NCBI GenBank assembly: GCA_964462445.1
Contig: CAYWXG010000001.1
Coordinates: 11,874 to 75,873 of the forward strand
From: an uncultured Barnesiella sp.
GTDB lineage: Bacteria; Bacteroidota; Bacteroidia; Bacteroidales; Muribaculaceae
Reading direction: 5' to 3'
Length of the DNA stretch: 64,000 nt
The notes beneath the pieces are model-generated. The model had not been told where the DNA came from. It worked only from the letters and a program-made list of their open reading frames with translations, and ran no database searches. Each line of letters opens with the position of its first letter. The first letter of the stretch is position 1. A program made the translations under genes and the position numbers. Below are positions 1 through 64,000 of the stretch, piece by piece.

Positions 1-249
1 TTGTTCTACGTGATGATACTTGTGCTTGGAGGTGTGGCTCTCGCATTGATGGGAATGCCATTGAAGGATGCGTATTTCTCTACAATATCCTGCATTGGCA
101 ATATAGGACTTGGTATGGGGGTTACAGAGCAGTCGTATGCAGCGGTGCCTGATGCCGGGAAGATGGTGTTGTCGTTTATAATGCTCGTAGGACGATTGGA
201 GATATTTACAGTAATTGTGTTGTTTTCGCGTCATTTTTGGCGAAGATGA
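1..249 (+). CDS. C-terminal fragment of a TrkH/KtrB-family K+ uptake membrane protein (5' end outside window)
   Basis: ORF is open at the window edge. Hydrophobic tail with a GNIGLG loop and MLVGRLEIFTV motif typical of TrkH C-termini. Confidence 0.6.
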   Translation: MFYVMILVLGGVALALMGMPLKDAYFSTISCIGNIGLGMGVTEQSYAAVPDAGKMVLSFIMLVGRLEIFTVIVLFSRHFWRR

Positions 250-296
250 AAAGAATGTAATTTTATCGAAAAAAATCGTATATCTAAAAATTTTAT

Positions 297-304
297 TATA
301 TTTG
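297..304 (+). promoter_or_regulatory. -7 box TATATTTG upstream of the cpsB-like gene
   Basis: TAnnTTTG match 37 nt upstream of the GTG at 341. Confidence 0.35.
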
Positions 305-340
305 CGTAGAAAAATATAACCATTTCAAACGTATAATTTC

Positions 341-1096
341 GTGTTCAAATTTTTTAGTAAACAGTCAGAAGAAGCGGCAAAATTGTTTTTCAAGACCGAT
401 ATTCATAGTCATGTAGTTCCGGGCATTGATGATGGTTCGCCATCGGTAGAGCGTTCATTGGAGCTAATCGCGCGAATGAAAAATTGGGGGCTTGAGAAGT
501 TGATTGTGACCCCACATGTCACTCAAGATACGTTTGAAAATACGCCGGAAATTATTAGTGAAGCGTATGGAAGGTTGCAAGCAGGGCTACAAGAATCCGG
601 GATAGAAATAGATATGGATTACTCGGCGGAGTATCGTATCGACGAGATGTTTGTAGAGCAGCTCGAGGGGGGAATTGTACGCCGACTTCATGGAGACTAT
701 TTGCTTGTTGAAAATTCATATATTCAAGAGCCTTACAATATCGATCAAATATTGTTTCAGGTGAGTATGAATGGATACCACCCGATACTTGCTCATCCGG
801 AGCGTTATATGTATTATTACAATAAGCCGAAGCGCTATGACGAGTTGCATAGCAATGGAATCTTGTTCCAGGTGAATTTGTTGAGTTTAGCCGGCTATTA
901 TGGGAAGGAGGCAAAGAAGGTAGCAGAAATGCTTATCGAAAAGGATTATGTAGATTATCTTGGGACAGATTTACATCGTAGAACGCATGTGGAAGTCATG
1001 GAGAAGTATCTACAGTCGAAGGACTATCGCCGTCACCGTGAAAAGCTCGAAGGACGCATTAAAAATGATGAAATGCGCGGTCTATCGGAGAAATAG
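341..1096 (+). CDS. Mn-dependent protein-tyrosine phosphatase, CpsB/YwqE (PHP) family; GTG start
   Basis: N-terminal DIHSHVVPGIDDGS, TPH and HPERY motifs match the CpsB/CapC-type PHP phosphatase pattern. 251 aa. Confidence 0.75.
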   Translation: MFKFFSKQSEEAAKLFFKTDIHSHVVPGIDDGSPSVERSLELIARMKNWGLEKLIVTPHVTQDTFENTPEIISEAYGRLQAGLQESGIEIDMDYSAEYRIDEMFVEQLEGGIVRRLHGDYLLVENSYIQEPYNIDQILFQVSMNGYHPILAHPERYMYYYNKPKRYDELHSNGILFQVNLLSLAGYYGKEAKKVAEMLIEKDYVDYLGTDLHRRTHVEVMEKYLQSKDYRRHREKLEGRIKNDEMRGLSEK

Positions 1097-1145
1097 CCGA
1101 CGCATCGTTGCAATTAAAGAAAATTGGATGGCGGTAAATGGGGAT

Positions 1146-2030
1146 TTATAGCCCTGAACCAATTACAAGCAGGGCAAGGCTTATCATTAGCAAAACCAAA
1201 TCGAATATTTTTGATTTCACATTCTTCTCGCGGAGAATCATCACTCCATAGAGGAACGGGATTATTACGCTCCCACGTCGAATCATGGAAACAATTGATA
1301 CCATCGAGCCGTCGATTGAGAGGGAATGAAAGTAGGCAAGGTCGGCAATCGTGAGGAATAGCGCAATGCAGGGTATAGTCCATCGCCATTGGAATTTATC
1401 GGCAGAGCCATTTTGACGGCGCATCAATGCTAAGAGCAGGATGCTCATTATGAAGCATTGGTAAAGGGAATACCAAGCTTGAACCTCGAGTGGGAGGTAG
1501 TTTTGAAGAAGATACTTGTCGAAAAGCGCGCTGACCGCACCGAGAATCATCGCTCCAATCGACATCCACAGCCATCGTGAATTTCGCAACGAGAACCCTT
1601 CTTTAGCTCCGATACGAGAGATGAAGTAGAGGGAAGCAAAACCGATAATAATGCCAATCCATTGAATGATGTTGAGGCGTTCGCCAAAGAGGCAAAGAGC
1701 TCCCACGAGTACGATTACCGGTCGGGTAGCGTTAATCGGCCCTTGAATGGTGAGCGGAAGGTGTTTGATAGCAAAATAGCCCAAAATCCAAGATGATAAT
1801 ACAATTATTGCTTTGATAAAGATGAGGCAGTGACCATAGAGAGTGTCCCCCAATCCGAAATGACCCGAGGAGAGGTTGGAAATAATGACCGGCGAAAGGT
1901 ATAAAGCGCCAAAGATGGTGTTGAGAAGTAGCACCATCAAAACATTGTTACTCTTTACTGATAATTTTTTAAATATGTCGTAGACGCCAAGGCATGTGGC
2001 TGAAAGTAGAGCCGGTAAAATCCATTCCAT
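1146..2030 (-). CDS. EamA/DMT-family transporter
   Basis: 294 aa with about 10 hydrophobic segments arranged as two similar halves. Confidence 0.65.
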   Translation of the reverse strand: MEWILPALLSATCLGVYDIFKKLSVKSNNVLMVLLLNTIFGALYLSPVIISNLSSGHFGLGDTLYGHCLIFIKAIIVLSSWILGYFAIKHLPLTIQGPINATRPVIVLVGALCLFGERLNIIQWIGIIIGFASLYFISRIGAKEGFSLRNSRWLWMSIGAMILGAVSALFDKYLLQNYLPLEVQAWYSLYQCFIMSILLLALMRRQNGSADKFQWRWTIPCIALFLTIADLAYFHSLSIDGSMVSIVSMIRRGSVIIPFLYGVMILREKNVKSKIFDLVLLMISLALLVIGSGL

Positions 2031-2038
2031 AGGCTATA

Positions 2039-2584
2039 TCAAGCTTCAGAAACGTTGTATACTACGCGATGAAGCAAAAGAGATGCCTTTGAGGGGGAAA
2101 TGTTAGGGTCGGTCGACATCAGCCATAGATGCACCGGGGGGAGATAAGAGTCGTAGGGAGGTTGAACATAGCTTCGGTCGATAACGTGAAATCCAAGACG
2201 TTGATACACGCTGACTCGACGCGCAGCTTGTGGGGATAGGTGCTCCGGCTCAACTTCCAAAAGAATGGGGCGCGGGGAGCATTGACGCTGCAAAATGCGA
2301 ATTGCCGCGCTACCAATTCCTTGGCTACGCATAGTGGGGTCAATTACGAAATGCTCTACATATAGAAAATTATCGAAGTTCCAAGTAGTAATAATGCCGC
2401 CGAGACGTTGACCGAGGAAAATGCCGGTGAGATTGAGCTTGCCATCGCAACGGGAAAGAATTTTATCCCAAGGGCGTTGCTCGGCAGGGGGAAATGCATC
2501 TAAATATATTTCTTTAGCGATGTTGAGGTCGCTGTCGGTAACGATAGGGGCGAGAGTTATTTTAGATTCTTCGATTGTAGTCAT
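2039..2584 (-). CDS. GNAT-family N-acetyltransferase
   Basis: 181 aa with a V..RSQGIGSA acetyl-CoA-binding motif (Q/RxxGxG/A). 8 nt downstream of the next gene. Confidence 0.7.
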   Translation of the reverse strand: MTTIEESKITLAPIVTDSDLNIAKEIYLDAFPPAEQRPWDKILSRCDGKLNLTGIFLGQRLGGIITTWNFDNFLYVEHFVIDPTMRSQGIGSAAIRILQRQCSPRPILLEVEPEHLSPQAARRVSVYQRLGFHVIDRSYVQPPYDSYLPPVHLWLMSTDPNISPSKASLLLHRVVYNVSEA

Positions 2585-2611
2585 TTCGTTTTACAGATGA
2601 AAAAATTGAGG

Positions 2612-3838
2612 TTATGCTTGTGGCGGATTGTTTTGGCGATAGGATAGTACAAGCGTAGCTGCACGAACATATCCGTCGTAGTAAGCATTGGGATTGTTGA
2701 CAATGCCAAGTAATTCCTCGGTTTCAAGTGCATTAATTTCGTTGACAAAAGCCGGAGCTTCGCGGTTGAAAAGTTCCATTGACGCAGCATCGAGCACTTC
2801 ATAGGCAAAGTCTTGAATATTGTCGTGAACGATGCTTAGAAGTTGCTCGTCGGAGTAGTCCTTAATCATTTCCCAAGCCTGGCGTTTGGTGAGTATTTTA
2901 GCAGCTTCATCAACAAAGGCTTTGTTGGTGTAGAGAGTAGGATTATTTACCACATTGTTAAGCTCCTGATCGCTCATGCCCATAAGGAGATTGCGCTGAG
3001 CGTCGGTAATTCCGTTAGATTGTTGAGCCGGTTGTGGCGCAGGATTATAGTTTTGAGGTGTGGGTGGCACCGGCGGAGTAGGGGGCACAGCAGAAATTTC
3101 TTTTGCATATATCTGAGGAGTTGGCTGTTCGATGTATGCGGGCTGCGAAGTGTATGAGTCGTTTTCAGACTCTTGGTAGCCTTTCTCAATTTCACGAGCA
3201 TCGGATATTGCACCCCACCAACCATTTACGCATAAAAGGATAAGTAAAAAAAGTAGAATGGCGGTAATGATAATTGCCGTATCGGTGTTAGAAGAGTATC
3301 CGTAATAGCCGTAGCTTCGTTTTATGAAAATTTTGAAAATCAACAGCATGATTAACGGGAAAACGGAAAGGAGAAAATACCCGTAAGATGCTCTTCCTAG
3401 AGCATGAAGAGATTTTACTGCCATTAATGTTCCAATTGCGAGAGGGAGATTGACAACGATTGTGATTAGTAAAATTATAAAGAAAGCATCAACATCGCCA
3501 TTCCCAAAACGTATGAACTTAGCTATTAAATCAGGTTCGATAACAGCGATTATTTGCAGAATGCCACCAATGATAATCCCCGGAATACAAAGAGCCAATC
3601 CTCCGGTTGAAACATTTAACTTTTTTGCATTATTTAAAGCACCAATGATGCATACTGCCCAGACAATGCATCCGATAAATTGTAATATTATTATTGCTAT
3701 TCCAAGGCTTTCGCTTCCGCCTTTGAAAATTTCGAAAATAGCTAATAGCATAATAACTGCAATCGGGAGCATGGCGAGGGAGGCTCCGAAAGCTGCACCT
3801 GTAAGATTGCCGCTGATTTTTGGCGTGGTTTGGTTCAT
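2612..3838 (-). CDS. Polytopic membrane protein of unknown function with Pro-rich linker and three C-terminal repeats
   Basis: 408 aa. N-terminal half has multiple TM segments, followed by a PPTPPVPPTPQ linker and three ~33-aa repeats (sD.ELl.iV.NP..Y....AA..L..R). Confidence 0.6.
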   Translation of the reverse strand: MNQTTPKISGNLTGAAFGASLAMLPIAVIMLLAIFEIFKGGSESLGIAIIILQFIGCIVWAVCIIGALNNAKKLNVSTGGLALCIPGIIIGGILQIIAVIEPDLIAKFIRFGNGDVDAFFIILLITIVVNLPLAIGTLMAVKSLHALGRASYGYFLLSVFPLIMLLIFKIFIKRSYGYYGYSSNTDTAIIITAILLFLLILLCVNGWWGAISDAREIEKGYQESENDSYTSQPAYIEQPTPQIYAKEISAVPPTPPVPPTPQNYNPAPQPAQQSNGITDAQRNLLMGMSDQELNNVVNNPTLYTNKAFVDEAAKILTKRQAWEMIKDYSDEQLLSIVHDNIQDFAYEVLDAASMELFNREAPAFVNEINALETEELLGIVNNPNAYYDGYVRAATLVLSYRQNNPPQA

Positions 3839-3850
3839 GGGATTATAGTT

Positions 3851-5311
3851 TTATGAGTTAAAATTAGATGCTGTTTTAGAAAAAAGGCGATACCAGCGCA
3901 TGAACATTGCGAGGAATGCTAAAGTGATGATGCCCGAAATAATAATTGCCGTGTTGATGGGTAGTCCGACCCCATCCATAGGTTGCCCAAGAGGAGCAAA
4001 TAGGATGTAGCTGAAGCATACCATAGTCATGAACATGGCAGGGAATATGGTAATATAGAAATTTTTGCGACGACGTGCGAGGTAGACCGTTATCGCCCAC
4101 AAAGTGAACACAGAGAGAGTCTGGTTGCTCCATGCGAAGTATCTCCAAAGCACTGTAAAGTCAATCTGCATCAGTAGAAATGCGATAACAATGATTGGTA
4201 GAGTGACTAAAAGGCGTCGCACGATGGTAGATTGGCTTATAGAGAAAGAGTCGGCAATAATAAGTCGAGCCGAACGCATGGCAGTGTCGCCGGTAGTAAT
4301 TGGGGCGGCAATAACACCAAGAATAGCGAGAAGACCGCCAACCGAGCCAAGCCAATTGTGGCAAACTGTATCGACGAGCACTCCGGCTTCATTGTTGTTG
4401 GCTGCAAGGAATTTAGCAATGCCCTCAAATGAACCGCAGAAAGCGACAGCAGCGGCAGCCCAAATCAAAGCAACGATACCTTCCGCTACCATAGCGCCAT
4501 AGAACACCGGGCGGGCCATTTTTTCGTTTTTCAAGCAGCGAGCCATCATAGGAGATTGAGTGGCGTGGAAGCCGGAAATAGCACCGCAAGCGATAGATAC
4601 AAACATCATGGGGAATAGAGGGGCATTGTCGGGGTTGGCATGTCGATTCGCAAACCCTTCGCTAATGTCGACGGGAATATCAACTCCGCTGAATAGAAGG
4701 TAGCCCAAAATGCCGACAGCCATAATGAGAAGGGCAAAACCGAAAACAGGATATAGCTTGCCGATAAGTTTGTCGATTGGGAGCAGAGTAGCGAGGATGT
4801 AATAAATGAAAATGACGACGGTCCAGAAAGTTACGTCGAGATGTTCAGGAGTGAGATTGGCAAGTAGCCCGGCGGGAGTCGTAACGAAAACCGCAACCAC
4901 CATAATCAGTAGGAATACGGTGAAGAATCCCATTACGGCTTGCACTTTTTTGCCAAGTTCCATCCCCACAATCTGAGGCAATGATTTACCATTGTTTCGG
5001 AGCGAAATCATTGCGGAAATAAAGTCGTGGACAGCGCCGCCGAAAATAGTACCGAGCGCAATCCAAAGGAAAGCCGCCGGCCCATACATAGCCCCCATTA
5101 TAGCTCCGAAAATAGGACCAATACCAGCGATATTTAGGAATTGTATAAGGAAAACTTTCCAAGTAGGGAGAGGTACGTAGTCGACGCCGTCGGGGTGTTC
5201 TACCGCCGGAGTCAGGCGCTTCGGCTCGATAGCAAAAATCCGTTCAACAAATAAACCATAAATGAAGTAACCTCCGATTAGAACTGCTAATGCTATTAAA
5301 AAAGGAGTCAT
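3851..5311 (-). CDS. cstA: Carbon starvation protein A (peptide/pyruvate transporter family)
   Basis: 486 aa polytopic protein. The N-terminus (MTPFLIALAVLIGGYFIYG..ERIF) and overall pattern are typical of CstA. Confidence 0.85.
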   Translation of the reverse strand: MTPFLIALAVLIGGYFIYGLFVERIFAIEPKRLTPAVEHPDGVDYVPLPTWKVFLIQFLNIAGIGPIFGAIMGAMYGPAAFLWIALGTIFGGAVHDFISAMISLRNNGKSLPQIVGMELGKKVQAVMGFFTVFLLIMVVAVFVTTPAGLLANLTPEHLDVTFWTVVIFIYYILATLLPIDKLIGKLYPVFGFALLIMAVGILGYLLFSGVDIPVDISEGFANRHANPDNAPLFPMMFVSIACGAISGFHATQSPMMARCLKNEKMARPVFYGAMVAEGIVALIWAAAAVAFCGSFEGIAKFLAANNNEAGVLVDTVCHNWLGSVGGLLAILGVIAAPITTGDTAMRSARLIIADSFSISQSTIVRRLLVTLPIIVIAFLLMQIDFTVLWRYFAWSNQTLSVFTLWAITVYLARRRKNFYITIFPAMFMTMVCFSYILFAPLGQPMDGVGLPINTAIIISGIITLAFLAMFMRWYRLFSKTASNFNS

Positions 5312-5350
5312 GTTATTGACGCGTTAATTTGAATGTAATTATAATGATGC

Positions 5351-5358
5351 CAAATATA
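5351..5358 (-). promoter_or_regulatory. -7 box (TATATTTG on minus strand) upstream of cstA
   Basis: Plus-strand CAAATATA, 40 nt upstream of the start at 5311. Divergent from the neuC promoter. Confidence 0.4.
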
Positions 5359-5390
5359 CAAAATTATAGGAATTAACACAAAAAAATAAT

Positions 5391-5398
5391 TAAATTTG
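5391..5398 (+). promoter_or_regulatory. -7 box TAAATTTG upstream of neuC
   Basis: TAnnTTTG match 31 nt upstream of the ATG at 5429. Confidence 0.4.
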
Positions 5399-5428
5399 TG
5401 GTATTCTAAATAGAGTTGAGCTCAAGAG

Positions 5429-6598
5429 ATGAACGAGGAAAAGAAACGACATATAGCAATAGTCAGTTCGACACGCGCCGATTGGGGCTTATTGTCGCCT
5501 GTGGCGAAAGCATTGCAACAGCGAGAAGATGTAGAAGTTAGCGTCATAGCTACGAATATGCATCTCGATGCATCGCGTGGCATGACTATAAATGAGATAC
5601 GTGCTGATGGTTTTGAACCGATAGCGCAAGTAGCAATGAGTTATAAGTCGGATGGCGAAGTCGATACTGCAGAGGCTATGGGCGTTCATTTGTCGGACAT
5701 GGCAAAGGTGTTGGGAAGAATTCGCCCGGATATATTGTTGCTACTTGGCGACAGATTTGAAATGCTTGCAGTGGCTTCAGCTGCAACAATGTTGCATATC
5801 CCGATAGCTCACATCTCGGGAGGGGAGATAACGATGGGTGCGATTGATGATAATATACGTCATGCTATCAGTAAGTTATCATCATTGCATTTTGCTACTA
5901 CCGAAAAGCATCGCAGTCGACTTATTGCGATGGGGGAACAGCCTGAAAATGTGGTAAATACCGGAGCGTTAGGAGTGTGGAATATGACGCATGCCGAAAT
6001 GCATGACCGAGATGAGTTGGAGCGTTCTTTGGGCTTTAGTTTTGAAGGGAAAACTTTATTGGTCACATATCATCCGGCAACAAATGATAAAGTGGCTCCC
6101 GCGGAGCGATTTGGCGCGTTACTTGAAGCCATGGACAGGCATAGTGATTGCAAAGTAATAATTACCTATCCCAACAATGACCCTAATAGTGCCGAGATAA
6201 TTGCGATGATAGAGCGCTATGCACAGCGTCGAGGCGAAGAAGTGCTTGCTGTGCCATCGTTGGGGGCATTACGTTATCGCTCAGCATTGCAATATGTGTC
6301 GGCTGTAGTTGGGAACTCATCGAGTGGGGTTGTGGAAGTGCCGTCGGCAGGAATCCCGGTTGTTAATATCGGAATACGTCAGCAGGGACGCACTGTTTCG
6401 CCGGCAGTGATACATTGTGGCGACGATGTAGACTCTATTGATGAAGCAATATCACAAGCATTATCAGAAGAGGTGAAATTTAGGGCCAAGACGACACCGA
6501 ATCCCTATCAGCAAGAGGGTACGGTGGATATGATAGTAGATAGATTGGTGAATTGTGATATAACACAGCTTTTGCCGAAAAAATTTTATGATATATGA
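5429..6598 (+). CDS. neuC: UDP-N-acetylglucosamine 2-epimerase (hydrolysing), NeuC/LegG-like
   Basis: 389 aa with SSTRADWGLL, GDRFE and HISGGE motifs of NeuC-type epimerases. Confidence 0.85.
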   Translation: MNEEKKRHIAIVSSTRADWGLLSPVAKALQQREDVEVSVIATNMHLDASRGMTINEIRADGFEPIAQVAMSYKSDGEVDTAEAMGVHLSDMAKVLGRIRPDILLLLGDRFEMLAVASAATMLHIPIAHISGGEITMGAIDDNIRHAISKLSSLHFATTEKHRSRLIAMGEQPENVVNTGALGVWNMTHAEMHDRDELERSLGFSFEGKTLLVTYHPATNDKVAPAERFGALLEAMDRHSDCKVIITYPNNDPNSAEIIAMIERYAQRRGEEVLAVPSLGALRYRSALQYVSAVVGNSSSGVVEVPSAGIPVVNIGIRQQGRTVSPAVIHCGDDVDSIDEAISQALSEEVKFRAKTTPNPYQQEGTVDMIVDRLVNCDITQLLPKKFYDI

Positions 6599-7281
6599 CA
6601 CCATTGATAATAATTCCGGCTCGAGGAGGAAGTAAAGGAATTCCAAAGAAAAATATAGTAGAGTTGGCAGGGCGGCCGCTTATCGATTACACGATACAGG
6701 CGGCACTTAAGGTCGCGCCTGTCGACCATATTATATTGTCGACCGATTCAGAAGAGATAGTGACTGTGGCAGAGCGGTGCGGATTGCCGGTGGCATATCG
6801 TAGACCGGCAGCATTGGCCACAGATACTGCGGGTTCGCGAGAGGTGATACTTGATGCAATGGATTGGGCTGATAATCAAGGTATAAGATATGATGCCACA
6901 GTGTTGTTGCAACCGACTTCTCCCCTTCGAGTGGCAGAAGATATATTGGGGGCAATGTCGAAATATACACCGGATATAGACATGGTGGTAAGCGTAGCAG
7001 AGGCTCGTTGCAATCCCTATTACAACTGTTTTGAAACCGATGAGACAGGATATTTGAAAATCAGTAAGGGGGAGGGACAATATACCCGACGTCAAGATGT
7101 ACCACCGGTGTATGAATACAATGGTGCGGTATATGTAATTAATCCGCAGAGTATCAGAAAGATGACACTTGGGGGCTTCCCTCGTAGGGTCCCCTATCTA
7201 ATGCCGGCAGAGCGGTCGATAGATATCGATGCCCCGGTAGATTTATTGGTAGCAGAGCATTTGCTCGTCAAGGAGTTGTAA
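6595..7281 (+). CDS. neuA: Acylneuraminate (nonulosonate) cytidylyltransferase, NeuA/LegF-like
   Basis: IIPARGGSKGIPKKN N-terminal motif. 228 aa. ATGA overlap with the upstream gene. Confidence 0.8.
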   Translation: MTPLIIIPARGGSKGIPKKNIVELAGRPLIDYTIQAALKVAPVDHIILSTDSEEIVTVAERCGLPVAYRRPAALATDTAGSREVILDAMDWADNQGIRYDATVLLQPTSPLRVAEDILGAMSKYTPDIDMVVSVAEARCNPYYNCFETDETGYLKISKGEGQYTRRQDVPPVYEYNGAVYVINPQSIRKMTLGGFPRRVPYLMPAERSIDIDAPVDLLVAEHLLVKEL

Positions 7282-7339
7282 ATGACTATATTGTCAATAT
7301 TTTCCTAAACGGGGAAAAAGTTGTAAATTTGTCAAAGAA

Positions 7340-8398
7340 ATGCAAAAGATAGAACGACATATTATAAAATCGACAGCGGAAATCAAATCGGCGGTTGAAA
7401 GATTGAATCTCTTATCGGGAGATGCGATGACACTCGTTGTGGTGGATAGCGAAAATCGTCCGGTAGGTACGATAACTGATGGAGATATCCGAAGAGCGAT
7501 ATTGCGCGAAGTGGACTTTAGTGATAAAGTCGACAAGGTGATGAATGTGAAATTTCGCTCGGTGAGCCGAAATAAGGTAGATGTAGGCTACATAAAGGAG
7601 ATTAGAAATCAGGGAATCAGATTATTGCCTGTGGTAGATGAAACGGGGCGCCTTGTAGAAATATTAGATTTGAAGAAGGTGAAGTCGCTGTTGCCGATTA
7701 GTGCATTGATAATGGCAGGCGGCAAAGGGGAACGATTGCGTCCGATGACGCTTACGACCCCCAAACCGTTGCTCACAATCGAAGGAAAAGCTATAATCGA
7801 TTATAATATTGAGGCTTTGGCATCGGTGGGAGTGGATAATGTCGTTGTAAGTACGGCATATTTGGCAGAACAACTTGATGCGCATTTTGCCCAACCGGTA
7901 GCCGGAATTCAAGTGGAAACAATACGCGAGGAGCAGCCACGAGGCACGATAGGAGCGCTTGCCGATGCAATGCCTATGCTTAAAAATGACACCTTGTTGG
8001 TTATGAATTCCGATTTGTTGACGGATATATCGCTTGAAGAGATGTATATGCATCACCAGCAAGAAGGCGCGGATATCACAGTAGCCGCAATCCCGTATAC
8101 TGTTTCAGTGCCGTATGCTATATTATCAACAGAGGGTAGTTGTATAACTTCGTTGGAAGAGAAACCGACCTATTCGTTGTATGCAAATGGTGGGATATAT
8201 ATGACGACGAAAGAAGTGGCGCAGATGGTGCCATCGGATAGACGATATGATGCAACTGATTTCATAGAGGAGGCACTTGCAAAGGGGTTCAAAGTGGTGT
8301 ATTTCCCGATAAACGGTACGTGGATAGATGTGGGTACACCATCAGATTTCCGTCATGCAACTGAAATCATGAAATATCACGGAGGGAAAGCCAAATAA
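7340..8398 (+). CDS. CBS-pair plus sugar-phosphate nucleotidyltransferase (PtmE-like)
   Basis: N-terminal CBS-like segments (GTITDGDIRRA, LLPVVDETGRL) followed by the MAGGKGERLRPMT nucleotidyltransferase motif. Confidence 0.7.
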   Translation: MQKIERHIIKSTAEIKSAVERLNLLSGDAMTLVVVDSENRPVGTITDGDIRRAILREVDFSDKVDKVMNVKFRSVSRNKVDVGYIKEIRNQGIRLLPVVDETGRLVEILDLKKVKSLLPISALIMAGGKGERLRPMTLTTPKPLLTIEGKAIIDYNIEALASVGVDNVVVSTAYLAEQLDAHFAQPVAGIQVETIREEQPRGTIGALADAMPMLKNDTLLVMNSDLLTDISLEEMYMHHQQEGADITVAAIPYTVSVPYAILSTEGSCITSLEEKPTYSLYANGGIYMTTKEVAQMVPSDRRYDATDFIEEALAKGFKVVYFPINGTWIDVGTPSDFRHATEIMKYHGGKAK

Positions 8399-8480
8399 AC
8401 TTTAGGTATTAACTCCACCATTGAGATAGATATTAAATTGTAGAATAGGGATTTTTAATCTCTTTAAATAAAGAAGTTTT

Positions 8481-9695
8481 ATGGCGGAATCGAATTTTAT
8501 AGATTATGTGAAAATATTGTGCCGGTCGGGAAAAGGAGGAGCCGGCTCACGCCATTTTTATCGAGCAAAATATGTTCCCAAAGGAGGCCCTGACGGAGGT
8601 GATGGCGGTCGTGGGGGTCATATTATACTGAAAGGAGACCGCAATATGTGGACGCTGTTGCCATTGCGTTATCGTAGGCATATTTATGCCGGCAACGGAC
8701 AGAGTGGTTCGGGCGGTCGTAGTTTTGGGAAAGATGGGGAAGATGTTGTAATAACAGTGCCCTGCGGAACCGTTGTCTATGATGCAGATAGTGGAGAATA
8801 TCTCTGCGAGGTGACAGAAGATGGTCAAGAAATCAAATTGTTGCGCGGCGGTCGCGGCGGTCTTGGTAATTGGCACTTTAAGTCGGCAACTAATCGCACC
8901 CCTCGCTATGCCCAACCGGGCGAACCGGCGATAGAAAAGAGTGTGGTTTTGGAGCTCAAATTGCTTGGCGACGTTGGTTTGGTCGGGTTCCCGAATGCCG
9001 GAAAATCGACATTGTTGTCGTCGGTGTCGGAGGCTCGACCTAAGATAGCCGACTATCCCTTTACAACAATGGAACCGCAGCTCGGAATTGTAGCTTATCG
9101 TGGCGGTCGCTCGTTTGTTATGGCCGATATCCCCGGTATTATAGAGGGAGCAAGCGAAGGACGAGGACTCGGGTTGCGATTTTTGCGTCATATAGAGCGT
9201 AATGCAGTGTTATTGTTTATGGTACCGGCCGATGCTGATGATATCACAGAGCAATACCGAGTATTGGTAAGGGAGGTGGAACAATTTAATCCGCAGTTGG
9301 CAGATAAGCCCCGCGTATTGGCAGTCACAAAAAGCGATATGCTTGACGATGAACTGATTGAGGAGATTTCGAAGACTCTGCCGGATGAGTTGCCTACGGT
9401 GTTTATTTCGTCGGTGACCGGACAAGGATTGGTGGAGCTGAAAGATGTTCTATGGTCGGCAATAATTGATGATAGAAATCGCATTGAACCGACGCCTATT
9501 ACTCACCGACCGCTTGATATTCGTCACCGTGTGCAGGAAGAAGATGAGTTCATCTTTGAGCCGACACCTATCGATGACGATGATTTCTTCGAAGAAGAGG
9601 ACTGGGACGAAATCGGATGGGAATACGGCGACGAAGATATCTCTACCGATGAATCCGATGTCGCGGATGAAGATGATGGAAATACTGAAGCTTGA
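8481..9695 (+). CDS. obg: GTPase Obg/CgtA with acidic C-terminal extension
   Basis: Gly-rich Obg fold (GGDGGRGG), G1 [10 protein letters not shown]3 DIPG and G4 TKSD. 404 aa. Confidence 0.95.
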
Positions 9696-10431
9696 AGTAG
9701 GTGATGGAATTGTGGCATTCAGCACGATGCGTGGCGACGTGTCGCAGTTGGATGCTTCCAATCCATATTCAGGTTTTAATATATGTCATTATACAGGAGA
9801 TGATGCGACGCATATATCGCATTGTCGTAGTGAATTGGCTAAATTGACCGAAGTGGCAGTCGATAGGTTGTTGATACCTCGACAGACTCACTCGGTCAAT
9901 GTTGCAATTATCGGGGAGGAAATTCCCGATTTAGAGGAAATTGACGGGATGGTCACAAGTAGAGATGATGTGGCGTTGGTAGTAAATACTGCCGACTGTT
10001 TGCCTATTGTGTTCAATGACAGCAAGCATGGCATAGTGGGAGTTGCTCATGGAGGGTGGCGTGGATTGTATGGGGGAATAATTGAGTCAACAGTGACCGC
10101 AATGACCGTTCTGGGAGCGGAATTACAAGGAATAAGGGTGGCGATAGGTCCATGTATATGTTGCGATTGCTATGAAGTAGATGATGAATTTGCGCGAAAA
10201 TTTGAGGCGCGCATGGGGGATTGTGTGATAGAAGTAGGAGAGAGGGAAAAGCCGCATGTGGATTTGCGACGAGCGGCGGTTGATTGTTTGGGAAGAATCG
10301 GCATTGCGAAATCGAAGATAAATGTGGTAGAAGAGTGTAGTCGCTGCGATGAGCGATTTTTCTCGGCACGAAGAATGGGTGTAGAATCCGGACGGATAGC
10401 GACAGTAGTGAAAAAGGTGGGGAAAGTATGA
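9676..10431 (+). CDS. pgeF: Peptidoglycan editing factor PgeF / YfiH (laccase-domain, DUF152) protein
   Basis: QTHS, TADC and HGGWRG motifs. Start chosen at an internal ATG (9667/9673/9676 are all possible) because the ORF's upstream part lies out of frame inside obg. Confidence 0.8.
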
Positions 10432-10575
10432 ATTTGACGCACAGCCGGTGCTATGAAATTTTAACTTTGCGTTAAGAATTCGGAACAAATTATGGGATTT
10501 GAATGTTAATAGAGAAGAATCTTCCGAATTCGGGAAATCTAATTAACTATTTATTCAATAAAATTGGGAAATATT

Positions 10576-11133
10576 ATGGAGACTTTGAAATTAAATCAGT
10601 TTGGCCATACGCGTTTATGGTGGTTAATACTCTGTGTAGGGGTGTTGTTTGTTATAGGTGGATTTACATATTGGCTACTACCCATGTCGGGCTATGCAAT
10701 TGCTTCTCAGATGTTTGGTTGGATGGTATTGATAATCGGAGTAGTACAACTATGTGTGTCGGCGGGAGCAAATCGTCCGCGCGGATGGGGTTGGTGGCTT
10801 GCCGGAGGTATCCTTGATATATTTATAGGGTTTATGCTTGTGCGCAGTGTGTTGTTGTCGGAAGTAGTATTCCCCTATGTGCTTGCGTTTCTATTCATTT
10901 ATTGGGGAATAGGAGCTTTGTTTGGCGGATTTAGTCGCCGTGAAGGAAAATATTGGTGGGTGAAGTTGATAAATGGGGTCTTGATGATGTTGTTGGGATA
11001 CTTCTTTCTTGAAGCGGGATATTATCAAGATGCAGTGATGGTTAGCTTCTTGACCTCCTTAGCCTTTATCTATTGGGGCTTTACGCTGGCAATAAGTGCC
11101 TATGAACTGCGCCCTAAGGAGGGTGAAAATTAA
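10576..11133 (+). CDS. HdeD/DUF308-like small membrane protein
   Basis: About six TM segments with repeated WW..l..G..ii.G pattern. ATG at 10576 preferred over TTG at 10564. Confidence 0.6.
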   Translation: METLKLNQFGHTRLWWLILCVGVLFVIGGFTYWLLPMSGYAIASQMFGWMVLIIGVVQLCVSAGANRPRGWGWWLAGGILDIFIGFMLVRSVLLSEVVFPYVLAFLFIYWGIGALFGGFSRREGKYWWVKLINGVLMMLLGYFFLEAGYYQDAVMVSFLTSLAFIYWGFTLAISAYELRPKEGEN

Positions 11134-11165
11134 TTAAATATTCATGGATTAATGAGAATGGTGTT

Positions 11166-11189
11166 AGTGAGGGCAGAAATGTCCTCACT
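11166..11189 (+). terminator. Weak stem-loop after the hdeD-like gene
   Basis: 7-bp stem AGTGAGG / CCTCACT with a 10-nt loop, then TTT. Confidence 0.3.
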
Positions 11190-11490
11190 TTGAGTAGATA
11201 GATTGACAAAATATGTGGCTGAAAAGTGATTAGTAGGGTGTTTAATCATTTTTAGGATTCGATGTTGTTGTAATGCCAAATATAAATATTAAATTTGTGA
11301 TTTAGACAAGATTGGTGGTTTGCGCAATGAGTCGAGAAATAGAGTTTATTTCAGATTTAACTGTTATTACGAAATTACAAGTTAAACTTTGTGGCAAGCA
11401 TATTGTCTAATAAAACAAGAAAGGTTGTCGAGCAATAGGCAATCAACAACGAGATAAAAAAAGGATTATAAACCTCTATAAATCCACGAC

Positions 11491-12621
11491 ATGGGACTTT
11501 ACAAGAAGCTTTTAATGGCATTATTGGTAGGCGGAATGGCCTCAACGTCGGCAATAGCTCAAAGTTATTACGACGATGATATCTACTATGATTCGTCGAA
11601 AGACACCAAAAAAAAGGTTGAAGATTTGAAAAAGGAAGCAAAAGCAGTCAATTCAAATGCTTCAACATCATCACAGTATCAGTATGTGACAGCCTCTGAC
11701 GGTACAGTATATATAGTAGACCAACAGGGGAATGCTTATCCGGTGGCAGCACAGAATATTCCGGGCTCGGATTTGTATACGGTCAATACCGGAAATATGC
11801 GAGATGTAGATGAATATAATCGACGCTATCAAGGCGTTGATAGTATTTCAGTGGACTCGCTGTATAGAGATCCATTTGCCAATACTCGCAATATCGAGCG
11901 ATTTTCAAATCCGACAATCGTTAGTGGTTCTAACGATCAAGCTCTGATTGAATATTATGAAACGACTCAACCGGCACAAATATATATATTTGCCGATACC
12001 CCTTATTATGGCTATTATTCACCATATTATAGCCCCTATAGCTATTGGAATAGTTGGGGATGGAATCCATGGTACTATGGCCATGGGTGGTATTCTCCCT
12101 ACTATTCATGGGCATGGGGTTGGGTTCCGTATTGGGGTCCGGGCTGGGGACCAAGTTGGTATCCCGGACCGCATCACCCACATGCTCCGGTATCGCCCGG
12201 AGCACACCGTCCCCATTATCCCGGAGGGAATATGGCCAATCACCATTCTACCGGAGGCTATCGCGGCGGTGGTAGCGGAATAAATAACCATTCAAATGGC
12301 GGTCACCGAGGAAGCGCAACGGGACGTCCGTCGACAGTAGGTAATGTCAGCTCGCTTGGAGATACACGTCCATCACCTAATTATAATGGTGGTACTCGCC
12401 CCTCGGGCAATCGCTATGGCAGTGGCAATAGTGGGACTCGCAACTCAGGTGTCAGCTCAGGCGGAAGCCGGTCGGGAGGTCGCGGAAGTGCTATCAATAA
12501 TAACAGCCGTTCGAGCAGCCCGAGCTATAGCACCCCCGGATCGTCGGGCGGAAGCCGAGGAGGATTTGGCGGTGGTGGAGGTCGTAGTAGCGGCGGAGGC
12601 GGTCGCGGTGGTCGACGATAA
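11491..12621 (+). CDS. Secreted low-complexity protein: signal peptide, globular part, Trp/Tyr/Gly/Pro block and Ser/Gly/Arg (RGG) tail
   Basis: Signal peptide MGLYKKLLMALLVGGMASTSAIA-Q. aa 171-226 hold about 11 W and 15 Y, and aa ~256-376 are S/G/R/N rich. Low complexity also generates ORFs in other frames. Confidence 0.6.
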   Translation: MGLYKKLLMALLVGGMASTSAIAQSYYDDDIYYDSSKDTKKKVEDLKKEAKAVNSNASTSSQYQYVTASDGTVYIVDQQGNAYPVAAQNIPGSDLYTVNTGNMRDVDEYNRRYQGVDSISVDSLYRDPFANTRNIERFSNPTIVSGSNDQALIEYYETTQPAQIYIFADTPYYGYYSPYYSPYSYWNSWGWNPWYYGHGWYSPYYSWAWGWVPYWGPGWGPSWYPGPHHPHAPVSPGAHRPHYPGGNMANHHSTGGYRGGGSGINNHSNGGHRGSATGRPSTVGNVSSLGDTRPSPNYNGGTRPSGNRYGSGNSGTRNSGVSSGGSRSGGRGSAINNNSRSSSPSYSTPGSSGGSRGGFGGGGGRSSGGGGRGGRR

Positions 12622-12686
12622 ATAGATGTAGACCTCGGTTGATTATAAAATTAGTTTAGGATTGCAATAAAACTTAAAAACAGTAT

Positions 12687-14252
12687 ATGAAAAAATTTGT
12701 AATGGCTATTGTAGCCGCCGCGTTACCGATAGGAGTGCTTGCGCAAGGAGCATTTCAAGCATATGATTTGTCGCAAAGTGATTTGCGCGGAACCGCTCGA
12801 TTTATGTCGATGGGAGGAGCGTTTGGAGCATTGGGTGGCGATTTGTCAACCCTAAATCAGAACCCCGGTGGTATCGGAGTGTATCGTTCGAGCGAAATCG
12901 GAGTCACGATGGATATAGATATAAGCAGGTCGGATGTAGGTGGTCAAACCACAGAAAAGACCCATGTATATTGTCCTAACTTCGGGTATATCGGAGCTGT
13001 TAAAATGGATAACGATGTGATGCCTTATTTTCAATGGGGCGTTTCATATGGTCGTGTAGTTTCATATGACCGGGCATATCGCGGAGGATTTGGAAATCTT
13101 GGGACATCGATGTCTAATTATATCGCCAATCGCGCATATGGCTATTCTCCTGAAACACTTGGACAAACAGACCCTTACTACAATTCCAATGCCGATTGGT
13201 TGAGTGTACTTGGTTTTAAATCATATTTAATCAATCCGGTAGGAGGTTTGAGTGAGTACAACGGATTGTTTGATGAAAACCAAACGACCGGCAATTCGGA
13301 ATTTGCTGTGCGTCAACGCGGATATGTTGATGAGTATGCAATCAATTTTGGTGGCAATATCATGAATATGGTGTATTGGGGTATGGGCTTCGGAATCACC
13401 GACCTTGAAATGAAAGAGGAAACTTTCTACGCTGAAGAGCTCCAAAATGCGCGCATAGCTAAAAATGAGGGGATGAGAAATCAGACAGAGAAAGGTAATG
13501 CTTACTACGCGCTAACTAATCTTCGCAGAGTAGATGGTGCCGGATTTAATTTCAAGATTGGCGCAATTGTTAAGCCTATAAATGAATTACGTTTCGGTGT
13601 AGCATTTCACACTCCTACTTATTATAGCATGACTGATACTTATGAGTCATTTGTAGATTATAGTTATTCTTCAAACATCCCCGATGGAACTGCTTATACC
13701 AATTTTGCAGAATATGATTGGAAAATGCGCACTCCGTGGAAGATGATATTATCGGCAGCCGGAGTAGTGGGTGGACGCTTTATCTTGTCGGCCGACTATG
13801 AATATGCAGCCTACGATAATATGCGCATAAGTGATTGGGATGGCAATGAATATGAGGATGCGACATTGGAAATCAAAGATTATTTCAAGCCCCAACACAC
13901 AATGCGCGTAGGAGCGGAATATCGAGTGACACCTCAATTCAGTTTGCGTGCCGGATTCTCACAAAGCACTTCGGCAGTAGAAACCGCAGTGGAAGATGGA
14001 GATATTGAAGTATATACTACAGGATGCAATCCGGCATATAGTTTTGATACATCAACACGCTATATCACATGTGGCTTGGGTTATAGAAATAAAGGATTTT
14101 ATGCGGATTTGGCATATGTAAACAAATATCGCAAGAGTCAATATTCACCCTTCTCTTCGTTTGAAGATAATTTGGGGTGGGTATATAATCCGGCAGCAGA
14201 ATATTCAACAAGCAACAATAATATTGTGATTAGCGTAGGGTTTAAATTTTAA
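12687..14252 (+). CDS. FadL/TodX-like outer-membrane beta-barrel transport protein
   Basis: Signal peptide, N-terminal hatch-like motif (GTARFMSMGGAFGALGGDLSTLNQNPGG), alternating beta-strand pattern and C-terminal F. Confidence 0.7.
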   Translation: MKKFVMAIVAAALPIGVLAQGAFQAYDLSQSDLRGTARFMSMGGAFGALGGDLSTLNQNPGGIGVYRSSEIGVTMDIDISRSDVGGQTTEKTHVYCPNFGYIGAVKMDNDVMPYFQWGVSYGRVVSYDRAYRGGFGNLGTSMSNYIANRAYGYSPETLGQTDPYYNSNADWLSVLGFKSYLINPVGGLSEYNGLFDENQTTGNSEFAVRQRGYVDEYAINFGGNIMNMVYWGMGFGITDLEMKEETFYAEELQNARIAKNEGMRNQTEKGNAYYALTNLRRVDGAGFNFKIGAIVKPINELRFGVAFHTPTYYSMTDTYESFVDYSYSSNIPDGTAYTNFAEYDWKMRTPWKMILSAAGVVGGRFILSADYEYAAYDNMRISDWDGNEYEDATLEIKDYFKPQHTMRVGAEYRVTPQFSLRAGFSQSTSAVETAVEDGDIEVYTTGCNPAYSFDTSTRYITCGLGYRNKGFYADLAYVNKYRKSQYSPFSSFEDNLGWVYNPAAEYSTSNNNIVISVGFKF

Positions 14253-14281
14253 CCACTAACCACATAATATTATAAATAATA

Positions 14282-14317
14282 AGCGAAGCAAACATTCTTT
14301 GGAATGTTTGCTTCGCT
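14282..14317 (+). terminator. Stem-loop terminator after the FadL-like gene
   Basis: Perfect 16-bp stem AGCGAAGCAAACATTC / GAATGTTTGCTTCGCT with a 4-nt loop, 30 nt after the stop codon. Confidence 0.7.
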
Positions 14318-14400
14318 ATCGCATAAAAAATATCACTATCGAGAACCACTCCTAACAATAGAAATTTGAGCGATAAGCGCAAATAACAAAGAAAAAGGCA

Positions 14401-16392
14401 ATGGAGCCTGAATTGAATAATATAGACCTTGACAATCCTGAGTTTCAGGACATATGGAGATTAATCCGTCATACGAATCATCCGGTGTTTATGACCGGAC
14501 GAGCAGGGACGGGAAAGTCGACATTCCTAAAATATATCACTCGCAATACAACGAAAAAGCATGTAGTACTTGCTCCAACCGGTATTGCTGCGGTGAATGT
14601 AGGAGGAGTGACGATGCACTCTTTTTTTAAAATTCCGTTCAAACCATTGCTCCCCGATGATCCGGAGTTTGCTATCGACCGATTGAGAAAACGCCTAAAA
14701 TATAGCAAGCAACAGATAAAACTCATAAAAGAGCTTGAGCTTATTATTATAGATGAAATATCGATGGTGAGAGCCGATATACTCGACTTTATAGACAAGA
14801 TACTACGAGTGTATTCAGGGAATATGCGAGCCCCTTTTGGAGGGAAGCAATTGCTGTTGGTAGGTGATATATTTCAATTGGAGCCGGTCGTGACAGCGGA
14901 TATGCGCGATGTGCTACGCATGTACTATCCCAATTCATATTTCTTTTCAGCGAGTGTTTTTGCACGTCTTTCGCTTGTGCAGATAGAGCTTAGGAAGGTG
15001 TATCGACAGCAAAATGCAGAATTTGTAGCGATGCTCGACAGATTTCGCACCGGCTCGCCAACAAAGACCGACTTGATGCAACTAAATTCGCGAGTTAATG
15101 CACCGGTTGCCGATGATGATTTTGTGATGACACTTGCTACACGTCGTGATATGGTAGATAGCATCAACGACAGCCATTTATCGCAGTTGAAATCCAAGTC
15201 GATAATCTACACCGGGGAGATAAATGATGAATTCCCGGAAAATGCGTTGCCTACACCCAAAGAACTTGAATTGAAAGTTGGGGCACAAGTGGTGTTTGTC
15301 AGAAACGACCGCGACAAGCGATGGGTGAATGGCACTATCGGGAAGGTGTATAGTGCAACGGTCAATAAACTTGAAATTGAATTTGAAGATGGTGCACGCC
15401 ATGTGATAGAGCGTGAGGTGTGGGAAAACATAGAATATAAATACAACGAAAAGAAGAAGAGTGTCGATGAAAAGTTGATAGGGACCTATACGCAATATCC
15501 CGTAAGATTGGCATGGGCTCTGACCATTCATAAAAGTCAGGGGCTGACTTTCAATAAAGTAATTATCGACGTGGGTCGAGGCGCATTTTCCGGGGGACAG
15601 ACCTACGTGGCATTGAGCCGTAGCACCTCATTGGAGGGATTGACATTACAGAGCCCGGTCAATGAGCGGGATGTATTTGTCAGTGCTGCGGTGTCAAATT
15701 TCTCGCGTCAGAGCAATAATAGAGCATTGATAGCAACAGCACTCGAACAAGCAAAAGCCGATGACAATTTTGCAGAGGCAGCCAAGAAGTTTGATAAAGG
15801 AGAATATAGTGAAGCCATTAATAAATTTGCGATAGGTCAACAGACGCGAAATGAATTTAGTCGCCTACCGGTGCAACGATTGTTGGCGCAGAAGCTATAC
15901 CGTCTTGGAAAATTGCAAGAGGAAGTTGACAGGCTTAATGAAGTTATTAAAAAACAACAGACACGCTTCGATCAACTTGCCGAAGAATATATATCAATGG
16001 GCTGTGATTGCCTCGAAGAATTGGAGGATATAACGGCGGCACTTGCCAATTTTGATAAAGCACTATCAATCTCCCCGGATAATATAAAAGCACTTGAATG
16101 GAAAGGGGAAACATTTACAAGAGCACAATTATATTACGATGCAAAAGATGTGTACAACAAGTTGCTTGAAATAGATTCAAAGAATCTGACAGCATTGTTG
16201 CGTTTGGCAGAATTTGCGATAGAGGAGGGGGATGATTATGTCGCGTTGGATCGCTTGCTTATAGCTGTGAAACATTACCCCACGAAGTCGAGAGTGTATA
16301 AACTTATGGCTCGCATTTATGATAATATCGGCGACGAATCGGCTGCCGACTATTATCGCGATTTGGAGAAAAAGTATAAGAATAAGAAATAA
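14401..16392 (+). CDS. Pif1/RecD-like SF1B DNA helicase with C-terminal coiled-coil/TPR extension
   Basis: Walker A GRAGTGKST, Walker B LIIIDEISMV, LVGDIFQLEPV and TIHKSQGLTF motifs. C-terminal ~200 aa contain TPR-like repeats. Confidence 0.8.
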   Translation: MEPELNNIDLDNPEFQDIWRLIRHTNHPVFMTGRAGTGKSTFLKYITRNTTKKHVVLAPTGIAAVNVGGVTMHSFFKIPFKPLLPDDPEFAIDRLRKRLKYSKQQIKLIKELELIIIDEISMVRADILDFIDKILRVYSGNMRAPFGGKQLLLVGDIFQLEPVVTADMRDVLRMYYPNSYFFSASVFARLSLVQIELRKVYRQQNAEFVAMLDRFRTGSPTKTDLMQLNSRVNAPVADDDFVMTLATRRDMVDSINDSHLSQLKSKSIIYTGEINDEFPENALPTPKELELKVGAQVVFVRNDRDKRWVNGTIGKVYSATVNKLEIEFEDGARHVIEREVWENIEYKYNEKKKSVDEKLIGTYTQYPVRLAWALTIHKSQGLTFNKVIIDVGRGAFSGGQTYVALSRSTSLEGLTLQSPVNERDVFVSAAVSNFSRQSNNRALIATALEQAKADDNFAEAAKKFDKGEYSEAINKFAIGQQTRNEFSRLPVQRLLAQKLYRLGKLQEEVDRLNEVIKKQQTRFDQLAEEYISMGCDCLEELEDITAALANFDKALSISPDNIKALEWKGETFTRAQLYYDAKDVYNKLLEIDSKNLTALLRLAEFAIEEGDDYVALDRLLIAVKHYPTKSRVYKLMARIYDNIGDESAADYYRDLEKKYKNKK

Positions 16393-16415
16393 ACTACGAA
16401 ACGAAAGAATCAACC

Positions 16416-18872
16416 GTGACGTATCCCGAAATATTTGAGAAGAAAATAGGATTTGACGCAGTCAGAAGAGAGATTGTGAAACTTTGCCTAAGTAATGGCG
16501 CATGCCGAGTGGCAGAAGCGCAATTGCGATTTAGCAAAGATATCAGCATTATCGAAAGGGGCTTGCGGAGTGTCGATGAGATGGTTAAAATCTTATCAAG
16601 TGATGTTGCATTCCCCCTCAGTGCCACAGGTAATGTGAGCGAATTATTATCGCGAGTGAGAGTGGAAGGAACCTTCCTCAGCGCCGAAGAATTGAATGTG
16701 GTAAATAACTCCTTGATAACATCGATATCAATAGCTGAGTTCTTTGCCAATGCGATGCAAGATGGAGAGACCCCATATCCAACGCTGACTCAAATAGTGG
16801 CAGGAATAGAGCGTTTTGACTCTGTTTCAGCAACGATTAGTCGTAGTGTTGACCGCTTTGGGGAGGTTAAAGATTCAGCTTCAGCAGAATTGTCGCTGAT
16901 ACGTAGACAGTTACAACAGACACAGGCATCTATTTCGTCAGTGATGCGGAGGGTTATATCTCGTGCCGTAGAAAGTGGCTATTTGGAGGCTGATGCAACG
17001 GCAGTTGTGCGCGACGGGCGCTTGGTGCTTCCGGTGTCGCCGATGCATAAACGACATATCAATGGTATAGTTCACGATGAGTCGGCATCGGGTAAGACCT
17101 ATTTCATAGAGCCGGCAGAGATGGTGGAGGCCAACAACCGCATACGCGAGTTGCAGATAGAAGAGCGCCGCGAGATTACACGCATATTGAAGGAAATCAC
17201 AGCGTCGATACGTCCGGAAATAGAACCAATGACGTTGACAATGGAAGTAATTGCCGAGGTGGATTTTATTCATGCCAAGGCGCTTTATGCACGCAGAGTA
17301 GATGCTCATATGCCGCATTTGAGCAAAGATACCGAGTTGGAATGGTATCATGCCGTACACCCTGTATTGCTCTTGTCGCTCGAAAGTCACGGTAAGAAAA
17401 TAGTTCCGTTGGATATCACGTTGTCGTCGAAGAATCGTATTTTGATAATATCGGGTCCGAATGCCGGAGGAAAGTCGGTGTGCTTAAAGACAGTAGGTAT
17501 TGTTCAATATATGATGCAGTGTGGCATGCTTCCCACGCTATATGAAAATTCGCATGTAGGTATTTTCGACAGCATTTTTATAGATATCGGTGATGACCAA
17601 TCGATAGAGGATGACCTCAGTACATATAGCTCGCATCTTCGCAACATGAAATATTTCCTACAACATGGGAATAAACGCACTTTGACGCTTATCGACGAGT
17701 TTGGCGGAGGAACAGAGCCTATAATCGGAGGCGCAATAGCGCAAGCAATTCTCAAGGACTTCAATAGTAAGGGGATGTGGGGCGTAATCACTACCCACTA
17801 TCAGAATTTAAAAAACTTTGCAGAGGATACCCCCGGACTAATTAATGGGTCGATGCTCTATGACCGACATCTAATGCAACCATTGTTTAAATTGCATATC
17901 GGTAATCCGGGTAGCTCATTTGCAATCGAGATAGCGCGAAAAACGGGACTCCCTATGAGTATAATAAATGATGCGGAAGAGATTGCCGGGTCGGATTATG
18001 TAAAGATGGATCGCTATCTGCTTGATATTGCTCGCGACAAACGCTATTGGGAACATAAACGCGACACAATAAAGCAAAAAGAGAAAAAGATAGATACGCT
18101 AATCCACAATTACGAGCAAGATGCATCGACATTGCGCGATAAGCGTAAAGAAATTATAGCACAGGCGCGTACGGAAGCGCAACGTATCCTTGACAGCAGT
18201 AACGCCACAATCGAACGCACAATTCGTGAAATTAAAAATTCACAAGCCGAGCGAGAGCGAACCAAGGCGGCACGCATGCAGATGAATCGTGAAAAGATGG
18301 CATTGATGAACGAAAAAGATGGTGATGAGCCGGAGATTCTAAATCGACATCGCAACAAGATCAAGAAATCCAAAACTGAGGAAGTTGCAGTTGCCAAGGT
18401 GGAAGAGCCATTAAAAGTAGGAGATAATGTAAAACTCGATGGGCAAACTACTGTGGGTACAATCTTGGAGTTGAGTGGTCGGCGCGCGGTGGTTAATTTC
18501 GGTGCAATCAAGACTACTGTGGAATTGTCGCGATTGAAACGAACGATAGCCAAACCGCAGTCGGTGGCGCGAGAGGCTTCATTTGTCAGTGCGGCGACAA
18601 CCGATGCCATGCGCAAACGTCAACTTGCATTTAGCAATGAGCTTGATGTCAGAGGAATGCGAGTAGATGAGGCTTTGCAGGCATTGACCTATTTTCTTGA
18701 TGATGCGATACAATTTTCAGCAGGTCGAGTCAGAATTCTGCATGGGACAGGCACCGGAGCATTGCGAGTGGCAATCCGTCAGATGCTTGACTCTGTTCCG
18801 GGAGTTGCTTCCTATCGCGATGAGCATGTGCAATTTGGCGGTGCCGGCATCACCGTCGCCGATTTGCGATAG
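16416..18872 (+). CDS. mutS2: Endonuclease MutS2 (MutS domain V ATPase plus C-terminal Smr domain); GTG start
   Basis: GPNAGGKS Walker A, DEFGGGTEP Walker B and a C-terminal Smr motif (LDVRGMRVDEAL ... ILHGTGTGALR). Confidence 0.9.
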   Translation: MTYPEIFEKKIGFDAVRREIVKLCLSNGACRVAEAQLRFSKDISIIERGLRSVDEMVKILSSDVAFPLSATGNVSELLSRVRVEGTFLSAEELNVVNNSLITSISIAEFFANAMQDGETPYPTLTQIVAGIERFDSVSATISRSVDRFGEVKDSASAELSLIRRQLQQTQASISSVMRRVISRAVESGYLEADATAVVRDGRLVLPVSPMHKRHINGIVHDESASGKTYFIEPAEMVEANNRIRELQIEERREITRILKEITASIRPEIEPMTLTMEVIAEVDFIHAKALYARRVDAHMPHLSKDTELEWYHAVHPVLLLSLESHGKKIVPLDITLSSKNRILIISGPNAGGKSVCLKTVGIVQYMMQCGMLPTLYENSHVGIFDSIFIDIGDDQSIEDDLSTYSSHLRNMKYFLQHGNKRTLTLIDEFGGGTEPIIGGAIAQAILKDFNSKGMWGVITTHYQNLKNFAEDTPGLINGSMLYDRHLMQPLFKLHIGNPGSSFAIEIARKTGLPMSIINDAEEIAGSDYVKMDRYLLDIARDKRYWEHKRDTIKQKEKKIDTLIHNYEQDASTLRDKRKEIIAQARTEAQRILDSSNATIERTIREIKNSQAERERTKAARMQMNREKMALMNEKDGDEPEILNRHRNKIKKSKTEEVAVAKVEEPLKVGDNVKLDGQTTVGTILELSGRRAVVNFGAIKTTVELSRLKRTIAKPQSVAREASFVSAATTDAMRKRQLAFSNELDVRGMRVDEALQALTYFLDDAIQFSAGRVRILHGTGTGALRVAIRQMLDSVPGVASYRDEHVQFGGAGITVADLR

Positions 18873-18890
18873 ATTATCACGAAATAAAGA

Positions 18891-18936
18891 CAAAACAAAA
18901 GCCTCGGAGTCAGCAATGATGCTCCGAGGCTTTTTT
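18891..18936. terminator. Bidirectional intrinsic terminator between convergent mutS2 and groEL
   Basis: A-tract, 9-bp GC-rich stem GCCTCGGAG / CTCCGAGGC with an 11-12-nt loop, then TTTTTT. Confidence 0.75.
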
Positions 18937-18986
18937 GTAGATTTGGGAAAAAGTCTTTCCCTCTAATAGCTTTATAGAATGGAAGA

Positions 18987-20627
<1,641 letters not shown>

Positions 20628-20666
20628 CTATGTCGTATTAATAGTTAATCTTGATAATTTTTTAAA

Positions 20667-20939
20667 TTATTCGCAGATGGCGAGAATGTCGCTTTGGCGC
20701 ATGATGAGGTATTTGTTGCCGTCAACTTCGATTTCTGTGCCGGCATATTTACCATAGAGTACAGTGTCACCTTCTTTTACTATCATTTCTTCCTCTTTAG
20801 TGCCGTTGCCGGTGGCAAGAACGGTGCCTTTTAACGGTTTTTCTTTGGCTGAGTCGGGGATGATGATGCCTGAAACTGTCACTTCTTCTGCCGCGCAAGG
20901 ATTGATGAGTACGCGGTCGGCTAAGGGTTTAATCTTCAT
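20667..20939 (-). CDS. groS: Co-chaperonin GroES
   Basis: 90 aa, [12 protein letters not shown]... typical of GroES. 42 nt upstream of groEL. Confidence 0.97.
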
Positions 20940-21122
20940 TTTGATTATATTTTAGATGTTGTTAATTTTAAATGTTGATTGACTATGAGTGTCAACGATT
21001 ATTTTAATAGCACAATGTGTGCCAAACTATATTTTGTCAGTATAAAATGACAAAATGGCAACATTCATGTCAGAATGTATGCCATTTTATAAAACAATAA
21101 AGTTGTAATAAAGTTTGCAAAA

Positions 21123-21839
21123 TTATTTGTTGAGCCCCGACTCGATAGCTGTGCGCGTCAGGTCCATTACTTCACTGCGAGCAGCCTCGTCGGATGGTGC
21201 CGATATTGGCTTGTGGATAGTAAGCACGATGTGACCGGGACGTGGCAATTTGCTTGTGCGAGGCATCACCTTAAATGAGCCGTCGATAGTTACCGGAACC
21301 AATGGTAGATTAAATTCAAGTGCGAGTTGGTAGGCCCCTTTCTTGAATGGTCCCATTTCCCCGGTAAACGTACGCGAGCCTTCGGGGAATACGACCAACG
21401 ACATTCCGTTGCGCAAACGCTCTTTGGCAGTTTCGATAGTGCTACGAATCGCGGCAGGGGAACTGCGGTCAACAAAAATATGTCCGCACTTATAGCAAGT
21501 GTAGCCTACGAGCAGTATCTTGCGCAAACTTTTTTTCATCATCCATTTGAAATTATGCCCTAAATATCCGTAGACCGAAAAGATGTCGTAGGCTCCTTGG
21601 TGGTTGGCAACAAAAACATAGGATGTCAGTTTGTCGATGTTCTCTCTACCTTTGACCGATACTCGAACTAATGATAAAAAGCAGAAAATTTTGCCCCAAA
21701 TCATTGCCGGATAATATCCCCAGAACGAACCATTACCAATAGCAGTGCCAATTATGATTGTTAAACAAACAAGCACCGTAGTCACTAAAAGCAACGGACA
21801 CGCGATAAGGATAAAGTAGATGTAATATAATACAAGCAT
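21123..21839 (-). CDS. 1-acyl-sn-glycerol-3-phosphate (lysophospholipid) acyltransferase, PlsC-like
   Basis: N-terminal TM segments, NHQGAYD (HX4D) and FPEGSRT motifs. Confidence 0.8.
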   Translation of the reverse strand: MLVLYYIYFILIACPLLLVTTVLVCLTIIIGTAIGNGSFWGYYPAMIWGKIFCFLSLVRVSVKGRENIDKLTSYVFVANHQGAYDIFSVYGYLGHNFKWMMKKSLRKILLVGYTCYKCGHIFVDRSSPAAIRSTIETAKERLRNGMSLVVFPEGSRTFTGEMGPFKKGAYQLALEFNLPLVPVTIDGSFKVMPRTSKLPRPGHIVLTIHKPISAPSDEAARSEVMDLTRTAIESGLNK

Positions 21840-21860
21840 CGGTTGGAACGGATTCTGTTA

Positions 21861-23141
21861 TTAATATGCAAACATTGGGTAATCGTTCATTGTAGCGTTG
21901 ACTTTTTCGCGAACTGAAGCGATTACTTTTTCGTTTTCGGGGTTAGAAAGAACGGTGTCGATCATTTCAACGATTTCTCCCATCAACTCTTCTTTAGCAC
22001 CACGAGTAGTGATTGCAGCAGTACCCAAACGGATTCCGGAAGTCTGGAACGGAGAACGGCTGTCGAAAGGTACCATATTCTTGTTGGCTGTAATGTCGGC
22101 ATCAACGAGAACTTTTTCAGCCACTTTACCTGTCAATTCGGGGAATTTAGTGCGCAAGTCAACGAGCATGCAGTGGTTGTCAGTACCGCCTGAAATAATC
22201 TTATAACCCTTGTCAACAAGAGCTTGAGCCATAACGGCAGCATTCTTCTTAACTTGAGTTTGATATTCTTTATAAGAGGGTTGCAAAGCTTCGCCGAAAG
22301 CTACTGCTTTTGCAGCTACAACGTGTTCGAGCGGACCTCCTTGTACGCCGGGGAATACTGCCGAGTCGAGAAGTGACGACATCTTGCGAATTACACCCTT
22401 CGGTGTTGTTTTGCCCCAAGGGTTGTCGAAATCTTTACCAAGCAAGATGATACCGCCACGCGGACCACGCAAAGTCTTGTGGGTGGTAGATGTCACGATA
22501 TGTGCATATTTTACAGGGTTGTCGAGGAGACCTGCCGCGATAAGACCTGCAGGGTGTGCCATGTCAACCATAAGTATTGCACCGATTTCATCGGCAAGAC
22601 GACGCATACGTGCGTAGTCCCATTCGCGAGAGTATGCGCTGGCTCCACCTACGATGAGGCGAGGGCGTTCTCTGCGTGCCACTTCTTCCATTTGGTCATA
22701 GTCAACGAGTCCGGTGTCTTCTTTGACATTGTATTCCAATGCTTGGAACATCATACCTGAGAAGTTGACGGGGCTGCCATGTGAAAGGTGTCCGCCATGA
22801 GCAAGATTTAATCCGAGGAACTTGTCTCCGGGACGGAGCACCGACATGAAAACAGCCATGTTGGCTTGAGCTCCGGAGTGGGGTTGTACATTGGCATATT
22901 CAGCGCCAAAGATTTCTTTAATGCGGTCAATGGCCAATTGCTCTGCCTCATCTACTACTTGGCAACCACCGTAGTAGCGATGACCGGGGTATCCTTCAGC
23001 GTATTTGTTGGTTAGGCATGAACCCATAGCCTGCATTACTTGGTCGCTGACGAAGTTTTCCGATGCAATGAGTTCGATTCCTTTCTTTTGACGATCATAC
23101 TCGCGAGCAATGATGTCGAAAATAGCTTTGTCTCTTTCCAT
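21861..23141 (-). CDS. glyA: Serine hydroxymethyltransferase
   Basis: SHMT signature [12 protein letters not shown]. Start taken at the internal ATG (MERDKAIFD...) to avoid overlap with the upstream gene. Confidence 0.95.
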
Positions 23142-23161
23142 TATCTTTTTTACTTTAAAAA

Positions 23162-23731
23162 TTATTTCTTTTTTACGGTCCAACCGAAGTGCCCTATTTG
23201 TTCACCTTGGCGGTAATATTTTCCATGACTGTAGTTTATAAGCCCTGCCGCTCCGAGGTCAAATGCACCTGTCTGAGGGTCGATGAGGCTTTCATGGGCA
23301 ATCACGTTGACCACTTCGGCAATGAACATGTCGTGGCTACCGAGTGGCATTATAGTTTTCACTCTACATTCAATGCACAAAGGAGATTCCTCGATGTAAG
23401 GGCAGGCTACAGCAACACCTTTGGCCGGTGTTAATCCTGTTTCTTTCCATTTGTCGAAATCACGTCCCGACTTCACTCCAACCCAATCGGTGGCATGCGC
23501 CATAGATTCTGTCGTTAGGTTGATGGTGAATTGCATATTTTCTTTTATCATAGGATAGCTATGGCGTTCGGGGCGAACTGATATATAGCACATGGCGGGA
23601 TTGGTGCATATTGTGCCGGTCCACGCCACTGTGAGCATGTTGGAATGTTCGATGTCGCTACCGCAAGTAACAATGACTGCCGGCAACGGATATATCATAG
23701 TGCCCGGTTTCCAATTTTGTTTATTCGCCAT
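23162..23731 (-). CDS. Flavin reductase-like (flavoredoxin family) protein
   Basis: 189 aa with [10 protein letters not shown]...NMLTVAWTG pattern typical of the FMN-binding split-barrel flavin reductase domain. Confidence 0.7.
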
Positions 23732-23768
23732 ATCGTTTCGTTATGTTGTGGGTAGAATAGCAGGTCGC

Positions 23769-24230
23769 TTAAATAATGTCGGCCTTCTCCCCTGTAGTGG
23801 TGTGGTTGCAATAATGACAACGAATTGTGCGAGTTGTGTTGTCTACAACTTCAAATTTTGTAGCCATCGGCTCGTTGTTGGATATGCACTTGGGATTGGA
23901 ACAACGCACTATCCCGACAACGGTTTGTGGCAATACAACAGGTCGTTTTTCAACGACTTGATAGTCGCGAATGATATTGACAACGGCAGTTGGCGCAACA
24001 AGAGCAACACGATTGAGAACCTTTTCAGGGAAAGTGACATCTGCGATCTTGATGATACCCTTGGCTCCCAATTTGTGGCTTTTTAGATTGTTGCCGATAG
24101 TGAGTTGATTGGATAGATTTTCTACACCCAATATTTTGACGCATTTAAACAATTGGTCGGCAGGTATGTGGTCAATTACAGTACCATTGCATAGAGCTGC
24201 TACCGCCAGTGAAGTTTTGTTAGTTGTCAT
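23769..24230 (-). CDS. pyrI: Aspartate carbamoyltransferase regulatory subunit
   Basis: 153 aa with GTVIDHI and a C-terminal Zn-binding Cys pattern (CSNPKCISN ... CHYCN). Directly downstream of pyrB. Confidence 0.9.
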   Translation of the reverse strand: MTTNKTSLAVAALCNGTVIDHIPADQLFKCVKILGVENLSNQLTIGNNLKSHKLGAKGIIKIADVTFPEKVLNRVALVAPTAVVNIIRDYQVVEKRPVVLPQTVVGIVRCSNPKCISNNEPMATKFEVVDNTTRTIRCHYCNHTTTGEKADII

Positions 24231-24266
24231 TTATGCTGAGATTAAAAACCGTTGTAATTTTGTTGA

Positions 24267-25202
24267 TTAATTAGATGACTCATTAATTGTTGGTGTGATT
24301 TGAAGAGCATCACATATGAGCGCTTGACGCATGAACAATCCGTTGCGTGCCTGATTGAAATAGTAGGCTTTGGGATTGTCGTCGACGTCGGGTGAAATTT
24401 CATTAACACGTGGTAGCGGGTGGAGTATACGCAAATTATCACGAGAATTGTCGAGCATTGAGTTGCGCAAAGTGTACAAATCTTTTACGCGTTCATATTC
24501 GGCTAAGTCGGTGAAGCGTTCGCGTTGCACTCGCGTCATGTATATAATGTCGGAGGAGTTAATCACCTCTTCTGAGAAATCTGTGTGAATAGTGTAGCTT
24601 ATACCTTGTTCGTCGCAGAATTTCAGATATTCTTTAGGCATCTGCAACTCTTCGCAAGCTACGAAACGAAATGTTGGGTTGAAATATTTCATCGCCATAA
24701 TGAGCGAATGGACTGTACGTCCGTATTTGAGGTCGCCCACTAAAGTGATGGTAAGACCCTGCAAAGTGCCCTGAGTTTTGTAGATAGAGTAAAGGTCGAG
24801 CATAGTTTGCGAAGGGTGTTGGTTGGCACCGTCGCCGGCATTTATTACCGGAGTGTCGGTGACTTCGGCGGCATAGCGTGCTGCACCTTCCAAATAGTGT
24901 CGCATGATTATCAAATCTGTATAGTTCGACACCATCTTTATTGTATCTTTCAGCGTTTCTCCTTTCGACGACGACGAGGTGCTGGCATCCGCAAATCCGA
25001 TAATGCGTCCACCGAGGCGATTGACAGCGGTTTCAAAACTAAGTCGGGTGCGAGTAGAAGGTTCAAAAAAAAGCGTCCCCACAACTTTTCCGTCAAGGAT
25101 TTTGTGATTGGGATGCTCTTCAAAATAGCGTGCTTGCTCCAAAAGGTGGAGCATCTGATCTTTGCTCAAATCAGAGATTGATACCAAGCTATGCTTATTC
25201 AT
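24267..25202 (-). CDS. pyrB: Aspartate carbamoyltransferase catalytic subunit
   Basis: [13 protein letters not shown] and HPLPR motifs. Confidence 0.95.
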
Positions 25203-25261
25203 TGCGGTGAGATATTTTATCTAAGAGAAGGGTAGTTGCCCACTCTAAGTTTGTTTGTTTG

Positions 25262-25269
25262 CAAAATTA
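25262..25269 (-). promoter_or_regulatory. -7 box (TAATTTTG on minus strand) upstream of pyrB
   Basis: Plus-strand CAAAATTA, about 60 nt upstream of the start at 25202. Confidence 0.35.
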
Positions 25270-25429
25270 CAAAAATCCCTTGTCACTTGCAACCTCCGCA
25301 CTAATAAAAATCCCCCGCTTTCAAAATTAATTAGAAAACGATGCTAAGTAAAAGTATCATTCATTGAAAAATGATATAGAGTATGTTGTAGATATAAAGA
25401 GATGCGAGGTAAATTCTGCAATGATGATA

Positions 25430-27709
25430 TTATTCGCGGTAGTAAATGCGTTTGACACGTGGTGATATTGAGGTCAAGATTTCGTAGGGGATTGTAGTGA
25501 GAGTGTCGGCCAGCATTTGTGGTGTGATAGTCTCTCCAAAAATCTCAACATGGTCACCAACAGCACATACTGCATCGGTAACATCAATCATGCATATATC
25601 CATGCAAATAGAGCCGATGGTGGGACAGTGATATCCGTTGACAATGAATGAAGTGTTGCCGTAGCCAAGATGGCGGTCAATTCCATCGGCATATCCCACG
25701 GGAATTGTAGCAATGATTGAATCGCGGGTCAGGCATCCGCGTCGGTTGTAACCTACAGTATCTCCTGCCTTCCAATGTTTTATTGAAATAATGGTTGACA
25801 TAAGTCGCGACACGTTGCGCAATTGGTCCATTGATCCGTCGGAAATTGTAGGTACGCCATAGAGCCCTATGCCCAATCTGACAAAGTCATATTGGTATTG
25901 GGGAAAGCGCACAATGCCGGTAGAGTTGAGGATGTGGCGCTTTATTGGATATGAGAGTGCGCTCGATAGTAAGTCGTAGCAACGTTCAAAGATGGCAAAT
26001 TGATTAAGCGTGTATGTATCCTCGGTAGGGTCGTCGGCACAAGCCAAATGAGAAAACATTGTTTTAGCATAGATATGTTGTGCGTTGCAGAGCATTTGGG
26101 CAAGACGAGGCATATCCTCTTCAAGGAAGCCAAGACGGCGCATCCCGGTGTCGATTTTCAAGTGGATTGGGAATTGTACATTGTCGTCGTAGTTGGCAAA
26201 ATGTTCGGTCAGTTGCTCCAATAGTTCAAAGCTATAGACTTCGGGCTCGAGGTTGTAGCGATAGAGTGTGCGTATGTCGTGAGCCCGAGGATTAAGTACG
26301 ATGATAGGCATTGAAATGCCGCAACGACGCAACTCAATGCCCTCGTCGACAACTGCAACAGCGATGTAAGCTGCACCTTGCTCTTGCAATGTGCGAGCCA
26401 ACTCTACCGATCCGGCACCATAGCCATGGGCTTTCAGCATGCATATGATGCCTGTAGTCGGCTTAATTTTTGAGCGGAAAAAGTTGAAGTTATGAACCAT
26501 TGCGTCGAGGTTCACTTCCATTACCGTTTCGTGTTGTTTATCTTCCAGAATAGCTACTACTTTGTCAACACTGCAATCATCGGCGGTGTTGACAACAATA
26601 ATTTCGTCGTGAAAATCATTTTTGATGATATTTTCGGGATTGCATAGCGTTGTCAGGTGGCATTTGCCAATGCCGTAGCGGTCGGTGATGCGTTTTAGCT
26701 CGTTGGGGTAACGTCCGGCTGTTGATTCATCTATAATAAGAGAAATCAACACGTTACCTCCCGATTGACGGCGAGCAAAATCAAGGGCGCCACAGAGTGA
26801 TTGCGGGTCGGAGCTAAGACGATTGGCTACGATACGACAATTATTGACTCCATCGATTACTTCCATGCGAGTGATGGGCCGACGAGGTGACTCCGGAATA
26901 TCGATTTTTGTTCCGGTTATTTCTGCTATTTTTTCAACATAGCAAAGGCAGTCGGTGAAGTCATTCTTTGCCCCGGCATTGACACCAATGAAGCATTTGT
27001 TGGGAAATCGGCGATGGAGCAACTCCTCTTGGTCAGGGTCATTGCTATTATAAATAATCGTCTGACAATCAATAAAGAGTTCTATCTTTTCTTCTATTTT
27101 TTGACGTCGGGAATTGAACCCTTCAGAATGCTCGTCGGTGATAACAGTCAGCACACCGATGTCGGGTTTTATCATTTTTTCCAATCGAGCCATTTCCCCT
27201 GTTTGGGAGATGCCGGCTTCAACGATAGCGATGTCGGCTTTTTCCTCGAGTTGCCAAAGTGACAACGGAACGCCTACTTGCGAATTGTAGGAACGAGGAC
27301 TGCGAGTTACTGATTTATTACCTCCATGAGAGTAATTATAGAATAGCTCTTTTATGGTGGTTTTGCCGATACTTCCGGTGATAGCAATCACGTTGCAACT
27401 TAAACGTTGGCGACACATTCTCCCAATCATTTGGAGGGCATTGAAAGTGTCGTCAACTTTGATAAAGTTGATGTTGTCAATATCCCAACTGCTATCGATG
27501 TGGTCGACAATAAAATTATGCACTCCCTTGCCAATTAACTCCTCTACATATGCATGTCCGTCGTTGGTTGAGGTACGTATAGCTACGAAAATAGTTTTCG
27601 CCGGATTACACACCAAGCGACTGTCGGTCAACAATTCTTCGATTTCATAATCAAATTGAGCTGACTGTCCTGTTAAAAGAGTCGCTATGTCGGATATATT
27701 AATTTTCAT
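25430..27709 (-). CDS. Bifunctional UDP-MurNAc-pentapeptide synthetase (MurF-like) / alanine racemase fusion
   Basis: N-terminal Mur ligase part (ITGSIGKTTIKE). C-terminal PLP alanine racemase part (CMLKAHGYGAG, PIHLKIDTGMRRLG, ICMDICMIDV). Confidence 0.85.
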   Translation of the reverse strand: MKINISDIATLLTGQSAQFDYEIEELLTDSRLVCNPAKTIFVAIRTSTNDGHAYVEELIGKGVHNFIVDHIDSSWDIDNINFIKVDDTFNALQMIGRMCRQRLSCNVIAITGSIGKTTIKELFYNYSHGGNKSVTRSPRSYNSQVGVPLSLWQLEEKADIAIVEAGISQTGEMARLEKMIKPDIGVLTVITDEHSEGFNSRRQKIEEKIELFIDCQTIIYNSNDPDQEELLHRRFPNKCFIGVNAGAKNDFTDCLCYVEKIAEITGTKIDIPESPRRPITRMEVIDGVNNCRIVANRLSSDPQSLCGALDFARRQSGGNVLISLIIDESTAGRYPNELKRITDRYGIGKCHLTTLCNPENIIKNDFHDEIIVVNTADDCSVDKVVAILEDKQHETVMEVNLDAMVHNFNFFRSKIKPTTGIICMLKAHGYGAGSVELARTLQEQGAAYIAVAVVDEGIELRRCGISMPIIVLNPRAHDIRTLYRYNLEPEVYSFELLEQLTEHFANYDDNVQFPIHLKIDTGMRRLGFLEEDMPRLAQMLCNAQHIYAKTMFSHLACADDPTEDTYTLNQFAIFERCYDLLSSALSYPIKRHILNSTGIVRFPQYQYDFVRLGIGLYGVPTISDGSMDQLRNVSRLMSTIISIKHWKAGDTVGYNRRGCLTRDSIIATIPVGYADGIDRHLGYGNTSFIVNGYHCPTIGSICMDICMIDVTDAVCAVGDHVEIFGETITPQMLADTLTTIPYEILTSISPRVKRIYYRE

Positions 27710-28662
27710 TGTTTAAGAGCAATAAATCGTTGAAATAAATCGTCATTGTTCCCGGCTAAATTTTTAGCAAGTTTATAGGTGTCCTCTAAAAAGGCGGTTT
27801 CGGCTTCAAGTGAGGAATGGCGATGCTCAAGTCGGCGTATCAATTTACCCCAACGGTCGGCTTGCGCTATTGTTGCCGGAGTCATAACTGATTGGCGGAA
27901 AATATCATAGACATATTCAACGGCTTGAGTAGATGGATGAACCAAATCATCGGCATACCATCTATAATCCCTCAAATCGTCGACTACAATTTCGTAGGAG
28001 GGGAAATATTTGATGCGCTCATTGAGAAGGTCGTGAACGGCGACTATTAGCGTTGATTTTGATAATCGGTCGTGCTCAAGACCATAGCCTATGTGGCGCA
28101 CGGGACTAACTGTAAATATTACTTTTAGCTTGGGATTCAACTCAAAAAGCTTATGAAGTAGCTTGCTCCATTGATGGCTTATTCGGGCAACCGATAGTTT
28201 CTCTACGATAAATTGTTCGGCAGGTAGCTTGTGGCAGTTGGCTACGATATTACCCGAGGGGAGGTGGCGATGACCAATGGCCGACCCGAAAGTCACTATC
28301 AAAAAATCGGCATTAAGAAGTTGCTGTCGTGTGTCCTCCAAACTGCTATTAAGCATTTGCAGAGTGGCATCGCTGTCGGATAGCGAAAAGCGAGAGTGGC
28401 GACGCAGTGTGCGCCAAGTGCCGTCGACTTCGAAAAGTTCAGCTTCCGAAAAATCCTTACCATCGAGCGCATCGTTGATAGCATCGGCAATGCTAACAGG
28501 GTTGAAAAGAGTGCCTAATGGATTAACCTTTACATCAAATAGTTGAGATTGAAGGCGATGACCGATTTCATCGGTAAAACACGAACCAATCATGACGATA
28601 GAAGTGCCGTGGTTTATTTCGACATCAATCTGTGGTGTTGATATTTCGGTACGCCATTTCAT
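27706..28662 (-). CDS. GSCFA-domain protein
   Basis: MIGSCFTDEIG motif near the N-terminus. Start at the internal ATG (28662), since the longer ORF overlaps the upstream ompA-family gene. ATGA overlap with the downstream gene. Confidence 0.75.
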   Translation of the reverse strand: MKWRTEISTPQIDVEINHGTSIVMIGSCFTDEIGHRLQSQLFDVKVNPLGTLFNPVSIADAINDALDGKDFSEAELFEVDGTWRTLRRHSRFSLSDSDATLQMLNSSLEDTRQQLLNADFLIVTFGSAIGHRHLPSGNIVANCHKLPAEQFIVEKLSVARISHQWSKLLHKLFELNPKLKVIFTVSPVRHIGYGLEHDRLSKSTLIVAVHDLLNERIKYFPSYEIVVDDLRDYRWYADDLVHPSTQAVEYVYDIFRQSVMTPATIAQADRWGKLIRRLEHRHSSLEAETAFLEDTYKLAKNLAGNNDDLFQRFIALKQ

Positions 28663-28687
28663 AGCACTGAATTCCCTATTGACACTA

Positions 28688-30661
28688 TCAGAACATATTA
28701 TAGTTAATAGAAAGCACTTGGAACTCTGTGCGTCGGTTGATTTGGTCGGCAGCTTCTTGGTCAGCTTCTGAAAGGGTTTCGATAAATTGTTCATCTAACA
28801 CTATGCCTTCCGGGAACTGGGGGTATTCCTTAGCCAATCGTTTAGTTATAGTTTTCGGTCGCGACTCACCGTAGCCCATATGCTGAAGTCGGTCGGCGGA
28901 AATCCCCACAGATATAAGATAGTCGATAACCGATTTAGCACGTCGCTCCGATAGCGCAAGGTTATATTCGTTGGAACCCTTGCGGTCGGTGTGTGATGCC
29001 ATTTCAATTGTGATGTTTGGGTTATCGCGCATAATTTGAGCCATTTCATCGAGCGCGGTTTTCGACTCGGGTCGTAGTGTCGCTTTGTCGAAGTCGTAGA
29101 ATATATTTTCAATTACAACAGGCTTGTTAATAGACGCAAGGATAAAATCGACACCATATTCGGCATCTTCTTCCGCAGTATCGGATGTGAATTCTTGTTT
29201 GGCATTAAGATAGCCTTTCGCACCGGCAAGCATAACATAGCTAACTCCGCGCGACAACGTGAAACGGAACGACCCGTCATTTCGTGCAATCTCTTTCTGA
29301 TTGGAGCCGTCGTTGCCCACAATACGTATCACGGCGTTGGGCACAGGTTCATCGTCGCGGTCGAGCACCCACCCCGAAATCCATATTTGTAATTCAGGTA
29401 GTTCAAATGAGAATATGTGGTCATATCCGCGAGCATCATCACGATTCGACGACAAGAATCCACGTTCTGCCCCAGGTTCGTAGGTAATCCCGAAATCATC
29501 GGAAGGGGAGTTTACGGGGCGTCCCATATTTTCTACTTTCCAACCGCCTGATTTAGTCATCTCTGCACGGAATATATCAAGACCGCCATATCCGGGGTGA
29601 CCGTCGGAGGCAAAATACATCACAGAATCGGTGCGCATATAGGGGAACATCTCATCGCCGGGTGTGTTTATCCAATTCCCTAAATTTTCGAGCGAACCAA
29701 CTCTGTCCTTGAGGTTAATACGCCAAATGTCGCGACCACCTTCACCGCCGGGCATGTCGGAAGTGAAATAAAGGTAGTTGCCGTCGGGCGACACTGCCGG
29801 ATGGGCATATACCGATAGGGTATCGGCCGTAATGTCAAGTTTTTGTGCTGCGCTCCAAGAGGCATCTGCTCGAGTAGATGTATAGATTTCAACTGATGTA
29901 GGTGCGTTAGGCTCCCGACGAGCTTTTGTTAGATACATCATTGACCCATCGGGTGAGAATGATATAATACCTTCGTCAAATTCGGTATTTAATTCTCCTT
30001 CCACAGCTTCCGGACGCAACCATTCGCCACGCTCATTTTTTCGTGCCATCCAAATATCACCTTTTTTCATTCCGGTAATTTCGGATTTTTTAGAACCGTT
30101 GACATTTTCATTCGTTGTCGTAAAATATAGGTTGTCGGCATCTCCGGGGGCATACATAGGTGCATAGTCCGAGCGTCGAGAGTTGAACAGCTTGTGTTGG
30201 CGCACGATATAGCGAGTGCGCTGTCCTCGTGTAGCATTGGCCATTGTGGCTCCGTCGAGTCCTACTTTCGCAATTTTTGAATCCGGGTCAAAGGCAAGAT
30301 AATCTTCGTAGGCTTTTATTGCTTGTGGATATTTTCCTTCGGAGTGAAGTGCCTGTGCCATATATAGTAATGCCAAAGAATCGGGATACTTGTAGCGAAG
30401 GGCATTCTGAAAAGCAGCCGCTGCGCGTGCCGACTGATTAAGCTCTCTATGGCATAATCCCATTTTCCAAGCCACTTCTCCTCGCAAAGTGCGTTCTTCT
30501 GGCTTGGTCAACTTATTGTAGATTTTGCGATATGTTTTTGCTGCATCGTTATATTCTCCGCGAGTATATTGCTCGTTGGCAGTAGCAAGTTTCGGACCAC
30601 CACAACTCGATATAGCTCCGCATGCCACAACGACATATATTATATAGATTAATCTTCTCAT
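28688..30661 (-). CDS. OmpA-family lipoprotein with TPR, PD40/TolB-like beta-propeller repeats, CarboxypepD_reg-like domain and C-terminal OmpA peptidoglycan-binding domain
   Basis: Lipoprotein-like signal (..AISSCGG), TPR helices and repeated DG..lYFtS motifs. OmpA_C motif NIFYDFDKATLRPES ... HTDRKGSNEYNLALSERRAKSV. Confidence 0.8.
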   Translation of the reverse strand: MRRLIYIIYVVVACGAISSCGGPKLATANEQYTRGEYNDAAKTYRKIYNKLTKPEERTLRGEVAWKMGLCHRELNQSARAAAAFQNALRYKYPDSLALLYMAQALHSEGKYPQAIKAYEDYLAFDPDSKIAKVGLDGATMANATRGQRTRYIVRQHKLFNSRRSDYAPMYAPGDADNLYFTTTNENVNGSKKSEITGMKKGDIWMARKNERGEWLRPEAVEGELNTEFDEGIISFSPDGSMMYLTKARREPNAPTSVEIYTSTRADASWSAAQKLDITADTLSVYAHPAVSPDGNYLYFTSDMPGGEGGRDIWRINLKDRVGSLENLGNWINTPGDEMFPYMRTDSVMYFASDGHPGYGGLDIFRAEMTKSGGWKVENMGRPVNSPSDDFGITYEPGAERGFLSSNRDDARGYDHIFSFELPELQIWISGWVLDRDDEPVPNAVIRIVGNDGSNQKEIARNDGSFRFTLSRGVSYVMLAGAKGYLNAKQEFTSDTAEEDAEYGVDFILASINKPVVIENIFYDFDKATLRPESKTALDEMAQIMRDNPNITIEMASHTDRKGSNEYNLALSERRAKSVIDYLISVGISADRLQHMGYGESRPKTITKRLAKEYPQFPEGIVLDEQFIETLSEADQEAADQINRRTEFQVLSINYNMF

Positions 30662-30769
30662 TTTTTTTGAAACGGGATTATCAAAATTACACTAAATATA
30701 TAATTCACCATGGTTATGGTAATTATATAACGACAAAGATAGTAAATTTATTTTTTGGAATTGCAATAA

Positions 30770-31819
30770 CTACCACAGATTGAAGCGATAACCCACCGAC
30801 ATTTCCAAATTGAAAACCGATGATAGCATTGAGCGCCTATGGTCGCGTGCCATTCCTACGCGTGCATTGAATATTGCACCGGCAAACCAATGCTTGTTGT
30901 TCCACACCACTGAAAGTTCACTACGTGCAAGTGCTGTGAATGATAATTTTTTAGTCGTTGTGTCAATGTAATATCCGTCGGATAACCCATACATGAGTTG
31001 TCCGGTTGCTCCCAACACCCAGTGTCGGGCAAATACCCAGTTGTATCCGTAGCCTCCGGATAAAATGTAGTTGTGAGTTTTTAATATGTAATGATTGTCG
31101 GGTATGTCGTTGGGGATTGCTACTGCCATATCTTCGGGCAGTCCATTTAAATCGAAATCATATTCAACACGCCCGTAGGAGAACCCGGCAAAAAATGAGC
31201 CTGCTGAGCGTTTCTGTACTCTGGAAAACGCAAATGCTGCGGCATGAGAATAGTGCTTGTGGGAGAAATAATAAGAGATATCGAGTCCCCACGATGTGTT
31301 GTCAATTCCTTTATACACTAAATCCGGATTATAACCATTTTTGCCATAGGGTTTGAAGGAATTGATATGAGAGCCGGTGTTGTTCTGGATAAAATATAGA
31401 CTTGCGTTGAACAACATGCAGTTAAATCCAAACACCCAACGTCGCTTTGCTTCTTCCCCCCCATTGAAATAGCGAGATATGTTCTTGTCATAACCTACCG
31501 ACACTGCCAAATATTGAAGGTGCAACCCGATAGACGTTGAAGGGTTGGATACCATAGACATATCAGTGTCGTTCTCGAAGTGCAAGTCGTATCTGTCGGT
31601 CCAAGTCTCTGTTTGCACCTTTGTGTTCCATTTGTAGCCGGTGCCATCAACGTAGACTGTGTCGTAGCCATTGAAGAATTTGTCACCCCAGCGATAGGTG
31701 TTTACACAAAAACGGGGGAATTTTCCCCAGCTGGCAATAGAGTCAAGGTCAAAACTGATAGCCTTAACGGAGAATGTGCCGACAATTGTCAAGAGTAGCC
31801 ACAGTATTCTACCTTTCAC
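30770..31819 (-). CDS. Putative outer-membrane beta-barrel protein of unknown function
   Basis: Signal peptide (MKGRILWLLLTIVGTFSVKA), Y/G/F-rich alternating pattern and C-terminal aromatic residue. Family not identified with certainty. Confidence 0.5.
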   Translation of the reverse strand: MKGRILWLLLTIVGTFSVKAISFDLDSIASWGKFPRFCVNTYRWGDKFFNGYDTVYVDGTGYKWNTKVQTETWTDRYDLHFENDTDMSMVSNPSTSIGLHLQYLAVSVGYDKNISRYFNGGEEAKRRWVFGFNCMLFNASLYFIQNNTGSHINSFKPYGKNGYNPDLVYKGIDNTSWGLDISYYFSHKHYSHAAAFAFSRVQKRSAGSFFAGFSYGRVEYDFDLNGLPEDMAVAIPNDIPDNHYILKTHNYILSGGYGYNWVFARHWVLGATGQLMYGLSDGYYIDTTTKKLSFTALARSELSVVWNNKHWFAGAIFNARVGMARDHRRSMLSSVFNLEMSVGYRFNLW

Positions 31820-32040
31820 TCTATTTTTTTTCTTTAGTTAATAATTGAACTCAATTGGATGGTGCAAAGTTATGCAAAATCTTTCATCTATCGTCTCTTA
31901 TTTTACAGATAATATGGCTAAATTGGCAGATAAATTGTAAAGAAGTCGTAAAATAGTATTTATTGAAATAGCAGATGATGATTAAAAATGGCTGAAAAAT
32001 ATAAATTTATTTGCATTTCGGTCAAAAAAGTGTGCATTTT

Positions 32041-32072
32041 TTTGCTAATACGGGCTTTTTTAAATACTTTTG
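32041..32072 (+). promoter_or_regulatory. Bacteroidetes-type promoter for the ilv operon: -33 TTTG, 20-nt spacer, -7 TACTTTTG
   Basis: TTTG at 32041-32044 and TAnnTTTG at 32065-32072. About 160 nt upstream of the ilvD ATG. Confidence 0.5.
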
Positions 32073-32234
32073 CAAAATTGTGATTAAAAATTATGTTTCA
32101 TAGCATATTTTCAATCACTTAACATTGTCAAGGGGAATATTAGTTTGAGTATGAAATGTGGTTTAAACAATAATCCCTGACTAATAGGACAATTTTTTTA
32201 GAACAAATGCTTCAATAATTTAAATAATATCAAT

Positions 32235-34058
32235 ATGCCTACCCCGTTAAGAAGCGCAACAAGTACATCAGGTCGCCGTATGGCCGGCGCACGTGCCCTT
32301 TGGCGCGCAAATGGTATGAAAGAGGAACAAATCGGCAAGCCGATTATTGCTATTGTCAATTCGTTTACTCAATTTGTTCCCGGTCATACTCATCTGCACG
32401 AAATAGGACAAATTGTAAAAGCAGAAATAGAAAAACTCGGTTGCTTTGCTGCCGAATTCAATACAATAGCGATTGATGATGGAATTGCTATGGGGCACGA
32501 CGGAATGTTATATTCTCTTCCCTCGCGCGATTTAATTGCCGACTCGGTTGAATATATGGTCAATGCCCATAAAGCCGACGCTATGGTATGTATCTCCAAT
32601 TGCGATAAAGTGACTCCGGGAATGTTGATGGCTGCTATGCGTCTTAATATCCCCGCGATATTTGTCAGCGGTGGACCGATGGAGGCAGGTCGTCTTGGTG
32701 AACGTGCCCTCGACCTTATTGACATTATGATAGATTCGGCAGATACTTCAGTTGATGATGCAACAGTTGCCGAGCTTGAACGTCGTGGTTGCCCTACTTG
32801 TGGTTCTTGCTCTGGTATGTTTACCGCCAACTCTATGAACTCGCTCAATGAGGCAATTGGCTTGGCTCTTCCAGGCAATGGTACTATTGTTGCTACTCAT
32901 GTCAATCGCACTGAGTTATTTAAAAAAGCAGCTAAAAAGATTGTAGAAAATACTTATGCTTTCTACGAAAATGATGATACTTCGGTGTTGCCACGTTCGA
33001 TTGCATCACGTCAGGCAATCCTTAATGCAATGACTCTTGATATCGCAATGGGTGGCTCTACAAATACTGTGCTCCATCTTCTTGCAATTGCCAATGAAGC
33101 CGGTGCCGATTTTAAGATGGACGATATCGATGCTTTGTCGCGCAAAACACCCGTCCTTAGCAAAGTAGCTCCTAATTCCCACTATCATATTCAAGATGTC
33201 AATCGTGCCGGTGGTATTTTGTCGATTATGAAGCAGCTTGCCGATGCCGGTTTGCTTGACACCTCAGTTAAACGTGTCGACGGGTTGACTCTTGCTGAGG
33301 CTATTGATAAATATGCGCTCGAAGGTAAGGCATTCGACGAAGAGGCAAAAGAGCTGTGGTTGTCTGCACCCGGTGAGGTTAAAAATCTCACTATGGGTTC
33401 GCAAAATGCCCATTACGCCACTCTTGATAGCAATCGCACCAACGGTTGTATACGTGATGTAGAGCATGCCTACGTTAAAGATGGCGGATTGGCGGTGCTT
33501 AAAGGAAATATCGCTATCGACGGGTGTGTAGTAAAAACTGCAGGAGTTGATGAAAGTATATTCCGTTTCCGTGGTCCCGCAAAAGTGTTCCGTTCGCAAG
33601 ATGAAGCCGTTGAGGGTATCCTCGGCGATAAAGTCATTGCCGGAGATGTTGTAGTTATAACCTATGAAGGACCCAAAGGTGGACCGGGTATGCAGGAAAT
33701 GCTTTACCCGACAAGCTATATAAAAGCAAAACATCTTGGAAAAGAGTGTGCACTTATCACCGACGGACGTTTCTCAGGTGGTACTTCCGGATTGTCGATA
33801 GGTCATATCTCTCCTGAAGCCGCTGCCGGTGGCAATATTGGATTGGTACGCGATGGCGACATAATCGAAATTGATATTCCGGCTCGTACTATTCGTGTAG
33901 ATGTGTCGGATGAAGAACTTGCTGCACGTCGATTAGTAGAAGAAGCATTTGGCAACGATGCCTTTACTCCTCGCGGACGTGATAGGGTTGTGTCAAAAGC
34001 TTTGCGCAATTATGCTGCGGCGGTGACATCGGCCGACAAAGGTGGAGTCAGAATGTAA
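32235..34058 (+). CDS. ilvD: Dihydroxy-acid dehydratase
   Basis: [26 protein letters not shown] and TDGRFSGG motifs. Confidence 0.97.
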
Positions 34059-34119
34059 TACCGAACTATATTAATTGTAAAAAATTGCAGTACAATTTAA
34101 TAAAGGAAACGATAATTAT

Positions 34120-35832
34120 ATGAGCAATAAGATTAACGGAGCGGAAGCCCTTATCCGTTCGCTTATAAACGAGGGGGTAGACACGGTGTTCGGGTATCCC
34201 GGAGGCGCCATTATTCCTGTCTACGATAAGCTCTACGATTATACCTCACAGTTGAAACATATATTGGTGCGCCACGAGCAAGGTGCAACACACGCTGCTC
34301 AGGGATACGCACGCGCAACAGGTCGTCCCGGTGTTGTAATCGTCACATCAGGGCCTGCTGCTACTAATGTCATAACCGGACTTTCCGATGCACTGATGGA
34401 CTCAACTCCTCTTGTGGTCATTACCGGTCAGGTTGCATCTTCGTTGCTTGGCAGTGATGCTTTTCAAGAAACAGATGTTGTTGGTATTGTTCATCCTATC
34501 ACCAAGTGGGCTGTGCAAATCCGACGTGCGGAGGATATCCCGGCTGCAGTAGCTCGTGCATTCTATATTGCCAACAATGGTCGCCCCGGTCCCGTAGTCC
34601 TTGACATTGCCAAAGATGCTCAAGTTGGGTTGCTTGATTTTGAACCTGCTACATGCGACTATATTCGCTCATATATCCCTGTTCCCGCAATAAATAATGC
34701 CGATATCATAGAAGCTGCGCGATTGCTCAATTATGCGGAGCGACCTATGATAATCTCCGGTCATGGTGTAATGATTTCCGAAGCCGAAGAGCAACTGAAG
34801 ATGCTTGCTGAAAAAGCGGACATTCCTGTTGCCGCAACTTTGTTGGGATTGTCGACAATGCCTTCCGACCACCCCTTGTATAAAGGTATGCTTGGTATGC
34901 ATGGTAATATCGGCCCCAACTACAATACTAATCGTGCTGATGTAATATTGGCAATTGGTATGCGTTTCGACGACCGTGTAACAGGGCGTCTCGAGAGCTA
35001 TGCTCCAAATGCCAAGATAATACATGTCGACATTGATTCTTCAGAGTTCAATAAGAACGTGAAAGCTACGTTGACAATCCATGCCGATGCTCGTCAGGCG
35101 CTCGAAGCGCTCCTCCCGCACATTAACCAAACTCGTCGCGCAGAGTGGCTTGACTCCTTTGTCCCATGCGAAGAGGTGGAAACGGAAAAAGTTATCAACC
35201 CCGAATTGTATCCCGGGGAAGGCTTGATGAAGATGGGTGAAGTAGTCAATCTCGTCAGTCGTGCATTTGAAGATAAAGCTATCGGAGTGACCGATGTCGG
35301 ACAGAATCAGATGTTTGGGTCGCGATATTTCAGATTTACCCAACCACGTTCATTCCTATCATCGGGAGGACTTGGTACAATGGGCTTCGGTTTACCTGCT
35401 GCTATTGGTGCTAAAATGGGGTGCCCTGAGCGTGAAGTCGTTCTTTTCGTTGGTGATGGTGGATTCCAAATGACAATACAAGAGCTTGGCACGATATTAG
35501 AGTATGGCTCTGCGGTTAAAATCGTACTTCTCAACAATAACTTCCTCGGCAACGTGCGACAGTGGCAACAGTTGTTCTTCAACGGACGTTTCTCCCAAAC
35601 GCCGATGGTCAACCCCGACTTCGTTGCAATATGCGAAGCCTATGGGATTAAAGCCGAAAATGTAGATGACCGCTCTCAACTATCCGACGCTATTGATCGC
35701 ATGGTCAAGAGCAAGAGTGCATATCTGCTTAATGTGAATATCGACCCCACTGATATGATATTCCCGATGATACCTCTCGGTGCTGCCGTAGATGAAATGT
35801 TGGTTAACCCTAACGAAATGTTTAAACTATAA
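34120..35832 (+). CDS. ilvB: Acetolactate synthase large (catalytic) subunit
   Basis: ThDP enzyme pattern: GYPGGA, TSGPGATN-like TSGPAATN and GLGTMGFGLPAAIGA. Confidence 0.95.
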   Translation: MSNKINGAEALIRSLINEGVDTVFGYPGGAIIPVYDKLYDYTSQLKHILVRHEQGATHAAQGYARATGRPGVVIVTSGPAATNVITGLSDALMDSTPLVVITGQVASSLLGSDAFQETDVVGIVHPITKWAVQIRRAEDIPAAVARAFYIANNGRPGPVVLDIAKDAQVGLLDFEPATCDYIRSYIPVPAINNADIIEAARLLNYAERPMIISGHGVMISEAEEQLKMLAEKADIPVAATLLGLSTMPSDHPLYKGMLGMHGNIGPNYNTNRADVILAIGMRFDDRVTGRLESYAPNAKIIHVDIDSSEFNKNVKATLTIHADARQALEALLPHINQTRRAEWLDSFVPCEEVETEKVINPELYPGEGLMKMGEVVNLVSRAFEDKAIGVTDVGQNQMFGSRYFRFTQPRSFLSSGGLGTMGFGLPAAIGAKMGCPEREVVLFVGDGGFQMTIQELGTILEYGSAVKIVLLNNNFLGNVRQWQQLFFNGRFSQTPMVNPDFVAICEAYGIKAENVDDRSQLSDAIDRMVKSKSAYLLNVNIDPTDMIFPMIPLGAAVDEMLVNPNEMFKL

Positions 35833-35838
35833 TGAGTT

Positions 35839-36399
35839 ATGGAAAAACAATTATATACAATTTCGGTATTTTCTGAAAATAATGTCGGGGTTCTTAATCA
35901 AGTGACAATAATATTTACACGCCGTTGCATCAACCTTGAAAGTCTATCGGCAAGTGCAACTTCAATCCCGGGCATTCATAAATTGACATTGACAGCCTAT
36001 GGTGAACGTCGACAGATGGAGAAAGTAGTGCAACAAATAGAAAAACGTATTGATGTTATCAAAGCATTCTTGCACACCGACGACGAGATAGTTTATCAAG
36101 AAGTGGCTCTCTATAAAGTCCCAACCGACCGACTATTGATTGAAAGCAATCTTGAAAACATCATACGACATCACGGAGCAAGAATTCTTGACATAACTCA
36201 AGAATATACCATTCTCGAAAAAACAGGTCATAATAACGAAACAGAAGCTCTTTTCGAAGAACTTAAACGATACGATATTCGTCAGTTCGTGCGCTCTGGG
36301 CGTGTGACAGTTACAAAATCTCCGATTGAGCATGTGTCCAACTACATAGAGTTGATGGAGCGATTACATCCTACAACCAATACTTCCGACGCAGATTAA
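35839..36399 (+). CDS. ilvN: Acetolactate synthase small (regulatory) subunit
   Basis: ACT-domain start (ISVFSENNVGVLNQVT.IFTRR..N..SL). 6 nt after ilvB. Confidence 0.88.
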   Translation: MEKQLYTISVFSENNVGVLNQVTIIFTRRCINLESLSASATSIPGIHKLTLTAYGERRQMEKVVQQIEKRIDVIKAFLHTDDEIVYQEVALYKVPTDRLLIESNLENIIRHHGARILDITQEYTILEKTGHNNETEALFEELKRYDIRQFVRSGRVTVTKSPIEHVSNYIELMERLHPTTNTSDAD

Positions 36400-36465
36400 A
36401 TTATCGAATTAATATTTCATTAAAAAATATTATCTTTGCCGGAGTTAAAACAATAATTTTAGGAA

Positions 36466-37209
36466 ATGGAAAAGAAACTTACCGAATTTCGTACTGACTA
36501 TTTCTTGAGCGCAGCCGACTGCAATGCGCAGCAAGAAATCTCGTTGCCACTCCTTGTGCAAGGACTTTTGGATATAGCAACGGCTCATGCCAATGCTCTT
36601 AACGTAGGCTACCAGCGTCTGTTAAAAGATAACAATGCGTGGGTATTGTCCCGACTGAGTATCGAACTTTCGCATTTCCCTTCGGTAAATAAATCATATA
36701 GCTTGACCACATGGGTGGAAGATTTAAATCGTCACTACTCAGAGCGTATCGTAGAAATTCGCGACGAAAATGAGGCGGTGATTGGCTATGGACGATTGAC
36801 ATGGGTGGCAATAAATATAACGACACGTCGACCGGCCGATCTTACGCCTTTGCTTGATGATATCGTGCCGAGTCGAAATCGTTGTCCCATAGAGCGAGCA
36901 CCTCGAATGGGGGCAATAGGAACGCCCGACAGAGTATCGACATATCAATTCCGTTATTCCGACATTGATTTCAATCGCCACGTTAACTCCACAAAATATA
37001 TTCAACTTATATTGGATCGTTGGGGACTTGACCATTTCGACCACAATCAAGTGTGTCGTTTCGACATATCATATCATGCCGAAGCCCATTTTGGTGATGT
37101 TGTCGAAGTGAGAAGCAAGGGAGATGATGAAATTCAAGATATCGAAATCGCGCGCGATGGTGCCGTTTGCACGCGAGCTCGGATAAAATTCACTTCTCGC
37201 AATCAATAG
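36466..37209 (+). CDS. Acyl-ACP thioesterase (FatA/B-like double hotdog)
   Basis: 247 aa with YSDIDFNRHVNSTKY motif typical of acyl-ACP thioesterases. Embedded in the ilv operon. Confidence 0.78.
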   Translation: MEKKLTEFRTDYFLSAADCNAQQEISLPLLVQGLLDIATAHANALNVGYQRLLKDNNAWVLSRLSIELSHFPSVNKSYSLTTWVEDLNRHYSERIVEIRDENEAVIGYGRLTWVAINITTRRPADLTPLLDDIVPSRNRCPIERAPRMGAIGTPDRVSTYQFRYSDIDFNRHVNSTKYIQLILDRWGLDHFDHNQVCRFDISYHAEAHFGDVVEVRSKGDDEIQDIEIARDGAVCTRARIKFTSRNQ

Positions 37210-37306
37210 TATTTAAAAATACAGCTAAAAAGCTGTTTAAAAATAAAAATTTACATAAAAAGCGAAATATTTATCGCAAATTGCAAGGAAAATTGCAAAA
37301 ATTGTG

Positions 37307-37314
37307 TAAATTTG
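37307..37314 (+). promoter_or_regulatory. -7 box TAAATTTG upstream of ilvC (possible internal promoter)
   Basis: TAnnTTTG match 51 nt upstream of the ATG at 37365. Preceded by two TTGCAA palindromes. Confidence 0.35.
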
Positions 37315-37364
37315 CATCAAAATAAAGGTACAATATTTTAAGAACCAAAATAATTGCTCAAATC

Positions 37365-38408
37365 ATGGCAAAAATGAATTTTGGAGGTGTGGAAGAAAAT
37401 GTTGTTATCCGCGACGAATTCCCCCTCGAGAAAGCACGCGAAGTGCTCAAAGATGAAACAATCGCAGTGATAGGTTATGGCGTTCAAGGCCCCGGTCAGA
37501 GTATGAACCTCCGCGACAATGGATTCAACGTAATCGTTGGTCAGCGTGCCGGAAAAACTTTCGACAAAGCAATCGCCGATGGTTGGGTGCCCGGTGAAAC
37601 TCTTTTCTCAATTGAAGAAGCTGCTGAGCGCGCAACTATAATTATGTGTCTGCTTTCTGATGCTGCTGTAATGTCAGTATGGCCTACATTGAAACAATAT
37701 CTCACTCCCGGTAAAGCGCTATATTTCTCTCACGGATTTGCTATTACTTGGAGCGATCGTACAGGTGTTGTCCCTCCTGCCGACGTTGATGTTATCATGG
37801 TTGCACCAAAAGGCTCGGGTACTTCTTTGCGTACTATGTTCCTTGAAGGTCGTGGCTTGAACTCTTCTTACGCTATCTATCAGGACGTTACAGGTCGTGC
37901 CTACGATCGCACAATCGCTCTTGGTATCGGTGTAGGTTCCGGTTACCTCTTCGAAACTACTTTCCAACGCGAAGCTACTTCCGACCTTACAGGTGAACGT
38001 GGTTCTCTCATGGGTGCTATCCAAGGTCTTCTCCTTGCTCAATACGAAGTGCTACGTGAAAATGGACACACTCCTTCTGAGGCTTTCAACGAAACAGTGG
38101 AAGAACTCACTCAGTCACTCATGCCTCTATTTGCTAAAAACGGTATGGACTGGATGTATGCTAATTGTTCTACAACTGCACAACGTGGTGCTTTGGACTG
38201 GATGGGTCCGTTCCACGATGCTATCAAACCCGTAGTTGAAAAACTCTACAATAGCGTTAAAACCGGTAACGAAGCACAAATCTCTATCGACGCTAACTCT
38301 AAGCCCGACTATCGCGTTGGTCTTGAAGAAGAACTCAAAGCGTTGCGTGAAAGCGAAATGTGGCAAACTGCCGTTACTGTTCGCAAACTTCGCCCCGAAA
38401 ACAACTAA
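37365..38408 (+). CDS. ilvC: Ketol-acid reductoisomerase (class I)
   Basis: IGYGVQGPGQSMNLRDNG Rossmann motif and FSHGF motif. 347 aa. Confidence 0.97.
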   Translation: MAKMNFGGVEENVVIRDEFPLEKAREVLKDETIAVIGYGVQGPGQSMNLRDNGFNVIVGQRAGKTFDKAIADGWVPGETLFSIEEAAERATIIMCLLSDAAVMSVWPTLKQYLTPGKALYFSHGFAITWSDRTGVVPPADVDVIMVAPKGSGTSLRTMFLEGRGLNSSYAIYQDVTGRAYDRTIALGIGVGSGYLFETTFQREATSDLTGERGSLMGAIQGLLLAQYEVLRENGHTPSEAFNETVEELTQSLMPLFAKNGMDWMYANCSTTAQRGALDWMGPFHDAIKPVVEKLYNSVKTGNEAQISIDANSKPDYRVGLEEELKALRESEMWQTAVTVRKLRPENN

Positions 38409-38454
38409 TCGAGATAATTGCTTAAATGCTATAATAAAGCATTTTAAAGATACT

Positions 38455-38494
38455 GAAACGGGAAGAGCCTTGTGCCACTTCCCGTTTCTTTTTA
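38455..38494 (+). terminator. Intrinsic terminator after ilvC
   Basis: 11-bp stem GAAACGGGAAG / CTTCCCGTTTC with a 12-nt loop, followed by a T-tract. Confidence 0.75.
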
Positions 38495-38590
38495 TTATTT
38501 TTCGATTCATGTTACATCCTGATTAATTCAATGTTTTTACCGCGAGTGAAAGGATATTGGATGTAAAACGTCAAATATACCTGAATAAAT

Positions 38591-39499
38591 TTACAATTCA
38601 AGATATACCACGACGGGGTAGTGGTCGGAAATAGTGCGTAGTGGGCGTTTCGACAATTTGATTTCAAGTGGAGCATCGTTGCCTTGATGTTGCTCTTCGT
38701 TTGCGTCGGTTTCCCAATACATGTCGGTCAAAATGCCGTATCGGTCGACTTTTATAGTCGGGCTTACAAAGATATGGTCGATGCGCGATTGAGTGTGGTG
38801 TGCCGGGTCAAATGAATTAAATGTGCCGTTGGGGGCAAAGCGATATTTTGCACTCTCGTAAGTGTCGGCAAGTAGTCCCGATGTTGAGAATATATTGTAG
38901 ATTTCGTTGGATTGGTCTACGTTAAAGTCTCCGGACAAAATCACGGTGGCATCATCGCCGGCAATCTCTTTTATTTTGTCGATTATGAGTTTGCTACCTT
39001 CGCGACGTGCTACAATCCCAATGTGGTCCATGTGCATATTGAAATAGAAGAATTGCTTTCCCTTTGTGGTCGCGAAGTGTCCCCATGTACATATGCGGGT
39101 ACATGCTCCGTCCCAACCTTTCGAAGGACGGTCGGGCGTTTCCGATATCCAAAAATTACCGGAATTAATCAACTTTACGCGCTCTCGGTTATAGAAAATT
39201 GCGGAATACTCTCCATCTTCTTTCCCATCTTCGCGTGCCACTCCTATATAGGAGTATTGTGGCATCAGTTCGAGAATATCCTTTACTTGACTTGCGATTA
39301 ATTCTTGAGTGCCAAATAGGTCGGGGTTGATAAATAGAAGTTGGTCGGTAGCATATTTGCAACGCTGTTTCCACCCGTTGCCTGCCGATGCGTCCCAATC
39401 ATTTTCGTATCGTAGATTGTAGGATACTACTGTAAGTTCCGATGCCAATGCACTGAACGATACGGTGATTATAGCAATAAGTGTGAGTAGTTTTTTCAT
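38591..39499 (-). CDS. Secreted endonuclease/exonuclease/phosphatase (EEP) family protein
   Basis: Signal peptide from the internal ATG (MKKLLTLIAIITVSFSALA), VVSYNLRYEN, GTQE and C-terminal SDHYPV motifs. Confidence 0.8.
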   Translation of the reverse strand: MKKLLTLIAIITVSFSALASELTVVSYNLRYENDWDASAGNGWKQRCKYATDQLLFINPDLFGTQELIASQVKDILELMPQYSYIGVAREDGKEDGEYSAIFYNRERVKLINSGNFWISETPDRPSKGWDGACTRICTWGHFATTKGKQFFYFNMHMDHIGIVARREGSKLIIDKIKEIAGDDATVILSGDFNVDQSNEIYNIFSTSGLLADTYESAKYRFAPNGTFNSFDPAHHTQSRIDHIFVSPTIKVDRYGILTDMYWETDANEEQHQGNDAPLEIKLSKRPLRTISDHYPVVVYLEL

Positions 39500-39573
39500 G
39501 GTAGTGTTAGGGTTGTTAAAAAAATATACACCTTGGGACAACATGCCCAAGGTGTAGCTATAATAAGGTGATA

Positions 39574-40551
39574 TTAAAATGCAGAAGGCTTGAGTTGCAA
39601 TCCGGTGCGCTCTGATAGCCCGAAAAGCAAATTCATGTTGTGAACAGCTGTTCCCGACGCTCCTTTAAGCAAATTGTCGATTACCGAGGTGATGAGCAAT
39701 TTCCCGTCAACCTTTTCCAAGTGAATGATACACTTGTTGGTATTGACAACATCTTTCAAATCGGCCTGCTTATCGGTTATGAAGGTGAAAGAATGGTCCT
39801 CGTAGGCTTCTTCATAGAGGTTGCGAATTGTTTCGATATCCTCTTCGATGTCTAAGTAGACAATTGCCATAATTCCGCGAGAAAAACATCCGCGCACAGG
39901 TACAAAGTTGATTTCTGCATCAAAGTCGGGTTGTAATTCACGCATTGTCTGCTTGATTTCTCCGAGATGCTGATGACGGAACGGTTTGTATATCGACACG
40001 TTGTCATTGCGCCATGAGAAATGCGAGGTTGCCGAGGGTTTAACTCCGGCTCCGGTGCTTCCTGTGATTGCTGTAACGTGAATATCACTTTTGATAAGGT
40101 GGTTTTTGGCTAAGGGGAGCAATGCCAACTGAATGGCTGTCGCAAAGCATCCGGGATTGGCCACATGCTTTGCTCCGCGTACCATAGGCTTACGGTTCCA
40201 TTCCGGCAAGCCATATACAAAATCATGCTCATCTTCGCTATCTTTCAATCTGAAATCATTGCTCAAGTCGATGATTTTGACATCCTCAGGAATAGGATTT
40301 TCCTTTAAGAATGTGCGAGATTGACCGTGAGGAGTGCAGAAGAATACTACATCAACCTCGCTCCAATCTGTCGTATCGCTGAAGCGAAGTGAAGTCTCTC
40401 CAATCAATCCTTGGTGAATGTCGGTGACCGGATTTCCGGCATTGGAGGTAGAGTGAATCCACGATATCTCTACATCGGGGTGATTGAGTAGAAGACGTAT
40501 TAACTCTCCTGCGGTGTAACCCGCGCCCCCTATTATACCTGCTTTTATCAT
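39574..40551 (-). CDS. argC: N-acyl-gamma-glutamyl-phosphate reductase
   Basis: GGAGYTAGELIRLL N-terminus and active-site NPGCFAT motif. Confidence 0.95.
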   Translation of the reverse strand: MIKAGIIGGAGYTAGELIRLLLNHPDVEISWIHSTSNAGNPVTDIHQGLIGETSLRFSDTTDWSEVDVVFFCTPHGQSRTFLKENPIPEDVKIIDLSNDFRLKDSEDEHDFVYGLPEWNRKPMVRGAKHVANPGCFATAIQLALLPLAKNHLIKSDIHVTAITGSTGAGVKPSATSHFSWRNDNVSIYKPFRHQHLGEIKQTMRELQPDFDAEINFVPVRGCFSRGIMAIVYLDIEEDIETIRNLYEEAYEDHSFTFITDKQADLKDVVNTNKCIIHLEKVDGKLLITSVIDNLLKGASGTAVHNMNLLFGLSERTGLQLKPSAF

Positions 40552-40559
40552 AGTGATGA

Positions 40560-41774
40560 TTATTTGTTATCGTCGCGACCGTTGCGCTTTTGAATATCGT
40601 GATATATCTTCATTTGGTTGCCGAGGATGCGAGTAAATCCTTTAATATCGTCGGCGGTCCATGCGCGAGAAAGCTCGCCATATTCCCCAAATGAAGTCTT
40701 CATGAGGTCAAATTTGCTGTCTACGCCTACCAAGATGTAGCGATAGGGTTTTAACTCTACGATTACTCGTCCGGTTACGTTGCGTTGTGACTTTTCAAGG
40801 AATGCCTCTATGTCGCGCATTACGGGTTCGAGATATTGAGCTTCGTGGAGGAACATTCCGTACCATGTGCCCAATTGGTCTTTCCAATATTGCTGCCACT
40901 TGGTAAGGGTGTGTTTTTCGAGCATCTTATGTGCTGCGATAATCAATAATGGTGCTCCTGCTTCAAAACCAACGCGTCCCTTGATACCGATGATTGTGTC
41001 ACCGATGTGCATATCGCGACCGATAGCATAGGGGGCGGTTAGCTCTTCAAGTTTCTGAATTGCTGCGACTTTATCTTCATATTCCACACCATTGATTCCC
41101 GCAATTTCTCCATCTTTGAAGTCGATTGTCAAAGTAGTGTCGACAGTTGCTGTCATCTGGGTAGGATATGCTTCTTCCGGAAGTGTTTGGTCGGAATGAA
41201 GTGTCTCTTTCCCGCCTACTGATGTGCCCCACAATCCTTTGTTGATTGAGTATTCCAATTTGGTGAAATCAGCTTCAAATCCATGTTCTTTCAAATAGTT
41301 GATTTCATATTCGCGAGTGAGGTTCATATCGCGAGTTGGAGTGATGATTTCAATTTCGGGAGCGAGTATTTGGAACGTGAGGTCGAAACGCACTTGGTCA
41401 TTACCGGCGCTTGTCGAACCGTGGGCTACGCAATCTGCATTGATGCTCTTTGCATATTCGATAATTGCAATAGCTTGGAATATACGCTCTGATGACACTG
41501 AAATCGGGTAGGTGCCATTGCGAAGCACGTTGCCGAATATCATATATTTGATAGAGCGTTCGTAGTACTCTTTCGTCACATCAAGTGTTACGTGTTCAAC
41601 TGCTCCAAGAGCCAATGCGCGACGTTCGATTTCTTTGAGTTCTGACTCTGAAAATCCACCGGTATTGGCAATTGCGGTATAAACTTCATATCCACATTCT
41701 TCCGATAGGTATTTCACAGCATACGAGGTGTCCAAGCCTCCTGAAAATGCCAAAACTACCTTTTTCTTTTCCAT
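40560..41774 (-). CDS. argG: Argininosuccinate synthase
   Basis: AFSGGLDTS N-type ATP pyrophosphatase motif. 404 aa. Confidence 0.95.
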   Translation of the reverse strand: MEKKKVVLAFSGGLDTSYAVKYLSEECGYEVYTAIANTGGFSESELKEIERRALALGAVEHVTLDVTKEYYERSIKYMIFGNVLRNGTYPISVSSERIFQAIAIIEYAKSINADCVAHGSTSAGNDQVRFDLTFQILAPEIEIITPTRDMNLTREYEINYLKEHGFEADFTKLEYSINKGLWGTSVGGKETLHSDQTLPEEAYPTQMTATVDTTLTIDFKDGEIAGINGVEYEDKVAAIQKLEELTAPYAIGRDMHIGDTIIGIKGRVGFEAGAPLLIIAAHKMLEKHTLTKWQQYWKDQLGTWYGMFLHEAQYLEPVMRDIEAFLEKSQRNVTGRVIVELKPYRYILVGVDSKFDLMKTSFGEYGELSRAWTADDIKGFTRILGNQMKIYHDIQKRNGRDDNK

Positions 41775-41861
41775 ATCTTTGTTTGTTTTTTTTGATTCTA
41801 TGTTGTGTTGCTTTGCTGATATCGTTCTGTTTTAATCGGGCTATCAGCAATGCAATGTGTT

Positions 41862-42458
41862 TTATTTCTCTTCTTCTGTGTTTGAATTGTTGGCCAATTC
41901 CGGGTGATATTTGGTCTCTGCCGGGTCAAATAATAATCCGGTGCATAGACATTTATGCCCACCGTTGCGCTGAAGGATGTCGTAGTTGACACAACTTTCG
42001 CATCCGCGCCAGAATGCTTCGTCGGTGGTTAATTCATCAAATGTCACGGGGCGGTATCCCAATTCAAAATTCATCTTCATCACTGCGGCTCCCGTAGTCA
42101 ATGAGAATATTTTGGCTTTAGGAAACATCTCGCGTGAGAGTTGGAAAATTCGTTGTTTGATGCGCTTGGCTACGCCGTGATTGCGAAACTCGTTGGCGAC
42201 AATCAATCCTGAATTAGCTACAAATTGTTTGTTGCTCCAACATTCAATATAGCTAAATCCGGCAAATTTGTCTCCGCACAAGGCGATTACTGCCTTATTT
42301 TCAAGCATCTTTTGCTTTACATACTCGGGCGAACGCTTCGCGATACCCGTTCCACGCACTTTTGCTGCGCGGTTGATGGTGTCGAGGATTTCTTCTACAT
42401 ATTTCACATGTTCCTCGGTCGAAACTACTACGTCAATCTTTGGTGAAGATTCTTCCAT
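41862..42458 (-). CDS. Arginine-operon GNAT acyltransferase with C-terminal Cys/His cluster (candidate glutamate N-acyltransferase)
   Basis: GNAT core (FRNHGVAKRIKQR). C-terminal CESC-x11-HKCLC. Located between argR and argG. Confidence 0.7.
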   Translation of the reverse strand: MEESSPKIDVVVSTEEHVKYVEEILDTINRAAKVRGTGIAKRSPEYVKQKMLENKAVIALCGDKFAGFSYIECWSNKQFVANSGLIVANEFRNHGVAKRIKQRIFQLSREMFPKAKIFSLTTGAAVMKMNFELGYRPVTFDELTTDEAFWRGCESCVNYDILQRNGGHKCLCTGLLFDPAETKYHPELANNSNTEEEK

Positions 42459-42536
42459 TTCGTTCTTTGTCTGCTTATTGACTCTTTTCGCTTGAGCCTA
42501 TGTCCTATTAATTTATGATGTTAATAAAAAAGTATG

Positions 42537-42544
42537 CAAAATTA
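42537..42544 (-). promoter_or_regulatory. Candidate -7 box (TAATTTTG on minus strand) upstream of the GNAT-argG-argC genes
   Basis: Plus-strand CAAAATTA, about 80 nt upstream of the start at 42458. Confidence 0.4.
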
Positions 42545-42652
42545 CGCTTTTTTGACCGATTTTACAACTTTTTTCCATGATACTGCCAATATTTTCAATC
42601 TATTGAAGATTAAATAGGACTTTTCGGACAATTTTTGACATTTATAGCTATA

Positions 42653-51655: not shown

Positions 51656-52639
51656 TTACAACACGTTGACACCTTCTTTATTGGAAATATTTTGACCATT
51701 CCCGATTGTTGTTTTTGCCGAGCGCGGGGTCATTAAATATTGCACGAAAATAATCGCAATAATTAAGATATATATCACCAAGGGTAACACCTTAAAATCG
51801 CTCGTACTGCTTATACTCTTCTCAAATTTAAGGTCGGGCACAGAGATTTTTACTGTTTGATTCTCTTTCTCAAACATATATACTCCCTCATTGTCCACTA
51901 TCACCGGAAGTTTCCCATCTTCCGACAACTCGTTTAAATAGGTTGCTATTGCCGGAGCCAATTCTCCGGGCACTTTCGACTGTAGTCCTATCGACATTAG
52001 ATCCCATCCTTTGACATCTGCCGACCATTTATTGAGCACTGAATCTACATTCTGCTTATATGTGCGATAGGGTGCAACTCCTGTCTTCCCGGTGTTGCCC
52101 AATAGCAATTGGCGTTCTTGGAGCATCCATGTCTCGATATCGGCGGGCGTTTTTATCGCTGCATCGTCAAAATATGCAGTCACATTGAGGTCCTTTTCTG
52201 AATCGATTGCCGCATGCAAGCCGGTGGTTGTGATTGCCAATGCCGACTGTTCAGCTTTTTCATATTCGCTAAACATCCCGCGCAATCTGTCAACATCGCT
52301 TACAGCCACTTTTTGCAATTCATCTTTGCTTGTCAAAACATCAACGAAATGCATCACGTAGCGTGCCGGAAATACTGCTGCCGCTAAAAACAATACGATT
52401 GCTCCGATTTCTACCTTTTTCCATCGCGCAAAATTGTTGTCAATCTTTTTGCTTTGAGTCGCAGCTTCGAGTATCAAACTCAGCACTATCACTGTCCCTA
52501 ATGCAATCCCGATTGATGCGCCCATGCTACCCGAGGTTAGCATTAGTGAGCCCATAAATGTGAAAAATCCCAGCAGAGCCAATCCTGCAAGAGCTATTAT
52601 ATTTCCTATGCCTACGCGGCTTGATTTGTCTCTTGACAT
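51656..52639 (-). CDS. Cluster gene 4: polytopic membrane protein (3 N-terminal TMs, ~190-aa loop domain, C-terminal TM)
   Basis: 327 aa. Hydrophobic segments at aa ~10-100 and ~290-310. Confidence 0.65.
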   Translation of the reverse strand: MSRDKSSRVGIGNIIALAGLALLGFFTFMGSLMLTSGSMGASIGIALGTVIVLSLILEAATQSKKIDNNFARWKKVEIGAIVLFLAAAVFPARYVMHFVDVLTSKDELQKVAVSDVDRLRGMFSEYEKAEQSALAITTTGLHAAIDSEKDLNVTAYFDDAAIKTPADIETWMLQERQLLLGNTGKTGVAPYRTYKQNVDSVLNKWSADVKGWDLMSIGLQSKVPGELAPAIATYLNELSEDGKLPVIVDNEGVYMFEKENQTVKISVPDLKFEKSISSTSDFKVLPLVIYILIIAIIFVQYLMTPRSAKTTIGNGQNISNKEGVNVL

Positions 52640-52673
52640 ATTTCGTTATTTTCTTTTGTTTCTGTTTTTATCG

Positions 52674-52705
52674 GGAGGTGGGGCCTTTTGACCTATCCCA
52701 CCTCC
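52674..52705 (-). other. Intercistronic GC-rich stem-loop between the subtilase gene and the next cluster gene
   Basis: 9-bp stem GGAGGTGGG / CCCACCTCC with a 14-nt loop, inside the 78-nt gap. It is the only GC-rich hairpin I noticed inside the cluster. Confidence 0.5.
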
Positions 52706-52717
52706 TCCTGTTTTTTA

Positions 52718-54841
52718 TTATATGTTATCGTTGCTTCTGACAAGATAATAAGAAGATCCGTCCGACGAACCGCCGTAGTACGATACACATTCAAGCATTC
52801 CGTTTGCTCCGCGTTTGCATTCTATTGTTACAGGTGAAAACGGCGTGGGGCAAGTCGGTGATGTCGCATTCCCTTGTTGACGTATTGTCAACTTATCGTT
52901 GCGCAACTCGCTTTTGAATGCTGCGCTGTGTTTACACCCGCCGTCGGTCTTGTAATAGATGGTTCCACTGTTGATTGAATTGAATTTCAGATATATGTGT
53001 GTCATCTCTCCCGTTGGTTCATTGGTCTCCGAATCTGTCACTATTCTCTCTTCGGTGGTTTTCCACAGCCCTTTGATACTGTTGGGATCCTCTTTAATTT
53101 CGTCGAACTTCGCAACATTGCCTCCGGCAGCTTCAAGAGCATCGCGCACCTGTATCAACTTCCCGATATGACCATTACGGTCAACTACCTTGCCGGTCTT
53201 GTCTAATATCTCGATAATCTCTGTATTCGTAAGATTCGGATTTACCGACTTCATCAATGCTACTGCTCCCGATACTATTGGTGCGGCCATCGATGTGCCG
53301 GGGCAGAACCCATATCCGTTGGCAGGTCCTGCACTATATATATCAACACCGGGGGCTGAAATAGTTGAGTAATTGATACCTTGTGATTCGTAATTACCAT
53401 AGTTGCTGAAATCGGCTTTCTTCAAGTCCTGTCCTACGGCACTTACTCTGATGGTGCTTTCGCCTCGCTTGGTCTCATCCATCCCCGACAATACGTTGCA
53501 ATTTCCTGCTGCCCACACTATGGTACAATTCTTTTTGTCGGCAAGTTTGAACACATAGTCCCACACATCTTCTTGGTATTTATCAACTTGGTTGATATAT
53601 TCCAGCTGTGTGTTTACCGGCAAATTTTGTGCTTCCGGGGGAAACATTTGTTGAAGCGACAAATTGATGACATCGGCACCTTGGTTGATTGCATACAGAA
53701 CACCCTCAAGCATCGCACTCGACGACATGTGTGCGCCCAACGAGATTGGCATCAATTTGCAATTTGGTGCTAATCCTGCCGCACCGACTCCATTGTTAAG
53801 CGCTCCTACGGCAAGTCCGGCTACGTGCGTCCCGTGATAGATTATTGCATCATCCGGATTGTGGAATGAATATGGTCCGGGTGGGGGCATGACATTGCGC
53901 GACCTACGTTCAACACTGAACGGCTTAACCACGCGACCCTTGAATTCCGGGTGGGTGATATCAATATAACTGTCAATAACTGCAACTACAATATCTTCAG
54001 AACCTTGCGTAATTTCCCATGCCTCATATGTTTGGATAGGTGCGAAATGCCAACTCTTCTTCTGGCTCTTAAACGCCGGGTCATTATATTTCGACCCGTT
54101 GGTTGCCGAGTTATTGAACATTACATCGTCAAACAACTTGTATTCAATATCCGTGATTTCTTGTTGGATTCGATTTTTTACATTCTCGCGTTCCGTAGGA
54201 TTAACCATGATTTGCATCAAACCGGCCTCCGGATTGTAATATTCAATGTTGACATTGTCATCGGGATACATTTGCTTGAGTTTGCGTGCAAACTTTTTGA
54301 AATTTTCCTCTGAATTGTCCTCTAATATTACGTCTATGAGAGTCCCGTCAATCTGCTTATAGGGGTCATCTTCCGGGGTTATTATATACTCGGGCTTCGG
54401 CTCTACTCTGCGATTTTCCTCAGGACTCGGCAACTCCTTGATTGGTTCTTGGAAATTATCTTCAGGTAATGGCTCATTGATAATATCCATCAATTCCTCA
54501 TCATCTTTGAACCGCTCGTCTACTATATCGCCGTTCTCATCGATATATTCCGGAATTTCAATATTAACATCATTAACATCGTCCTCATTAAGGTCATCGA
54601 TATATGTAGGATCATCAATTAAATCTATGCCTTCTTTGTTTGACTTGCTACTACTATTTTCGGGCAATGAATGTAGCCATCTCAATAGTATTAGGAATCC
54701 GAATAATAGAATTAGAAACAAGAGATAGCGCCAAATCAGTCCACCTATTGGTGCCGGTTTATCTTGATTTCCCCTTTGATTTTCTATATTAATTCGTTTC
54801 ATCTTTTTTTGTTTAAATGGTAATTGAGAGGATTTAAACAC
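52718..54841 (-). CDS. Cluster gene 3: membrane-anchored subtilisin-like (S8) serine protease
   Basis: Basic N-terminus plus TM (LIWRYLLFLILLFGFLILL), then an acidic D/E/N-rich linker. Catalytic motifs VAVIDSYID (D290, 53972-53974), HGTHVAG (H336, 53834-53836), AAGN and GTSMAAP (S517, 53291-53293). Alternative start at 54802. Confidence 0.85.
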   Translation of the reverse strand: MFKSSQLPFKQKKMKRINIENQRGNQDKPAPIGGLIWRYLLFLILLFGFLILLRWLHSLPENSSSKSNKEGIDLIDDPTYIDDLNEDDVNDVNIEIPEYIDENGDIVDERFKDDEELMDIINEPLPEDNFQEPIKELPSPEENRRVEPKPEYIITPEDDPYKQIDGTLIDVILEDNSEENFKKFARKLKQMYPDDNVNIEYYNPEAGLMQIMVNPTERENVKNRIQQEITDIEYKLFDDVMFNNSATNGSKYNDPAFKSQKKSWHFAPIQTYEAWEITQGSEDIVVAVIDSYIDITHPEFKGRVVKPFSVERRSRNVMPPPGPYSFHNPDDAIIYHGTHVAGLAVGALNNGVGAAGLAPNCKLMPISLGAHMSSSAMLEGVLYAINQGADVINLSLQQMFPPEAQNLPVNTQLEYINQVDKYQEDVWDYVFKLADKKNCTIVWAAGNCNVLSGMDETKRGESTIRVSAVGQDLKKADFSNYGNYESQGINYSTISAPGVDIYSAGPANGYGFCPGTSMAAPIVSGAVALMKSVNPNLTNTEIIEILDKTGKVVDRNGHIGKLIQVRDALEAAGGNVAKFDEIKEDPNSIKGLWKTTEERIVTDSETNEPTGEMTHIYLKFNSINSGTIYYKTDGGCKHSAAFKSELRNDKLTIRQQGNATSPTCPTPFSPVTIECKRGANGMLECVSYYGGSSDGSSYYLVRSNDNI

Positions 54842-54850
54842 GATTTTGTA

Positions 54851-57769
54851 TTACTTGATAAGGCGATCAATCAATTGCCCGATTCGTTTGTTGGCCTCAA
54901 TATCATAATCTATTATCTGACCCTTAAGCAAGAACGACACTATCATATATTCTATCCATTTGAAATAATTATCCTCAAATGCTTTTGTCACTCCGTCAGG
55001 ACGATCGATAAGTTGATTAAACATTTCGGTCAACTCCTCGGCGGTGTAGTTTTCTGCGTGATCTTGGGTGATATACTCTAACGGGTCAAATTTTATCGGA
55101 TTTTCATCAACAAGGCGATTGGCGACGTCACGTTCTTCTTCACTTCGCATGCTATAACCTAAATCGCTGATGAAATCATTGATTTTCGATGCCATCAAAT
55201 CCGCTATCAAACTGATATTGATGCCACTGATATTGATAACCTTTACATGCTCCTCGATTGTCTTATCAAGAACTTCCTCAAGATTAAGCTTGCGTGCTGT
55301 CAGTTCAATATTGTCAACTAAAGCCGACATCTCTATCGGGTCAAATGCGCCGTTATCGCACAACTTATTTATCGACTCCGGTTTCTTGATTGAGTCTTTC
55401 CATGTCTCATATACGGTCTCTGCAATTATTGTCGAATTTGTCTTGCGTTTGAAATCCCCGGCAAATAGTTTATTCGCATCAACTCCCTTTTCTGCCAAGA
55501 ATTTTTCTGCCGACTCTCTATCCGGAAGACCATAACTTACCATTACGCATTCCCATTTCATATCTGTGGTCTTGCATCGGTCAAGACGCTTGCCGATATC
55601 CTTGCGGATGATTTCATAATTGCGTGTATCATTGACCGAATCATTCATCATCGATGAGTTAACAAGGTCATAGATGCTGTTGTAAAGGGTCTTTTCAGTG
55701 GTTTGCAATTCGCGAATCATTCTTCCGAAGAAATAACTATCATTATTGCATGAGAATATCAACTCGCGACGTATTGCGCATGCTTGATTCATATCTTGCA
55801 ACAACTGTGTCGCAGCATCGTCGGCATGATAATATCCTTTGAGAATATCATGAAGTGCCTTCCCGATATTTTTTAGCGTGGTTGATGTTTGCTCTTGGCG
55901 AGCATTCTCCATATTCGACGCTGCCACTGCAAGTTGCTGGAACAAAAACAACGCGCCATCGTTATTTTGTGTCGCTGCAACATCCCATGAGCATGCTGGA
56001 TTGGCAAAAAATTTCTGCGTATACGGACTTTCGATAAACGACTGTCGCATTCTTTCGTAATACACATTATCCATTGCCGATTTTTGCTCGCATCCGGTTT
56101 CTCTAAATCCGGTGTATAGGTTGTTCCCCTTTCCGGTGTCGCCTGAATATTTATAGTCGCGGAGCAAATATGTGTTCTTAAAGGTGTCCCCTTCGGTTAT
56201 CCAATTTTGGAACCAGTCAGCGTCATTTCCATGAATCACTTCTTTGTATAGAACTACATTAAAGCGGTCGCCCCAACGCTGGTCGATAGCGTTACGCGAA
56301 TTGGCAACATCATCGGCATTAGCATCTGCCATTGTCATGTCGATGTTGAATTTTGTCGCTATCAAGAAGAATGGTGATACTCCTCCGGTCAACTTTAGAG
56401 TGCGTGCTCTGTGTTGAGAGGTCTCTCCTACATATTGCTTAATCCAATTTTCTATCGTCAGATATAACGTGTCATCATTTCGTTGCGCGTTATCGTGGCA
56501 GAACAATAATATATTGATTAACCCGCAGTCGCTATATCGATTAAACAAATATGCTACTTTACCACGAAGATACACATTGGCGTCATTCGACATTGCACTC
56601 TTGGTATCGGTCTTGTCAAGATTTTCCTCTTTGAGCTGATTGCGGGCACGTGCTCCCGGGAAGTCGAGCAAGTCGGTGTGCTTGATGATGTCTTTTTTGA
56701 ATGGCTTATTGGGCAATACGCCTCTTACCGTCGGGTCGCTTATCATCGTCATGTCATAAGTCAACTCCGAATTCAAAAAGCGTTCTTCTACCTTGAACAC
56801 CGCCTCGGCGCAGAGTGCCGACAATTCGCTCTTGTCATATCGGTCTATGACCTTGGTCCCGCCGTCAGAAGTCTTGATGATTACTTTTGTGAACGATGAT
56901 TCTTCGCTCTTGTCTTTAATATTCAACTCATTGATACGTTGCACCGACATCAATGTCTGATTTGTATTGAGTACTGCCTCTATAGGTAGATACACCTGTT
57001 TGGCATAACTTAAATTGCGCAATGCTTCGCTCAAGTGTTGGAATAATTTTGTCAATGTTGCATTGCCATGCCATAATGGTGCGAATATTTGACTCCATTC
57101 CGATGCCTCCACATTGCGGGCAATTAGTGCTACTCGCTCAAAATATGGCGAACGCATCAGAGATTGAGTGTTCCCCGACGTGCTGCGACGTAGATAATCC
57201 TTCATGTCGAGAATATCATCTTCGACTACTACCGGATTGCTCAATGGCTGAAGCTCTTTATATGTTTCATATATCTCGGTTGAGATTTTATTCAACTCAT
57301 TGTCCGAATAGCTTTGATAGTCGGTTATGTCGTTATGATATCCGTCGCAAAGTATTGATGCAATCTCACTCATGCCGAGCAATTTTATCAACACCGGATA
57401 TTCTGCGTTATAGCGGCCGGGGTCGTTGGCAAATGTTGTGAAACGTGTCACCACTCCGGTTGCCTCTACATTATTAGTTATAGGATTAATCTCCTTCACA
57501 AAATCATATTCGCGAGTGGGGGTTACCACGGAAAATGGCTTTCCGTTATCGCTAAGCATATTGGTGATAACATACGACTTCCCCTTTTGACTCTCTCCGT
57601 AGGCTGCTATCGCCGGATTTTCAGGCTCCGTAGCGGCAAGTTTGCGCAAGCGGCAGCGCTCATTCACCAATTGTAGAAAGCGCTGCTCATATTGGTCCGG
57701 CTTATTCACCTTGAGCCATGCCAACGCATCATTGATATTATTTATCTGGGCTTGTATGGAATTTTTCAT
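54851..57769 (-). CDS. Cluster gene 2: giant dynamin-like GTPase (SrfC-like by recollection)
   Basis: G1 GESQKGKS (57575-57598), G2 GVVTR (57443-57457), G3 DFPG (56654-56665) and G4-like TKFN (56345-56356). About 260 aa are inserted between G2 and G3. Start at ATG 57769, 13 nt after the upstream stop; the ORF extends to 57817. Confidence 0.75.
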   Translation of the reverse strand: MKNSIQAQINNINDALAWLKVNKPDQYEQRFLQLVNERCRLRKLAATEPENPAIAAYGESQKGKSYVITNMLSDNGKPFSVVTPTREYDFVKEINPITNNVEATGVVTRFTTFANDPGRYNAEYPVLIKLLGMSEIASILCDGYHNDITDYQSYSDNELNKISTEIYETYKELQPLSNPVVVEDDILDMKDYLRRSTSGNTQSLMRSPYFERVALIARNVEASEWSQIFAPLWHGNATLTKLFQHLSEALRNLSYAKQVYLPIEAVLNTNQTLMSVQRINELNIKDKSEESSFTKVIIKTSDGGTKVIDRYDKSELSALCAEAVFKVEERFLNSELTYDMTMISDPTVRGVLPNKPFKKDIIKHTDLLDFPGARARNQLKEENLDKTDTKSAMSNDANVYLRGKVAYLFNRYSDCGLINILLFCHDNAQRNDDTLYLTIENWIKQYVGETSQHRARTLKLTGGVSPFFLIATKFNIDMTMADANADDVANSRNAIDQRWGDRFNVVLYKEVIHGNDADWFQNWITEGDTFKNTYLLRDYKYSGDTGKGNNLYTGFRETGCEQKSAMDNVYYERMRQSFIESPYTQKFFANPACSWDVAATQNNDGALFLFQQLAVAASNMENARQEQTSTTLKNIGKALHDILKGYYHADDAATQLLQDMNQACAIRRELIFSCNNDSYFFGRMIRELQTTEKTLYNSIYDLVNSSMMNDSVNDTRNYEIIRKDIGKRLDRCKTTDMKWECVMVSYGLPDRESAEKFLAEKGVDANKLFAGDFKRKTNSTIIAETVYETWKDSIKKPESINKLCDNGAFDPIEMSALVDNIELTARKLNLEEVLDKTIEEHVKVINISGINISLIADLMASKINDFISDLGYSMRSEEERDVANRLVDENPIKFDPLEYITQDHAENYTAEELTEMFNQLIDRPDGVTKAFEDNYFKWIEYMIVSFLLKGQIIDYDIEANKRIGQLIDRLIK

Positions 57770-57782
57770 GACTGTTTTCTTT

Positions 57783-60700
57783 TTATCTGAGTGAAAGTTC
57801 AAATTCACCTTTATCAAGCCAATGCTTGCCGTCGGCTACTATCGATTGCTGTACTATCTCAATTGTGGATTTTGGAAGTGTGTTCCCTTGCATATCGGTC
57901 ACTTCCTCTATTTCCACCACCTCTCGGTCATCTTGATATGAACGTGTCAATGTGATGCGTACCGGCTCATGATTCTTCCCTGCAAAATAGATGCCGTAGA
58001 GTGGGCGTGCTTGATATAACGCCGAATCAAACTGTTTGCAACCCAAGAACACCGGGAATGAGCCAATTGTTGTCGATGCATTTGACTTGTCGGGGAACAA
58101 CAATGACTTCTTCACCAATTGTGTCGATGCATCATAGAAACCTATGAAATTGGAGGTTGGTTTCATCTGGCGTATCATCTCCTTGAAATCAATACGCAAT
58201 CCATTGAAGCCTATCGTTGATGCCATGTAGCCTACCATTGCACCCACTGCAACTACCGACTTCTGGTCATAGAAATATCCCTGACCATCGGCAAATGGAT
58301 ACCACGTGCCTACACGATAATCATTTAAACAAATAATCCTGTCGGGCGACATCGGATAATATTTGATAAACAATTCAGGTATTGCATCTATTGTTGTCGG
58401 ACGTCCGGCCATGACTAATATGTCGCACTTATATGCATAGAGCAATATCGACAATTGCTTCATCAATGGCTCCATCGTTGTGCGAACCATCGACGCTATC
58501 TCTTCCGGGTCATAGCGCCACGACAACTCCTCAAATCTAAAGCCGAAATGATTAGCGAAATGATTGAGCAAATGTTCCGACGGTTTCAAATCACCGAAAA
58601 TTTCATCATAGGTGTAGACTCGCGACGGGAATTTGCGACGTAGCAAATCCATCATCTTGCGTGCTATCGGCACCGAAATCTGTGTGTTGAAATCTACGCG
58701 CGCATGACGATCTTTAAACGACATCATTGCGCTATCATATCCAAAGAAATCGCGTAGCAACACTGATGCAAAGTATCGTGTACGCTCCTCTCTGCGTTCC
58801 GGTGACTGACAACCGATAATATCCTCTACGTAGGTGCGATACACGTCGGTATACTTCGCTTTGGTGCATGGCAACAATCGCAACTCTTCATCGCTCATTG
58901 ATATCAAGCGGGCGAGCAATGCACTATGTATGCTTCCCATAAACGCGATTCCGGTCTCTGGCCCTTCTATTACATAGCGTTGTACGATTGTGCGCAATAT
59001 ATCATCTCCTGCTACATAGAAGCTATCATAGAAATGGGGCACAGGAACTATCGAACTTTGCTCCTCTCCCTCATATTTGTAGGAACATATCATGATGTCG
59101 GTTGTCCCGGCACCTATATCGATTGACCCTATTGTCAAAGAGTTGTGTTCATATCCATCTTCAATGAATTCTTTCCTGCGGTGTCCCTTCGCTTCAAAGA
59201 ATTGATCGATTTTGCCATTGTAGCGTTGTGCTATCTCTGCATAGAGATATACAAGCTGGCACGCTGAGGCCTCGTCATAGCTCCATTGGCGCTTATCAAG
59301 CATATCATAATCGTCGGTATTCTTCAACGCTTCCGGTGAGGGTATCACAGTTATAGGCGTTAGTGAGGGATTGCAACGCAACATTGCCTTCTGTGCATCT
59401 ACCATGCTTTGGCGCAATGTAATCTGTTCGGCACGTGGCATTGCCGTAGGGCATGTAATTACTACGTTGCGCAATCTACGGCGACAATCTATTTTCCCAT
59501 GCTTTGTTCTGAACTTCGGCGAGTTGATTTGGGCGATAGCCTGTTGTAACACTTCTACCATAACAAATGTCATCATCGACGAACGTGAATAATGACAATC
59601 AGTGTCGGTTTCTTCTGGCATCATATCAAAGATATTCACCGTGTCGGCTTTCTCTTTAAAGGTGCCTCGTTCATCAAACATATCGGTGAAATTCTGCAAG
59701 AAGATATTAGGCGATTGTCTGACATTGAACGGGTCGGTATCGGTGATGAGATATTCCCATCTCGCTTGAGATTTTTTCTTATCCCACAAATATCGTTTGG
59801 GCGATGAATAACTGTTGGCTCGTTCGGCAATTCCGCTATCTTCTATCGAATGATACACCAATAAGCGTGCTTCTTCTCCCACGCGTACAATGCTCTTCCA
59901 ATTAAATGCCTCCTCCGGCAATATCAAGTCGTTGCCAAAATCCGCACGACGATACACTAATCGCATATCAAACGGATTCTTGTATGTAATCCATGGTGAG
60001 GTGAGGTTGCGCAACTCAAGCATTACTGAGCGCGTGAAATCTCCATCTTCAAACAATACACCACATGTGCGCGAATTGCCGATATCAAGTACCATATCTA
60101 CATTCACATCACCATCATTCGGATTATATAGAGTGACATTGGGTGATACTCCGCTCAATCGCAAGAAGTTGATTAGATAAATATAGTATGCTATAAATTT
60201 ATATCGGTGGTGCACCAACTTTTCCGGGTCTACACCCAACAGCGATGCAACATATTGCGATATAGCGTCTTGGTCCTCTTGGACTGATAGAAAATTAAAC
60301 AGCAAATCCGGCTTATTGCATAAAGCAAATGTCTTTTTTCGCTCTGACTCATCAAAGAAATAGGGGAAATAGATCGACAACGGATTTTCTGCCAAATGAG
60401 TGTCAAATGCCCATGTAAAACTATATTTCGACGACCCTTTGACACTCCCTTCTCCTACGCGACGTATTCGTACTCTACACCATCCCATCGGAACTCCTGT
60501 GGTTGTGCCAGTTGCATCTGTCTCAAACATCGGCATTGGCAACCATTTATCCAACAGCAATTCAAATGCCGGCAATTTATCTATCGGATTTGCCGGATTT
60601 TTTATGCGGTAGCTCTCAAAGGTGTTGATATTGATTATTGAATCATCTTCATCGCCATACGACTCCAATAATTCCGTCGATACATCATCGCGCATTTTGG

Positions 60701-60971
60701 GTACTCCGGTCTCATCAAGTTCCTCACTTCCGTTTTGATGTAATGAGATATAGCCTTCGCTGCGAAGCTGCTTCACCGGTATCCAACAATTCTTATCTAT
60801 GTGATTGAATAGCAAATCAAAACTGATATGACCGTCAAAAGGATCGACTGTCTCAACAAATGAATACCGTAACATTCTTCCACTTGGGAGTGCAAACGGC
60901 TCCGACGAGTTAAATTCAAGTTCATTGGTCGTAAACTGAATGCCGGTATCAGTAATAAGGTGTAGGTCCAT
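57783..60971 (-). CDS. Cluster gene 1: giant actin/Hsp70-fold (ASKHA) ATPase-like protein (SrfB-like by recollection)
   Basis: 1062 aa with phosphate-1-like MVLDIGNSRTCG (60063-60089) and phosphate-2-like SIDIGAGTTD (59097-59120), plus VMAGRPT near the C-terminus. Confidence 0.75.
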   Translation of the reverse strand: MDLHLITDTGIQFTTNELEFNSSEPFALPSGRMLRYSFVETVDPFDGHISFDLLFNHIDKNCWIPVKQLRSEGYISLHQNGSEELDETGVPKMRDDVSTELLESYGDEDDSIININTFESYRIKNPANPIDKLPAFELLLDKWLPMPMFETDATGTTTGVPMGWCRVRIRRVGEGSVKGSSKYSFTWAFDTHLAENPLSIYFPYFFDESERKKTFALCNKPDLLFNFLSVQEDQDAISQYVASLLGVDPEKLVHHRYKFIAYYIYLINFLRLSGVSPNVTLYNPNDGDVNVDMVLDIGNSRTCGVLFEDGDFTRSVMLELRNLTSPWITYKNPFDMRLVYRRADFGNDLILPEEAFNWKSIVRVGEEARLLVYHSIEDSGIAERANSYSSPKRYLWDKKKSQARWEYLITDTDPFNVRQSPNIFLQNFTDMFDERGTFKEKADTVNIFDMMPEETDTDCHYSRSSMMTFVMVEVLQQAIAQINSPKFRTKHGKIDCRRRLRNVVITCPTAMPRAEQITLRQSMVDAQKAMLRCNPSLTPITVIPSPEALKNTDDYDMLDKRQWSYDEASACQLVYLYAEIAQRYNGKIDQFFEAKGHRRKEFIEDGYEHNSLTIGSIDIGAGTTDIMICSYKYEGEEQSSIVPVPHFYDSFYVAGDDILRTIVQRYVIEGPETGIAFMGSIHSALLARLISMSDEELRLLPCTKAKYTDVYRTYVEDIIGCQSPERREERTRYFASVLLRDFFGYDSAMMSFKDRHARVDFNTQISVPIARKMMDLLRRKFPSRVYTYDEIFGDLKPSEHLLNHFANHFGFRFEELSWRYDPEEIASMVRTTMEPLMKQLSILLYAYKCDILVMAGRPTTIDAIPELFIKYYPMSPDRIICLNDYRVGTWYPFADGQGYFYDQKSVVAVGAMVGYMASTIGFNGLRIDFKEMIRQMKPTSNFIGFYDASTQLVKKSLLFPDKSNASTTIGSFPVFLGCKQFDSALYQARPLYGIYFAGKNHEPVRITLTRSYQDDREVVEIEEVTDMQGNTLPKSTIEIVQQSIVADGKHWLDKGEFELSLR

Positions 60972-60988
60972 AATAGAAATTGATAATT

Positions 60989-61000
60989 AGGCTTAAGCCT
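60989..61000. repeat. Perfect 12-bp palindrome AGGCTTAAGCCT in the 5' leader of the nine-gene cluster
   Basis: Read directly, 18 nt upstream of the start codon at 60971. Confidence 0.5.
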
Positions 61001-61064
61001 GTTGTGGTTTTTATTTGGCATTGCCGTTAGGTTTTAATGGTAGGCTATGCCATTGTATATTCTG

Positions 61065-61072
61065 CAAATATA
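61065..61072 (-). promoter_or_regulatory. Candidate -7 box (TATATTTG on minus strand) for the nine-gene cluster
   Basis: Plus-strand CAAATATA, about 95 nt upstream of the start at 60971. Lies in an AT-rich 450-bp intergenic region. Confidence 0.3.
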
Positions 61073-61421
61073 ATTAATATTGTTTAATATATGTGCGATT
61101 TTCCTACATATTTATTCATTTTTTTTCTTCTTAATTCACATTTTTTCTATCATTTCTCCTCTTCTGATTATAGATCGCTCTTTAGAAAGAATCCATTTCC
61201 CCTTTACAATATTTCCAAAGAAACCTTCACCCAATGAAATGCCGAAACACGAAGTGGAAGTAGTGCAGCGTTGAGGAATTCAGACAATGAATTAATCCTC
61301 GTCTGTGTCATCATTTGATTTATGATATAGTGCCCCCCGAGCCTAAATATTAAGAATGCTAATGCTGCAATACGTCCAATATTCAAATATTTGCTTTATT
61401 TTGATTTATGCATATAGATGA

Positions 61422-61979
61422 TTATTGCTTTATTTTGACGGATTTGGGTAATGAGGTATTCTTACATCCTACAATCAGAGTATTTGATTTAGTCTCAATT
61501 ATTGCGTTGCAATTATTTCGAGAATCATAAATTTTATTCTGAGGATCTATAATTATCGTTGATAATCCGGGACAATCATGAAATGCGAATCTGCCAATTT
61601 TAGTTACTGATTTGGGTATCTGAACTTTTGGCAGGTTGGCACAATCGCTAAAGGCATATTTCCCTATACATGTTATAGTATTTGGGATTGTTACTTTCTT
61701 TAATTCAACACATGAGGAGAATGCGCTCTCTCCAATTGATATTACTTTATAGGTTGTGCCCGCATAATTTACTGAGGTTGGGATAGTGACGTTGCCGGTG
61801 TATTCATTAGAATAGGTAAGTGAGTTCTCCCCTTTATATGTGATTTCGACGGTTTTGTTGTTGAATGATAGTTTCCTATAATAGATTCCTGCAACTTCAA
61901 TATCGTGAGCGAAAGCATGATTGATACCGACAAGTATCATTATAATAATTATCCAAGATTGGCAACTACGGCATTTCAT
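61422..61979 (-). CDS. Small BspA-type leucine-rich-repeat (LRR_5/TpLRR-like) secreted protein
   Basis: Signal peptide from ATG 61979 (MKCRSCQSWIIIIMILVGINHAFA). Repeats IGESAFSSC..LKKVTIP / IGKYAFSDC..LPKVQIP / IGRFAFHDC..L. The ORF extends to a TTG at 62009. Confidence 0.7.
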   Translation of the reverse strand: MKCRSCQSWIIIIMILVGINHAFAHDIEVAGIYYRKLSFNNKTVEITYKGENSLTYSNEYTGNVTIPTSVNYAGTTYKVISIGESAFSSCVELKKVTIPNTITCIGKYAFSDCANLPKVQIPKSVTKIGRFAFHDCPGLSTIIIDPQNKIYDSRNNCNAIIETKSNTLIVGCKNTSLPKSVKIKQ

Positions 61980-62293
61980 AATAAAATGTTTGTATTTTTC
62001 TATCCCCAAATATAATAAATCCTCAACACGTAAAGAAAAATATGTCGCGAAAAAAACGCAATATATATCATAAAATAATTATAGATGGTGCCGTGGCTTT
62101 AAATAGTCAAAACTCTTTGCCGGTGGAATTCGAAAATTGTTTTTCTCTGCTCAAATTGTTTTTGATGTATTATGTTGTTTGAAATTTTATTATTTTTTGG
62201 TCTATTTTTCTGACATTTTGCCATATCTTGCGCGAATATTTAGAATAATGGAAATTTTTCTTTAAGTTATATCTGTTTTACAATAAAAATTAC

Positions 62294-62301
62294 TACTTTT
62301 G
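62294..62301 (+). promoter_or_regulatory. -7 box TACTTTTG upstream of serC
   Basis: TAnnTTTG match 35 nt upstream of the ATG. No clear -33 element. Confidence 0.4.
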
Positions 62302-62335
62302 CAAAAAATCAATGTAAATTTTATTACTCACCGTT

Positions 62336-63403
62336 ATGAAGAAACATAACTTTTATGCAGGCCCATCTATCTTGAGCCAGTACACTATCAAAAACACTGC
62401 CGACGCAGTGCTCAATTTTGCTGATACAGGTCTCTCTATTCTCGAAGTGTCTCACCGTAGCAAAGAGTTCCAAGCCGTTATCGACGAAGCTAACGCGCTT
62501 GTGAAAGAATTGCTCGACGTCCCCGCAGGTTACGAAGTAGTTTTCCTCGGAGGTGGTGCAAGCCTTCAATTTGCGATGGTGCCCTTCAACCTTCTCAAAA
62601 CTAAAGCTGCCTATATCGATACCGGTGTTTGGGCTAATAAAGCTATAAAAGAAGCTAAACTTTTCGGCGATGTTGAGGTCGTTGCTTCTTCTAAGGATGC
62701 TAACTACACTTTCATCCCCAAAGATTACACAATACCTGCCGATGCCGACTATTTCCATTTTACTACCAACAACACTATCTACGGTACTGAAACTCGTAAA
62801 GACATCGACTCTCCCGTGCCTTTGGTGGCTGATATGTCGTCCGACATCTTCTCTCGTCCTATCGACGTTGCTAAATACAACTGTATTTATGCCGGTGCGC
62901 AGAAGAACCTTGCTCCGGCAGGCGTAACTATAGTCATCGTTAAAGAAGATGCTCTCGGTAAAGTGGATCGCCCTATTCCCACTATGCTCAACTACCAGAC
63001 TCACACCTCTAAGGGCTCAATGTTCAACACTCCCCCCGTGCTTCCTATCTACTCTGCGTTGCAGACTCTTCGCTACTACAAGCAACTCGGCGGCGTGAAA
63101 GAACTCGAAAAAATCAACATCGAAAAAGCTGCAATCCTCTACGATGCAATTGACTCAAGCAAATTGTTCGTTGGTACTGCCGCTGAAGAAGACCGCTCTT
63201 TGATGAACGTTTGCTTCGTGATGAAACCCGAATATGCTGAGCTCGAAAAAGAATTCGTTGAATTTGCTTCTGCTAATGGCATGGTAGGCATCAAAGGACA
63301 CCGTTCTGTTGGTGGTTTCCGTGCATCGCTCTACAATGCAATGCCTATTGAAAGCGTTAAAGCTCTCGTTGCTTGCATGAAAGAATTTGAAGCTAAACAC
63401 TAA
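62336..63403 (+). CDS. serC: Phosphoserine aminotransferase
   Basis: 355 aa with FYAGPS N-terminus, [14 protein letters not shown] (PLP lysine) and [10 protein letters not shown] motifs. Confidence 0.95.
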
Positions 63404-63417
63404 TCTATTGATATTTT

Positions 63418-64000
63418 ATGAAAGTATTAGTTGCTACCGAGAAGCCCTTTGCTGCTGTTGCAGTTAATGGTATTCGCGAAGAAATCGAAAATGCAGGATA
63501 CGAACTTCTCCTTCTCGAGAAATATACAGATAAAGCCGACCTCCTTAAAGCTGTCGCAGATGTCGATGCATTGATTATTCGTTCCGACAAAGTTGACGCT
63601 GAGGTGCTCGACGCTGCAAAAAATCTCAAAGTTGTTGTGCGCGCAGGTGCCGGTTACGACAATGTTGACCTTGCTGCCGCTACAGCCCACAACGTGTGTG
63701 TTGAAAACACCCCGGGTCAAAACTCTAACGCTGTTGCCGAACTCGTTTTCGGTATAGCTGTGATGGCTTTCCGAAATATGTATAATGGCACTTCGGGTGC
63801 TGAACTTAAAGGCAAAACTCTTGGTATTCACGCTTTCGGGCAAGTTGGTCGCAATGTCGCTCGTATCGCTAAAGGCTTCGGAATGGAAGTCTCTGCGCTC
63901 GACCCCTATTGCCCCGATGAAGTGATGATTGAAGCAGGTGTTGTTCCTGTTCATTCTGTGGAAGAACTCTACAAAAACAACCAAGTCGTTTCGCTTCACA
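63418..64000 (+). CDS. serA: D-3-phosphoglycerate dehydrogenase (2-hydroxyacid dehydrogenase family), 5' fragment running off the window
   Basis: My own translation from ATG 63418: MKVLVATEKPF...VVRAGAGYDNVDL...GIHAFGQVGRNVA (NAD GxGxxG). It is absent from the supplied ORF track because no stop lies in the window. 14 nt after serC. Confidence 0.85.
   Translation, partial: MKVLVATEKPFAAVAVNGIREEIENAGYELLLLEKYTDKADLLKAVADVDALIIRSDKVDAEVLDAAKNLKVVVRAGAGYDNVDLAAATAHNVCVENTPGQNSNAVAELVFGIAVMAFRNMYNGTSGAELKGKTLGIHAFGQVGRNVARIAKGFGMEVSALDPYCPDEVMIEAGVVPVHSVEELYKNNQVVSLH

What the first reader, a model, noticed from the sequence alone, without database searches (positions are those of the whole stretch)
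54851..57769. Giant dynamin-like GTPase with a ~260-aa insertion between switch I and switch II
The motif set closely mirrors dynamin-superfamily G1-G4. It comprises GESQKGKSYVITNML (G1), EATGVVTRF (G2, compare dynamin GIVTR), LLDFPGAR (G3, compare DLPG) and IATKFNID (G4, TKxD-like with N for D). G2 and G3 are about 260 residues apart, which would be an unusually large insertion in the G domain. About 480 further residues follow. The start codon lies 13 nt after the stop of the ASKHA gene, implying co-translation.
Basis: partly seen in the sequence, partly recalled or inferred. Interest (0 to 1): 0.75.

Follow-up and report, generated by a model that had tools for sequence, protein, structure and literature searches.

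The report
SrfC-family dynamin-like NTPase, Bacteroidales operon
The gene encodes a member of the widespread but biochemically uncharacterised SrfC "putative virulence factor" family; its predicted fold is dynamin-like, a 230-residue extra domain sits inside the nucleotide-binding domain, and it lies in a conserved membrane-associated operon of gut Bacteroidales.

Summary
The minus-strand ORF 54851-57769 encodes 972 aa and carries all four quoted motifs. Its ATG lies 13 nt after the stop of the upstream gene.

- **Family.** It is a clear member of Pfam PF10139 (Virul_Fac/SrfC, E 1e-104). The upstream gene is SrfB (PF07520).
- **Motif conservation.** G1 (GxSQxGKS), G2 (ExTxxxTR) and G3 (DxPG) are essentially invariant in 101 homologues from Bacteroidota and Proteobacteria.
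- **Fold.** An AlphaFold2 model (pLDDT 85) finds only dynamin-superfamily proteins at the top of a PDB fold search (SynDLP E 1.4e-6, IniA, Campylobacter DLP, mitofusins). No sequence profile detects Dynamin_N.
- **Insertion.** The G2-G3 spacing is 225-287 aa in every homologue examined. The insert folds alone with confidence (pLDDT 91) and has no known structural analogue.
- **G4 motif.** It is T-x-F-D in Proteobacteria but T-x-F-N in every Bacteroidota homologue, so GTP specificity is unproven.
- **Operon.** SrfB-SrfC-S8 peptidase-second GTPase is conserved in 76-78 of 81 Bacteroidota loci. The SrfA-C module is fused to the S8 peptidase, and the 373-aa protein probably carries SrfA-N.

Verdict: a known family and a new operon variant. 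I found no published dynamin-like assignment for this family. Moderate interest.

The parts
54851..57769 (-). SrfC-family (PF10139) dynamin-like NTPase gene, 972 aa plus stop
   Evidence: Pfam E 1.1e-104; AF2 pLDDT 85.1, pTM 0.79; Foldseek top hits all dynamin superfamily
57632..57769 (-). Two long N-terminal helices (residues 2-46) preceding the G domain, as in BDLP/mitofusin neck regions
   Evidence: DSSP of the model
57575..57598 (-). G1 / P-loop GESQKGKS (residues 58-65)
   Evidence: G58, S60, Q61, G63, K64 and S65 invariant in 101 sequences
57443..57466 (-). G2 / switch I EATGVVTR (residues 102-109)
   Evidence: E102 and R109 invariant. T104 is 73/74 in Bacteroidota and 27/27 in Proteobacteria. 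T108 is T or S in 74/74
56690..57376 (-). Inserted two-lobed domain (residues 132-360): a seven-helix bundle (133-252) plus an alpha/beta lobe (258-351), between beta2 and the G3 strand
   Evidence: folds alone, pLDDT 91.3, pTM 0.82; no structural analogue: best E 0.41 in PDB, 0.15 in BFVD; covered by positions 124-320 of the PF10139 profile; spacing 225-287 in all homologues
56654..56674 (-). G3 / switch II DLLDFPG (residues 366-372)
   Evidence: D369, F370, P371 and G372 invariant across both phyla
56339..56356 (-). G4-equivalent TKFNID (residues 472-477). Asn replaces the base-specificity Asp
   Evidence: N475 is 74/74, and T-x-[FI]-N is found in 82/82 Bacteroidota loci. Proteobacterial SrfC have T-[MK]-[FL]-D in 27/27
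56156..56167 (-). G5-position LLRD (residues 535-538) after strand 532-535. R537 is invariant
   Evidence: Assignment as G5 is inferred from its position in the fold
54854..55957 (-). C-terminal all-helical region (residues 605-972), stalk/trunk-like. No transmembrane-like segment
57783..60971 (-). SrfB (PF07520), 1062 aa. Carries ASKHA-type phosphate motifs DIGNSRT (296-302) and DIGAGTTD (618-625). First gene of the operon
   Evidence: Adjacent to SrfC in 77/81 loci
52718..54841 (-). Membrane-anchored S8 peptidase whose C-terminal domain (residues 588-693) is homologous to the SrfA C-terminal lipocalin-like domain
   Evidence: (hhalign probability 92.7%, E 4e-7). Present in 78/81 loci
51656..52639 (-). 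327-aa polytopic membrane protein of the operon
   Evidence: Detected in 32/81 loci
49869..51584 (-). 571-aa soluble protein with a second P-loop GTPase domain (GIPSSGKT 299-306, canonical TKAD 473-476)
   Evidence: Present in 76/81 loci
45249..49833 (-). Four further operon genes: a 530-aa bitopic protein, a 296-aa N-anchored protein, a 298-aa secreted protein and a 373-aa tail-anchored protein. The N-terminus of the last resembles SrfA-N
   Evidence: p373 residues 14-132 against SrfA 14-147, hhalign probability 64%, E 6.6e-5

Best explanation
The gene encodes a cytoplasmic SrfC-family protein that belongs structurally to the dynamin superfamily. Its layout is two N-terminal helices, a P-loop G domain and a roughly 370-residue helical stalk-like region.

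The G domain is split between switch I and switch II by a family-specific, autonomously folding domain of about 230 residues.

SrfC is made from one transcript with SrfB, an ASKHA-type ATPase by its motifs. I propose that it works at the inner face of the cytoplasmic membrane. There, SrfB and SrfC would dock on an SrfA-type platform. In this Bacteroidota version, that platform is split between a tail-anchored protein (SrfA-N-like) and a membrane-anchored periplasmic S8 peptidase (SrfA transmembrane segment plus SrfA-C-like domain).

Nucleotide binding and hydrolysis by SrfC would drive dimerisation and conformational change, as in other dynamin-like proteins. This would remodel the membrane or gate the envelope-spanning complex. 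The inserted domain, wedged next to both switch regions, is the likely site where partner binding is coupled to the nucleotide state.

Shown: family membership, motif conservation, predicted fold, the insertion, operon conservation, and homology of the SrfA-C module.

Inferred: membrane action, docking on the platform, the role of the insertion, and the nucleotide used.
For: - **Family.** Pfam PF10139 E 1.1e-104, with SrfB upstream at E 7e-172.
- **Motifs.** G1-G3 are invariant in 101 sequences from two phyla at about 21-66% identity.
- **Generic GTPase signal.** 10 of 51 family members also match the MMR_HSR1 GTPase profile, best E 1.2e-5.
- **Fold.** AF2 model pLDDT 85.1, pTM 0.79. The ten best Foldseek PDB hits are all dynamin-superfamily proteins: SynDLP 7zw6 (E 1.4e-6, probability 1.0), IniA 6j72 (1.8e-3), Campylobacter DLP 5oxf/5owv, CmDnm1, dynamin, Fzo1, MFN2 and MFN1.
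- **Motif flavour.** The V-T-R and D-x-P-G strings resemble dynamin. Xenorhabdus SrfC has TKLD.
- **Insertion.** G2-G3 spacing is 225-287 in 74 homologues and about 233 in proteobacterial SrfC. It is covered by the PF10139 profile and folds alone with pLDDT 91.3.
- **Localisation.** SrfB, SrfC and p571 have no transmembrane-like segment. Six other operon proteins have transmembrane or signal segments.
- **Operon.** The order SrfB-SrfC-S8-(p327)-p571 is kept in 76-78 of 81 loci from Bacteroidales to Chitinophagales, Flavobacteriales and Sphingobacteriales. The median SrfB-SrfC gap is about 19 nt.
- **SrfA modules.** The SrfA-C module is found in the S8 protein (hhalign 92.7-93.7%). An SrfA-N-like module is found in p373 (probability 64%, E 6.6e-5).
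- **Published model.** A preprint reports an AlphaFold3 model in which SrfA is a bitopic membrane platform that binds SrfB and then SrfC (bioRxiv 10.64898/2026.09.18.752743).
- **Precedent.** Bacterial dynamin-like proteins act on membranes: IniA in fission (PMC6715688), IniA/IniC in vesicle release (PMC10240201), DynA in phage defence (PMC12998192).
Against: - No sequence profile links the protein to Dynamin_N, even with the insertion deleted. PDB sequence searches also find nothing.
- Foldseek TM-scores for the full-length model are low (0.16-0.18). The match rests on local 3Di similarity in a multi-domain protein.
- I could not inspect model coordinates. Convergence of the motifs on one pocket is therefore not verified.
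- G4 lacks the specificity Asp and a conserved Lys in this clade.
- No hydrophobic paddle or transmembrane segment is present for direct membrane binding.
- No experiment on any SrfC addresses nucleotide hydrolysis. The published phenotypes are cytotoxicity of SrfABC lysates (PMC6950479) and reduced swarming in Salmonella (PMC4219756).
Confidence: 0.6

Rival explanations
1. SrfC is the NTPase switch of a conflict or anti-phage system. A nucleotide-gated sensor complex (SrfB, SrfC and the second GTPase) would activate a periplasmic S8 protease effector. In this reading it is not a membrane-remodelling machine.
For: - The operon sits in variable contexts with no conserved upstream neighbour.
- About 10% of the 133 upstream flanking genes are integrases or match defence-type models: SMC_N 5, PtuA 3, AbiLi 2, mad3 4, PDC-S05 1.
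- On Runella plasmid pSP2_1 the operon directly follows BREX pglZ/brxL and a restriction endonuclease.
- In L001 an AAA_15/AAA_21 ATPase lies downstream.
- Some members of the second-GTPase family match the DO-GTPase1/2 families weakly (E about 2e-3).
- DynA, a bacterial dynamin-like protein, contributes to phage defence (PMC12998192).
Against: - No operon protein matches a PADLOC defence model beyond a generic subtilase hit.
- In the window the flanks are housekeeping genes: aminotransferase, 5'-nucleotidase and an ArgR-like gene.
- Relatives are found in at least 553 genomes of a one-genome-per-species collection, which is broad for an accessory defence system.
- The enrichment estimate is rough and has no control.
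Confidence: 0.2
2. In the Bacteroidota clade the protein is not a GTPase. The invariant Asp-to-Asn change in G4 would have shifted it to another nucleotide (ATP or xanthine/other nucleotides), or made it a nucleotide-binding pseudoenzyme.
For: - N475 is invariant in 74/74 and 82/82 Bacteroidota sequences. All 27 proteobacterial SrfC keep Asp.
- K473 is variable: K 41, W 17, M 8, F 7.
- Textbook knowledge: the engineered D-to-N change in NKxD of Ras and EF-Tu switches specificity from GTP to XTP, and YchF/OLA1, with altered G4 motifs, uses ATP.
Against: - G1, G2 and G3, including the catalytic-site residues, remain invariant. This argues for an active hydrolase rather than a pseudoenzyme.
- A nearby acidic residue (D477, D/E in 64 of 74) and invariant R537 could still read a guanine base.
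- No biochemical data exist.
Confidence: 0.25
3. It is a subunit of a secreted toxin or a type III effector, as the database names suggest ('virulence factor SrfC', 'T3SS effector HopL1', 'SrfABC toxin'). It would act inside host cells.
For: - Source annotations on homologues use these names.
- Lysates of E. coli co-expressing Xenorhabdus SrfABC are cytotoxic to insect and mammalian cells (PMC6950479).
Against: - The protein has no signal peptide or transmembrane segment.
- The family is abundant in gut-commensal and environmental Bacteroidota, a phylum in which, to my knowledge, type III secretion has not been described.
- The operon encodes inner-membrane-anchored partners.
- The preprint states that Salmonella SrfABC is neither co-expressed with SPI-2 nor translocated by the T3SS.
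Confidence: 0.05

Closest known systems
SrfC of the proteobacterial srfABC operon (Pfam PF10139 Virul_Fac; Salmonella, Xenorhabdus, Enterobacter pENTE01)
   Same: - Full-length homology: Pfam E 1e-104, and tblastn 21.6% identity over 87% of the query to Enterobacter sp. 638 SrfC.
- Same G1, G2 and G3 strings and the same ~233-aa G2-G3 insertion.
- Same position immediately downstream of SrfB.
   Different: - G4 is T-x-F-N instead of T-[MK]-[FL]-D.
- There is no single srfA gene. SrfA modules are distributed over an S8 peptidase and a tail-anchored protein.
- Accessory genes differ: S8 peptidase, second GTPase and membrane proteins here, against vWA proteins, a Lol-like ABC transporter and SUMF1 in Proteobacteria.
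Bacterial dynamin-like proteins and mitofusins (SynDLP 7zw6, IniA 6j72, Campylobacter DLP1/2 5oxf, MFN1/2, Fzo1)
   Same: - Best structural matches of the AF2 model.
- N-terminal helices, G domain and a long helical region.
- P-loop GxxxxGKS, a switch I Thr and D-x-P-G.
   Different: - No sequence-profile similarity.
- A ~230-residue domain of unknown fold is inserted between switch I and switch II. From memory, the corresponding spacing in dynamin and mitofusin is about 70 residues.
- The G4 Asp is replaced by Asn.
- No hydrophobic membrane paddle.
- It is paired with an ASKHA-type protein rather than a second dynamin-like protein. BDLP genes are usually paired with each other (PMC6104087).
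LeoABC of enterotoxigenic E. coli and IniA/IniC of mycobacteria (dynamin-like proteins tied to vesicle release)
   Same: Operon-encoded large NTPases first labelled virulence or drug-tolerance factors, acting at the cell envelope (PMC10240201; LeoA from my own knowledge).
   Different: No detectable sequence relationship. Their partners are further dynamin-like proteins, not SrfB. No protease or SrfA-type modules are present.

Membership tests
SrfC / Pfam PF10139 (Virul_Fac) | Match to the family profile above the gathering threshold | tested here: met
   351.9 bits against a cut-off of 28.1, E 1.1e-104. 51 of 51 aligned relatives also match
SrfC / Pfam PF10139 (Virul_Fac) | Encoded immediately downstream of SrfB (PF07520) | tested here: met
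   SrfB at 57783-60971(-), 13-nt gap. The same arrangement is seen in 77/81 loci and in pENTE01
Canonical srfABC operon | A single srfA gene (N-terminal domain, transmembrane segment, lipocalin-like C-terminal domain) upstream of srfB | tested here: not met
   450 bp of non-coding DNA and an LRR_5 gene lie upstream. No upstream gene is conserved in 49 loci. SrfA-C and the transmembrane region are found in the S8 protein, and an SrfA-N-like region in p373
Dynamin superfamily (DLP/BDLP) | G1 P-loop GxxxxGK[ST] | tested here: met
   GESQKGKS, with six positions invariant in 101 sequences
Dynamin superfamily (DLP/BDLP) | G2 switch I threonine and G3 DxxG | tested here: met
   T104 is 100/101. T108 is T or S in all. 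D369-F-P-G372 is invariant. Which Thr binds Mg2+ could not be decided without coordinates
Dynamin superfamily (DLP/BDLP) | G4 [N/T]KxD with a base-specifying Asp | tested here: not met
   The motif is T472-K-F-N475. Asn is invariant in the Bacteroidota clade and the Lys is variable. Proteobacterial relatives do have T-x-[FL]-D
Dynamin superfamily (DLP/BDLP) | Sequence-profile match to Dynamin_N (PF00350) | tested here: not met
   No hit for the intact protein, for the G core with the insertion deleted, or for any of 51 relatives. Only the generic MMR_HSR1 profile matches, in 10/51, and RsgA_GTPase in 4/51
Dynamin superfamily (DLP/BDLP) | Architecture of G domain plus helical neck/BSE and stalk/trunk (PMC10104851) | tested here: met
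   AF2 secondary structure. The Foldseek top ten are all dynamin-superfamily chains, best E 1.4e-6. This rests on a predicted, not solved, structure, and TM-scores are low
Dynamin superfamily (DLP/BDLP) | Membrane-interaction domain (paddle, PH domain or transmembrane segment) | tested here: inconclusive
   No 19-residue window reaches Kyte-Doolittle 1.6 (maximum 1.45 at residue 842). Amphipathic or partner-mediated binding cannot be excluded
Dynamin superfamily (DLP/BDLP) | GTP hydrolysis stimulated by G-domain dimerisation or oligomerisation; membrane remodelling | not testable with these tools
   Requires biochemistry
Type III effector / secreted toxin subunit (HopL1, SrfABC toxin) | Secretion signal and a cognate secretion system in the host genome | not tested
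   No cleavable signal or transmembrane segment. The 64-kb window cannot show the presence or absence of secretion systems

The most novel reading that the evidence does not exclude
SrfB and SrfC would together form a previously unrecognised class of prokaryotic machine: an actin/Hsp70-fold ATPase coupled to a dynamin-fold NTPase. The NTPase's G domain carries a unique regulatory domain between its two switches. The pair docks on SrfA-type membrane modules. In Bacteroidota the system would be rewired to a periplasmic S8 protease and a second GTPase, and the natural G4 Asp-to-Asn change would give SrfC a nucleotide specificity other than GTP.
Probability: 0.3. Interest if true: 0.75.

Novelty: new variant of a known kind. 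Interest (0 to 1): 0.5.

Why it matters
- **Naming.** SrfB and SrfC are annotated in thousands of genomes as 'virulence factors' or 'T3SS effectors' with no biochemical function. The family is common in gut-commensal and environmental Bacteroidota (relatives in at least 553 genomes of a one-genome-per-species collection), so that name looks misleading.
- **Testable hypothesis.** A dynamin-like NTPase working with an ASKHA ATPase at the membrane can be tested directly.
- **A handle on regulation.** The inserted domain and the natural G4 Asp/Asn split between phyla give clean mutational and specificity experiments.
- **A unifying view.** Finding SrfA modules fused to a periplasmic protease links the two operon types and points to an envelope-spanning function, such as vesiculation, envelope maintenance or conflict.

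Tried and rejected
- **PDB sequence search, single protein:** nothing.
- **PDB sequence search, 74-sequence profile:** only spurious hits to nanobody frameworks and designed helical repeats.
- **Pfam on the G core with the insertion deleted, and on the insertion alone:** only PF10139.
- **NCBIfam:** no family for SrfB or SrfC.
- **PADLOC:** no defence model for SrfB, SrfC or p571.
- **Foldseek of the isolated insertion:** no significant match in PDB (best E 0.41, Csm2-like helical bundles, probability at most 0.2) or BFVD (best E 0.15).
- **hhalign of the second-GTPase family against SrfC:** only the P-loop aligns (probability 0.4%), so they are not paralogues.
- **SrfB profile against PDB sequences:** no hit. 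Its ASKHA nature rests on motifs read by eye.
- **Literature:** searches for SrfC with dynamin or GTPase, for PF10139, for SrfB with ASKHA, and for HopL1 found no paper assigning a fold or enzymatic activity.
- **Conserved upstream gene:** none across 49 loci.
- **Other accessory genes:** hhalign of the remaining Bacteroidota accessory families against the Enterobacter accessory proteins (vWA, ABC, FtsX, SUMF1, hypotheticals) found nothing meaningful.
- **Longer TTG start at 57817:** rejected, because it overlaps srfB and homologues start at M1.
Full report
**Observation.** The finding's coordinates hold a minus-strand ORF. Translating 54851-57769(-) gives 972 residues and a stop. The four quoted strings sit at residues 58 (GESQKGKS), 102 (EATGVVTRF), 367 (LLDFPGAR) and 470 (IATKFNID). 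T108 and D369 are 261 residues apart. The upstream ORF (57783-60971, minus) ends in TAA, 13 nt follow, and then comes ATG 57769. A longer TTG-initiated version overlaps the upstream gene. Homologues do not support it, because their M1 aligns with this ATG.

**Identity.** Pfam assigns the protein to PF10139 (Virul_Fac, the SrfC family) at E 1.1e-104. It assigns the upstream protein to PF07520 (SrfB) at E 7e-172. NCBIfam and PADLOC have no model for either.
- The family is large. There are 1938 hits at 90% clustering and 981 clusters at 50% identity with E ≤ 1e-3.
- Most of the listed homologues are full-length proteins of about 910-1020 residues that align end to end.
- The closest relatives (98-83% identity) come from uncultured Bacteroidales, Barnesiella and Muribaculaceae. 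The window is therefore from a gut Bacteroidales bacterium.

**Motif conservation.** I examined 74 homologues at 25-66% identity.
- G1 (G58, S60, Q61, G63, K64, S65) is invariant.
- In G2, E102 and R109 are invariant, T104 is 73/74, and T108 is T or S throughout.
- In G3, D366, D369, P371 and G372 are invariant.
- Twenty-seven diverse proteobacterial SrfC at about 21% identity keep GLSQAGKS and EATGLVTR. All 27 keep L-D-F-P-G, while the first Asp of D-L-L-D is E or N in four of them.
- After adding these sequences, the invariant (≥97%) positions across both phyla include those of G1 and G3 (apart from D366), plus E102, T104, R109, T472 and R537.

**G4 motif.** G4 behaves differently. Proteobacteria have T-[MK]-[FL]-D in 27/27, and Xenorhabdus has TKLD. 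Every Bacteroidota-type sequence has T-x-[FI]-N (74/74 in the alignment, 82/82 in genomic loci). The Lys is variable. The base-specifying Asp is thus systematically Asn in this clade. In Ras and EF-Tu the engineered D-to-N change switches specificity to XTP (textbook knowledge). GTP specificity should therefore not be assumed.

**Fold.** An AlphaFold2 model built on 32 sequences has mean pLDDT 85.1 and pTM 0.79.
- Its order of elements is: two long N-terminal helices; strand 53-58 and the P-loop; strand 107-111 after switch I; strand 126-130; a seven-helix bundle (133-252); an alpha/beta lobe (258-351); strand 366-369 leading into DFPG; the remaining Ras-like elements up to about 560; and an all-helical region from 605 to 972.
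- Foldseek against the PDB returns only dynamin-superfamily chains in the first ten places. These are SynDLP 7zw6 (E 1.4e-6, probability 1.0), IniA 6j72 (1.8e-3), Campylobacter DLP 5oxf/5owv, CmDnm1, human dynamin, Fzo1, MFN2 and MFN1.
- TM-scores are low (0.16-0.18), as expected for flexible multi-domain proteins. I could not inspect coordinates, so the geometry of the pocket is unverified.
- Sequence profiles do not see Dynamin_N, even with the insertion removed or across 51 relatives. Ten of the 51 match the generic GTPase family MMR_HSR1 (best E 1.2e-5) and four match RsgA_GTPase.
- The protein is therefore a TRAFAC-type P-loop NTPase by sequence and dynamin-like by predicted structure and motif flavour. 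It is not a sequence-level member of the Pfam dynamin family.

**The insertion.**
- The spacing from the switch I Thr to the G3 Asp is 225-287 (median 238) in 74 homologues, 227-278 in 78 genomic loci, and about 233 in proteobacterial SrfC.
- Positions 124-320 of the PF10139 profile cover it. It is therefore ancestral to the family, not a peculiarity of this gene.
- Predicted alone (residues 125-365), it folds with pLDDT 91.3 and pTM 0.82 into the same helical bundle plus alpha/beta lobe.
- It has no significant structural match in the PDB (best E 0.41) or BFVD (best E 0.15).
- Y192, W233 and E322 inside it are invariant across both phyla.
- Its position between the two switch elements suggests that it couples the nucleotide state to a partner. 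That is inference.

**Context.** The gene is second in a nine-gene minus-strand operon (45249-60971):
- SrfB
- SrfC
- a membrane-anchored S8 peptidase
- a polytopic 327-aa membrane protein
- a soluble 571-aa protein with a second, canonical GTPase domain (GIPSSGKT and TKAD)
- four further membrane or secreted proteins

SrfB, SrfC and the 571-aa protein have no transmembrane-like segment. The six others do.

In these 80 loci plus L001 (81 in all), SrfB is adjacent in 77, the S8 peptidase in 78 and the second GTPase in 76. These loci include Niastella, Flavobacterium, Sphingobacterium and Gelidibacter. Gene gaps are short, with a median SrfB-SrfC gap of about 19 nt.

SrfB carries DIGNSRT and DIGAGTTD, the phosphate-1 and phosphate-2 signatures of the ASKHA fold. 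A profile search of PDB sequences found nothing.

**Link to the canonical srfABC operon.** The proteobacterial operon on Enterobacter pENTE01 reads vWA-SrfA-SrfB-SrfC-hyp-vWA-ABC-FtsX-SUMF1. The window has no srfA upstream, and no upstream gene is conserved across 49 loci. Profile-profile comparison gives three results.
- The SrfA C-terminal lipocalin-like domain is homologous to the C-terminal domain of the S8 protein (probability 92.7-93.7%, E 4e-7 to 2e-7).
- The transmembrane and juxtamembrane 'LLRxC' region also matches (probability 95%, but only 26 hydrophobic columns, so this needs caution).
- The N-terminal 130 residues of the tail-anchored 373-aa protein match SrfA-N (probability 64%, E 6.6e-5). 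The seven other operon families outside the S8 protein score E above 0.07.

A 2026 preprint describes SrfA as a bitopic membrane platform. It has a degenerate kinase-like N-domain that binds SrfB and then SrfC in an AlphaFold3 model. The preprint argues against T3SS secretion (bioRxiv 10.64898/2026.09.18.752743). The Bacteroidota operon thus appears to be the same core system with SrfA split and fused to a periplasmic protease. No other accessory gene is shared.

**Mechanism.** My preferred reading has confidence about 0.6 for the whole. It is much higher for identity and fold, and lower for the mode of action.
- SrfC is a cytoplasmic dynamin-fold NTPase that acts with SrfB at the inner face of the membrane on SrfA-type anchors.
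- Nucleotide-driven dimerisation and stalk movement either remodel the membrane or gate the envelope complex.
- The precedents are bacterial dynamin-like proteins: IniA in fission (PMC6715688), IniA/IniC in vesicle release (PMC10240201), DLP pairs in tethering (PMC6104087), and DynA in phage defence (PMC12998192).

Rival readings:
- **A conflict or defence system with a protease effector (0.2).** Some flanks carry integrases and defence-type genes, and a Runella plasmid places the operon next to BREX. PADLOC finds nothing, however, and the window's flanks are housekeeping genes.
- **An NTPase that no longer uses GTP (0.25).** This is compatible with either of the above.
- **A secreted toxin or effector subunit (0.05).** This rests on names and on lysate cytotoxicity (PMC6950479).

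**Novelty and score.** The gene belongs to a known, named family, so it is not categorically new.

I could not find the following in the searchable literature:
- the dynamin-like fold of SrfC
- the characterisation of its inserted domain
- the phylum-specific G4 Asp/Asn split
- the Bacteroidota operon variant with SrfA modules on a protease

I rate it a new variant of a known kind, interest 0.5. It is a well-supported and testable functional hypothesis for a widespread, mis-named family. It rests on predictions only, and the mechanism is unresolved.

Noticed in passing
window 49869-51584 (-): A 571-aa soluble protein with a second P-loop GTPase domain. It has Walker A GIPSSGKT (299-306), conserved T348, G378-E379 and a canonical TKAD (473-476). 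It is conserved in 76/81 Bacteroidota loci. Pfam hits to DO-GTPase1/2 are only marginal, and it is unrelated to SrfC beyond the P-loop.
   Followed up: partly
window 52718-54841 (-), C-terminal domain at 52763-53080: The S8 subtilase has an N-terminal transmembrane anchor and a four-cysteine C-terminal domain homologous to the SrfA C-terminal lipocalin-like domain (hhalign 93%). The true start is probably the ATG at 54802, since M14 is nearly invariant in homologues.
   Followed up: yes
window 45249-46370 (-): A 373-aa tail-anchored protein. Residues 14-132 resemble the SrfA N-terminal kinase-like domain (hhalign probability 64%, E 6.6e-5). A Pro-rich linker and a weak MG4-like beta-sandwich follow.
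   Followed up: partly
window 57783-60971 (-): SrfB carries ASKHA-type phosphate motifs DIGNSRT (296-302) and DIGAGTTD (618-625), both invariant in 24 homologues. A family profile nevertheless finds no PDB sequence.
   Followed up: partly
L083 (Runella sp. SP2 plasmid pSP2_1) 1-9962: The SrfB-SrfC-S8 operon lies directly downstream of a restriction endonuclease and BREX pglZ/brxL. In L001 an AAA_15/AAA_21/SMC_N ATPase follows the operon. This hints at a defence-island context but does not prove one.
   Followed up: partly
window 56339-56356 (-) and homologues: A phylum-level split at the G4 specificity residue. It is Asp in all 27 proteobacterial SrfC examined and Asn in all 74 + 82 Bacteroidota sequences. 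A compensating D/E lies two residues downstream, where Proteobacteria have Arg.
   Followed up: yes
window 61422-62009 (-): A small BspA-type leucine-rich-repeat (LRR_5) protein with a signal-like N-terminus lies just upstream of the operon promoter region. A related LRR protein was detected upstream in only 2 of the 81 loci (L004 and L053).
   Followed up: no
SrfC residues 86-139 (window about 57353-57514): The family profile produces spurious PDB hits to camelid nanobody frameworks through the string 'RFTxSxD...L.P.D'. This is a caution for automated annotation.
   Followed up: no

Follow-up and report, generated by a model that had tools for sequence, protein, structure and literature searches.

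The window, i.e. the whole 64,000-nucleotide stretch of uncultured Barnesiella sp. DNA analysed here, contains an operon of nine genes with srfB at its head. This is followed by srfC and by genes for an S8 protease/SrfA-C fusion, for a second GTPase, and for five proteins of membrane or secreted type (Table 1). The srfB open reading frame begins with ATG and, as the initial annotation had it, encodes 1062 amino acids. Its assignment to the SrfB family, for which a PF07520 search had been recommended, is confirmed by a match to that profile with E=7.2e-172 and 574 bits (cut-off 27.1), the matching segments covering profile positions 13-990 of 992. Judged by sequence, the protein is a full-length, ordinary member of a named, widespread family (1148 clusters at 50% identity), and among named relatives a Barnesiella sp. 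protein comes closest, with 87% identity. A scan for hydrophobic segments found neither a transmembrane segment nor a signal peptide, and SrfB is therefore predicted to be cytoplasmic. According to a 2025 review (PMC11942329) no function has so far been ascribed to SrfB, which agrees with the initial annotation's view that its biochemical role was unknown.

A 450-nt gap, where the operon promoter presumably lies, precedes srfB, and the srfB stop is followed after 13 nt by the start of srfC; the position of srfB as first gene, proposed earlier, is thus upheld. Within the gap, TATATTTG at 61072..61065 may be a likeness of the Bacteroides -7 element. SrfC is a cytoplasmic P-loop GTPase without signal peptide or transmembrane segment. 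Its motifs (G.SQ.GKS, an invariant Thr, DFPG and TK[F]D/N among 15 sequences) are of the dynamin G1/G3/G4 type, and the Dynamin_N profile was not matched; the earlier description of a dynamin-like GTPase neighbour holds at the level of these motifs.

The third gene product matches Peptidase_S8 (E=7.5e-42) and Lipocalin_4 (E=0.008), and its C-terminal region gives E=0.083 against SrfA_fam. It has one transmembrane segment (aa 35-53) and catalytic D/H/S motifs that are legible in the sequence. It is homologous (E=3e-94) to a protein of locus L007, which itself matches SrfA_fam in two stretches (E=3.4e-35); in BLASTP the N- and C-termini of the L007 protein both align with SrfA proteins of proteobacteria. 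By these similarities the fusion protein is the SrfA counterpart of the operon, without the SrfA-N domain. The polytopic membrane protein encoded next is kept in Bacteroidales srfBC operons, and profile searches gave no family match for it. The second GTPase (motifs GIPSSGKTC, [ED]xxGE and [TS]KxD) shows a weak match, below cut-off, to PF19993 DO-GTPase2 (E=0.03) and is possibly related to the DO-GTPases. The last four proteins have one hydrophobic or signal-like segment each and no match in Pfam, NCBIfam or PHROG; their genes are separated by gaps of -10 to 51 nt, and the 530-aa protein is conserved. The operon partners include membrane proteins with predicted periplasmic domains, and profile searches of the operon genes found no J-domain or GrpE-like partner.

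Table 1. Features of the srfB operon and of the SrfB protein, with positions in the window.
Feature	Position	Strand	Basis
srfB coding sequence	57783..60971	-	ORF and translation; PF07520
N-terminal beta-rich domain, aa 1-285	60117..60971	-	model secondary structure, conservation
Hsp70-type nucleotide-binding domain (predicted), aa 286-920	58212..60116	-	Foldseek, PDB and BFVD
phosphate-1 loop, MVLDIGNSRTCGVLFED, aa 293-309	60045..60095	-	position, conservation, hhalign
SSPKRYLWD, aa 389-397	59781..59807	-	conservation; region-limited hhalign
VITCP, aa 504-508, counterpart of DnaK VITVP 139-143	59448..59462	-	region-limited hhalign E=0.03
DEASACQLVYLY, aa 566-577	59241..59276	-	by-eye match to DnaK NEPTAAALAYG 170-180
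phosphate-2 loop, IGSIDIGAGTTDIM, aa 614-627	59091..59132	-	position, conservation, hhalign
VMAGRPT, aa 853-859, adenosine-binding motif equivalent to DnaK LVGGQTRMP	58395..58415	-	conservation, hhalign
C-terminal domain, aa 921-1062	57786..58211	-	model secondary structure; Foldseek
srfC, 972 aa from ATG at 57769	54851..57769	-	PF10139 E=1.4e-104
membrane-anchored S8 subtilase with SrfA-C-like four-cysteine, lipocalin-like domain	52718..54841	-	profile matches
327-aa polytopic membrane protein, cluster C6	51656..52639	-	hydrophobic segments, synteny
571-aa protein, C-terminal half a second GTPase, cluster C7	49869..51584	-	alignment, synteny
four more operon genes, 530 (cluster C11), 296, 298 and 373 aa	45249..49833	-	ORFs, hydrophobic segments
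upstream intergenic region, presumed promoter region	60972..61421	-	gap size

The AlphaFold2 model of SrfB is confident (pLDDT 85.2, pTM 0.85). When it was searched with Foldseek, the best 50 listed PDB matches were all Hsp70s, led by DnaK (4b9q, E=1.2e-12), and every significant match in BFVD (E<=0.001) was likewise an Hsp70. The initial annotation had suggested comparison with actin, ParM, MreB and Hsp70; the Hsp70 likeness was found, whereas actin, ParM and MreB, like FtsA, were absent from the best 50 listed matches in either database. Full-length docked Hsp70s score E 1e-12 over ~800 columns, as against 2.5e-8 over ~646 columns for entries with the nucleotide-binding domain only. The better-scoring structures are docked and of ATP type (4b9q, 7ko2, 4jn4, 5nro, AMPylated BiP, Ssb, Hsp110), and undocked ADP-state and nucleotide-binding-domain-only entries rank below them.

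In the model the C-terminal domain consists of a short strand (aa 925-927), possibly a docked linker, and an 8-stranded beta sandwich (aa 942-1041) that is not followed by a helical lid. Modelled alone, this domain has a single DnaK chain, 4b9q_D, as its best match (weak at E=6.6e-3, probability 1.0, TM 0.46, rmsd 4.2 Å over 113 columns); all further matches are at probability <=0.21. At the sequence level the domain does not resemble the substrate-binding domain of DnaK. The leading rank of docked Hsp70s, together with DnaK as top match of the isolated C-terminal domain, suggests that SrfB probably comprises a SrfB-specific N-terminal domain, an Hsp70-type nucleotide-binding domain, and, docked onto the latter, a lidless domain like the beta part of the substrate-binding domain (SBD-beta). 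The last ~200 residues, in which no motif had been recognised earlier, correspond in the model to the end of the nucleotide-binding domain and this sandwich. The nucleotide-binding domain carries large insertions at ~aa 310-460 and 670-835. In the N-terminal domain, which profile searches match to no family other than SrfB, aa ~135-285 are conserved family-wide (W143, P145, P147, P161, W164, R166, D190, T191), and aa 1-130 are confined to Bacteroidota-type proteins, proteobacterial homologues aligning only from ~aa 130.

Conservation was assessed over 78 diverse SrfB homologues of 25-47% identity. D296, G298, D618, G620, G622, D850, G856, K904 and G910 are invariant, down to 25% identity, so that the aspartates and glycines of the motifs noticed in the initial annotation are indeed conserved. 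The two motifs that had been taken as marks of an ASKHA fold are the phosphate-1 and phosphate-2 loops of the predicted structure. Their residue positions were given correctly and VMAGRPT is present; the nucleotide ranges lay inside the true ones and were too narrow (Table 1). Of the two residues proposed for mutation, D618 is invariant, but the conserved first aspartate is D296, preceded by L295.

Three co-linear hhalign segments link the phosphate-1, phosphate-2 and adenosine motifs to DnaK. SrfB aa 295-308 align with DnaK 7-20, D296 falling on D8; aa 613-628 align with 189-204 at 56% identity, D618, T623 and D625 falling on D194, T199 and D201; and aa 814-913 align with 294-377. The last segment includes, downstream of VMAGRPT, DQKSVVAVGAMV (aa 902-913) as the counterpart of DnaK NPDEAVAIGAAV (366-377). 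N299 and S300 in the first loop and T623 and D625 in the second are at least 90% conserved. In SSPKRYLWD, S389 and W396 are invariant and the other residues (S390, P391, K392, R393, Y394, L395, D397) are at least 90% conserved; region-limited hhalign paired KRYL with DnaK KRLI 70-73, a pairing not significant alone, and K392-R393 is the proposed motif-level counterpart of the catalytic K70-R71. P508 of VITCP, equivalent to the conserved proline P143 of DnaK, is invariant. In DEASACQLVYLY, D566 is invariant and E567, A568 and Q572 are at least 90% conserved; E567 would correspond to DnaK E171 in an alignment by eye that region-limited hhalign did not recover. We propose that conserved SrfB residues sit where Hsp70 has its catalytic D8, K70, E171, D194, T199 and D201. 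Motif conservation of this order over 78 homologues at 25-47% identity, in a family of 1148 clusters, implies selection on catalysis.

Hsp70s, above all DnaK in its ATP-bound, docked state (4b9q, 4jn4 and 5nro), and also the atypical Hsp110 Sse1 and Ssz1, are thus the best and sole significant structural relatives among the matches listed, with co-linear phosphate-1, KR, VITxP, phosphate-2, adenosine and C-terminal GAA motifs and a C-terminal beta sandwich in common. Unlike them, SrfB is nearly double in size, owing to an N-terminal domain of 285 aa and to two insertions, each of ~150 aa, lacks the helical lid, and has a GTPase partner instead of a J-domain or GrpE partner in its operon. Nor do sequence methods place it in Hsp70: PF00012 gave no match even at E<=10, a PDB sequence search gave no significant match, and hhalign against DnaK reached only 22% probability. 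Membership of the SrfB family and an Hsp70-like fold within ASKHA are, in our judgement, nearly certain.

SrfB occurs in gut commensal Bacteroidales, free-living Alphaproteobacteria, Desulfovibrionaceae, a Sporobacter and Planctomycetes, and on 144 plasmids, some of them from plant- and soil-associated bacteria. Of 22 loci from five phyla, 21 have SrfC next to it, downstream, and most of the loci compared also encode SrfA or a membrane protein that bears SrfA-C. Flanking genes vary from genus to genus, and accessory genes are conserved within each lineage. Salmonella and Xenorhabdus SrfB share with the present protein the full-length PF07520 match, the invariant motifs, and SrfC as immediate partner; proteobacterial SrfB is ~26-28% identical over aa ~130-1055. 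In contrast to those systems, the host here is a gut Bacteroidales bacterium, SrfB has ~130 extra N-terminal residues, and the genes run B-C-A* instead of A-B-C, with a SrfA counterpart that has lost SrfA-N and gained an S8 protease. The vWA, ABC/FtsX and FGE-sulfatase genes of proteobacterial loci are replaced by the second GTPase and the membrane proteins without family.

From its Hsp70 likeness, SrfB would bind and hydrolyse ATP, and its C-terminal domain may open and close on a segment of a partner protein according to nucleotide state. This clamp would work as part of a complex anchored in the membrane, together with SrfC, the dynamin-like GTPase, and the SrfA-type bitopic membrane protein, which here would bring in the periplasmic S8 protease and SrfA-C domain. 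In such an arrangement SrfB would serve an envelope-associated machine of several NTPases as its ATP-driven clamp or switch, linking nucleotide state in the cytoplasm to events at the membrane or in the periplasm, and would be neither a filament nor a secreted toxin. Xenorhabdus SrfA, SrfB and SrfC do form a heteromeric complex and are co-immunoprecipitated (PMC6950479). SrfA has been described as bitopic in the membrane, with a lipocalin-like domain in the periplasm, and in an AlphaFold3 model its cytoplasmic N-domain carries both SrfB and SrfC (bioRxiv 10.64898/2026.09.18.752743). Against such a complex counts that the SrfA counterpart here lacks SrfA-N, the platform domain proposed to bind SrfB. 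We put the clamp mechanism forward tentatively, as possible rather than probable; identity, fold and mechanism taken together make an explanation that is on balance probable. Neither the Hsp70 reading of SrfB nor the Bacteroidales operon layout is described in the literature searched.

The initial annotation had left polymerising or scaffold behaviour and a chaperone-like clamp as alternatives. An actin-, ParM- or MreB-like SrfB, whose filaments would provide SrfC and the membrane proteins with a scaffold or a cytomotive element, would account for the ASKHA fold and for the DxG and DxGGGTT(D/E)...AGD(D/E) loops shared with ParM, MreB and FtsA. The sole sequence echoes outside SrfB point the same way, being the phosphate-2/AGDE segment of MreB (E=6.9) and the phosphate-2 motif of FtsA (E=0.008). 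However, the significant structural matches are all Hsp70s, SrfB has Hsp70-specific signatures (KR, VITxP, an NPDEAVAxGAA-like motif) and an SBD-beta-like domain, and to our knowledge actin-like filament formers lack such large insertions and terminal domains. Since the fold is Hsp70-like and actin, ParM and MreB are missing from the best 50 listed matches, a clamp is favoured over polymerisation, which we regard as very unlikely, even though the HSP70 parts of GTPase-centred systems have been speculated to form multimers (Kaur et al. 2020, PMC7159879). A catalytically dead pseudo-ATPase serving purely as a structural scaffold might be suggested by the Ssz1 structures among the Foldseek matches, Ssz1 being one of the atypical Hsp70s whose main role is that of a scaffold. 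The proposed catalytic, phosphate and adenosine positions of SrfB are nevertheless invariant or at least 90% conserved, which would not be expected of a dead site and makes this reading extremely unlikely.

Public records label SrfB homologues "virulence factor SrfB", and in reviews SrfB and SrfC figure among the putative type III effectors (PMC11942329). SrfB might then belong to a secreted toxin of three parts, SrfABC, or be an effector acting in eukaryotic cells: E. coli lysates with Xenorhabdus SrfABC are toxic to insect and mammalian cells, and SrfA, SrfB and SrfC each induce apoptosis alone (PMC6950479). In Salmonella, however, srfB and srfC mutations affect swarming alone (PMC4219756). 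Neither SrfB nor SrfC has a transmembrane segment or signal peptide, their partners in the operon are membrane proteins whose domains reach into the periplasm, and the family extends to commensals, free-living bacteria and plasmids of plant- and soil-associated hosts. We also know of no type III secretion in Bacteroidales. With a dynamin-like GTPase and membrane proteins as the partners of an Hsp70-like SrfB, a membrane-attached machine within the cell is likelier than the secreted role that the name implies, and we consider the latter highly improbable. The SrfB-SrfC core might instead be the constant NTPase module of a conflict (e.g. anti-phage) system, with the S8 protease, vWA or other linked proteins as sensors or effectors, a role compatible with the clamp mechanism. 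The patchy distribution, the plasmids and the genus-specific flanking genes would fit, as would the protease and second GTPase of the operon and the proteobacterial vWA, FGE-sulfatase and ABC/FtsX genes, vWA and FGE-sulfatase-type (FGS) domains being recurrent in conflict systems (PMC7159879). Against this, PADLOC gave no SrfB or SrfC match, no homologue was found among 50,697 phage records, the operon has no nuclease, TIR or similar effector, and accessory genes are stable within lineages rather than hypervariable. The neighbours in the window and at loci L001 and L003 are housekeeping genes, and the few defence-gene neighbours do not suffice to show enrichment. We judge a conflict role unlikely. 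The GTPase-centred DO-GTPase/GAP1 systems, in whose description SrfB and SrfC do not appear (Kaur et al. 2020, PMC7159879), likewise place an Hsp70-fold ATPase beside TRAFAC-class GTPases and membrane components, and one operon gene here weakly resembles DO-GTPase2. Those systems use canonical HSP70, GrpE, DnaJ-fused proteins and GAP1, whereas profile searches detected none of these, nor other DO-GTPase-system families, here. Defence-type neighbours that would favour a conflict role comprise a restriction-modification methyltransferase gene within 10 kb at the Segatella locus (L006), one further flanking ORF that matches a type I methyltransferase family, and, on the Runella plasmid pSP2_1, a BREX-1 system immediately followed by the same srfB-srfC-S8 operon.

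The nine genes of the operon (45249..60971, minus strand) are spaced by -10 to 78 nt, with a gap of 450 nt on one side and one of 300 nt on the other. The 450-nt gap lies between the gene of a 195-aa LRR_5 protein and srfB, and the ATG of srfC (57769) follows 13 nt after the srfB stop; srfB therefore heads the operon, as initially annotated. Its reading frame is real and had been correctly interpreted. In a Pfam search the 1062-aa product matches the SrfB profile PF07520 at 574 bits (cut-off 27.1, E=7.2e-172), and its N-terminal, core and C-terminal segments, scanned separately, together cover positions 13-990 of the 992 in the profile. The proposed assignment to the SrfB family is thus borne out over nearly the complete length, and the protein is an ordinary member of an already-named family. 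Segments searched in isolation (N-terminal, insertion, core and C-terminal; Pfam, E<=10) matched SrfB as the sole family, save for marginal matches to FtsA phosphate-2 and DUF4119. NCBIfam contained no matching model for SrfB or SrfC, and PHROGs returned nothing for either. SrfB is predicted from its sequence to be cytoplasmic; no hydrophobic segment was found in SrfB, SrfC or the 571-aa product of gene 5.

A word-indexed search returned 1481 relatives of SrfB, the closest of which (99-52% identical) belong to the Bacteroidales genera and families Barnesiella, Muribaculaceae, Prevotellaceae and Alistipes; some of these bear the label "virulence factor SrfB". With HMMER, 1.84 billion cluster representatives were scanned exhaustively, giving 1148 SrfB clusters at E<=1e-3, of which 425 also pass E<=1e-30. 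Conservation was assessed in 78 full-length homologues of 25-47% identity. Invariant in this sample are M1, W143, D296, G298, G365, S389, W396, W405, G436, E473, R498, P508, P544, D566, D618, G620, G622, G655, D850, G856, K904, G910 and W1051, while N299, S300, K392, R393, E567, T623 and D625 are at least 90% conserved. The three motifs quoted in the initial annotation are found at aa 293-309, 614-627 and 853-859, as it had stated, although the nucleotide ranges assigned to them fell somewhat short of the true ones (60045-60095, 59091-59132 and 58395-58415) and the conserved aspartate in the first motif must be numbered D296 instead of D295. The aspartates and glycines of these motifs are conserved in the 78 homologues, so that a lack of conservation does not count against the motif assignment.

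An ASKHA fold had been suggested for SrfB from the motifs. Comparison of the predicted structure with the PDB and with the viral library BFVD agrees with this and narrows it: as modelled, SrfB has an Hsp70-type fold. The AlphaFold2 model, built on 59 sequences, has a mean pLDDT of 85.2 and a pTM of 0.85. Foldseek found 174 matches at E<=0.001 among 350,542 PDB chains, and the best 50 of these are all Hsp70s, headed by 4b9q, the ATP-bound open form of DnaK (E=1.2e-12, probability 1.0), and including 7ko2, 4jn4, 5nro, AMPylated BiP, Ssb, Hsp110/Sse1 and Ssz1. Giant-virus Hsp70s and closterovirus HSP70h proteins, together with unnamed entries alike in size and alignment length, account for the 13 BFVD matches at E<=0.001. 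Sequence methods do not recover this relationship. SrfB has no match to the HSP70 Pfam family (PF00012) even at E<=10; searches of PDB sequences, with the single sequence (phmmer) or a 78-sequence profile (hmmsearch), returned no Hsp70 and nothing usable; and hhalign gave the SrfB family profile a probability of only 22% against E. coli DnaK. SrfB is therefore built on an Hsp70-type scaffold but stands outside the Hsp70 sequence family. It is neither a new fold nor a new chemistry.

The motifs of SrfB were mapped onto E. coli DnaK by hhalign local alignments with the family profile, which gave three co-linear segments corresponding to phosphate 1, phosphate 2 and the adenosine motif (see table). 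In the last of these, G856 is aligned to the GG adenosine motif of DnaK. Two further pairings, neither of them individually significant, appeared only in region-limited alignments: K392-R393, within a conserved SSPKRYLWD block, with the catalytic K70-R71 of DnaK, and V504-P508 (VITCP) with VITVP at 139-143. By eye, DEASACQLVYLY (aa 566-577) can be paired with NEPTAAALAYG (DnaK 170-180), which would match E567 to E171. Overall, the expected pairs were recovered in the individual motif comparisons, none being significant alone. A functional Hsp70-like active site may nevertheless be the most economical reading of sequence and model together, because the motifs are co-linear, agree with the structural match and are strictly conserved.

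Past the nucleotide-binding domain, the model of SrfB shows a short strand (aa 925-927) followed by eight strands between aa 942 and 1041. In both structure libraries, domain-docked, ATP-type full-length Hsp70s matched the model about four orders of magnitude better than entries consisting of the nucleotide-binding domain only, and aligned over some 150 more columns. In the PDB, the docked full-length structures align over ~800 columns, as against ~646 for nucleotide-binding-domain-only entries (E=2.5e-8); in BFVD the latter align over 588-610 columns (E=2e-6 to 4e-6). The undocked ADP-state DnaK structure 2kho (E=1.3e-8) falls well below the docked structures. When aa 921-1062 were modelled alone (pLDDT 80), the best PDB match was again DnaK, 4b9q_D (E=6.6e-3, probability 1.0; TM 0.46 normalised to the query, rmsd 4.2 A, 113 columns), and the others had a probability of 0.21 at most, the best of them being the Hsp70 Ssz1. 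Sequence similarity between this domain and the DnaK substrate-binding domain was not found. Judged from the models, the C-terminal domain is probably, but not established to be, similar to substrate-binding domain beta. The helical lid (substrate-binding domain alpha) is absent from the model, in which about 20 residues with a single 4-residue helix follow the last strand. At the other end of the protein, the first 285 residues are beta-rich, match no family but SrfB (Pfam segment scan, E<=10) and are conserved outside the Bacteroidota only at aa ~135-285.

Features of the srfB operon and its flanks, and segments of SrfB aligned to E. coli DnaK (window coordinates unless a protein or another locus is named)
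Feature	Position	Strand	Remarks
srfB	57783..60971	-	ATG start, 1062 aa
Gene 3, S8/SrfA-C protein	52718..54841	-	707 aa; one transmembrane segment, S8 subtilase domain, C-terminal four-cysteine domain
Gene 5, second GTPase	49869..51584	-	571 aa; P-loop GTPase in C-terminal half
Genes 6-9	45249..49833	-	530, 296, 298 and 373 aa; each with one hydrophobic/signal-like segment
SrfA-type S8 protein of Acetofilamentum (locus L007)	L007 16853..19288		811 aa; SrfA_fam E=3.4e-35 over two stretches
BspA-type leucine-rich-repeat protein	61422..62009	-	195 aa; LRR_5 E=1.3e-19, N-terminal hydrophobic segment
226-aa ORF	62324..63004	-	antisense to serC 62336..63403 (+), no family match
TATATTTG	61065..61072	-	~94 nt upstream of srfB ATG
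Phosphate 1	SrfB aa 295-308		DnaK 7-20; D296 with D8; hhalign local
Phosphate 2	SrfB aa 613-628		DnaK 189-204, 56% identity; D618/T623/D625 with D194/T199/D201; hhalign local
Adenosine motif	SrfB aa 814-913		DnaK 294-377; VMAGRPT with LVGGQTRMP, DQKSVVAVGAMV with NPDEAVAIGAAV; hhalign local

The second gene, srfC, matches PF10139 (E=1.4e-104). The dynamin-like GTPase that had been placed next to srfB is recognizable here, as judged from motifs alone: in an alignment of 15 sequences, G.SQ.GKS, the switch-I Thr (T104) and DFPG are invariant and TK[FMH]D/N is found in most, so that SrfC carries what reads as a dynamin-type GTPase motif set. Neither Dynamin_N nor any other GTPase family of Pfam was matched at E<=10, and a PDB sequence search with SrfC or with the gene 5 product gave nothing usable.

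Gene 3 has a start that is ambiguous between a GTG at 54841 and a later in-frame ATG. The catalytic D/H/S motifs are readable in its S8 domain, and its C-terminal domain has weak matches to Lipocalin_4 (E=0.008) and SrfA_fam (E=0.083). The protein is homologous (E=3e-94) to the 811-aa S8 protein of Acetofilamentum, which according to BLASTP corresponds at its N-terminus to the SrfA-N and at its C-terminus to the SrfA-C of proteobacterial SrfA. This homology identifies gene 3 as a putative SrfA derivative, in which a protease appears to have been gained and, in the lineage of the window, SrfA-N lost. The layout is that of an S8 subtilase inserted in an SrfA-type protein (transmembrane segment, S8 domain, SrfA-C). 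About 35 residues precede the transmembrane segment of gene 3, and SrfA-N is retained in the Acetofilamentum homologue. Canonical SrfA (NF040486: SrfA-N, transmembrane segment, SrfA-C) is not present in the operon, gene 3 being devoid of SrfA-N.

In four orthologues of gene 5 the sequence GIPSSGKTC is invariant, and a Walker B [ED]xxGE and a G4 [TS]KxD are conserved. The match to Pfam DO-GTPase2 is below threshold (E=0.03; 14.4 bits, cut-off 27), and the N-terminal ~280 aa match no family; the gene is conserved in srfBC operons of Bacteroidales. The five remaining products are membrane or secreted proteins without a family match; for the last four, Pfam, NCBIfam and PHROGs returned nothing. 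In the 530-aa protein, the transmembrane segment is followed by a long stretch that is charged and of low complexity. DnaJ and GrpE families were not found in any of the nine proteins.

The order SrfB, SrfC, S8 protein, ~320-aa protein and ~540-610-aa protein is found again in another five Bacteroidales loci (L001-L004 and L006), in one of which, from Segatella copri, SrfB is only 30% identical to that of the window. A sixth gene of ~565-600 aa comes next in L001-L003, and the genes flanking the operon vary between the five loci. SrfB, SrfC and the S8 protein also occur in this order on the Runella plasmid pSP2_1. A genome scan for SrfB gave 18 loci, from Bacteroidota, Alpha- and Gammaproteobacteria, Desulfovibrionaceae, a Sporobacter and Planctomycetes. 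SrfC is found directly after SrfB, or at most three genes away, in 21 of 22 loci. The two are separated by one 329-aa gene in the Acetofilamentum locus; in a Phycisphaerae MAG (L022, 9368..17859), where srfC is divergent, they are separated by three genes (208, 448 and 323 aa). In proteobacterial loci, SrfA is encoded upstream (NF040486, E=4e-142), and genes for vWA, ABC ATPase, FtsX/MacB permease and FGE-sulfatase proteins lie downstream, the same downstream set as reported in a 2026 preprint (bioRxiv 10.64898/2026.09.18.752743). SrfB was detected on 144 plasmids, with 27 of these matches covering at least 80% of the protein, and in none of 50,697 phage records.

The name srfABC was given to an SsrB-regulated operon of Salmonella. 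In this organism, swarming but not swimming is impaired by mutation of srfC, by a polar mutation in srfB and by deleting the operon as a whole (PMC4219756), and a 2025 review lists SrfB and SrfC as putative effectors without an ascribed function (PMC11942329). In the 2026 preprint, SrfA is described as a kinase-like N-domain joined via a transmembrane segment to a periplasmic lipocalin domain; SrfB and SrfC are modelled on SrfA-N, and the effector annotation is doubted (bioRxiv 10.64898/2026.09.18.752743). GTPase-centred conflict systems with canonical HSP70, GrpE and DnaJ have been described by Kaur et al. (2020, PMC7159879), who do not mention SrfB. Two papers on SrfABC mention neither ATPase nor GTPase domains for SrfB or SrfC. 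Searches for the fold of either protein (SrfB with Hsp70, actin-like, ASKHA, dynamin or Bacteroides; SrfC with GTPase) found none, and the literature searched contained no description of SrfB as Hsp70-like, of SrfC as a GTPase or of a Bacteroidales srfBC operon. Two points appear to be undescribed in that literature: the reading of SrfB as an Hsp70 nucleotide-binding domain with a substrate-binding domain beta, and a Bacteroidales operon that encodes an S8 protease-SrfA-C fusion and a further GTPase. Compared with known systems, SrfB differs from the Hsp70 family in sequence membership, in the missing helical lid and in the absence of DnaJ and GrpE from the operon. The operon differs from proteobacterial SrfABC in its missing SrfA-N, its fused S8 protease and its second GTPase, and from DO-GTPase/GAP1 conflict systems in that only gene 5 has a (sub-threshold) DO-GTPase2 match, the other proteins having no family match for that core.

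In the mechanism we propose, SrfB would hydrolyse ATP and, in the fashion of an Hsp70, would clamp a segment of a partner with its C-terminal domain. The clamping would take place inside a membrane-anchored SrfB-SrfC-SrfA* complex, and SrfB might gate membrane or periplasmic (protease) events; the natural fusion of S8 protease and SrfA-C suggests the periplasmic side as the output side of the system. We tentatively extend this to a broader proposal, possible rather than probable, that SrfB and SrfC are a widespread pairing of an Hsp70-type ATPase and a dynamin-type GTPase on an SrfA-type transmembrane protein. Such a pairing would be an envelope machine that has gone unrecognised, serving to remodel membranes, form vesicles or signal across the envelope, perhaps with a role in conflict; in Bacteroidales it would control a periplasmic S8 protease, and the label of secreted virulence factor or toxin, in use for 25 years, would be wrong. 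Both SrfB and SrfC are large and conserved (~1100 sequence clusters in at least five phyla); they occur in Salmonella, on Klebsiella plasmids, in plant symbionts and in Bacteroidales that are abundant in the human gut. If SrfB is read as an ATPase of Hsp70 type that has conserved residues where catalysis would be expected, a probable substrate-binding domain, an obligate GTPase partner and a membrane anchor, the family becomes experimentally approachable.

Other roles for SrfB are less well favoured. A polymer-forming, actin-like ATPase would agree with sequence echoes of actin-like proteins, but these are confined to the level of motifs; the structural neighbours are exclusively Hsp70s among the best 50 listed, and actin, ParM, MreB and FtsA are absent from the best 50 matches listed for the PDB or BFVD. 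That SrfB might be a dead scaffold is unlikely in view of the conservation of its active-site-like residues. Secretion as a toxin, which the inherited annotation implies, is disfavoured by the lack of export signals in SrfB, by the spread of the family among commensals and environmental bacteria, and by operon partners that are membrane proteins; the label "virulence factor/toxin", as propagated to commensals, is probably misleading.

A function of SrfB-SrfC as a module of a conflict system seems rather improbable to us. It would fit the protease and the DO-GTPase-like gene in the operon, a few restriction-modification neighbours, and one instance, on plasmid pSP2_1 of Runella sp. SP2 (L024, 1..10730), in which srfB, srfC and the S8 gene lie directly downstream of a BREX-1 system (PglZ, BrxL, methylase/restriction subunit). 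However, neither SrfB nor SrfC has a match in PADLOC-DB 2.0, the accessory genes are conserved rather than variable, and the flanks in the window are of housekeeping type. Within the operon, PADLOC-DB 2.0 matched the S8 protein with a generic subtilase model and, marginally, the 327-aa membrane protein with RTasNitrilase/DRT (E=0.0075). Among 81 flanking ORFs at 16 loci, a sample of naive ORF calls in which some real genes of high-GC loci are lost, PADLOC recognized a type III methyltransferase (L006), one type I methyltransferase-family ORF, one PycC cyclase-like ORF and one mad2. An enrichment of srfBC in defence islands was considered and set aside, these neighbours and one BREX system being too few.

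Downstream of the operon, 39574..44948 (minus strand) encodes a 5'-nucleotidase/metallophosphoesterase, an arginine repressor, argininosuccinate synthase and a semialdehyde dehydrogenase-family enzyme; given these housekeeping genes, there is no obvious mobile or defence island around the operon in this genome. Upstream of srfB, TATATTTG is a possible counterpart of the Bacteroides -7 promoter element TAnnTTTG. A sigma-70 and terminator scan of the operon remained at background level and is uninformative for a Bacteroidales genome. Further upstream, serC encodes phosphoserine transaminase (NF003764, E=7e-143), and the 226-aa ORF opposite to it is probably a spurious antisense frame. The 195-aa LRR_5 protein is perhaps a fragment derived from a larger surface protein.
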